Below are positions 1 through 35,140 of a stretch of DNA of 35,140 bases, one piece after another. The DNA is from Actinomycetes bacterium (lineage in GTDB: Bacteria > Actinomycetota > Actinomycetes > S36-B12): contig JBAWXR010000003.1 of assembly GCA_037143955.1 (NCBI GenBank), forward strand, positions 1 to 35,140, read 5' to 3'. A model generated the notes under the pieces. That model saw nothing but the letters and a program-made list of their open reading frames with translations, was not told the DNA's origin and did not search any database. Position 1 is the first letter of the stretch, and every line of letters starts with the position of its first letter. Position numbers and translations under genes: made by a program.

Positions 1-718
1 CCGTGATGAAGATCGGGAGACCCACCTCAAGAGCTCCGTAGCCGCTCATGAGCAGCACCACGGCCATGATCAGCACTCGGCGCAGCAGGCGATCAGACAG
101 CACCTCGCGGTAGCCACCAACACCTGCGGGCTCCGACTCGTCGCGCGGCACTGGACCCACGCCGACACCGCGCAGGAAGATCAGGAGCACGGCCACATAC
201 AGCAGGAACGTGCATGCATCCACGACATAAAGAATCTGAAACGTGCGTAAGACCGTCACGGACACGATCAGCGCGGCGACAAGTCCCCCGACACCAAGGC
301 CCAGATTGAGGAGCATGAACTGGATACCGAACACGCGTTCACGCTGACCTGGGTCGGATACGCGTCCGAGGAATGCTGATTGAGAAGGCCATGCCGTCGC
401 AGTTCCTACCGCGACAACCGTGGTCACCATGAATGCTCGAGGAGTCGAATCGACGGTGGCGATGAGCGCAACGCCCACCGCTTGAACCAAAAGACCAATG
501 ATGAGGACAGGCTTGGGACCGAAGTGATCGGCTGCCATTCCGACAAGTGGGAACACCGCGAGCGATGCCACCGCCGTGTACCCGATCACGAGCCCCGCGA
601 CCGTGGCTCCTAGGCCACGCACCTGGCCCAGGTAGATCACGAGGAGTGGAAAGGTCAGTCCGCCGCCCACTGACGACAGGGCCACGCCGAGCAGGATCCG
701 CCGTGCGTGCGTGGTCAC
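1..718 (-). CDS. MFS transporter (3' end runs off the window)
   Basis: Not in the ORF track; manual minus-strand translation from GTG 718: VTTHARRILLGVALSSVGGGLTFPLLVIYLGQVRG...GMAADHFGPKPVL (MFS motif A)...FGIQFMLLNLGLGVGGLVAA...GGYREVLSDRLLRR, open to position 1. Start codon inferred. Confidence 0.85.
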   Translation of the reverse strand, partial: MTTHARRILLGVALSSVGGGLTFPLLVIYLGQVRGLGATVAGLVIGYTAVASLAVFPLVGMAADHFGPKPVLIIGLLVQAVGVALIATVDSTPRAFMVTTVVAVGTATAWPSQSAFLGRVSDPGQRERVFGIQFMLLNLGLGVGGLVAALIVSVTVLRTFQILYVVDACTFLLYVAVLLIFLRGVGVGPVPRDESEPAGVGGYREVLSDRLLRRVLIMAVVLLMSGYGALEVGLPIFIT

Positions 719-823
719 CCCTGCATCAGAGCACGCGGCCAACCACAGCGTCCAGTTGCACACTGCCTGCTTCGGGGCGATACACATCCCGGCCGCACGT
801 TGTCTGCCGCAACCTGCGGATAG

Positions 824-1909
824 TTAGGCGGCTGACCGCCAGGTCACGAGCGTGCGTCCCCGACCGTCCCGAAGCTCTACGGTGCTGTCGGCACTGAGCG
901 CACGCGCAAAGGTGACCATGCCACCGGTTTGGACGATTCGAGTTGTACTCGTCACCGCGCCATCCGCTGCACGCGTGACCCGTATGGTCACCTTCGATCC
1001 GCGACGCAGGCGCGTCGCCACAGTCGCCGACATGACTCCGGCGGGAGACACACGTGAGCGAATCACGCGAACACCCTGCGCTACCTTCTGCGCCGCGACC
1101 GAGGTCGCCGGTGCGGTTGCCGCATCAGGCGTGATCACCGCGGGATTGGTGGCCGGCGCGCTCGCGGGTGCCGTGCAGGGGCGATCGAGATACATGGTGC
1201 GAAGACCAGCAAGGTCACCTGGACTGAACTTGCCCTGATTGTTGGGAAGGCCGCCTTGCGGATACATGATCGACGTGAAGTCCTCGACATGTCCGAACCC
1301 CATGGCGTGCATCGACTCATGAATCACCAAGGCCACCCGGCCCGGGCCGTCCCTGTATGAATACCAACCCGGACCAAGATCGGGACGCGGCCACTCAAGG
1401 TGCCGCCAGTCCCAGCCCAGCCACTTGTTGAGCGTCCAATCGGACTTCGTATCGAACGTGACGTATCCCTTGTTCCACCCGGTGAATCCGCCGTAGCCCG
1501 CTGCATTCGGGTGGCCTTGCGCGGTGAGATCACCCCAGCGAAACACGAGATCCGAAGGCGATCCAGCAGGAGCCTCAGTGAAGGTCAGACCCGTGAGAGG
1601 CTGAAGTGCGGCAAGCCCTGTGCGCACGTCATCGATCATCGAGTTGCGGCCCGGGTCCTCGCCACTGCGATCAAAAGACCACCGCACTGTCTGACAGGGC
1701 AGATAGGTCGCTGACGTCGAGAGCGGTCGCCATCCGTCATTAAATGTCTGCCCCGCGGCGACGGTCCACCGCTCCCCCACGCCTGGCGTGCCAGCCGCCA
1801 ACGCCGCGGGACTACTCGCAACACACAGCGCGAACAAAATTGATGAGAGTGCCGCTGCCAATGCAGACGTCACGCGCCGACGTCCGCTCGTCAGCCTGGA
1901 CGGCTTCAT
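824..1909 (-). CDS. Secreted matrixin/M10-like zinc metalloprotease (metzincin)
   Basis: HESMHAMGFGH (HExxHxxGxxH) plus SIMYP Met-turn; N-terminal signal peptide; Pro/Ala/Thr linker and C-terminal beta-rich domain. Start moved to ATG 1909, which overlaps the upstream stop (ATGA 1906-1909). Confidence 0.85.
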   Translation of the reverse strand: MKPSRLTSGRRRVTSALAAALSSILFALCVASSPAALAAGTPGVGERWTVAAGQTFNDGWRPLSTSATYLPCQTVRWSFDRSGEDPGRNSMIDDVRTGLAALQPLTGLTFTEAPAGSPSDLVFRWGDLTAQGHPNAAGYGGFTGWNKGYVTFDTKSDWTLNKWLGWDWRHLEWPRPDLGPGWYSYRDGPGRVALVIHESMHAMGFGHVEDFTSIMYPQGGLPNNQGKFSPGDLAGLRTMYLDRPCTAPASAPATNPAVITPDAATAPATSVAAQKVAQGVRVIRSRVSPAGVMSATVATRLRRGSKVTIRVTRAADGAVTSTTRIVQTGGMVTFARALSADSTVELRDGRGRTLVTWRSAA

Positions 1910-3468
1910 CGCGATAGCACGTACTGCGCCGCGTTGTGCCCGGGAATTCCGGAAACGCCACCACCCCGACGTGCACCTGAGCCGCATATCGCGACGTTGG
2001 GTAGATCGGTCTCAACACCCCACGTGCCGACCAGTGAATCATCGTCCACAAAGGGCCAGTCCAATGGCGTGTGGAAGATGTTGCCGGTGGGTATGCCTAA
2101 TGCACTTTCGATATCGACAGTGGTGTTGACCTCGATGCACGGTGCGCCCGATGCATCGCGCCACAGGCAGTCTTCGATTGGCTCGGCCAGCACGGAATTC
2201 AGGCTGGCCACCACTGCGTCCAATGCGCTCTGCCGCATCGTCGCATTGTCATGCGCGAACAATGAATGGGGAGTGTGCAGGGCAAACACCGTCAGCGTCT
2301 GTGCGCCGGCGTCCCGCAGCTGCGGCCCCAGGATGGACGGGTCGGTGAGGCTGTGGCAATAGATCTCCGCTGGGACTGGTGACGGCATACGCCCATGCGA
2401 CGCCGCAACGAACGCTGCCTCCAACTGTGTGTACGACTCGTTGATGTGGAATGTGCCAGCAAAGGCATCACGTGGATCAACAGACGCATCCTTCAGTCGC
2501 GGCAGTCGACTCAACAACATGTTCACCTTGACCTGTGCCCCGCCCTCGAGATCTGACACAGGTGCGGTCTGTGTGCGACCAAGGAGCCGCTCCAGGACAG
2601 CCGGCGCGACATTGGCCAATACGTCGGTGCACTGGAATGTCTCCTCGCGACCTTCGATCATTGCCGTCACGGTTGCGTGTGTGCCGTCGCTGCTAATCGA
2701 CGTGACGGGTGCGTCTACCCGAATATCAACGCCCAGACTTGTGGCCCGTTCGGTGAGAGCAGAGATGAGCGCACCCATACCGCCCACCGGCACATCCCAG
2801 TCGCCCGTGCCATTACCGATCACGTGGTAGAGGAAGCAGATGTTCTGATGCAAAGACTCATCGTGTGCGCTGGCAAAGGTGCCGATGAGCGCATCTGTTA
2901 AGACAATCCCGCGCACAACGTCGTTGTCGAACGTGCTCTCGAGAATCTCGCCAAGCGGCCGTTCGATGAAGTCTCGCCAGACCTCGTCATCCGCGACCAG
3001 GTCCTTCAGCTGTGCACGAGACATCAGCGGCTGCGTCAACGTGGGAAACATTTTGACGGCGAGGTCTGTCGTGCGATCGTAGAAGGCACTCCACGCGCGT
3101 GCGTCCGACGTAGAACCAGTCAGTCGCTGCATATGGTCGTCCAAGGTGAGGTCGTAGTCGACCGGCACTGCAAGTCCGCGCGTGGGATCTTCGGGATCGG
3201 GCGTGTAAGACGAAATGCCGCGACGAATCGTTGTGAGGTCAATTCCCAGTTCCTCGCGGATCTTCATCGGCAGGAGAGAGATCAGGTAGGAGTACTTGGA
3301 AAGGCGCGCATCCACGCCGTCGAATACCTTCGCCGACACAGACGCACCCCCGAGCACCGGCCGCGCTTCGAGGACCGTCACCCTCCTGCCCGCCATCGCC
3401 AGGTAGCAGGCGGCCACCAGACCGTTATGGCCGCCGCCGACGACCACGCAGTCAGTTGTGGTCGCCAT
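1906..3468 (-). CDS. Phytoene dehydrogenase-like NAD(P)/FAD-dependent oxidoreductase (substrate unknown)
   Basis: VVVGGGHNGLVAACYLA Rossmann motif, LEAR...LGGA, GGMG, C-terminal GSGARRGGGVSGIPGHNAA typical of the COG1233 family. Confidence 0.85.
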   Translation of the reverse strand: MATTTDCVVVGGGHNGLVAACYLAMAGRRVTVLEARPVLGGASVSAKVFDGVDARLSKYSYLISLLPMKIREELGIDLTTIRRGISSYTPDPEDPTRGLAVPVDYDLTLDDHMQRLTGSTSDARAWSAFYDRTTDLAVKMFPTLTQPLMSRAQLKDLVADDEVWRDFIERPLGEILESTFDNDVVRGIVLTDALIGTFASAHDESLHQNICFLYHVIGNGTGDWDVPVGGMGALISALTERATSLGVDIRVDAPVTSISSDGTHATVTAMIEGREETFQCTDVLANVAPAVLERLLGRTQTAPVSDLEGGAQVKVNMLLSRLPRLKDASVDPRDAFAGTFHINESYTQLEAAFVAASHGRMPSPVPAEIYCHSLTDPSILGPQLRDAGAQTLTVFALHTPHSLFAHDNATMRQSALDAVVASLNSVLAEPIEDCLWRDASGAPCIEVNTTVDIESALGIPTGNIFHTPLDWPFVDDDSLVGTWGVETDLPNVAICGSGARRGGGVSGIPGHNAAQYVLSR

Positions 3469-3547
3469 GTCAGATTCCCTTCAGGCCCATGTCTCGATAG
3501 TAGAACGATGTGACGTTTGGTCACCATTGAAGTCGGTACAGTTCCGC

Positions 3548-4891
3548 ATGCCCAAATCGCTCTTCCAGCTGATTCGCGAATCGCCTTACCGGGGGCTTTT
3601 CCTTGGGGAGGGCTTGCAGGGCTTCGCGGTGGCGGCCATCGCGACCGCCATGATCATTAATGTTGCCAGCGCGACGGGAAATGCTGCGCTCGCCGTCGGA
3701 GTTTCCGCCGCACTGTCGGTGGCGGCCCTTGCCGTCTCGCCACTGGTGACCCCGGCTCTAGCCAAGTACACCTTCTTTCAGTCGCTCGTATGGACCTACC
3801 TGCTCGCCGCAGCCGTACTGGTTGTGACCAGCCCGCTGTTCTTCGTCAACATCGGCGTCCTTCCCCTGTCCTTCGCCCTCATGCTGATCCTTGGCGCCAC
3901 CAACTCGTTCCACACGCCCGCGCTATACGCCACATTGGATTGGTTCGTCGGCAAAGAGAACCTGCCGCGAGCAATCTCGTCGGTGAATCTGCGTGCCGGC
4001 ATCGGGTGGGTGGCGGGCCCTATCGTCGGCGGGTTGCTGGCCGGCCTGCACAACGGTGCCGTGCTGATGCTTATCGTCGCCGCTGCCTACGTGGCAGCGA
4101 CCCTGCCCTACCTCGCCAACCGTGCGCTCTTCGCACAGCGGCAGGCCGAGCTTGAGGCCCGCAAGTCGAGCGAGCCAAGCTGCGTTGCTGATGCAGCCGA
4201 AGACGGTGTCGTGGCGTACGCCGGGCACAACCCCTGCCAGTGCATGCAAGCACCCGTTACTAACTCGTGGTCATTCCTCACGGTGCTCACCGTTCCGCGA
4301 CTGGCCTTCACCATCGCGATCTTCATCGCCATCTACTTCTTCCTCGGCGCCTTCACGAGTCTCATGACTCCCTGGTCCATCATCGATCTGGGACTGGCCA
4401 AGATGATGGCGGGCATCGTCATCACGGTGCGATCGCTCGCGTCCTTGCCCGGCGTCGTCATCATCAACCCGATCCAAGAGCGCCTAGGAATGGGACGCAC
4501 GTTGGTGCTGAGCACTATCGCGCTATGCATCGCCGCACTCGCGGCCGGACTATGCCACCAGTGGGGAGTGACGGCGGCAATCGCGGTGGCCGTCTTCGGA
4601 CTCATCTTCTACCCGCTGGTCAACAGCCTGCTGCAAAGCCTCATCACCATCGTGTTCGGTGAGGAGTACCGCGTGCCCGGGCAGACCCTCATCGCCTTCA
4701 GCAAAGGGGTCGTCGCCATCGCCTACCTCGGCGTGGGTGTGCTGGCCAACCACATTGGCGTCAATGTTGCTTTCATGATCACGGCAGTGCTCGGCACGAT
4801 CGTCATTGTGGGCATGCGCCTAGTGACTCGCTCTCGCTGGAACGACGTCATGCAGACCTACAACGACAACCTCAAGGTGCTAGCCCGCTGA
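3548..4891 (+). CDS. MFS transporter
   Basis: About 12 hydrophobic segments, GWVAGPIVGGLL motif, QERLGMGR second-half motif A. Start moved to ATG 3548, 5 nt after a TACAGT -10-like hexamer, which avoids overlap with the divergent gene. Confidence 0.8.
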   Translation: MPKSLFQLIRESPYRGLFLGEGLQGFAVAAIATAMIINVASATGNAALAVGVSAALSVAALAVSPLVTPALAKYTFFQSLVWTYLLAAAVLVVTSPLFFVNIGVLPLSFALMLILGATNSFHTPALYATLDWFVGKENLPRAISSVNLRAGIGWVAGPIVGGLLAGLHNGAVLMLIVAAAYVAATLPYLANRALFAQRQAELEARKSSEPSCVADAAEDGVVAYAGHNPCQCMQAPVTNSWSFLTVLTVPRLAFTIAIFIAIYFFLGAFTSLMTPWSIIDLGLAKMMAGIVITVRSLASLPGVVIINPIQERLGMGRTLVLSTIALCIAALAAGLCHQWGVTAAIAVAVFGLIFYPLVNSLLQSLITIVFGEEYRVPGQTLIAFSKGVVAIAYLGVGVLANHIGVNVAFMITAVLGTIVIVGMRLVTRSRWNDVMQTYNDNLKVLAR

Positions 4892-5944
4892 GTTGAACGC
4901 TGCGATCGACAGTGGAGTGCCGGCGTACAACTGCACACCCAGCAGACTGAAGGGCGCCGCGGTGTACAGGTACCAGGACGTGCCATCAATGCCGAGCGCC
5001 TTGGAATCGGCATAGGTCTGCTTGATCAGCGCGGCACCCTCGGCATCGGTGTACTTGCGACCCGGAGTGGGACCTGGGCCCGCGACTCCATAGTTGACCT
5101 CAGTGTCGTAGATCAACTTCTTCAGGCCCGCGGACTTCGACGGCAGAGCACCGACGACAACGCTCTCCCAGTTGAGAATGTCCGCAACACGACCCGAAGG
5201 GCCCTTGTTGCCAGCAGGGTACGTGTGGATGGCATAGCCGTCGTAGGGGAAACCGACCGCACCGAGCGCCTTGACGTACGGCGTGACGAACTTCTTCATC
5301 GCAGGGCGCAGGCGCGTGGTGACAGAAGCGGCCAGGACGAGCGCATTGGGGTTTGCCGCCTTGATGATGTCGTTGGCGGCCTTGGTCATCTGTGCCATCT
5401 CCGTGGGACTGCCGGCCCAGAAGGTCTTGAGGTTCGCCTCGTTCCACACTTCGTAGGCCACGATGCGGGTGCCGTACTGCTTCACGACCGCGCTGACGTA
5501 ATCGGTCCAGTAGGACATCTGCGCCGGCGCACTCGCCGTGCCAAGACCCCAGCGAGGATCACCCTGATTCGGGTTCTTAGCCGCCCACGTGGGCGTGAGA
5601 CCGAGGACGAGCATGGGCTTGAAGCCCGCCTTCTCAGACGCAGAAATCTGCGCATCAAGATTCGCGAAGTTGAAAACGCCCTTGGCAGGATTGACGTCCT
5701 TCCATGCCACGCCCAGATCCCAAATGCGCGCAAGCCCCGCTTGAACTGGCAATGGACCAGACATGCCGACCTCGGGTGCCACCTCAATGTTGCGAACGTA
5801 CGCAGCGGGCCCGGTAGTGCGCTGCAACTGCGCGATGCCCCCGGTGCGGATTCCTTGCGTGTCTCCCGTGGCTGCCTGAGCAAGCGGGGCCGCAACGATT
5901 GATGCGAGCACAACGGACATGACGACGAGAGTTTTTGAGCGCAT
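4880..5944 (-). CDS. Secreted clan GH-A glycoside hydrolase (GH39/GH5-like)
   Basis: Signal peptide ending AQA; RIWD...W, YEVWNEAN (acid/base Glu), HTY, IYDTEVNYG (nucleophile Glu), SWY. Confidence 0.8.
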   Translation of the reverse strand: MRSKTLVVMSVVLASIVAAPLAQAATGDTQGIRTGGIAQLQRTTGPAAYVRNIEVAPEVGMSGPLPVQAGLARIWDLGVAWKDVNPAKGVFNFANLDAQISASEKAGFKPMLVLGLTPTWAAKNPNQGDPRWGLGTASAPAQMSYWTDYVSAVVKQYGTRIVAYEVWNEANLKTFWAGSPTEMAQMTKAANDIIKAANPNALVLAASVTTRLRPAMKKFVTPYVKALGAVGFPYDGYAIHTYPAGNKGPSGRVADILNWESVVVGALPSKSAGLKKLIYDTEVNYGVAGPGPTPGRKYTDAEGAALIKQTYADSKALGIDGTSWYLYTAAPFSLLGVQLYAGTPLSIAAFNSAG

Positions 5945-5997
5945 GCCTTGACGATACCTGACGCTCGAGCTCGCGCCGTGCCTCCAACAGCGAAGAC

Positions 5998-7413
5998 TCA
6001 GGCAACGATTTCGATGGTGGCAAGTGTGGGATCGCTGCTGTAGGCCACGCGTCCTGTGCGACCGGCAATGTGCACCGCCTCAATCAGTTCGGCGGTCACG
6101 CGCTCTCCTGGGGCAATCAGGGGAACACCCGGTGGATAGGGCGTGAACTGCTCAGCACTGATCTCGCCGGCCGCGTCGGTCAAGGCAATGCGACGGCGCG
6201 GCGCGAAGTACGCGTCTCGGGGCGTCATCGCGACTTCGGGTTCCACACGCCACACCGCTGTGGGCGAGGCTTCGCGCGCCGGTCCGCGCATCGACTCGAT
6301 CATGTTGATCATGAGTGTGGTCATGTCATCAACGAATGCCGGGTCATCGGCAATGGTGAAGGTCAACACCAAAGTGTCCTGATCCGCGGTCTCTGCTCCG
6401 TGTCCGATATCCCACAGACGTTCGGCCATGTCCGTACCCACCACACCCGTGCGTGGAAGCCACAGGGTGAGCTTCAAGGGATCGACGGCGCAGTCGACCG
6501 TACTTTCGTCGATCACGACCACGCCGACCACTCGCGCCAGATTGCGACGCGCACGAGCAACCGCCTCAATGAGGGGATCGAATGCCGATGACCCCGCGCG
6601 CTCAAGCACCGCACGCGTTGCGTCAATCGAGGCCAGCAAGGTTCCCGAAGGAGATGTTGTGCCGACCAGATCCACACAACGATCCAGCGCCGCACGACTC
6701 ACGAGTCCGTCACGCATCGTGACCGTCGCCGTCTGGGTGTATCCCAGCAGCGCTTTGTGCACGCTGGTGATGGCGAGGTCAGCACCATTGACGATGGCAC
6801 CTCGACCCGACAGAAAGTCCAGGTGTGCACCCCATGCCTGGTCGACCACCAGGGGAAGGCCGCGGGCATGGACGATCTCTGCGAGCGCGGCCACGTCAGT
6901 GATGCTGCCTACGTATGACGGTGACGTGATGAACACCGCGGTGGCATCGGGTGGAATGTCCGCGAGGCTGCTCGTGGGCATGCCCACAGGGATACCGAAT
7001 TCAGGATGAATCGTGGGATAGATCCACACTGGTCGGGCGCCGGTAACAACAAGTGCGGCTTGCACGCTTCTATGTGAGGTACGGTCCATGACGATGGGCT
7101 CACCCGGGCGACCCACTGTCGTGAGTGCTGAGATATTTCCCTGGGTTGAGCCTCCGACGAGAAAGCGTGCGTGATCTCCCCCAATGGCATGGGCCCACAG
7201 TTCCTCGGCCGTCGCGAGGTAGCCCTGGGAGTACGCGTTGTCGTCGACCCCGCCCTGCATAGGAATGTCGTCGCGCACCAACGGACCCAGGAGGTCAGCG
7301 CCGATCGCGTCGTGGGTGAAGCGATACCGACCCTTGTGCCCGGGAATCTGCATCGAATGCGCTGCGCGGTCGCGAGTGGCAAGCCACGCGCGGGCCAGAG
7401 GTGCTTCGGTCAT
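5998..7413 (-). CDS. PLP-dependent Orn/Lys/Arg decarboxylase (short form without wing domain)
   Basis: PGHKG, LVGGSTQGN, DRTSHRS, TSPSYVG, DQAWGAH, SVHK (PLP lysine), TTSPS, PYPPGVP motifs. Confidence 0.88.
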   Translation of the reverse strand: MTEAPLARAWLATRDRAAHSMQIPGHKGRYRFTHDAIGADLLGPLVRDDIPMQGGVDDNAYSQGYLATAEELWAHAIGGDHARFLVGGSTQGNISALTTVGRPGEPIVMDRTSHRSVQAALVVTGARPVWIYPTIHPEFGIPVGMPTSSLADIPPDATAVFITSPSYVGSITDVAALAEIVHARGLPLVVDQAWGAHLDFLSGRGAIVNGADLAITSVHKALLGYTQTATVTMRDGLVSRAALDRCVDLVGTTSPSGTLLASIDATRAVLERAGSSAFDPLIEAVARARRNLARVVGVVVIDESTVDCAVDPLKLTLWLPRTGVVGTDMAERLWDIGHGAETADQDTLVLTFTIADDPAFVDDMTTLMINMIESMRGPAREASPTAVWRVEPEVAMTPRDAYFAPRRRIALTDAAGEISAEQFTPYPPGVPLIAPGERVTAELIEAVHIAGRTGRVAYSSDPTLATIEIVA

Positions 7414-8990
7414 ATCTCCTCCGTCCGCAACGCCGCGTCCCGCAGGTCGAGCGTACGCAGGATCTTGCGCGCAAGGGCGTCTGGGAGTCCGTCCTCACTT
7501 CTCATGCGCAGGACCTCCTCTTGCTCTGCACGGACCATGGCCCGGGCTGTCTGCACGAGAAGTTGCCCCTCGGTGCCACGCGCCAGCTCGTCATCGTCCG
7601 ATTGATCCTCGATGAGCCGTCGCTCGGCAACCTCGCGAAGGTGGTTGGAGATGGACATGGGCATCGGCGTACCCGCAGCCTCCAACGTCATTTCAATATC
7701 CGACAGTCGGTCAAGAGCTGCGCGTGCGAGCATCGCTTCCACACGCCTTGTGGCTTCGACCTCGTCTTCTGATGACACCTTGAGAGCGCGAGCGAGGGGA
7801 GCGATCGTCATCGACAGCACGACGGACACCACGATGACACAGAACGTCGTCGCCAGAATGACATCCCGATAGGGAACGGCCTGACCGGTCTCGTACACAA
7901 GCGGCACAGAGAACGCGGCCAGAGCCGAGACCGGGCCGCGTGATCCTGCCCAGGACGCGACGACAGCCCCGCGCCACAGCGCCTGCCGGTTGGGAAGCTG
8001 CGTGGCTGCGCGACCAAGAGCGACCATCGCGAACACGAAAATGAATCGAGTGGCGATCAGTGCGACCACGATCGCGGGCACAAGCAGGAAGACCTTGGAG
8101 GTGTTGGCCGCCATGAGATTGCCGACAACGCTCGACAGCTCAAGTCCCACCAGGAAATAGGCAAGAGACTGCAGGATGAAAGTGACGTGCTTCCACAGCG
8201 TGACGCTCTGGACGCGGCCAGTGTGCGCTGCAACCGCATTCTGCGCGTGGGCGATGACCAGTGCACTGACGACAACGGCAAGGATTCCTGAACCACGAAT
8301 CTCTTCGGCAGCCACGTAGAGCACAAAGGGAATGACGACAACGAACGAGTTGACGGCCACCACATCCGAGCTGCGTCGCAGCAGCCACGACGCCAAGAAC
8401 CCACCGACGGCACCTACCCCCACGCCGCCCACGACCGCTAGAACGAAGTACCCGGTGATCTGCAGTCCCGTCACACTTCCCGCTGCCGCTGCCACCACGG
8501 CAACTTTGAGCAGAGTCAGACCCGACCCGTCATTGACCAGGCTCTCGCCTTCGAGCACAGAGACGAGGTAGCGAGGCAGTCCGGCCTTGCGTGCGACCGA
8601 GCCCACCGCAACCGCATCCGTGGGAGCAAGGATCGCTCCGAGGGCAAAGGCGAGCGCCAAGGGAATGGCCACGATGGCGACGGTGACCCATCCGACAACC
8701 GCGGTGGTCGCGACGACAAGTCCGATGGCAAGAAGCATCACGGGGCGGCGTACGCGCCGAAGGTCGAGGTAGGACGAACTCAACGCCTCGCCGAAGACCA
8801 ACGGAGCGAGAACGACCACGAGGATTGTTTCGGGGTTGGGCGGCGCAGACGGCCCGAACGGCAGCGGGCCGATGACAGCGCCGGCAACGATGAGGAGGAG
8901 GGGTGCATTCCAATTCAGCCGTCTCGCCACGAGCGCAACCAGAACCGCAATGGCGGCGGCTCCGCCCAGAGTGATGAAGGTGTCGGTCAT
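7410..8990 (-). CDS. CPA1-family Na+(K+)/H+ antiporter (NhaP/YjcE-like)
   Basis: LAPTDAVAV, LEGESLVNDG, SGILAVV, WAGSRGPVS motifs; cytoplasmic C-terminal tail ending LDLRD. Confidence 0.9.
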   Translation of the reverse strand: MTDTFITLGGAAAIAVLVALVARRLNWNAPLLLIVAGAVIGPLPFGPSAPPNPETILVVVLAPLVFGEALSSSYLDLRRVRRPVMLLAIGLVVATTAVVGWVTVAIVAIPLALAFALGAILAPTDAVAVGSVARKAGLPRYLVSVLEGESLVNDGSGLTLLKVAVVAAAAGSVTGLQITGYFVLAVVGGVGVGAVGGFLASWLLRRSSDVVAVNSFVVVIPFVLYVAAEEIRGSGILAVVVSALVIAHAQNAVAAHTGRVQSVTLWKHVTFILQSLAYFLVGLELSSVVGNLMAANTSKVFLLVPAIVVALIATRFIFVFAMVALGRAATQLPNRQALWRGAVVASWAGSRGPVSALAAFSVPLVYETGQAVPYRDVILATTFCVIVVSVVLSMTIAPLARALKVSSEDEVEATRRVEAMLARAALDRLSDIEMTLEAAGTPMPMSISNHLREVAERRLIEDQSDDDELARGTEGQLLVQTARAMVRAEQEEVLRMRSEDGLPDALARKILRTLDLRDAALRTEEI

Positions 8991-9031
8991 GGCGGATAGA
9001 GCCTAGGCGCGCGGGGCGCCCTCGTGCGGCG

Positions 9032-9835
9032 TCAGGCCACTTGGAACGATCTCTTGGCCAGTCCGAAGAAGTAGCCCTCGATGACGGTGTCGACCGCTCG
9101 CGCAGGGTCGGTTGCGGCACCAAGAGTGATGAACAAGGGCAGTAGGTGCTCAGGTGTCGGGTGCGCAAAGGGCAGGCCGGGAGCCTTGTGTGCGTAATCC
9201 GCGAGGGAATCAACGTCGCCACTCTCGAGAGCCGCCTTAGCCCACAGGTCGAAGTCGACACTCCACCCCGGCGGCTCCGCCGCCGGACTCCAGTCGCGCA
9301 GGTACGGCAAGCCGTGGGTCAGAAATCCAGATCCAATGATGAGGACACCCTGCTCACGCAAGGGCTTGAGGGATCGCCCCAGGTCAAGCAATCGCTGCGG
9401 GTCCTGCGACGGAATCGACAGTTGTAGAACAGGAATGTCGGCGGACGGATACATCACTTTGAGCGGGACCCAGGCCCCGTGGTCGAGTCCACGGCTGGGG
9501 TGTTGCCGCAAGCCTTCTCGGGCGGGAAGGGCTGCCGCCACAAGCGACGCAAGATCGGTGGCATCCGGGGTTTCGTAGGTCATCTCGTAGAACCGGGGCG
9601 CGAAGCCGCCGAAGTCGTAGATAAGAGGGGTCGCTGCCAGTGGTGATGACAGTGTTGCCGGGGCAGATTCCCAATGGGCCGACACGATGAGGATTGCGGT
9701 AGGTGTTGGCAGGTTGGCTGCCCAGGAGCTCAACTGCCCCATCCACAGTGCATCGTCCAACAGGGGTGGGGCACCGTGGCCCAGGTACAGGGCTGGCATA
9801 GGTACTGCTGGCATATCGGCACGTGGACTGGACAC
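9032..9835 (-). CDS. DODA/YgiD-type (LigB superfamily) extradiol ring-cleavage dioxygenase
   Basis: YLGHGAP, VSAHW, IYDFGGF, RGLDHGAWVPL, GSGFLTH, AHPTPEH motifs. Start GTG 9835 inferred from promoter spacing (ATG 9814 is an alternative). Confidence 0.88.
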   Translation of the reverse strand: MSSPRADMPAVPMPALYLGHGAPPLLDDALWMGQLSSWAANLPTPTAILIVSAHWESAPATLSSPLAATPLIYDFGGFAPRFYEMTYETPDATDLASLVAAALPAREGLRQHPSRGLDHGAWVPLKVMYPSADIPVLQLSIPSQDPQRLLDLGRSLKPLREQGVLIIGSGFLTHGLPYLRDWSPAAEPPGWSVDFDLWAKAALESGDVDSLADYAHKAPGLPFAHPTPEHLLPLFITLGAATDPARAVDTVIEGYFFGLAKRSFQVA

Positions 9836-9841
9836 CGCCTC

Positions 9842-9876
9842 AGTGTCCCACAAGATAGTTGAGCAATCAACTATCT
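9842..9876 (-). promoter_or_regulatory. Promoter of the DODA-type gene with a perfect 10-bp palindromic operator over the -35
   Basis: AGATAGTTGA-GCAA-TCAACTATCT at 9853-9876; minus strand TTGATT (9870-9865)-N17-GACACT (9847-9842)-N6-GTG. Confidence 0.7.
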
Positions 9877-9946
9877 GATCCCTGGCCCCACAAAACACTG
9901 GCCTCGCACGTTGGCACTTGCCGACGCGATCCGACAGGCTTCTCCC

Positions 9947-12364
9947 ATGACTTCCGGGACTTCGTCGACCGACCCCACTGCCACGCGCGTGCGCACCGGA
10001 CGCCGAGCCATCTGGCTCGCGATCGTCGTGGCCATCATCTGGCTGGCCATCGGATCGTTCGCGGGACCGCTCGCCGGAAAACTCAGCGAGGTCCAGAAGA
10101 ACGACAACGCGTCGTTCCTGCCCGCATCGGCGGAGTCCACGAAGGTGGCCGACGAGGTCGCCGGGTTCTCCGAGAACCAGTCACTGCCCATCCTCGTCGT
10201 CATCACCAAGCCCGACGGCGGGGCACTGAGTCAGGATGATGTTGCTACCGCGACCTCATTCGCCGGGACCATCCCCGACCTACCCGTGGGCACGTCAACG
10301 ATCAGTGCCTACCTGGACCCGCAGCCCATGGTCCCCTACCCGGCCCAGGACGGTAAAGCCGTTCTCATCAGTGTTCCGCTCAACGGAGACAAGGCGACGC
10401 AGAAGGTCGGAAATGAACTCGTCGTGCGTGCCGCTACCGAGAGCATCAGAGCAGCCGCAGAGAAGATCACCACAGTTCAGATCAACGTCACCGGACCCGG
10501 CGGTATTTTCACCGACCTCTTGACTGTCTTCGGCTCCATCGACACCACGTTGCTCGGCGCTACCGCGTTGATCGTTGCCGTGATCCTGATCTTTGTGTAC
10601 CGCAGTCCGTTCCTGTGGCTCGTACCACTGGTCGCCGCGGGAATGGCTCTGTCCGCAGCCAGTGCAATTGTGTATGTACTCGCCAAGAACGACGTGCTGG
10701 TCCTCAACGGGCAGAGTCAGGGAATTCTCACCGTGCTCGTCTTCGGTGCAGGCACCGACTACGCACTGTTACTTGTGGCGCGGTATCGAGAAGAACTCCA
10801 TCACTTCGAATCTCACACCGACGCTATGCGCGCGGCATTGCGTGGTGTGGTGGAACCCATCGTCGCCAGCGCTGCGACCGTCATCATCGGGCTGCTGTGC
10901 CTTCTGCTGAGTGAACTCAACTCCAATCGCTCAACCGGCCCGGTTGGTGCCGCGGGAATTGCCGGCGCACTCGTGGTCATGCTCACGTTCCTACCCGCAC
11001 TCCTCGTGATCCCTAGCGTGGTGCTGCCACTGCTCGCATTCATCGTGCCGACGGTCATTGGCCTAGCACTCCACCTTGCCGTCAATTCCATTCCCATCGG
11101 GCCCTTCGCGGCAATCGGTGGCCTGCTAGCCGTCATCACCATCATCGGCTGGATTGTTTTTGGCATCCTGCGCATCGTTCGGCCCACCTGGGGTCCGTTC
11201 TCGCGCACACGGTTCCCCGCAGGTCGATGGGCGTTCTGGCCCAAGGTTCCCCGCAACGGCGGCGAGGACGAGCGCATGTCCGGCCTGTGGTCGCGCATCG
11301 CCGGCGGCATCGGTCATCGACCACGCATCACGTGGATCGTCACCGCGCTGGTCATGCTCATCCTGGCGTGCTTCACCTTCACCCTGAAGTCCAGTGGCAT
11401 CACGACCACGCAGGGATTCATCAACCGCACGGACTCCGTTATTGGTCAAGAGCTTCTCGCTGAGCACTTCCCCGGCGGGCTGGGGACTCCGGTCATCATC
11501 CTGGCCAATGCGAGTGAAAAGGATCAGGTGCTCTCGACGGTCAAGGAGACGGACGGCATCGCCGCTGCCACGTTCTACACCGGAGTACCGGCGATGTCTC
11601 CGGCCGCTCAAACTGCTCCCCCCAAGGTCGTCGACGGTCGAGTGGAAATCGAGGCGACCCTGGCTGCGGCCGCCGATAGCCCCGAAGCCAACGACACCGT
11701 GCGGCTTCTGCGTGATCGGGTTCATGCCATCGCGGGAGCCGACGCGATCGTGGGTGGGCAAACCGCATCACAGCTCGACGTGAACGAGGCTTCACTGCAT
11801 GATCGCAACCTGATCATCCCGGTAGTCCTGGTGGTCATCTTCCTGGTGCTGATCGTGCTGCTTCGAGCTCTTGCTGCGCCGTTGATCCTGATCGGCACCG
11901 TGGTGCTGTCGTACTTCGCCACGCTGGGAGTGTGTGCACTGCTGTTCAACCATGTATTCCAATTCGCTGGAGCAGACACATCGTTCCCACTTTTCACCTT
12001 CGTGTTCCTGGTCGCACTCGGCGTGGACTACAACATCTTTTTGATGACTCGCGTGCGAGAGGAATCGAAAAAGCTCGGGACTCGACCTGGCATTCTCAAG
12101 GGACTCACGGTCACCGGTGGTGTCATCACCAGTGCTGGCATCGTCTTGGCAGCCACGTTCCTGGTGCTTGGCGTGCTTCCGTTGGTCGCACTTCGTGAGA
12201 TCGGCGTCGCGGTCGCCATCGGCGTGCTGCTCGACACCTTCATCATTCGGTCGACCCTTGTGCCGGCACTCGCCTACAGCATCGGGCGCAAGATCTGGTG
12301 GCCAAGCGCGTTGTCCAAGGCAGACCAACCCGACAGCGCGCTCGAACTCCAGAAAATCAGCTAG
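9947..12364 (+). CDS. MmpL-family (RND) transporter
   Basis: Two repeats with VTGP.G, FGAGTDYALLLVARYREE and VALGVDYNIFLMTRVREE; TGGVITSAG; terminal WWPS. Start inferred at ATG 9947. Confidence 0.92.
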   Translation: MTSGTSSTDPTATRVRTGRRAIWLAIVVAIIWLAIGSFAGPLAGKLSEVQKNDNASFLPASAESTKVADEVAGFSENQSLPILVVITKPDGGALSQDDVATATSFAGTIPDLPVGTSTISAYLDPQPMVPYPAQDGKAVLISVPLNGDKATQKVGNELVVRAATESIRAAAEKITTVQINVTGPGGIFTDLLTVFGSIDTTLLGATALIVAVILIFVYRSPFLWLVPLVAAGMALSAASAIVYVLAKNDVLVLNGQSQGILTVLVFGAGTDYALLLVARYREELHHFESHTDAMRAALRGVVEPIVASAATVIIGLLCLLLSELNSNRSTGPVGAAGIAGALVVMLTFLPALLVIPSVVLPLLAFIVPTVIGLALHLAVNSIPIGPFAAIGGLLAVITIIGWIVFGILRIVRPTWGPFSRTRFPAGRWAFWPKVPRNGGEDERMSGLWSRIAGGIGHRPRITWIVTALVMLILACFTFTLKSSGITTTQGFINRTDSVIGQELLAEHFPGGLGTPVIILANASEKDQVLSTVKETDGIAAATFYTGVPAMSPAAQTAPPKVVDGRVEIEATLAAAADSPEANDTVRLLRDRVHAIAGADAIVGGQTASQLDVNEASLHDRNLIIPVVLVVIFLVLIVLLRALAAPLILIGTVVLSYFATLGVCALLFNHVFQFAGADTSFPLFTFVFLVALGVDYNIFLMTRVREESKKLGTRPGILKGLTVTGGVITSAGIVLAATFLVLGVLPLVALREIGVAVAIGVLLDTFIIRSTLVPALAYSIGRKIWWPSALSKADQPDSALELQKIS

Positions 12365-13014
12365 CGGGTAAGTCCTGCGGTCAGTACCACTGATTGTGTG
12401 GGGCCGTTGCTGGTTGTGGGTTCCGCCGGCGGGGCGAAGATTGCGTCCACGCGCTGCTTCAGGTGGAAGAGGGTCGGACGAGGCACGGCAGTCTTCATCG
12501 GCTTCTCTGCAGCAGTGAACGAATCATTGATCTCATTTTGCGGGCGGGTCACCTCGCTTGGATCCTGAGCCGCCTTAGCGAGGTAGTCCTGCCAGGCGAG
12601 GTTATGGCGCACGTAGGCGTCCTTGGCGCGCACAATCGCGGTGTGCCACGGAAGGACGCTCACGTTCGCGACTCCAGTTCCGGCCTTTTGCACTGAGTCA
12701 TGACCTGCGCCGGCGACTTTCTGGATCTGCGCATTGAGTTTCGCCCGCACATCCGGCGTGAGTTGCCCCTGCCCGGCGAACTGGTCAAAGGTCGCACCAA
12801 GGTCGCCCTGAAGGGTGCCCATCGCGTCCTCAGACACCTCCACTTTGGCAACCAGGGCGTTCATCTCCGCATTACGCAACGCCCAGTCGGTCACCACCAG
12901 GCCGCCCACGCCCAGAACGATGAAGAACACCAGAACAGCGAGGACCGGGGGGACCCATCGTGGGGTCGCGCGGCTGGCCTTGGGCGGGCTGGGGATCTGC
13001 GGCGGCATCGTCAC
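12361..13014 (-). CDS. Hypothetical membrane-anchored protein (single N-terminal TM, helical extracellular domain)
   Basis: One strong hydrophobic segment (VLAVLVFFIVLGVGGLVV) followed by amphipathic helices; fills the gap between MmpL and the FAD oxidoreductase; GACAAT-N6-GTG at 13014. Confidence 0.65.
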   Translation of the reverse strand: MTMPPQIPSPPKASRATPRWVPPVLAVLVFFIVLGVGGLVVTDWALRNAEMNALVAKVEVSEDAMGTLQGDLGATFDQFAGQGQLTPDVRAKLNAQIQKVAGAGHDSVQKAGTGVANVSVLPWHTAIVRAKDAYVRHNLAWQDYLAKAAQDPSEVTRPQNEINDSFTAAEKPMKTAVPRPTLFHLKQRVDAIFAPPAEPTTSNGPTQSVVLTAGLTR

Positions 13015-13045
13015 CCGACCATTGTCACCCACTACCGTTGGCGAT

Positions 13046-14449
13046 GTGACCGCGGTGGCTGCTGACTGGCGAACGGGCTACGAGCGTCTGTGCGCCACCC
13101 TCGTGGAGCAGTACCGAGCCATCCCCGCAGGGGCGCCCGTGCGGCTGGCCAAGCGCACCTCCAACTTGTTCCGCCCGCGCGTCACGTCAACGACGCCGGG
13201 CCTCGACGTCGCGGCCTTTGACGGGGTCCTGCATGTCGACCCGGTCACGCGTACGGCCGAGGTTCTCGGCATGACCACCTACGAGCATCTCGTCGAGGCG
13301 ACCCTGCCCTACGGGCTCATGCCGATGTGCGTTCCTCAATTGCGCACCATCACTCTTGGCGGTGCGGTCACCGGCCTGGGCATCGAGAGTGCTTCGTTCA
13401 AGTTCGGTACGCCGCACGAGTCCGTCATCGAGATGGACATCCTGACCGGCGACGGCGAGATCCTCACCGTCACCGGGGCAACCGATGACCCCCACCGAGA
13501 CCTGTTCTATGGATTCCCCAACTCCTACGGCTCACTCGGCTACGCCCTGCGGTTGAGAATCGAACTCGAGCCCACTAAGCCGTACGTGTTTTTGCGTCAC
13601 GTGCGATACGCATCAGCCTCAGCTATGGCCGATGCCCTATCGGCACTGTGCATCGCACGAGAATTCGAAGGTCGTCGCATTGACTTCCTCGACGGCACGG
13701 TGTTCACCCCCACCGAGCAGTACCTCACGATCGGCACGATGGTCGAACAGCCGCCGGCGGGCACGTCGCCCAGTGACTACACAGGCATGAGCATCTACTA
13801 CCGCTCCATCCAGCAACGCGAGGCTGATGTTCTGACCATTCACGACTACCTCTGGCGTTGGGACACCGACTGGTTCTGGTGCTCGCGGGCGTTTGGCGCA
13901 CAGAAGCGTTGGGTTCGTCGCCTGTGGCCGAAGAGCAAACTGCGCAGTGACGTGTACTGGAAGATCGTCGCGCTCGACCGGCGGTTCGATTTCACCGGAC
14001 GATCCGCCCGGCTGCGCCACAAGCCATTCCACGAGCCCGTCGTTCAGGACATTGAGGTTCCGGTCGACCGGCTCGCTGAATTCCTGGAGTTCTTCCACCG
14101 AGAGGTGGGCATCGAGCCAATCTGGGTCTGCCCCTTGCAGCAGCGCGATCCCGCCGCCCGTTGGCCCCTGTACGAGTTTGACCCGGCCGTCCTCTATATC
14201 AATGTGGGCTTCTGGTCGGCCGTCACCCTCGAGCTGGGCGAGGATCCGGCCGATGGCCGGGTCAACCGGCGCATTGAAGAGGTGGTCACCGCCCTGGATG
14301 GCCGCAAGTCCCTGTACTCCACGGCCTTCTATGACCGGGAAACGTTTTGGTCGATCTATGGCGGAGTGCAGTACGCGCAACTCAAGTCCCAATACGATCC
14401 TTACTCAAGGTTGCGGGGGCTCTACGAGAAGGTCGTGGAACGCCTGTAG
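13046..14449 (+). CDS. FAD-binding oxidoreductase (Rv3719/TmsA/BfaA-like 10-methylene fatty acyl reductase)
   Basis: VRLAKRTSNLFRPR, VPQLRTITLGGAVTGLGIES, FPNSYGSLGY, YLWRWDTDWFWCSRAFG, VVQDIEVP, KSLYS; directly upstream of a cfa-like gene. Start GTG 13046 after TACCGT-N7. Confidence 0.85.
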   Translation: MTAVAADWRTGYERLCATLVEQYRAIPAGAPVRLAKRTSNLFRPRVTSTTPGLDVAAFDGVLHVDPVTRTAEVLGMTTYEHLVEATLPYGLMPMCVPQLRTITLGGAVTGLGIESASFKFGTPHESVIEMDILTGDGEILTVTGATDDPHRDLFYGFPNSYGSLGYALRLRIELEPTKPYVFLRHVRYASASAMADALSALCIAREFEGRRIDFLDGTVFTPTEQYLTIGTMVEQPPAGTSPSDYTGMSIYYRSIQQREADVLTIHDYLWRWDTDWFWCSRAFGAQKRWVRRLWPKSKLRSDVYWKIVALDRRFDFTGRSARLRHKPFHEPVVQDIEVPVDRLAEFLEFFHREVGIEPIWVCPLQQRDPAARWPLYEFDPAVLYINVGFWSAVTLELGEDPADGRVNRRIEEVVTALDGRKSLYSTAFYDRETFWSIYGGVQYAQLKSQYDPYSRLRGLYEKVVERL

Positions 14450-14520
14450 TTCGTCCAGCAGCAGCGTCGGCCTCTCCGCCGGCGCGCACGAGATTTGCCG
14501 CACGGCAAGGAGGCAGCACC

Positions 14521-15783
14521 ATGGGTATGACGCTCGCCCACGCGTTCGAGCTCATCGTTCCCGCCGAAAGAGGTGTGGGATTTCGCGCCTACGACGGGTC
14601 CACCGCCGGACCGGCCGATGCCGTCGTGACGCTCGACATCCGAACCCCCCGCGCCGTCGAATACCTGGCCTCCTCCCCTAACCAGCTTGGTCTGGCCCGC
14701 GCCTACGTCACCGGCGACATGGAGATCATCGGCAGCGCATACGAAGCGATGTCGCGGCTCTACCCCATGCCGATGGACCACCTCACGCCCGGCGACAAGT
14801 TCAAGCTGGGTCGTCTGCTCGCGGGCAAGGCGCTTAAGCGCCCCGCTCCGCCGCCGCAGGAGGCCGTGCTCAAGGGCGGTCGCCACTCCAAGCGTCGCGA
14901 CGCCGCGGCCATCCATCACCACTACGACGTCAGCAACCTGTTCTACTCCTGGGTGCTTGGGCCCTCGATGGCATACACGTGCGCGGTCTTCCCCGATGCC
15001 GACGCGAGCCTGGAGGTCGCGCAGGCGACCAAGTTTGACCTCGTGTGCCGCAAGCTAGACCTTCAGCCCGGCATGCGTCTGCTCGACATCGGTTGCGGAT
15101 GGGGCGGCATGGTCCGCCATGCGGTCAAGTACTACGGCGTGACCGCCATCGGCGCCACGCTTAGTGAGCAGCAGGCGATCTTCGCCCAGCAGCGCATCGC
15201 CGAGGAGGGCCTTGGTGACCGCGCCGAGGTTCGGTTCAGCGACTACCGCGATGTCAAGGAGACCGACTTCGACGCCATTTCGTCGATCGGCCTCACCGAA
15301 CACATCGGCCGCGACAACTACCCGTCGTACTTCGCCTTCGCGTACGACAAGCTCAAGACCGGTGGCCGCATGCTCAACCACACCATCACGCGCTCCGACG
15401 ACGGCGAGCGCGCCATCTACAAGAACTCGTTCATCAACCGCTACGTGTTCCCCGATGGCGAACTCTCCGGTCCCGGCCACATCATGAGCGCCTTCAACAA
15501 TGCGGGCTTCGAGATTCGGCACGAGGAGAACCTGCGCGAGCACTACGCGCTCACCCTCAAGCACTGGTGCGAGAACCTTGAGGATCACTGGGACGAGGCC
15601 GTTGCCGAGGCGGGCCTGGGCACCGCTCGCGTGTGGCGCCTCTACATGGCCGCGTCACGTATGGGCTTTGACATCAACAACATCCAGTTGCACCAGATGC
15701 TTGCGGTCAAGAACGATGCACGCGGACGTTCAGGAATGCCGCTGCGCCCGGACTTCACCACTCAGGTGAGCGCGTTCGTCTAG
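14521..15783 (+). CDS. cfa: Cyclopropane-fatty-acyl-phospholipid synthase family SAM methyltransferase (Rv3720/TmsB/BfaB-like)
   Basis: HHYDVSN, MAYTCA, LDIGCGWG SAM motif, YVFPDG, REHYALTL; AAGGAGG RBS before ATG 14521. Confidence 0.92.
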   Translation: MGMTLAHAFELIVPAERGVGFRAYDGSTAGPADAVVTLDIRTPRAVEYLASSPNQLGLARAYVTGDMEIIGSAYEAMSRLYPMPMDHLTPGDKFKLGRLLAGKALKRPAPPPQEAVLKGGRHSKRRDAAAIHHHYDVSNLFYSWVLGPSMAYTCAVFPDADASLEVAQATKFDLVCRKLDLQPGMRLLDIGCGWGGMVRHAVKYYGVTAIGATLSEQQAIFAQQRIAEEGLGDRAEVRFSDYRDVKETDFDAISSIGLTEHIGRDNYPSYFAFAYDKLKTGGRMLNHTITRSDDGERAIYKNSFINRYVFPDGELSGPGHIMSAFNNAGFEIRHEENLREHYALTLKHWCENLEDHWDEAVAEAGLGTARVWRLYMAASRMGFDINNIQLHQMLAVKNDARGRSGMPLRPDFTTQVSAFV

Positions 15784-15791
15784 AAGTTGGA

Positions 15792-16631
15792 CTAGGCGCG
15801 AGCCAGCACCATGTCGTGCTCGCATACGAGTACTCCGTCAGGTCCCGGGACGAAATCTCGAATGAGGGACTCCTTGACGCCGAAAACCGTGTCGGAGTCC
15901 AGGTACTTGCTCGCGCGATCAAACACGTGGGTTGTCAACGACAGGTAGCCGTCTTTTGAGACCTTGACGTGAATGTGGGCCGCGCGCCATTCGTGGCGCC
16001 CTGTGTCGCGAAGCAACTTGCCCACCGGTCCATCGGCCGGCACGGGATAGGGCACCGGTCGCACGGTGTGGATCTCGAAACGCCCCTGCTCATCCGTCAG
16101 GTACTTGCCGCGCAGGTTGGTAGCCGGCTGCTCGCCGGGAACCTGCACTGCGTAGAAACCCGTGGCCGCGTTCTGCCACACGTCGAGCATTGCTCCAGCC
16201 AGAGGATTTCCCTGCTCGTCACGTACCGTGCCGCGATATATCGCGGCCTCGCCGCCGTCGGCGTACTCCACCATGGATTCGCCGAACTCACGCACAGGGG
16301 AACCGCCCGCGTAGAACGGACCCAGCACGGTGCTCTCGGTGATGATCGGATCGTCATGGCCATGGTTGATGAGGTCCACCTGCATCGACAGACCAAGGGT
16401 GTCCGACAGCAGGATGAACTCCTGACGCACGTCATCGGAGATCTTCCCCGTCGCCGTCAAAAACTGCACTCCCGCAAACCACTCGGCCTCCGTGAGCCGC
16501 ACCTCACGGGCAAACTCATGAAGGTGGCGAACCAACGACGTCATGATCTCCCGCAGCCGCGGGTCGGGCGTGGCGGCAAGGCGGCCGAGAACTTCGTCGG
16601 TGAGTCCCTGCTCTTGGTCGGACGCACTCAT
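15792..16631 (-). CDS. Intradiol ring-cleavage dioxygenase, hydroxyquinol 1,2-dioxygenase type (PnpG/HqdE-like)
   Basis: RQEFILLSDTLGLS, TESTVLGPFY, DVWQ, GFYAVQ and PVPYPVP (Tyr ligands), RAAHIH (His ligands), YLDSDTVFGVK. Confidence 0.9.
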   Translation of the reverse strand: MSASDQEQGLTDEVLGRLAATPDPRLREIMTSLVRHLHEFAREVRLTEAEWFAGVQFLTATGKISDDVRQEFILLSDTLGLSMQVDLINHGHDDPIITESTVLGPFYAGGSPVREFGESMVEYADGGEAAIYRGTVRDEQGNPLAGAMLDVWQNAATGFYAVQVPGEQPATNLRGKYLTDEQGRFEIHTVRPVPYPVPADGPVGKLLRDTGRHEWRAAHIHVKVSKDGYLSLTTHVFDRASKYLDSDTVFGVKESLIRDFVPGPDGVLVCEHDMVLARA

Positions 16632-17677
16632 GCTGCCGGCTCCTTCGTCTTGACCACGGCAAATCTCTCCAACGGATTCACGAGGCGGTAGCCCACGGGG
16701 AACAATTTGATGCGGCCATTAAGGCTCAAAAGTCCCCAGAGTCCACGGGGTGCAAGCAACACGACGACGATCGCCAGCACGCCGAGGATGACCAGGTACC
16801 AGACGCCGTAATCCGAAAGCCACTGCTGGAGTGCATAAAACACGATGGCACCGATGATGGGTCCCTCGATCGTGCCCATACCGCCAATGACCACGATGAA
16901 GATCATGAACGCCGAATACTGCACCGAGTAGACCGACTCCGGCGTGATGTGCAGTGTGTTGGCAGCGATCATGCTGCCTGCGAGCGCACAGCCCATGGAT
17001 GACACCAGGTACACGATGCGCTTGCTCGACGTTACCCGCACGCCGAGCGATCCCGCGGCCGTCGCGTCATCGCGGATGGCCGTGAAGCCCAGGCCCAACC
17101 GCGATCGCATGATGAGGTACGTGACGAGAACGGCGATCACCACAGCGGCAAGTGACAGCCAGTAGACGTACGCGATGCGACGGCCGGGGCTCAGGACATT
17201 GAGCGCGGTCAGTGTCAGACCAGCGCCACCACCCACAGCATCGATCTGCATGGTGATGAGGCGAACGACCTCAGCGATGACCCATGTGCCAATCGCGAAA
17301 TAGCCCCCCGAAAGTCGGAAGGCCAGGAACGAGATGGGCAATGACAGCAGGCCGGCAATGATGACCGCTACTGGAACCGCGAGGAACGGATCGATCCCCA
17401 AGCTGTCGGCGATATAGACCAAGCCGTAAGCCCCGATGCCGATGTAGGCCTGCTGGCCGATGGACACCATGCCGCCGTAACCGGCAAGCAGATTCCACAT
17501 GGTTCCCAGGACGATGAGGGAAAAGAGGATGACGAGGTTCTGCTGGAGTCCCCTGGAGATGATGTACGGCCCGAGGGCCAACACGATGAGGATGGGCACG
17601 ATCACGGCGAGCCCGATCCACGAGGACTTTGTTGCGCGTCGAACCTTGACTGGCCCGACAGTGGCTGGTGCGCTCAT
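16628..17677 (-). CDS. Branched-chain amino acid-type ABC transporter permease (LivM-like)
   Basis: WNLLAGYGGMVSIGQ, RLSGGYFAIGT, AIRDD...A.SLGV, IGGMGTIEGP, PRGL; ATGA overlaps at both ends. Confidence 0.9.
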   Translation of the reverse strand: MSAPATVGPVKVRRATKSSWIGLAVIVPILIVLALGPYIISRGLQQNLVILFSLIVLGTMWNLLAGYGGMVSIGQQAYIGIGAYGLVYIADSLGIDPFLAVPVAVIIAGLLSLPISFLAFRLSGGYFAIGTWVIAEVVRLITMQIDAVGGGAGLTLTALNVLSPGRRIAYVYWLSLAAVVIAVLVTYLIMRSRLGLGFTAIRDDATAAGSLGVRVTSSKRIVYLVSSMGCALAGSMIAANTLHITPESVYSVQYSAFMIFIVVIGGMGTIEGPIIGAIVFYALQQWLSDYGVWYLVILGVLAIVVVLLAPRGLWGLLSLNGRIKLFPVGYRLVNPLERFAVVKTKEPAA

Positions 17678-18543
17678 GAATTCACCGCCTTCTGTAGGAG
17701 ACCGGTAGGTCGGAACGCCAAGATTGCGAGGAACACGAGGTTGCCAAAGAGCACGCCGTACGACGGATTGATCTGTGCACCGACAGTCTGGGCAACACCC
17801 AACACAATTCCACCGATAAGAGTTCCCCACAGGGATCCCAGACCACCGATGATGACCGCCTCGAAGGCGAAGATCAATGTTGCATCGCCATAGGTCGGAC
17901 TGAACTGCGTGCGGATACCGAGGAAGACGCCCGCGATGCCGACGATGCCGATCGCGAGGGCTGTCGCCTTGGCATAGATACGACGATTGTCGATGCCCAT
18001 GAGCTGGGCCGCATCCTTGTCGTCACTCGCTGCACGCATTGCTCGGCCATCGCGTGTCCGATTGAGATAAACCTGCAACCCGGCAATGACCAACACGCCT
18101 ACGACAAACGTGATCAGCGGGAACACGCCGATGTAAATCGTGTCCGTGACCTGAATGCTCTGGACGCCGAGCATGCCCGCATCAATTGATCGGGTATCGG
18201 CGGTGAAGAACGCCTGTAAGAGGTTTGTGATCACCACCGCGATACCGAAAGCCACGAGGATGGGCGCCAACCCGCCAGACTTCAGGGAGGGATTGAAGAG
18301 TCCCATCTGTAACACCCAGCCGATACCGGCCATCACCGGAATCACGACTATGAGTGTCAAGAACGCATTGATATGGAAATTGTGAACAAGGAAGTAGCCC
18401 ATGTAGGCGGCCACGACGGCCAGAACACCATGAGCAAGATTCACGATGCGCATGACACCGAACATGAGTGATAGGCCTGCAGCGAGCAGCGCATAGAGGC
18501 CACCCAGCAGGAGACCCTGGAGCACGGCATTGAGCCAGTCCAC
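17674..18543 (-). CDS. Branched-chain amino acid-type ABC transporter permease (LivH-like)
   Basis: GLLLGGLYALLAAGLSLMFGVMRIVNLAHG, GRAMRA, IIGGLGSLWG, RPTGL; GTG 18543 preceded by AGGAGG. Confidence 0.9.
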   Translation of the reverse strand: MDWLNAVLQGLLLGGLYALLAAGLSLMFGVMRIVNLAHGVLAVVAAYMGYFLVHNFHINAFLTLIVVIPVMAGIGWVLQMGLFNPSLKSGGLAPILVAFGIAVVITNLLQAFFTADTRSIDAGMLGVQSIQVTDTIYIGVFPLITFVVGVLVIAGLQVYLNRTRDGRAMRAASDDKDAAQLMGIDNRRIYAKATALAIGIVGIAGVFLGIRTQFSPTYGDATLIFAFEAVIIGGLGSLWGTLIGGIVLGVAQTVGAQINPSYGVLFGNLVFLAILAFRPTGLLQKAVNS

Positions 18544-18553
18544 GACAGCCCTC

Positions 18554-19252
18554 CTAGATTCCGAAGTACGCGGACGCGATTTGGTCCCGGGTGAGCGATC
18601 CCGCGGTGCCTTCCAGCACCGTGCGACCCTCAAGCAGGCACTGCACGCGGTCGGCCACCTTGAGGGCCTGGTTGACGTCCTGCTCGACCAGCAGAACGGT
18701 GGTGCCATTACCCGTGATGGTGGGCATCGCGGCATAGATCTGCTCAACAACCACCGGCGCAAGGCCCAGCGACACCTCATCAAGCATGAGCAAGCGCGGA
18801 TTGCTCATGAGTGCTCGGCCAATCGCGGCCGCCTGCTGTTCACCACCGGAGAGATTCACACCCACGCGATCGCGTCGATCAGCGACAAGTGGGAACGCTT
18901 CGTAGACCGACGCGAGATTCCAGGGACCCGGGCGCCCCGAGTGCGCGCCCACCTTGAGGTTCTCCTCCACCGACAGGCTCGGAAAGATACGTCGACCCTC
19001 GGGGGTGAGCGCAATGCCCATTGGCACACGCTTATAGCTGGGTACCCGAGTGATGTCCCGACCGTCGAAGGTGATGGTGCCGTTCGTGGGCGTCATGAGA
19101 CCCGCCAGCGCCTTCATCAGGGTGGACTTGCCGGCTCCGTTGGCCCCGATGACGGCCAGCGTCTCACCCTCCTGGACGTGCAAGGACAGGCCATACAGCG
19201 CCTGGAAGTCGCCGTAGTGGACGTCAACGGCGTCGACGTTGAGCAAGGTCAT
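18554..19252 (-). CDS. ABC transporter ATP-binding protein (LivF-like)
   Basis: GANGAGKST Walker A, PEGRRIF, LSGGEQQ, LMLDE, LLVEQ. Confidence 0.92.
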   Translation of the reverse strand: MTLLNVDAVDVHYGDFQALYGLSLHVQEGETLAVIGANGAGKSTLMKALAGLMTPTNGTITFDGRDITRVPSYKRVPMGIALTPEGRRIFPSLSVEENLKVGAHSGRPGPWNLASVYEAFPLVADRRDRVGVNLSGGEQQAAAIGRALMSNPRLLMLDEVSLGLAPVVVEQIYAAMPTITGNGTTVLLVEQDVNQALKVADRVQCLLEGRTVLEGTAGSLTRDQIASAYFGI

Positions 19253-19992
19253 GACGCCTCCCCACCCAGATCGAAGGTGGAGCCCAAGTACACGTCAATG
19301 ACGGCCTGGCTACGCATGACTTCCTGCGGGTCTCCGATGGCAAGGACCTGCCCGAGTGCCAAGCACATGAGTTGGTCAACGACCGCGGTGAGGGCATGGA
19401 CGATGTGCTCAATCCAGATGACCGTCACCCCCGAGTCTCGAAGAGACCGGATGAGTTCGACGAGCGGCGGTAGCTCTTTCTCGGTCAGTCCGCCAGCAAT
19501 CTCATCGAGAAGTATGAGCTGGGGATCCGTGGCCAATGCCCGTGCAAGTTCGAGGCGCTTGCGATCCAAGAGACGAAGTGAGCCGGCGGGCTTGTCCGAG
19601 AGATGCGCGAGGCCCGTGACATCCAAAGCCCGCGCCGCAGCCGCGTACCCGGCCTGTCCGTGCGCCGAGGCTCCGAATGCCGAGCCGACATAAACATTCT
19701 CGAAAACAGTCATGTCCACGAACGGCCGCGGAATCTGGAACGTCCGCGCAATTCCATTGCGAGTGCGCACCGCGGGCCGCTGTTTGGTGATGTCGGCTCC
19801 GCGGAAACGAATGGTCCCTGCATCCACGGGGAGCACACCGGTGATGAGGGACAGCAGGGTGGACTTTCCCGCGCCATTGGGTCCGACGATGCCTAACGCG
19901 GTTCCTTGCTCCACAGTGAAACTGACGGCCTCCGCAGTGACGACCTTGCCGAAACGCTTCGACAGGCCGCTGACTTCGAGGATCGGGCTCAT
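19249..19992 (-). CDS. ABC transporter ATP-binding protein (LivG-like)
   Basis: GPNGAGKST, IARTFQIPRPF, RLELARALA, LLDE, WIEH, VYLG. Confidence 0.92.
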   Translation of the reverse strand: MSPILEVSGLSKRFGKVVTAEAVSFTVEQGTALGIVGPNGAGKSTLLSLITGVLPVDAGTIRFRGADITKQRPAVRTRNGIARTFQIPRPFVDMTVFENVYVGSAFGASAHGQAGYAAAARALDVTGLAHLSDKPAGSLRLLDRKRLELARALATDPQLILLDEIAGGLTEKELPPLVELIRSLRDSGVTVIWIEHIVHALTAVVDQLMCLALGQVLAIGDPQEVMRSQAVIDVYLGSTFDLGGEAS

Positions 19993-20038
19993 GGGTTCCT
20001 CTGCTGGATTCTGCCGGGGGGGCGATCAGGGAAATGCT

Positions 20039-20070
20039 GTTTGGGGGGCGGGTCTCCCCGCCCCCCAAAC
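20039..20070 (-). terminator. Perfect 14-bp GC-rich stem-loop right after the substrate-binding protein gene (mRNA stabiliser or partial terminator)
   Basis: GTTTGGGGGGCGGG-TCTC-CCCGCCCCCCAAAC; the loop reads GAGA (GNRA) on the transcribed minus strand; no U-tract follows. Confidence 0.7.
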
Positions 20071-20076
20071 CGTGCA

Positions 20077-21417
20077 CTAGCTCAGCGGCTCAACCTTGCC
20101 GCCGGTGGGGATTGCAGGTGCAAGAGAGTTCGACACGATGACCAGGTCGTAGGGGAACTGGCCTCCGTCCGTCTTGCGCCACTGTCCACCGGTCAGCGGG
20201 GTCTTGGCCACGTTTGCGACCGGGCCCTTGGACCAGTCGAGGTCGCCGACGATCGACTTGACCTGAAGCCCCGAGAGGGCCGCTGCAATGGCCTCCTTGT
20301 CGGGTCCGCCAGCCTTGATGACCGCAGCCTGCATGACCTCGAACAGCGCCTCAGAGAAGCCGATCGGCTGAGTCCACTGCTTGCCCGTCGCATCGGTGTA
20401 ACCCTGCGCGAGTTCAGCAGCTGTCTGGCCGGTCAGGCTCGAGGAGAACGGGTAGGACGGAGTCCACCACACCTCGGAGCCGAGGTTGTTGCCAAGGTCG
20501 CCCAGCGCCTCGATGGACGACGGGAAGAGCAGTGCCTTACCGATGGTCGCGATCATCGGGTTGAAGCCCTGCTGCTTGGCCTGCTTCCAGAAGTTGGTGA
20601 AGTCCGGGGGAATCGGAACACCGGTGAGGATCTGGTCGCCAGCCTTCTTGTACGCAGAGATCTGCGCGGAGAAGTCCTGCGTTCCGTTCGGGTACAGACC
20701 CGGATCAGTGAGCGTGTAGCCATTGGGCTTCAGGAAGTCAGGGAATGCGCCCTGCCACGCCTGGCCGTCGGGATCGTTCGGGAACAAGCCGCCGACCTTC
20801 TTGTTGGTCTTCAGCTGGCCCCACATGTCCTGGTAGACCGCTGCAACATCCTCAAGGCCCCAGAAGAAGTGGTAGGTGTACTTGAACGGTGTCTCGGGCT
20901 TGCCGCCACGACCGAAGAAGTACGGCTGCCACGGAGCATCGGACGTGATGCACGGGGTGGCGTTGGCCTCGCACTGATCGGCAACAGGATTGGTGGTGTC
21001 CGGTGTGCCGTGTGCCATGACGATGTCAACCCCGTCGGTGTTGATCAGTTCACCAGTGACCTCGCCGGCCCGCTTGGCATCAGACTGAGAGTCCTTCTGA
21101 ATGATCTCAACGTTGTAGGACTTGCCGCCGGCCTGGATGGGATGCGCAGCGAACCAAGCACCCATCGTGTCGACGATCCACTTATCCGGCTCACCGAAGC
21201 CAGCCAACGGACCGGTCTCGGGGGACACGAAGCCCACCTTGATCGTGCCGTCAACGGCGGGCGCCGAACCGGCGTCCGAGGCAGCGGCTTCTGAACTAGC
21301 CGGAGCCGCCGAACTCGCGGAAGATCCCGAACTGTCGAGATTGTTTCCGCAGGCGGTCACCAGCAGGGCACCGGCGGCAAGAGCCACCACTACCCCTGAG
21401 GAACGCGCAATCTTCAT
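20077..21417 (-). CDS. ABC transporter substrate-binding lipoprotein (Liv/type I periplasmic fold; probably binds an aromatic compound)
   Basis: Lipobox LVTAC, Ser/Ala linker, IKVGFVSPETGPLAGFG, KDSQSD, TPDTTNPVADQCEA; AAGGAG RBS. Confidence 0.9.
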   Translation of the reverse strand: MKIARSSGVVVALAAGALLVTACGNNLDSSGSSASSAAPASSEAAASDAGSAPAVDGTIKVGFVSPETGPLAGFGEPDKWIVDTMGAWFAAHPIQAGGKSYNVEIIQKDSQSDAKRAGEVTGELINTDGVDIVMAHGTPDTTNPVADQCEANATPCITSDAPWQPYFFGRGGKPETPFKYTYHFFWGLEDVAAVYQDMWGQLKTNKKVGGLFPNDPDGQAWQGAFPDFLKPNGYTLTDPGLYPNGTQDFSAQISAYKKAGDQILTGVPIPPDFTNFWKQAKQQGFNPMIATIGKALLFPSSIEALGDLGNNLGSEVWWTPSYPFSSSLTGQTAAELAQGYTDATGKQWTQPIGFSEALFEVMQAAVIKAGGPDKEAIAAALSGLQVKSIVGDLDWSKGPVANVAKTPLTGGQWRKTDGGQFPYDLVIVSNSLAPAIPTGGKVEPLS

Positions 21418-21574
21418 GTGCTCTCCTTCGATGCGGTTCTATGAACCGTGGCGATTCCGACACCCGCAGCGGACGTCGGCGTTTGACCGGTGGGTTGGAC
21501 CACCCTCCGGGCTGTTTTCTCCCACATTTCGGGACAGATTGCCTGCAATGTGGGAAAACCGTGATGGATTTGTG

Positions 21575-22648
21575 TCATGCCGCCTCCGGACGACTGCCGC
21601 GCGCAGCCGCGGCCAGGAGTTCGCGAACGCCCTCGACATCCACGGGACGGGGGTTCACGGGGCGGCCTTCGACCACCAGGGTCGCCGCCGCCTCTATATA
21701 CGCGGGGTCGAAGCCAACGTCGGCCAGGCTCGTGGGGGCGCCGATACGACTGGCCAGGTCCCAGATCCCCGTGGCAGCCGTGGGCGCCGCTAATCCGGCC
21801 GCACGCAAAGCGGCGATCAAAGCGGCCATGGCCTGCGGCGCAGCAGCCTCGTTGAATGCGGTCGCGTACGCGAGGACGGCCGAATGCATCGGGCCGTGCG
21901 GCAGGTCATAGGCGCCACCCAGCACATGGCAGATCTTGTGATGCACGCCCATGCCGGTGGTCCCCAGCGTCCAGCCGGCAAGCCAGGCTCCGTACAGGGC
22001 CTCGGCTCGCGCATCAATGGCGTCGGGCTGGGCAACGACCTTGGGCAACGCCACAGCAAGCGCACGCACGCCCTCTTGGGCCGTCAATACCTGAAGCGGC
22101 GACACACCGGGAGCGTAAAGGCCCTCCACCAGGTGCGCGAGCGCGTTCATGCCGCTCGCGGCGGAGATGTTCACGGGGAGGGACAACGTGAGTTCAGGGT
22201 CATAGACAACTGTCTTGGGGAGCACCTTGGGATCACGCCCCGTGACCTTGCGGTTGTTCTCCGTGAGCCCCCAGATGCTGGTCATCTCCGAGCCCGCATA
22301 GGTAGTGGGCACCGCCAGAATCGGAAGACCCGTCTCCTTCGCGACCGCCTTGGCCATGCCGGTGGACGAGCCGCCACCCAGAGCGATGAGGGAGTCGCAG
22401 CCACGAGATGCCTCGATTGCCCGAGCGGCGATAGCCACCGGCACATGCATCACCACGTCGGTGAAGCGGCCGTGCACTCGATCCCCCAGTGCATGCGCGA
22501 TGCGATCGGCATATTCGGCTTCCGGTCCGCCAGAAATAAGCAGGGCACGCGACGAACCCAGGCGCTCAAGCTCATCACCCACCTGACCAAGTGACCCCGC
22601 GCCGAAGACCACGCGGGTTGCCGGGCTGTCGTGTACGAAAGCGTCCAT
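21575..22648 (-). CDS. Maleylacetate reductase (iron-containing ADH family)
   Basis: RVVFGAG, VMHVP, ALGGGSSTG.AK, VPTTYAGSEMT, SGMNALAH, HHKICHVLGG...LPH; start ATG 22648. Confidence 0.92.
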   Translation of the reverse strand: MDAFVHDSPATRVVFGAGSLGQVGDELERLGSSRALLISGGPEAEYADRIAHALGDRVHGRFTDVVMHVPVAIAARAIEASRGCDSLIALGGGSSTGMAKAVAKETGLPILAVPTTYAGSEMTSIWGLTENNRKVTGRDPKVLPKTVVYDPELTLSLPVNISAASGMNALAHLVEGLYAPGVSPLQVLTAQEGVRALAVALPKVVAQPDAIDARAEALYGAWLAGWTLGTTGMGVHHKICHVLGGAYDLPHGPMHSAVLAYATAFNEAAAPQAMAALIAALRAAGLAAPTAATGIWDLASRIGAPTSLADVGFDPAYIEAAATLVVEGRPVNPRPVDVEGVRELLAAAARGSRPEAA

Positions 22649-22650
22649 GG

Positions 22651-23421
22651 TCAGGCCCCCGCCTGCAGAGCACGCAGCAGTCGCAGCTCGGTTGCCGTCG
22701 GCGGTTCTGTCGACATGACTTCGGGAGAAACCTTGAGCGCCCACCCCGTGGCGGCGATGGCCTCCTCTACCGTCCGGCCCGGGTGGAGTGCGGTCAGCAC
22801 GAACTCTCCGGTGACGGGATCGGGACGCATGACGCCAATGTCCGTGATGATCACCGTCGGTCCCGCACCGGTCATGCCCAACGATGCGCGCGAATTACCA
22901 CCCTTGTAGTTGCCGACGCTGGTGCGGAAGTCGAGTTGGTCCACGAAGGCACGCGCGTTCTGTCGCAGCATGATGAACGTCTGCTTGGCACTGGCGGCAA
23001 TTTCGGGAGCACCGCCTGCACCGGGAAGTCGCACCTTGGGGTGGTCGTAGTCGCCAACCACCGTCGTGTTGATGTTGCCGTACTTGTCGACCTGCGCTGC
23101 GCCGAGGAAGCCCACATCGACGCGGCCGGCTTGGAGCCAGTACGCGAAAATCTCCGGCACGGACACCACAGCATCAGCGGTCTCAGCGAGCTCCCCGTCG
23201 CCAATGGACAAGGGTGGTTTGGTGGGCTTGGCTCCGATGGTGCCGGATTCGTAGACCAGGACAGCGTTGGGAGCCTGGAGCTTCTTGGCCAGATTGGCTG
23301 CCGTGCTCGGCATCCCGATCCCCACGAAACACACAACGCCGTCGCGCAGTTCACGGGCCGCGACGATAGTCATGATCTCGTCGGTCGTGGCCTCGACTCC
23401 GGAATCAACGGTGGCGGTCAT
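22651..23421 (-). CDS. pcaJ: 3-oxoadipate CoA-transferase subunit B (CatJ/GctB type)
   Basis: FVGIG.P, VLVYESG (catalytic Glu), GFLGAAQVDKYGNINTT, RLPGAGGAPEIA; ATGA overlap with subunit A. Confidence 0.85.
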   Translation of the reverse strand: MTATVDSGVEATTDEIMTIVAARELRDGVVCFVGIGMPSTAANLAKKLQAPNAVLVYESGTIGAKPTKPPLSIGDGELAETADAVVSVPEIFAYWLQAGRVDVGFLGAAQVDKYGNINTTVVGDYDHPKVRLPGAGGAPEIAASAKQTFIMLRQNARAFVDQLDFRTSVGNYKGGNSRASLGMTGAGPTVIITDIGVMRPDPVTGEFVLTALHPGRTVEEAIAATGWALKVSPEVMSTEPPTATELRLLRALQAGA

Positions 23422-24275
23422 CGGCTGGCCACCAACTCGTTGTCGATCATGCGCAGGTGCTCCGCAAAATCGGTCGTGTCGAGTACATGGGCCTTGATCC
23501 ACGCCGTGAACGTGTCGCGGTCGCGGCTGATGGCGTCCCACGCCTTGTAGAACTCGTTGTCACGCACGTAATAGTCGTGCGCATAAGACGGGTGAGCGCC
23601 GCGCGGAACATGAGCTATCGACGTAACCACCCACGATGGAAGCCGCACAGTGCATCGAGGATCAAGGGTGTCCACGATCTCCTCGACAGTGACGATCGAC
23701 CGACTCGCCGACAGCACCGCCTCCTTCTGCACACCCTGGATGCCCCAGAGACCAACATTCCCGTCACGGTCGGCCTGCTGCGCATGAATGATCGATACGT
23801 CGGGGCGCAATGCCGGGACTGCTGTCAGCTGCTCCCCCGTGAAAGGGCACTCGATAGTCGCGATCGTGGCGGTGTGGTCGGGCAATTCGGTGCCCACGTA
23901 GCCGCGCAGAACACCGAACGGAAGCCCGCTTGCTCCAGCGACGTATCGTGCGGCCATGCCGGCGTGACTGTGCTCCTCGAGCTCGATGGCATGCGGCCAG
24001 CCTTCTTCGACCGCATCCCGGAATCGCGGCAGCGAACCGACACCGGGATTGCCACCCCACGAGAACACCATTGTGCGCACGCAGCCCATGCCAATCAGCT
24101 GGTCGTAGATGACGTCCGGAGTCATGCGGATCACCGTGAGGTCGCGGCACCCTTGGCGGATGATCTCGTGTCCGGCCGCGTAGGGGATCAGGTGTGTGAA
24201 CCCCTCCATCGCGATGCTGTCGCCATCGTGGACATTGTCAGCAATCGCCTGGGCGAGGGTCTGGAACGTGGCCAA
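23418..24275 (-). CDS. pcaI: 3-oxoadipate CoA-transferase subunit A (CatI/GctA type)
   Basis: EGFTHLIP.AAGHEIIRQ, RMTPD, FSWGGNPGVGSL, EEHSH, HAQQAD, GAHPS; TTG start 2 nt after the upstream stop. Confidence 0.85.
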   Translation of the reverse strand: MATFQTLAQAIADNVHDGDSIAMEGFTHLIPYAAGHEIIRQGCRDLTVIRMTPDVIYDQLIGMGCVRTMVFSWGGNPGVGSLPRFRDAVEEGWPHAIELEEHSHAGMAARYVAGASGLPFGVLRGYVGTELPDHTATIATIECPFTGEQLTAVPALRPDVSIIHAQQADRDGNVGLWGIQGVQKEAVLSASRSIVTVEEIVDTLDPRCTVRLPSWVVTSIAHVPRGAHPSYAHDYYVRDNEFYKAWDAISRDRDTFTAWIKAHVLDTTDFAEHLRMIDNELVASR

Positions 24276-24277
24276 GA

Positions 24278-25744
24278 TCAGCCCCGCGGGTAGAACGGTG
24301 GCAGCTGCGCATCAACGTTGATCCACACAGCCTTGGACTCGGTGTACTCCCGCATGGCCTCGAAGCCCATCTCACGCCCGTAGCCGGACGCACCGATGCC
24401 GCCGAAAGGCGAACCCGGATTAACGCGCTTGTACGAGTTGACCCAGACCATGCCCGCATGGATGTCGCGAGCCATCTTGTGTGCGCGCGAAAGATCGCGA
24501 GTCCACAGGCCACCACCCAGGCCGTAGTCGACCGAGTTGGCGATGGCCAAGGCTTCGGCGTCGGTCGAGAACGTGTGCACCGTCATAAACGGACCGAACA
24601 CTTCCTCGCACGCTACGCGCGAGGAGGGTGATGCACGCACGATCGTGGGTTCGATGTAGCACCCCTGTGCGAGCGCGGGATCCGTCGGCTGCTTGCCTCC
24701 TAGCAGGATCTCGCCACCCTCGGATGTCGCAATCTCGATGTACTTGAGCACCCGATCGCGATGCATGGTCGAGGTGAGGGGGCCCATCTCTGTCGACATG
24801 TCCTTGGGGTCACCCAGCTTGATGCTCGCCGCGAGTTCGAGGAACTTCGCCATGAACTCATCGACCACAGATTCATGAATGATGAGGCGGCTTGCGGCAA
24901 TGCATGCCTGGCCCTGATTGTGGAAGATGCCGAACGCGGTGCCATTGACGGCTGCGATCAGATTGGCATCTTCGAACACAATGTTGGCGCCCTTGCCACC
25001 CAGTTCGAGGTGTACCTGCTTGAGGGTGTCAGCCGCGTCGCGGGCGACGCCCTTGCCGACGACCGATGAGCCGGTGAACGACACCTTGGCAATACCGGGA
25101 TGCTGCACGATGCGCTCGCCTGCAGGCACGCCGTATCCGGGGATGATGTTGACGACACCGGCGGGGAAGCCAACCTCGTTCATGAGTTCGGCGACGCGCA
25201 GGGCGCTCATCGGCGTGAGATCCGAGGGCTTCATCACGACCGTATTGCCCGCGGCCAACGCCGGGCCCATTTTCCAGCTGCAGAACATGAGCGGGAAGTT
25301 CCACGGCACGATCTGGCCGATGACACCCAGCGGCTCGGGCGTGACGTAGTCCAAGAATCCTGCGTCCACCGGCACGACGGAGCCTTGGAACTTGTCAGCC
25401 ATACCGCCGAAGTAGCGGAACGTGGCAGCGGTACGCGGAACGTCCAGATTGCGCGAGTCGCGAATCGGATGGCCCGTGTCGCGGGTTTCCAGCATCGCCA
25501 GATTGTCGACATCCGCTTCGATCGCATCGGCGAGCTTGAGGAGAAGCCGACCGCGATCCATGGCCGACATGCGGCGCCAGCCGTCCTTCGCGGCTGTGGC
25601 AGCCGCCACGGCGCGATCGACGTCGGCCGCCTTCGCCTCGGCCACCTGCGCCAGCAGGGAACCATCGTGCGGATCGACGACGTCAATCGTGGAGCCGTCG
25701 AGTGAATCAACGAACTCACCGTTGATGAACAGCCGTGTCTGCAT
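24278..25744 (-). CDS. Aldehyde dehydrogenase, probable 4-hydroxymuconic semialdehyde dehydrogenase (HapE/HqdC/PnpE-like)
   Basis: PWNFP, FTGS, LELGGK, FHNQGQACIA (catalytic Cys), EEVFGP; DTGHPIRDSRNLDVPRTA and YKRVNPGSPFGG; sits immediately after the hydroquinone dioxygenase genes. Confidence 0.88.
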   Translation of the reverse strand: MQTRLFINGEFVDSLDGSTIDVVDPHDGSLLAQVAEAKAADVDRAVAAATAAKDGWRRMSAMDRGRLLLKLADAIEADVDNLAMLETRDTGHPIRDSRNLDVPRTAATFRYFGGMADKFQGSVVPVDAGFLDYVTPEPLGVIGQIVPWNFPLMFCSWKMGPALAAGNTVVMKPSDLTPMSALRVAELMNEVGFPAGVVNIIPGYGVPAGERIVQHPGIAKVSFTGSSVVGKGVARDAADTLKQVHLELGGKGANIVFEDANLIAAVNGTAFGIFHNQGQACIAASRLIIHESVVDEFMAKFLELAASIKLGDPKDMSTEMGPLTSTMHRDRVLKYIEIATSEGGEILLGGKQPTDPALAQGCYIEPTIVRASPSSRVACEEVFGPFMTVHTFSTDAEALAIANSVDYGLGGGLWTRDLSRAHKMARDIHAGMVWVNSYKRVNPGSPFGGIGASGYGREMGFEAMREYTESKAVWINVDAQLPPFYPRG

Positions 25745-25789
25745 GGGGTCCCTTGGCTCGATGAAGGTTGCGGTTGCTGCGCGAACGAA

Positions 25790-26773
25790 CTAGAACTCGA
25801 CCGGGTAGGTCGGGGTCTTGCCGCTAGCGATCATCTCGGGCAGGGCTGCGGAGTTGTTCTCCCAGACCAGAAGCATGGAGCGCTTGGGTGAATAGCCCTG
25901 GTGGCGGATGTCAGCAGGCATCGCGCTGACATCGCCGGCCTTCATGGTGACGCGTGAGCGACGGGCACCCGTGTCGCGATCCTCGACCTCCCACGTGATT
26001 TCGTCGCTGAGCTGCACGAACCACTCGACGCGATCGTTGCCGTGGATGATCGGAAGGATGTACTCCTCCGTCGTGGGGCAAAACAGCGAGTCCTTGCACT
26101 GGCTGACGACGGACGGGTTCCACGTCACGTCAGAGCGCGACAGGTACGCGAACAGATTGAACGCGGCGACCTCGTTCTCAAAGCCGGGCTCGGCTTCAAC
26201 AACTGGCTCACTCTGATCGACGTCTTTGAACATGCGATTGATGGGGAAGCCAGAACTGTCGGTACGGATCTGCTCGTCACCGGGCAGGGCCACCATGCGG
26301 CGAGCTGCGACGCGACGGCGGGTCACGGCATTGATGTTGCTGCCGTTCTTGACGCCAAATGCGGCACCGGTCTCGTGGGGTGACGCAAAAGGATCGAACG
26401 TCTCATTCGTCCAGTCAGCGAGGATCGACTTGAACGTCTCGCGGATCTTGGGAGTCTCAACGTTCTCGCTGTAGTCGAGTTCGGCCTTGCGGTAGGACTC
26501 GTTGTACCGGCCGGCGAAGATGTCGACGGTGCCGTAGTGGTTCACGGTGCCGAAGACTCCGTCGAAGTTGACGATTCCGTAGAAGAAGTCCCAGGCAACG
26601 TCGCGCTGGAGCGCGCGCAGGAACGCGTCCACACTCATGATGTGATTGCCCGTGGGCCAGGCGATGTAGGCGAAGAACTCATCGCGACGGAAACGGAACT
26701 CCCCCAGCGTGAACTCGTGGTAGCCATCCATGTTGGTGTCGGTGGACATCTGCACGTTGTCGGCGATCGTCAT
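25790..26773 (-). CDS. hqdB: Hydroquinone 1,2-dioxygenase large (beta, catalytic cupin) subunit (HqdB/HapD/PnpD-like)
   Basis: FLRAL.RDVAW.FFYG.VNFD.VFGT.NHYG, YLSRSDVTWNPSVVS, SLFCPTTEEYILP..HGNDRVEWF and MPADIRHQGYS (His-Glu-His Fe ligands), RSMLLVWEN, recognised from the HapD/PnpD family. Confidence 0.9.
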   Translation of the reverse strand: MTIADNVQMSTDTNMDGYHEFTLGEFRFRRDEFFAYIAWPTGNHIMSVDAFLRALQRDVAWDFFYGIVNFDGVFGTVNHYGTVDIFAGRYNESYRKAELDYSENVETPKIRETFKSILADWTNETFDPFASPHETGAAFGVKNGSNINAVTRRRVAARRMVALPGDEQIRTDSSGFPINRMFKDVDQSEPVVEAEPGFENEVAAFNLFAYLSRSDVTWNPSVVSQCKDSLFCPTTEEYILPIIHGNDRVEWFVQLSDEITWEVEDRDTGARRSRVTMKAGDVSAMPADIRHQGYSPKRSMLLVWENNSAALPEMIASGKTPTYPVEF

Positions 26774-26806
26774 CTCAAACTCCTTGGCGTCAGGTGAGGT
26801 GGGTGG

Positions 26807-27334
26807 TCAGGAGGTCTGGCAGATCTCGGCCCAGCGGAACAGCGTGTCCGAGCCACTGATGGTCTGTTGCATCAAGACCGAGGTGCGAGCCGCCGTGAAG
26901 CGGTACGCGGAGCCGGCGGGCAGCAGGGCTTGGTGCCCGCGGCCGAGGTGAATGCGTCCCATGCGGGCACCGGTTGGTTCACCATCGAGCTCGATAGAGC
27001 CTTCGTGATCTGGCGCCAGCGGCGACGCATCGAGCTTGACGAGCTCAACCGTGACCTCACCGTCCATGCAGACGACGAACTCATCGTGAGCGCACGTGCG
27101 CCACGAGGATGTGCCTTCGGCGCGAATGGCCTCGAGTACGTACTCCAAGTTCTTGGCTACGGCGACCTTCTCCCACGGCTTGCTCTTCGAGGCGACCTCG
27201 AAGATGTTGGAGAAGGCGTAGTGGCGGGCGTCATCGTTGATGAGCTCCACGCCGCCCTTGCTGTAGTTGTCCAGCGAGCCGAACACTGTCGTGTAGGACG
27301 AGCGCTCGACTCCGCCTCCTGCTGTGCGGCTCAC
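26807..27334 (-). CDS. hqdA: Hydroquinone 1,2-dioxygenase small (alpha) subunit (HqdA/HapC/PnpC-like)
   Basis: TVFGSLDNYSKG.VE.I...ARHYAFSNIFEVA, EKVAVAKNLEYV.E..RAEG, HDEF...MDG, GHQALLP.GSAYRF, WAEICQ; GGAGG-N5-GTG at 27334. Confidence 0.88.
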   Translation of the reverse strand: MSRTAGGGVERSSYTTVFGSLDNYSKGGVELINDDARHYAFSNIFEVASKSKPWEKVAVAKNLEYVLEAIRAEGTSSWRTCAHDEFVVCMDGEVTVELVKLDASPLAPDHEGSIELDGEPTGARMGRIHLGRGHQALLPAGSAYRFTAARTSVLMQQTISGSDTLFRWAEICQTS

Positions 27335-27358
27335 GGACACCTCCGAGTTCGATCTAAA

Positions 27359-27423
27359 GTTCGCGATGCGAACATGCGTTCGCTGTCAGAACGCATCCTT
27401 GGGAGTGTGGGGGCTGCCGTCAA
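27359..27423 (-). promoter_or_regulatory. Hydroquinone operon promoter with two tandem PcaR/IclR-type boxes
   Basis: GTTCGC-GAT-GCGAAC (27359-27373) and GTTCGCTGTCAGAAC (27378-27392), both GTTC-N7-GAAC; minus-strand TTGACG (27423-27418)-N17-AAGGAT (27400-27395) immediately upstream. Confidence 0.75.
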
Positions 27424-27496
27424 GGGGTGTTCTCCAATTCGTTGTACGCATGCCGATCACCTGTACGCCATGCGTACTTTCACCTAGCATGCCCGC

Positions 27497-28279
27497 ATGA
27501 GTGAGCCGGACGAGCGCCCCGGGGAGTTCGTTCAGTCCTTGGAACGCGGACTCTCGGTGATCCGGGCCTTCTCCCATGACCGACCGCGCATGACCCTGAG
27601 CGAGGTCGCCCGCGAAACCAACATGACGCGTGCGGCCGCCCGCCGATTCCTGCTCACCCTCGAGCATCTGGGCTACGTCGGGTCCGATGGCCGGCAGTTC
27701 TTCCTGCGGCCCAGCGTGCTGCAGTTGGGCTATGCGTACCTGTCCTCGTTCAGCGTTGCCGAGATCGCCCAGGACCATCTGGAGCGACTTGCCGAGAGAC
27801 TGCACGAGTCCTGCTCCGCGTCGGTGCTTGACGAAGCAGAAGTCGTCTACATCGCGCGCGCATCAACAAATCGCATCATGACCATCGGACTATCCGTCGG
27901 GGCTCGACTTCCCGCGCACTGCACATCCATGGGGCGTGTGCTGCTTGCCGCTCTCACCCCGAAGGAGCTTGATCGCTATCTCGCCCGCGCGGATCTGGCT
28001 GCTCGCACCGATCGCACCATCACGGGGGCAGGCGCATTGCGCAAGGAGCTCGATGTCGTGCGTAAGCAGGGGTGGTGCCTCATCGATCAGGAACTTGAAG
28101 ACGGTGTGCGCTCCGTCGCGGTCCCTATCCAGGATGCGCAGGGCCGAGTACTCGCTGCCATCAACGTCAGCACGCACGCGACCCGAGTCACCTTGCCGAC
28201 GTTGCGCGATGACTTTCTGCCTCAACTCATCGCGTGCGCGCGCGAGATCGACGAGGATCTCGCCGGCGGGCGACACTGA
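27497..28279 (+). CDS. pcaR: IclR-family transcriptional regulator, PcaR/PobR subfamily
   Basis: FVQSLERGLSVIRAF, TLSEVA...TRAAARRFLLTL..LGY, LGYAYLSS, VGARLPAHCTSMGRVLLA, DQELEDGVRSVAVP; TAGCAT-N6-ATG suggests a leaderless transcript. Confidence 0.9.
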   Translation: MSEPDERPGEFVQSLERGLSVIRAFSHDRPRMTLSEVARETNMTRAAARRFLLTLEHLGYVGSDGRQFFLRPSVLQLGYAYLSSFSVAEIAQDHLERLAERLHESCSASVLDEAEVVYIARASTNRIMTIGLSVGARLPAHCTSMGRVLLAALTPKELDRYLARADLAARTDRTITGAGALRKELDVVRKQGWCLIDQELEDGVRSVAVPIQDAQGRVLAAINVSTHATRVTLPTLRDDFLPQLIACAREIDEDLAGGRH

Positions 28280-28282
28280 CGA

Positions 28283-28846
28283 CTAGCGTTCCAAGAGCGC
28301 CGGAGTCGCGCCCACCACCAGGGCGCGCACCTGCGCGAGCACATCGGCTACGTCCTGATCGTCCGGGACGGTCACCAGAAGAACCTCGGCGCCTGCGCGT
28401 GCCAGCTCAAGAACCTGTTCCTGCGCTTGCTCAAAAGTGCCAAAGATTCCGCACACGCGTGGGTGGGCATCGCCCACAAACCGTGGGTCGCGATCGGCCC
28501 GCGCCTCAGCCTCGTTCAACGTGCGCCCCAGCGAGATGGGCACGGCAACGATAAGAGGACGGTTGTCTTCAGCAGCATCCAAGAGCGCGCGCACCCGTCG
28601 AACTTCAACGGGGTCATTGCGGCGCACAATTCCGTCAGCGAGCGCACCGTCATCCACCACCACCATGGCGGGCTCAGCGGCGTCCATGATCTGCTCGATC
28701 TCAGCCGGATCGACACATCCGTCTGCGGCCAAAGGCAGATGAATGGCCGTGAATCCCAGCCGAGCCGCCAGGCGCGCCATATGCGCATGCTCGGCCAGCG
28801 ATTGATCCGGATGAAGCATCACCGCAAGATCAAGTAATTGCTCCAT
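28283..28846 (-). CDS. Shortened luciferase-like (LLM-class) protein, 187 aa
   Basis: N-terminal MARLAARLGFTAIHL and C-terminal IFGTFEQAQEQVLELARAGAEVLLV resemble the ends of LLM flavin oxidoreductases; AAGGAA RBS before ATG 28846. Confidence 0.55.
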   Translation of the reverse strand: MEQLLDLAVMLHPDQSLAEHAHMARLAARLGFTAIHLPLAADGCVDPAEIEQIMDAAEPAMVVVDDGALADGIVRRNDPVEVRRVRALLDAAEDNRPLIVAVPISLGRTLNEAEARADRDPRFVGDAHPRVCGIFGTFEQAQEQVLELARAGAEVLLVTVPDDQDVADVLAQVRALVVGATPALLER

Positions 28847-28891
28847 GTGCATTCCTTCCGGCCGGGCGCGATAGGTCTCTAGGCTGGCACG

Positions 28892-30235
28892 GTGTCCGCT
28901 CCCCCGGCAAATGTGCCCGCGCTCCAAGCGGTGCCGCACGCGGTCACGACTCTCGTCGATCGATTACGGCGAGGCGGACTGCCCGTCTCCACCAGTGAGA
29001 CGCTGGATGCCATCGCGGCCGTTCAGCGTATGGATCTGTCACAGCGCCAAGACGTGCGGACTGCCCTGAAGTCCACATTGGTCAAAGACTCCACGCACGA
29101 TGTCTTGTTCATGCGTGCCTTCGAGTCGGTCTTTCCCCGCCAAGCCCGTATGCGGGCTCAGACCGAGCAAACAGACGACGCCGTGCTCACCGACCTCGTA
29201 GACGCACTTCGCGATGCCGACGACGAGCGAGTCGACGACCTACTTGACGAGGCCATCGATCGATTTGGCGGTGACGACACAGATGGACGCAGCGCCGGCT
29301 ATCACGCCAACCGCACCCTTCGCCGGATGAACGTGCCGGATCTGTACCGGCGATACCTCGAACAAGAATCCGGCTCGACTGAACTCGATCGCGCGATCAA
29401 CACAGCCGAAGCAACGTTGGCCATGGAACAGATGCGCCGGCGGCTGGACGACCTTGTCTCAGGACGCATTCGCGAAGACCAACTGTCCATGCAGGCGCTG
29501 GAAGACCCTGAGGATCGGCCTCTTCTATCGGCCGGCCCGGATGAATTGGCAGCCATGCGATTGGCGATGCGCCCGTTGGCTCGTCGCCTCGCCACGCGTC
29601 TAGGCAATCGGCGCAGACGCGGAACGTCCGGCTTGGACATGAGGCGCACCATTCGAGCATCCATGGGCACGGGTGGCGTGCCGGTGACACCGGTGCTGCG
29701 ACGCAAGCGCCCGACAAAGCCCGATCTTGTAGTGCTGTGCGACGTGTCGGGGTCAACCGCTCAGTTCGCGCCCTTCACATTGACCCTCCTGCACGCCATT
29801 CATCAGGAATTCAACCGCGTGCGCTCGTTCGTCTTTATTGACGGCGTCGTGGAGATCACCGACATTCTTGCCAACAGCCCGGGAGTTCTTGACCCGAAGG
29901 CCTTGCTGTCACGTCAGGGCCTGGTCGCCAAGGATGGACGTAGCGACTACAAGCGTGCGTTCGCGACATTCTTGGATCGGTGGAACGACGCAGTCTCAGC
30001 CAAGACCACGGTGATCATTGCGGGCGATGCCCGTTCACACGATCGATTGCCCGCTACCGCTGAGATCGCCGAGCTCGCCCATCGCGCACGCAGGCTCTTC
30101 TGGCTCAACCCCGAGACTCGCAGCGAGTGGGACCTGCTCGACTCACGGGCCACGGAGTACGGCAACCACTGCACCAATACCTTCGAAGTGGCCACCATCA
30201 GAGACCTCATCAGTGCGGTGACGCAGATCGTGTAG
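28892..30235 (+). CDS. CoxE-like VWA domain protein
   Basis: LRRGGLPVSTSETLDA N-terminus, LDMRRTIRASMGTGGVP, LVVLCDVSGST (MIDAS), RSFVFID, IAGDAR, FWLNPE; TAGGCT-N6-GTG. Confidence 0.88.
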   Translation: MSAPPANVPALQAVPHAVTTLVDRLRRGGLPVSTSETLDAIAAVQRMDLSQRQDVRTALKSTLVKDSTHDVLFMRAFESVFPRQARMRAQTEQTDDAVLTDLVDALRDADDERVDDLLDEAIDRFGGDDTDGRSAGYHANRTLRRMNVPDLYRRYLEQESGSTELDRAINTAEATLAMEQMRRRLDDLVSGRIREDQLSMQALEDPEDRPLLSAGPDELAAMRLAMRPLARRLATRLGNRRRRGTSGLDMRRTIRASMGTGGVPVTPVLRRKRPTKPDLVVLCDVSGSTAQFAPFTLTLLHAIHQEFNRVRSFVFIDGVVEITDILANSPGVLDPKALLSRQGLVAKDGRSDYKRAFATFLDRWNDAVSAKTTVIIAGDARSHDRLPATAEIAELAHRARRLFWLNPETRSEWDLLDSRATEYGNHCTNTFEVATIRDLISAVTQIV

Positions 30236-30264
30236 CGCGGCCCGAACCCGTGAGGCCGATACGA

Positions 30265-31455
30265 CTACACGCGCTCGATCACCATCGCGGCACCCTGGCC
30301 CACGCCAATGCATAGCGACGCGACGCCATATCGACCACCTGTGCGCTCCAGGTGTCCGATCAGGGTGATCAGAATTCGGGAGCCACTGGACCCGAGCGGA
30401 TGACCCAGAGCAATGGCTCCACCGACGGGATTGAGTTGCTCACGAGCAAGTCCGAGGGCTCGCTCGCATGTGATGACCTGCGCGGCAAAAGCCTCGTTGA
30501 TCTCGACCGAATCGATCTGATCAAGTGTGAGGCCAGCGCGTTCGACCGCCATACGAATCGCGGGAACCGGACCCATCCCGAACAGGCTTGGCTCTACTCC
30601 GGCGACTGCGTAGGACACGACGCGCGCTCGAGGGGTCAGTCCCTGAGCGGCTGCGGATTCTTCGGAAGCCACCACCAATGCCGACGCACCGTCGGACAAC
30701 GGAGACGAATTGCCAGCGGTGACGACGCCGTCGGCGGTGAAGGCCGGACGAAGCTTGGCCAGACCCTCGCGAGTGGTGTCGGCGCGAACAGTCTCATCCC
30801 GGGTGAACTCACCGGACTTGGTGGGCACAGCAACAATGTCTGCGTCAAAGAATCCGGCGTCCCAGGCCGCCGCCGCGAGTCGCTGTGAGCGCTGCGCGTA
30901 TTCGTCACTGTCCTCGCGTGACACATTGTGAAGACGTGCGAGTTTCTCGGTGCATTCACCCAGTCCCAACGTGGCATCTCCGGCGTCGACGTCGCGCATT
31001 CTGGGATTGATGAAGCGCCACCCGAGTGCTGTGTCGAAGACCTCGCCAGGCTTCGCCCACGCACTTCCCGGCTTCGCCATGACCCATGGCGCCCGGGTCA
31101 TCGACTCCACACCGCCGGCCACGATCGTGCGCGCGTCGCCGCTGCGCACAGCCTGCGCCGCCGACGCGACGGCCTGGAGTCCAGAGGCGCACAAGCGATT
31201 GACGGTGTAACCGGGAACCGTGACGGGAAGGCCCGCGAGCAGTACAGCCATGCGGGCCACATTGCGATTGTCGTCACCAGATTGATTTGCAGCGCCAAGA
31301 ATTGCGTCGTCAATCGTCTCGGGGGAAGCACCGGTGCGACGAATGACTTCGCCGACGACGAGGGCAGCGAGGTCGTCCGCTCTCACGCCCGCAAGCGCAC
31401 CGCCATACCGCCCGACAGGCGTGCGCACTCCGCCGACAAGGAAAGCCTCACTCAT
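30265..31455 (-). CDS. pcaF: 3-oxoadipyl-CoA thiolase (PcaF/PaaJ type)
   Basis: RTPVGRYGGALAGVRADDLAA, NQSGDDNRNVARM, NRLCASG (Cys), ESMTRAP, DTALGWRF.NP, NEAFA, GHPLG, CIGVGQG. Confidence 0.88.
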   Translation of the reverse strand: MSEAFLVGGVRTPVGRYGGALAGVRADDLAALVVGEVIRRTGASPETIDDAILGAANQSGDDNRNVARMAVLLAGLPVTVPGYTVNRLCASGLQAVASAAQAVRSGDARTIVAGGVESMTRAPWVMAKPGSAWAKPGEVFDTALGWRFINPRMRDVDAGDATLGLGECTEKLARLHNVSREDSDEYAQRSQRLAAAAWDAGFFDADIVAVPTKSGEFTRDETVRADTTREGLAKLRPAFTADGVVTAGNSSPLSDGASALVVASEESAAAQGLTPRARVVSYAVAGVEPSLFGMGPVPAIRMAVERAGLTLDQIDSVEINEAFAAQVITCERALGLAREQLNPVGGAIALGHPLGSSGSRILITLIGHLERTGGRYGVASLCIGVGQGAAMVIERV

Positions 31456-32321
31456 GCCTGCCCCAACCTCAATTGCTCGCGGACCTTGGCGCGATCGGTT
31501 TGGTGCTTGAGCACCACACCTAATGTCTGCTCCACCACCGCATCGGTGAGTTCCTGAACTCCCAGCGCCTGCATGGTGCGTGCCCAGTCGATCGTCTCGG
31601 CGACACTCGGCGGCTTACGCAGATCCTGAACGCGCATGGCGCGGATCGCACGCACAAGAGCGATCGTGAGATCTTCGGCGATCTCCGGCACTCGCGACAT
31701 CACGATGGCGCGTTCGCGTTCGGCATCGGGGTAGTCCACGTGCGCATAAAGACAACGCCTCTTCAACGCCTCGGAGAGTTCGCGCGTTGCATTTGAGGTG
31801 AGCACGACGAACGGCTGCGATGTGGCCTTGACCGTGCCGAGTTCAGGGATCGTGACCTGGAATTCGCTGAGCACTTCGAGGAGGAGACCTTCGACTTCGA
31901 CATCGGCCTTGTCAGTCTCATCGATGAGAAGAACCGTGGGTCCCTCACTTCTGATCGCCTGCAGGAGTGGGCGAGGCAGCAGGAACTCCTCGGCGAAGAT
32001 GTCGTCGTGCAGCTGCGACCATGCAGCGCCCTGATCCTGAGCAGCTTGAATCCGCAGAAGCTGCTTGCGGTAGTTCCATTCGTAGAGCGCGCGAGCCTCG
32101 TCGAGCCCTTCGTAGCACTGCAGGCGCACAAGCGTGGCTCCTTGCGCTTGAGCGACAGCTTTCGCGAGTTCAGTCTTGCCCGTGCCGGCCGGTCCTTCGA
32201 GGAGGATCGGCTTGCCGAGCGCATCGCCGAGAAACACGACGGTGGCCAGTTCGTCATCGACGAGATAGCCCGTGGCAGCAAGGCGATCGCGAGCATCCTC
32301 AATGGAGGAGAAGTGGACCAC
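31452..32321 (-). CDS. MoxR-family AAA+ ATPase (CoxD-like)
   Basis: LLEGPAGTGKTELAK, RLQCYEGLDE..ALYEWNY.KQLL, LLIDETDKAD, LTSNATRELSEALKRRC, PSVAETIDWA; GAGGAG RBS; ATGA overlap with the thiolase. Confidence 0.92.
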   Translation of the reverse strand: MVHFSSIEDARDRLAATGYLVDDELATVVFLGDALGKPILLEGPAGTGKTELAKAVAQAQGATLVRLQCYEGLDEARALYEWNYRKQLLRIQAAQDQGAAWSQLHDDIFAEEFLLPRPLLQAIRSEGPTVLLIDETDKADVEVEGLLLEVLSEFQVTIPELGTVKATSQPFVVLTSNATRELSEALKRRCLYAHVDYPDAERERAIVMSRVPEIAEDLTIALVRAIRAMRVQDLRKPPSVAETIDWARTMQALGVQELTDAVVEQTLGVVLKHQTDRAKVREQLRLGQA

Positions 32322-32380
32322 CGAGACTCCTCACGTGACGATCAGTGATGTGCGCGGCACTCTGCCAGCGGTAACACTAC

Positions 32381-32770
32381 TTACTGGCGTGTGCGCCCAC
32401 CAGCGAGCAGCAGAACGACGTAGACGATGACGAAGATGCCGCCAAAGGCGAGGTACGCCCAGCGCACGGGTGTCCAATCCGCGGGGATCACCAGCGTAAG
32501 GATGGTCATGGTCCCGCCAGCGACGATCATGACGCCCGCTGCAGCTCGCACCGAGGCGTCGCCCGCTCGACGCACCAACCACATCTGGCCGGACAGACCC
32601 AGCAGGCAGGCGCCGATCATGCGCATGGCCCAGTCCACGGCATCGCTGTCGGGCAAGCCGAGTGCGGTCGCGAACATTCCCGGCGCCAAGAGCAGGAACA
32701 GCGCCGACACAAAGAAGACCGCTGACCCGAGGGCCAGCACGATTCGGATGAGGCGCGTTGCATTCGTCAT
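32381..32770 (-). CDS. Small four-helix membrane protein of unknown function
   Basis: 129 aa with four hydrophobic segments; ATG overlaps the ideR stop (ATGA 32767-32770). Confidence 0.7.
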   Translation of the reverse strand: MTNATRLIRIVLALGSAVFFVSALFLLLAPGMFATALGLPDSDAVDWAMRMIGACLLGLSGQMWLVRRAGDASVRAAAGVMIVAGGTMTILTLVIPADWTPVRWAYLAFGGIFVIVYVVLLLAGGRTRQ

Positions 32771-33465
32771 GTCTCGACGGTACTCCCGAGTTCGACGAGA
32801 AGGTGGCTGGTGACCTCATCTGAGAGTTCGGCGTATTCACCCGCGCTACCAACGGTGATGCCGCCCGGCGACCGATGGACCGTGACCGATGCGCCGGGCA
32901 TGGCCCCCACTCGATGAAGCAGCGTCATGACACTTGAATTGTCCTGCAGGGGCTCGGCGATGCGTCGGACGATGACACGTCGTACGTCAATGGCTGCAAC
33001 GTCAGATAGCGGCGCCATGGCCCCGTGTGCCATCGCAACAGATCCCGGCACAAGTTCGTCCAGCCCCGGAATCGGATTGCCATAGGGGGACGTCGTTGGC
33101 TCATGCAGGAGCTCATAGACGCGACGTTCCACCGACTCGCTCATGACGTGTTCCCAGCGACATGCTTCCGCGTGGACCTCTTCCCATGGCATCCCCAGCA
33201 CTTCGACCAACAAACACTCAGCGAGCCTGTGCTTTCGCATGACCCGCACCGCTGCCTCGCGACCCGCGGGCGTGAGTTCGAGCTGGCGGTCATCGCCCAC
33301 GACCACGAGCCCGTCGCGCTCCATACGGGCCACGGTCTGCGACACGGTGGGACCGGACTGGCTCAACCGCTCGGCGATGCGGGCGCGCATGGGGACCACA
33401 CCCTCCTCTTCCAACTCGAAGACGGTGCGCAGGTACATCTCGGTGGTGTCGATCAGGTCACTCAT
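32767..33465 (-). CDS. ideR: DtxR/IdeR iron-dependent transcriptional repressor
   Basis: DLIDTTEMYLRT..ELEEEGV.P.RARIAERL.QSGPTVSQTVARMERDG, MRKHRLAE, VHAEACRWEHVMS, SPYGNPIPGL, C-terminal SH3/FeoA-like domain. Confidence 0.93.
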   Translation of the reverse strand: MSDLIDTTEMYLRTVFELEEEGVVPMRARIAERLSQSGPTVSQTVARMERDGLVVVGDDRQLELTPAGREAAVRVMRKHRLAECLLVEVLGMPWEEVHAEACRWEHVMSESVERRVYELLHEPTTSPYGNPIPGLDELVPGSVAMAHGAMAPLSDVAAIDVRRVIVRRIAEPLQDNSSVMTLLHRVGAMPGASVTVHRSPGGITVGSAGEYAELSDEVTSHLLVELGSTVET

Positions 33466-33540
33466 GGCTCACCCCCTTGTGCGGTCGGCCCCAACCTAGC
33501 GCCGCGTGCGCACCCGTGACCCTCCACCTAGCCTTGACCC

Positions 33541-34881
33541 ATGCCCCGGGTGATGTGGTTCCGCCGCGATCTGCGGTTGGCAGACAACCCTGCCCTGCTG
33601 GAAGCGACGGCCACCGGCGCCGCGATTCCGCTCTTTGTCTTCGATCCCCGACTGTGGGGCGCAAGCGGTTCGGTACGACAGGCCTATTTATTGCGATCAC
33701 TGGCGGCCTTTCAGGAGTCACTCAACGGACAACTCGTGATCCGCTGCGGCGACCCGGTCACGGTCGTACCCGAGATTGCCCGTGAGTGCGGCGCCGAGTC
33801 AGTGCACATCGCCGCAGATTTCGGTCCCTACGGTGCTCAACGGGATGACGCGGTCGCCGTTGCCCTCGGCGAGGTACAGCTCGTACGCACGGGGTCGCCC
33901 TACGCCGTCGCTCCCGGACGCATACTCAAAGATGACGGCACCGCTTATCGCGTGTACACACCTTTTTACAAGGCATGGATGAAACATGGCTGGCGCGCAC
34001 CCGCTGAGGATGCAGACGTGTCGGCCATATCCGCAGCCGATCTCGCCTCCGACGCATGGCCCAGCGAACCCGACCTCGACGGCATCGTCTTGCCACCGGC
34101 AGGCGAACGGGCCGCCTGGGCCACGTGGGAGTCCTTTCGTCATGCGCGTTTGGCGTCCTACGCCGATCAGCGCAATCTGCCGGGCATTGATGGCACCAGC
34201 ACCCTGAGCCATCACCTCAAATATGGCGAAGTGCACCCGCGGTCATTGCTTGCCGAGTTGGGCGAAAGCGACGAAGTCTTTCGCAAGGAGATCTGCTGGC
34301 GAGAGTTCTATGCGGACATACTCGCGCAACGACCCGACAGTGTGAGTCGCTCACTCGATGCTCGATACGACGAGAACATGCGCTGGGCGAGCGGGCCCGA
34401 TGCAGACGCACTCTTCGAAGCGTGGTCACTCGGCCGCACGGGGTATCCGTTTGTTGATGCCGGCATGCGCCAACTTCTCGCAGAGGGGTGGATGCACAAT
34501 CGCGTGCGGATGGTTGTCGCGTCCTTCTTCGTCAAAGACCTTCACCTACCGTGGCAGCGGGGGGCTCAGTACTTCATGCAGTTGCTTCGTGACGGCGATA
34601 TCGCAAGCAATACGCACGGGTGGCAGTGGACCGCAGGCTGCGGGACTGACGCGTCACCGTTCTATCGGGTGTTCAACCCCATCCTGCAGGGCGAGAAGTT
34701 CGATCCCGATGGGGCATACGTGCGTCGCTACATCCCCGAACTCGCCCACCTGTCAGGGGCAAAAGCGCACGAGCCATGGGATTGCCTTGACGGTTACGCG
34801 CAGGGATACCCCGAACGCATCGTGGATCACGCGGTTGAGCGCGATGTCGCGCTTGCAGACTTCGCCCGCATCAAGCGTTAG
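33541..34881 (+). CDS. phr: Deoxyribodipyrimidine (CPD) photolyase
   Basis: WFRRDLRLADNPAL, YRVYTPF, TSTLS.HL.YG, WREFY, GRTGYPFVDAGMRQL..EGWMHNRVRM, DGDIASN..GWQW.AG.G.DA.P..RVFNP; TAGCCT-N6-ATG. Confidence 0.93.
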   Translation: MPRVMWFRRDLRLADNPALLEATATGAAIPLFVFDPRLWGASGSVRQAYLLRSLAAFQESLNGQLVIRCGDPVTVVPEIARECGAESVHIAADFGPYGAQRDDAVAVALGEVQLVRTGSPYAVAPGRILKDDGTAYRVYTPFYKAWMKHGWRAPAEDADVSAISAADLASDAWPSEPDLDGIVLPPAGERAAWATWESFRHARLASYADQRNLPGIDGTSTLSHHLKYGEVHPRSLLAELGESDEVFRKEICWREFYADILAQRPDSVSRSLDARYDENMRWASGPDADALFEAWSLGRTGYPFVDAGMRQLLAEGWMHNRVRMVVASFFVKDLHLPWQRGAQYFMQLLRDGDIASNTHGWQWTAGCGTDASPFYRVFNPILQGEKFDPDGAYVRRYIPELAHLSGAKAHEPWDCLDGYAQGYPERIVDHAVERDVALADFARIKR

Positions 34882-35075
34882 TGCTGTGTAGTCGTCGCAC
34901 CCGGCTGTGGGATCACGTCTTCAAGAGCCTGCGCGATGTAAGCCTCGTTTATCCAGCGGCCGCTCGGGTCAAAGTAAGAAGAGGTATCCATATCAAGGTA
35001 GCCACCGAGGTCAACATCGCCTGCCTTGACCTGAGCCAGCATGGCAGCGATCGCATCCGCGTCAACCTTTTCCAT
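34878..35075 (-). CDS. Small acidic protein, possible antitoxin
   Basis: 65-aa ORF with AAGGGGAG RBS; start overlaps the end of the upstream toxin-like frame; no family motif recognised. Confidence 0.5.
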   Translation of the reverse strand: MEKVDADAIAAMLAQVKAGDVDLGGYLDMDTSSYFDPSGRWINEAYIAQALEDVIPQPGATTTQH

Positions 35076-35140
35076 GTTCTCCCCTTCGAAAGTGAACAGG
35101 CATGGCGTGTATTACGAAGAGTCGTCCCGGGTCGACGATC
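35062..35140 (-). CDS. C-terminal fragment of a probable BrnT/RelE-like toxin (runs in from outside the window)
   Basis: Manual translation from 35139: IVDPGRLFVIHAMPVHFRRGEHGKG-stop; VIHAMP followed by basic residues resembles the C-terminus of small actinobacterial RelE/BrnT-fold toxins. Confidence 0.5.
   Translation of the reverse strand, partial: IVDPGRLFVIHAMPVHFRRGEHGKG

Follow-up and report, generated by a model that had tools for sequence, protein, structure and literature searches.

The window, the whole 35,140-nt stretch of DNA analysed here, probably carries a catabolic regulon for hydroquinone and hydroxyquinol, from an uncultured actinobacterium. A AAA+ ATPase and a VWA protein encoded beside it are proposed to act as one functional unit with the dioxygenase, inserting or restoring its Fe(II). 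ORF calling recovers, with their coordinates, all 13 of the genes listed in an earlier note on this DNA, and Pfam, NCBIfam and PDB matches bear out the gene identities and pathway logic given there. The features are as follows.

15792..16631, minus strand, hydroxyquinol 1,2-dioxygenase (intradiol; PDB matches)
ORF 16628..17830, minus strand, Liv-type permease, real start probably 17677
ORF 17674..18783, minus strand, Liv-type permease, real start probably near 18550
18554..19252, minus strand, LivF-like ABC ATPase
19249..19992, minus strand, LivG-like ABC ATPase
20077..21417, minus strand, lipoprotein substrate-binding protein (Peripla_BP_6, 133.4 bits; N-terminal signal with VTAC)
21575..22648 (ORF to 22744), minus strand, maleylacetate reductase (Fe-ADH; PDB matches), likely start ATG 22648
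22651..23421 (ORF to 23541), minus strand, 3-oxoadipate CoA-transferase subunit B, PcaJ type (CoA_trans, 143.3 bits; PDB 1poi_B, E 2.5e-41)
23418..24275, minus strand, 3-oxoadipate CoA-transferase subunit A, actinobacterial PcaI type, glutaconate-CoA-transferase-like (CoA_trans, 77.5 bits; PDB 1poi_A, E 1.2e-37)
24278..25744, minus strand, 4-hydroxymuconic semialdehyde dehydrogenase, PnpE/HapE type (Aldedh, 579.5 bits; PDB matches)
25790..26773, minus strand, hqdB, large catalytic subunit (PF18191 PnpCD_PnpD_N, 176.8 bits; 5m21_B, E 2.4e-143; 4zxa_W, E 5.7e-131)
26807..27340, minus strand, hqdA, small subunit (PDB 5m21_A, E 1.6e-56; 4zxa_A, E 6.8e-56; both 'hydroquinone dioxygenase small subunit')
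27359..27477, no strand, four operator-like palindromic boxes GTWCG-N5-CGWAC
27497..28279, plus strand, PcaR/PcaU/PobR-type IclR regulator (TIGR02431, 345.8 bits, cutoff 284.75; IclR_C, 163.1; HTH_IclR, 59.2)
28283..28846, minus strand, short (187 aa) luciferase-like (LLM) TIM-barrel protein, no named family (AF2 model, Foldseek)
28892..30235, plus strand, CoxE-like VWA protein (VWA_CoxE, 150.3 bits), helical N-terminal domain without a family
30265..31455, minus strand, PcaF-like thiolase (best NCBIfam models are 3-oxoadipyl-CoA thiolases)
31452..32321, minus strand, MoxR-class AAA+ ATPase, CoxD/'MadB'-like (NF047784 MadB_ATPase, 321.4 bits, cutoff of 475 not reached; AAA_5, 48.1)

The genes of the 12-gene minus-strand run, from hqdA to the intradiol dioxygenase, are closely packed or overlapping and would form an operon. 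The intergenic gaps are 33, 45, 2, -4, 2, 157, 84, -4, ~0, 0 and -4 nt, where three values depend on placing the start codons at the in-frame ATGs 23421, 22648 and 17677, as read from the translations. The actinobacterial origin holds: all best relatives are Actinomycetota MAGs, the nearest being labelled Nanopelagicales or Actinomycetales, and synteny reaches IdeR and photolyase. Genes of the MMPL and mycolic-acid cyclopropane-synthase (CMAS) families lie on the flanks of the run (Pfam).

HqdA matches no Pfam family. In HqdB, residues H244, N246, E250 and H291 (H-x-N-x3-E...H) are invariant among 15 sequences, and the same residues are aligned in 5m21_B. All 74 loci whose upstream flank is 700 nt or longer have the small-subunit gene upstream of hqdB. 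HqdAB is predicted to be an Fe(II) two-subunit dioxygenase that opens the ring of hydroquinone to give 4-hydroxymuconic semialdehyde. Literature searches turned up no publication describing such an enzyme from actinobacteria, in line with the earlier note, which places the characterised enzymes in Proteobacteria.

The PnpE-type aldehyde dehydrogenase would oxidize the semialdehyde to maleylacetate. Its top-scoring PDB entries are 4o6r ('Aldehyde Dehydrogenase') at 755.7 bits and, at 748 bits, the gamma-hydroxymuconic semialdehyde dehydrogenase 4go3/4go4; the ALDH family that follows is at 442. Maleylacetate reductase (MAR) would then yield 3-oxoadipate. The reductase scores are 347 bits for 3jzd and 307.6 and 293.7 bits for the maleylacetate reductases 3w5s and 3hl0, with other Fe-ADHs at 127 or below. 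Hydroxyquinol would join the same maleylacetate pool through the intradiol enzyme, which scores 271, 251 and 233 bits against the hydroxyquinol enzymes 3n9t, 8r2x and 1tmx, and at most 145 against catechol and chlorocatechol enzymes.

The CoA-transferase named earlier can be assigned to the actinobacterial PcaIJ type, with 3-oxoadipate as its substrate. Its two subunits share 67% and 62% identity with those encoded at the head of the pcaIJ-thiolase-pcaHGBC-pobA cluster of Streptomyces rimosus, where the counterpart of subunit B (62%) is annotated '3-oxoadipate--succinyl-CoA transferase'. Subunit A scores 40.5 bits against TIGR02429 (cutoff 128.5); subunit B likely starts at ATG 23421, with a 4-nt overlap with the subunit A stop codon. 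The pair would convert 3-oxoadipate to 3-oxoadipyl-CoA, and the nearby PcaF-like thiolase would complete the route to succinyl-CoA and acetyl-CoA. The thiolase is 53% identical to that of the S. rimosus pca cluster; it passes TIGR01930 and scores 506 and 505 bits against 3-oxoadipyl-CoA thiolase models, under their cutoffs of 605 and 597.

The earlier interpretation stands for gene identities, pathway logic and host, and is unsupported or overstated as to the distinctness of the architecture, operon completeness and neighbours. The single operon that it describes, ending at 3-oxoadipyl-CoA, does not include the thiolase, 2 kb away, and its gene list misses the segment at 28283-32321, with the conserved AAA+, VWA and short-LLM genes and the thiolase gene. 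The architecture is not unusual: a relative of HqdB is encoded in at least 553 species genomes, and hydroquinone clusters of this kind are common in uncultured relatives, nearly always accompanied by a chaperone-like gene pair. Because other genomes repeat the same order, the gene arrangement is not due to chance. The 80 loci surveyed, 69 of them from Actinomycetota, are the best-scoring subset of the 553 or more; the counts therefore apply to the Gram-positive clade around the window, not to the family at large. Linkage is conserved across this clade, and the identical 12-gene order recurs in 8 of the 49 loci with enough flank. In the 42 Gram-positive loci that are fully flanked, with 10 kb on both sides of the hqd locus, the neighbours are hqdA (42), VWA (39), MAR (39), ALDH (33), AAA+ (27), short LLM (27), the CoA-transferase subunits CoTB (26) and CoTA (25), IclR (23, at 50% identity or more) and the substrate-binding protein (21).

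The regulator gene is divergent from hqdA and, as proposed earlier, PcaR-like, passing the TIGR02431 model for PcaR/PcaU/PobR proteins. The 156-nt intergenic region between them holds the four boxes as two pairs with 19-nt spacing. Exact GTWCG-N5-CGWAC occurs twice in the window, both times in this region (0.15 expected by chance); with at most one mismatch, four of the 10 window sites fall there (4.16 expected). Of the orthologous regions between IclR and hqdA, 24 contain the exact box and 16 lack it (40 in all). The PcaR-type protein, with a putative effector, would control the divergent promoters through the four predicted boxes. As to the leaderless IclR gene suggested in the earlier note, a TANNNT-like TAGCAT lies 6 nt ahead of the IclR ATG, and a sigma-70 scan gives no match.

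The AAA+ ATPase has intact Walker A (GPAGTGKT) and Walker B (LLIDETD) motifs. The DxSxS (MIDAS) residues D284, S286 and S288 of the VWA protein are invariant among 41 sequences, and its AF2 model (pLDDT 84.8) has helices at 8-243 followed by a VWA fold at ~275-447. The short LLM protein is conserved at 45-74% identity in 22 loci. Its AF2 model (pLDDT 93.2) resembles the F420-dependent Mer and SsuD/MsuD/SfnG barrels in Foldseek (TMq 0.57-0.67, ~10% identity), and its match to Pfam PF00296 reaches just E 0.016. The VWA and AAA+ genes remain with hqdAB through several rearrangements. AAA-VWA-LLM-hqdAB lies on one strand in Nocardioides and Nocardia, the short LLM gene being immediately upstream of hqdA in loci of this type; VWA is divergent in Acidimicrobiia, and AAA+ is at the operon end in four loci (L058, L062, L066 and L068). 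AAA+ is missing within 10 kb from 15 of the 42 fully flanked loci, mostly of Acidimicrobiia, and short LLM also from 15. In Gram-positive lineages, the AAA+ ATPase and the VWA protein, often with the short LLM barrel, would form one functional unit with HqdAB and would insert or restore the Fe(II) of this oxidation-prone enzyme. The purified Sphingomonas enzyme is described as losing activity in air and with substrate, and as being partly restored by Fe(II) and ascorbate (PMC3222310).

A possible but rather doubtful alternative is that these three proteins are not dedicated to HqdAB and serve maleylacetate reductase, the thiolase or an enzyme encoded outside the cluster, or that their genes are mere conserved neighbours. 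Mycolicibacterium chubuense NBB4 has a MoxR-VWA pair after mdo, which encodes an Fe-ADH-family methanol dehydrogenase, and such pairs adjoin NDMA-dependent methanol dehydrogenase in mycobacterial plasmids; since the latter enzyme shares the Fe-ADH superfamily with maleylacetate reductase, that reductase could be the client. The nearest NCBIfam models of the AAA+ and VWA proteins, both under the cutoffs, are the MadB and MadC families, which we guess to be those for the methanol dehydrogenase-linked pairing. MAR also neighbours hqd loci exactly as often as VWA does, and in the window the thiolase start overlaps the AAA+ gene end by 4 nt. However, three loci that lack MAR within 10 kb (L024, L045 and L080) keep VWA beside hqdAB, with the order VWA-LLM-hqdA-hqdB-AAA in L080. 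AAA-VWA-LLM is directly ahead of hqdA in Nocardioides, Nocardia and Cryptosporangium loci, wherever MAR lies, upstream or downstream. The thiolase is within 10 kb in just 13 of the 42 fully flanked loci, and proteobacterial clusters contain MAR but neither AAA+ nor VWA genes (0/8).

The five ABC genes of the earlier note are indeed one binding protein, two ATPases and two permeases. The ATPases match ABC_tran (94.9 and 109.5 bits for the pair), with LivG and LivF as best NCBIfam models, both below cutoffs, and their genes overlap by 4 nt; the permeases match BPD_transp_2 (100.9 and 104.2 bits for the pair). The N-terminus of the binding protein, MKIARSSGVVVALAAGALLVTAC, contains a lipobox-like VTAC. 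This Liv-type importer would take up an aromatic substrate, most likely hydroquinone itself, because the cluster is without a funnelling enzyme. It is unlikely that the physiological substrate is a substituted (methyl-, methoxy- or chloro-) hydroquinone, or an imported precursor that enzymes from outside the cluster convert. The binding protein has solved relatives at E 7e-8 at best, chlorinated and alkylated hydroquinones are among the compounds that the Sphingomonas enzyme is described as cleaving (PMC3222310), and in cultured carriers an FAD aromatic hydroxylase and AraC regulators are encoded close by, suggesting upstream funnelling in those carriers. The cluster in the window, however, has no hydroxylase, dehalogenase, demethylase or glycosidase and no gap in the run above 157 nt, and the downstream enzymes are the canonical set from unsubstituted hydroquinone to 3-oxoadipate.

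It is highly improbable that an actinobacterium recently acquired the cluster from Proteobacteria as a xenobiotic (p-nitrophenol) module, in place of a native actinobacterial pathway. In favour of such a transfer, the 23 plasmid-borne copies found all come from Proteobacteria, where transposases often lie next to them, and the core order hqdA-hqdB-ALDH-MAR-HQL is common to proteobacterial clusters. Against it, HqdB shares 57.7-63.5% identity with the plasmid copies versus 72-88% with the 80 best-scoring genome-scan loci, a quick tree groups the 81 Gram-positive rows as a single clade (SH-aLRT 95) to the exclusion of 3 proteobacterial rows, G+C stays at 0.60-0.65 throughout the window, no mobile-element gene is among the window ORFs scanned (Pfam), and synteny with relatives continues past the cluster.

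The characterised enzymes are proteobacterial, as the earlier note held, and so are the 23 plasmid records; LysR genes, described there as typical of Proteobacteria, are near three of the six annotated proteobacterial loci viewed. Proteobacteria, too, have hqd genes linked with pcaIJF and IclR (Sphingobium cloacae pSCLO_6; Conchiformibius, with pcaIJF) or with this importer type: on a Variovorax plasmid, a binding protein with 54% identity adjoins the hqd genes. Proteobacterial clusters commonly carry a Rieske ferredoxin where Gram-positive ones have AAA+/VWA. The ferredoxin is present in five of the six annotated proteobacterial loci (eight in all), Massilia being the one without, and VWA is found in none of the eight versus 39 of the 42 fully flanked Gram-positive loci. 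NorQ/NorD, a MoxR/VWA pair, is described as inserting non-heme iron into nitric oxide reductase (PMC9976466). By analogy, the chaperone-like pair beside the hqd genes may keep the iron enzyme active; both systems combine a MoxR-type ATPase with a VWA protein, the proposed client in the window being an Fe(II) dioxygenase.

The interval 15792-28279 carries twelve co-oriented genes on the minus strand and one divergent regulator gene, as judged from ORF listing and searches of Pfam, NCBIfam, and PDB sequences:

15792-16631, minus strand: intradiol hydroxyquinol 1,2-dioxygenase (HQL), scoring 233-271 bits with 3n9t, 8r2x, and 1tmx, which are of the hydroxyquinol type, and no more than 145 bits with catechol or chlorocatechol dioxygenases
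Between HQL and MAR, minus strand: importer with a Peripla_BP_6 binding protein (SBP), two ABC ATPases, and two BPD_transp_2 permeases (Pfam)
21575-22744, minus strand: maleylacetate reductase (MAR) of the Fe-ADH family, scoring 294-308 bits with the maleylacetate reductases 3w5s and 3hl0, 347 bits with 3jzd, and no more than 127 bits with other Fe-ADHs
24278-25744, minus strand: 4-hydroxymuconic semialdehyde dehydrogenase (ALDH), matching the gamma-hydroxymuconic semialdehyde dehydrogenases 4go3 and 4go4 at 748 bits and the next ALDH family at 442 bits
25790-26773, minus strand: hqdB, large hydroquinone dioxygenase subunit, 327 aa, PF18191, with full-length matches to 5m21_B (E 2.4e-143) and 4zxa_W (E 5.7e-131)
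26807-27340, minus strand: hqdA, small subunit, 177 aa, matching 5m21_A (E 1.6e-56) and 4zxa_A (E 6.8e-56; 'hydroquinone dioxygenase small subunit')
27497-28279, divergent: IclR regulator, matching the PcaR/PcaU/PobR model TIGR02431 at 345.8 bits (cutoff 284.75)

Type II two-subunit hydroquinone dioxygenases are recognised by adjacent genes for a small subunit of ~170-180 aa and a large subunit of ~330-340 aa. Here, ORFs of 177 and 327 aa lie 33 nt apart and match chains A and B of 5m21 and 4zxa. The N-terminal PF18191 domain of the large subunit scores 176.8 bits (Pfam cutoff 25), and the Pfam search of the small subunit returned no family. In the large subunit's C-terminal cupin, residues H244, N246, E250, and H291, the iron ligands according to the PnpCD structure, are invariant in 15 sequences and identical in the aligned 5m21_B. 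The window also contains the downstream set of the pnpCDEFG type, namely a PnpE-type ALDH, a maleylacetate reductase, and a hydroxyquinol dioxygenase. Judged by these defining sequence features, the core of the window belongs to the known type II hydroquinone pathway, and HqdAB is predicted to cleave hydroquinone to 4-hydroxymuconic semialdehyde.

The run is tightly packed, with gaps of 33, 45, 2, 157, and 84 nt and several 4-nt overlaps; three of these spacings take in-frame ATG starts at 23421, 22648, and 17677. The signal peptide of the binding protein ends in VTAC, which is lipobox-like. Just past the binding-protein gene, the minus strand carries a strong hairpin that is 14 bp long, rich in G+C, and free of a U-tract (20039-20070), which would suit differential mRNA stability inside the importer operon. 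The 84-nt spacer between the binding-protein and ATPase genes folds at -43 kcal/mol (z -3.8), and a further set of hairpins lies within the 157-nt gap between the MAR and binding-protein genes.

The two CoA_trans proteins score below the cutoffs of the NCBIfam PcaIJ/ScoAB models TIGR02428 and TIGR02429 (47.8 bits against 243.55 and 40.5 against 128.5), and their nearest solved structure is glutaconate CoA-transferase 1poi. Among the 254 plasmid records retrieved by tblastn with subunit A, Streptomyces rimosus pSRIMHP carries a gene 67% identical to it at the head of a pca cluster, which reads IclR (divergent), CoA-transferase, '3-oxoadipate--succinyl-CoA transferase', thiolase, pcaH, pcaG, pcaB, pcaC, and 4-hydroxybenzoate 3-monooxygenase. 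Subunit B is 62% identical to the partner annotated as '3-oxoadipate--succinyl-CoA transferase'. Because the pair is orthologous to the A/B pair heading this pcaIJF-pcaHG cluster, it is best read as an actinobacterial type of 3-oxoadipate CoA-transferase, predicted to be PcaIJ in function. A glutaconate CoA-transferase acting on another acid was rejected, since the closest annotated relatives head protocatechuate clusters.

The thiolase of the last step is encoded at 30265-31455. The 3-oxoadipyl-CoA thiolase models are its best NCBIfam matches at sub-cutoff scores (506 against 605 and 505 against 597), and it is 53% identical to the thiolase of the S. rimosus pca cluster, in keeping with a PcaF-like protein. 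Its start overlaps the end of an AAA+ gene by 4 nt (31452-31455). Both here and in the nearest relatives (loci L003, L007, and L018, where they adjoin), the two genes look as if they are translationally coupled. The earlier note had described a complete hydroquinone pathway to 3-oxoadipyl-CoA within 15792-28279. Its gene content is borne out by the ORFs and by the Pfam, NCBIfam, and PDB-sequence matches, and its end-point is supported by the resemblance of the transferase pair to the S. rimosus pca pair, but the thiolase falls outside that interval. From orthology to characterised enzymes we infer the route in this organism: import, HqdAB, and ALDH would lead, with HQL feeding in, to MAR, the PcaIJ-type transferase, and the thiolase, under putative IclR control.

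The 156-nt spacer between the IclR gene and hqdA contains four 15-nt boxes, arranged as two pairs with a spacing of 19 nt:

27359: box 1, GTTCGCGATGCGAAC
27378: box 2, GTTCGCTGTCAGAAC
27444: box 3, GTACGCATGCCGATC
27463: box 4, GTACGCCATGCGTAC

Exact matches to GTWCG-N5-CGWAC occur twice in the 35-kb window (0.15 expected), both times in this spacer. With one mismatch allowed, the window has 10 sites, four of them in the spacer, against 4.16 expected window-wide. Of 40 orthologous IclR-hqdA spacers, 24 contain the exact box and 16 do not. The boxes are therefore supported by good comparative evidence as a candidate operator of the PcaR-type protein, and their half-site presumably resembles the PcaR/PcaU sites of Pseudomonas and Acinetobacter. 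A one-mismatch box (GTACGCCCAGCGCAC) also lies at 32453-32467, upstream of the AAA+ and thiolase genes at a distance of ~130 nt. It could place these two genes under the same regulator, but about four such sites are expected by chance in the window. A sigma-70 promoter scan gave no site, and a terminator scan gave five against 7.4 expected, which is uninformative.

Relatives of HqdB are numerous: 3379 of 4389 candidates in the database match at E ≤ 0.001, the best of them 98% identical on a 2.1-kb metagenome contig and the next 88% identical. A scan of species-representative genomes gave at least 600 matching stretches, at least 553 of them encoding an HqdB relative, and the best 80 of these were used for the locus work. 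By record title or lineage, these 80 comprise 69 Actinomycetota, five Dormibacterota, one labelled Acidobacteriota, and five without phylum. The Actinomycetota include MAGs titled Nanopelagicales or Actinomycetales, Nocardioides, Nocardia miyunensis, Cryptosporangium, Streptomyces spinoverrucosus, and many Acidimicrobiia. Synteny with the nearest loci (L003, L007, and L033) extends past the cluster to IdeR and photolyase, and genes of the MMPL and mycolic-acid cyclopropane-synthase (CMAS) families flank the run. Because related loci are mostly from Actinomycetota, synteny reaches IdeR and photolyase, and MMPL and CMAS genes flank the run, the window is actinobacterial. None of the best 80 loci belongs to a genome of the same species, nucleotide identity being 73-79% over partial lengths.

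A quick maximum-likelihood tree of HqdB unites the 81 Gram-positive rows, the window among them, in a single clade (SH-aLRT 95), with the three plasmid rows that represent Proteobacteria outside it; the window lies within a 22-row clade (SH-aLRT 98). All 23 plasmid records with an HqdB match are proteobacterial, at 57.7-63.5% identity to the window. MAG contigs titled 'Bifidobacterium breve' or 'Bifidobacteriaceae' (L002, L005, and L031, and also L019) carry the cluster too but group with Nanopelagicales-titled MAGs in this tree, and their titles look mislabelled.

To survey gene neighbourhoods, the window proteins were compared by tblastn with these best 80 of at least 553 loci, and the 42 loci flanked by 10 kb on either side served as the core set. 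Among these 42 loci, hqdA is found in 42, MAR in 39, ALDH in 33, CoTB and CoTA (CoA-transferase subunits B and A) in 26 and 25, IclR in 23, the binding protein in 21, the ATPases in 18 and 16, HQL in 17, the permeases in 15 and 14, and the thiolase in 13. The exact 12-gene order of the window recurs in eight of the 49 loci that have 10 kb or more of downstream flank; the divergent IclR gene is also present in seven of the eight, and four further loci fall short of only the last gene within the flank. Cultured carriers, among them Nocardioides gilvus XZ17, Nocardia miyunensis NBRC 108239, and Streptomyces spinoverrucosus NBRC 14228, have a shorter layout, in which MAR-HQL accompanies AAA-VWA-LLM-hqdA-hqdB-ALDH, with AraC-type regulators near; the N. 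gilvus locus also has a FAD aromatic hydroxylase. Since the 12-gene order is found in eight of 49 loci and cultured carriers differ, the architecture is one variant among others that recurs, chiefly in uncultured lineages of aquatic and soil habitats.

Of the earlier note's description of an uncharacterised actinobacterial architecture, the actinobacterial origin agrees with the lineage of the relatives, the synteny, and the flanking genes, and a literature search, with subscription journals mostly outside its coverage, found no paper on an actinobacterial two-subunit hydroquinone dioxygenase, including in Nanopelagicales. The architecture recurs and so is no singular invention, and its 'built-in' parts are found in Proteobacteria as well. 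In a Rhodococcus paper (PMC9609184), a 'hydroquinone dioxygenase' figures solely as a putative step taken from other work.

Besides the thiolase gene, the region 28283-32321 contains three genes that the earlier note overlooked along with it:

Start ATG 28846 likely, behind GGAAGGA: ORF of 187 aa without family, termed short LLM (luciferase-like barrel)
Within 28283-32321: CoxE-like VWA protein, VWA_CoxE-type match of 150.3 bits (Pfam)
Within 28283-32321: MoxR-class AAA+ ATPase, nearest NCBIfam family MadB, with Walker A GPAGTGKT and Walker B LLIDETD

Both NCBIfam assignments are below cutoff (MadB, 321.4 bits against 475 for the AAA+ protein; MadC, 148.4 against 600 for the VWA protein). The Walker A and B motifs and the MIDAS-bearing VWA protein are those of an AAA+/VWA pair, and the two genes are linked, with only the thiolase gene between them in the window. 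The DxSxS residues of the VWA protein are invariant. Its predicted structure (pLDDT 84.8) has a helical N-domain (residues 8-243) followed by a VWA fold. Searches for relatives of the N-domain yielded no named protein, only 253 unnamed proteins and unnamed actinobacterial Atlas clusters. Foldseek with the whole model matched only VWA domains (TMq ≤0.30) and, at low TM, Ro60, leaving the helical N-domain without a match. CoxE of Afipia carboxidovorans aligns to the VWA domain alone (32%).

The short LLM ORF is real: 22 loci conserve it, with identities of 45-74%. Its model is a compact TIM barrel (pLDDT 93.2) with F420- or FMN-dependent LLM enzymes (Mer, SsuD, and MsuD) as nearest structures (TMq 0.57-0.67, ~10% identity), and it is ~40% shorter than these ~300-aa barrels. 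The match to PF00296 is weak and sub-cutoff (E 0.016, 15 bits against 27.9), and LLM-class neighbours at 0.85 in an Atlas search serve as a lead only.

Among the 42 fully flanked loci, again from the best 80 of at least 553, the VWA gene is present in 39, the AAA+ gene in 27, and the short LLM ORF in 27. VWA thus adjoins hqdAB as faithfully as MAR does, and of 57 loci with 5 kb or more of upstream flank, 51 have it. The linkage persists although the order varies. In Nocardioides, Nocardia, and Cryptosporangium, AAA-VWA-LLM-hqdA-hqdB share a strand; Acidimicrobiia and Dormibacterota have a divergent VWA gene; four loci (L058, L062, L066, and L068) have AAA+ as the last gene of the operon; and L080 reads VWA-LLM-hqdAB-AAA. 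None of the three genes occurs in the eight proteobacterial loci viewed. Five of the six annotated among these eight carry a Rieske ferredoxin gene, at times with YciI; the sixth, from Massilia, is without the ferredoxin.

What might such a pair do beside a dioxygenase? The purified Sphingomonas enzyme is reported to lose activity in oxygen and with substrate and to regain it partly with Fe(II) and ascorbate; for related dioxygenases, the authors refer to reactivation mediated by ferredoxin (PMC3222310). NorQ/NorD is described as a MoxR/VWA pair that inserts non-heme iron into cNOR (PMC9976466, PMC13036017). Because of the conserved linkage, the lability of the enzyme, and the NorQ/NorD precedent, we hypothesise that the AAA+/VWA pair would load or restore Fe(II) in HqdAB. 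We put forward the broader proposal, with more doubt than confidence, that Gram-positive two-subunit hydroquinone dioxygenases may depend on a dedicated MoxR AAA+/VWA machine for Fe(II) loading or reloading, aided in many lineages by the short LLM-like barrel. A predicted complex of HqdB, HqdA, and VWA scored 0.00 against a mark of 0.32, without controls, and speaks neither for nor against binding.

The client could instead be MAR, because a MoxR-VWA pair follows the gene of a methanol dehydrogenase, likewise of the Fe-ADH family, on a Mycolicibacterium plasmid; however, three loci without MAR still keep VWA at hqdAB. The plasmid locus (L086, M. chubuense NBB4, 3551-7618) reads mdo (NDMA-dependent methanol dehydrogenase), MoxR ATPase, and VWA protein, and is an example of a MoxR/VWA pair beside a metalloenzyme in Actinobacteria. 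Our guess is that it represents the context of the NCBIfam MadB/MadC families; a literature search found no paper joining MadB, MadC, and von Willebrand.

If HqdAB is the client, the pair would represent the first description of an ATP-driven metallochaperone or activase that acts on an aromatic ring-cleavage dioxygenase. In function it would correspond to the reactivation by ferredoxin that has been proposed for extradiol enzymes of Proteobacteria. Among the matches listed in a literature search that left subscription journals mostly uncovered, no paper linked MoxR/VWA proteins to ring-cleavage dioxygenases. The linkage is a more novel lead than the earlier note's own claim, and offers a directly testable idea of how these labile enzymes work in vivo, which could aid their active production.

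Accounts of the field, as represented by PMC3485097, assign the hydroquinone ring-cleavage route to Gram-negatives and the benzenetriol route to Gram-positives. The hydroquinone route is widely encoded in uncultured Actinomycetota (Nanopelagicales-titled MAGs and many Acidimicrobiia) and Dormibacterota, often with a high-affinity-type importer, which suggests that these groups ordinarily use hydroquinone-type phenolics as carbon sources and that the route is not solely a pollutant-degradation trait. Database names are misleading: in RefSeq plasmid records (e.g., L084, 8362-9945), both dioxygenase subunits appear as 'hypothetical protein' or under the wrong name 'hydroxyquinol 1,2-dioxygenase', and the true intradiol hydroxyquinol enzyme nearby is named 'dioxygenase'.

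Elsewhere in the window, a LigB-family extradiol dioxygenase gene (9032-9898, minus strand; 104.3 bits) adjoins an MMPL transporter gene and provides a second ring-cleavage enzyme, without obvious pathway partners. A 544-aa FAD_binding_4 protein is encoded at 12815-14449, upstream of a cyclopropane-synthase-like gene, and a 173-aa ORF without family (32331-32852) lies between the AAA+ gene and IdeR.

The window shares both dioxygenase subunits, ALDH, MAR, and HQL with pnpCDEFG of Pseudomonas sp. WBC-3, hapCDEF of P. fluorescens ACB, and sphingomonad hqdAB, and its core order hqdA-hqdB-ALDH-MAR-HQL with all eight proteobacterial plasmid loci viewed. Unlike those clusters, it has a PcaR-type IclR regulator instead of LysR, a PcaIJ-type pair between ALDH and MAR, an ABC importer between MAR and HQL, and adjacent MoxR AAA+, VWA, and short LLM genes, and it is without a Rieske ferredoxin or YciI gene. 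No Rieske protein was found among the window ORFs scanned, and the largest gap in the run (157 nt) is too small for a ferredoxin gene. On a plasmid of the beta-proteobacterium Variovorax paradoxus (L090, NZ_CP138514.1, 9423-19465), hqdAB-ALDH-MAR is followed by a homologous five-gene importer whose binding protein is 54% identical, independent support that this transporter type may serve the hydroquinone pathway.

On Sphingobium cloacae pSCLO_6, IclR-pcaF-pcaJI adjoins hqdAB-ALDH-MAR-HQL, and on a Conchiformibius steedae plasmid, pcaIJF adjoins the same set. Therefore, a hydroquinone pathway linked to 3-oxoadipyl-CoA formation is not unique to Actinobacteria. However, the transferases there are of the ScoAB/PcaIJ (TIGR02428/9) type and lie in a separate divergent or convergent unit, the subunit B of the window is only 26% identical to that of Sphingobium, and both loci have a Rieske ferredoxin and are without an AAA or VWA gene. 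The Streptomyces cluster pcaIJF-pcaHGBC(L)-pobA (S. rimosus pSRIMHP) has the same divergent IclR, CoA-transferase A/B, and thiolase, but feeds from protocatechuate. In the window, the thiolase gene is detached and forms a unit with the AAA+ gene.

As in NorQ/NorD, CbbQ/CbbO (Rubisco activase), and CoxD/CoxE (CO dehydrogenase), the window has a small MoxR AAA+ protein with intact Walker motifs and a partner with a distinct N-terminal domain and a C-terminal MIDAS-bearing VWA domain, both encoded beside a metalloenzyme. The N-terminal domain here has no named family, and the client, in contrast to those of the known maturation pairs, would be a soluble ring-cleavage dioxygenase.
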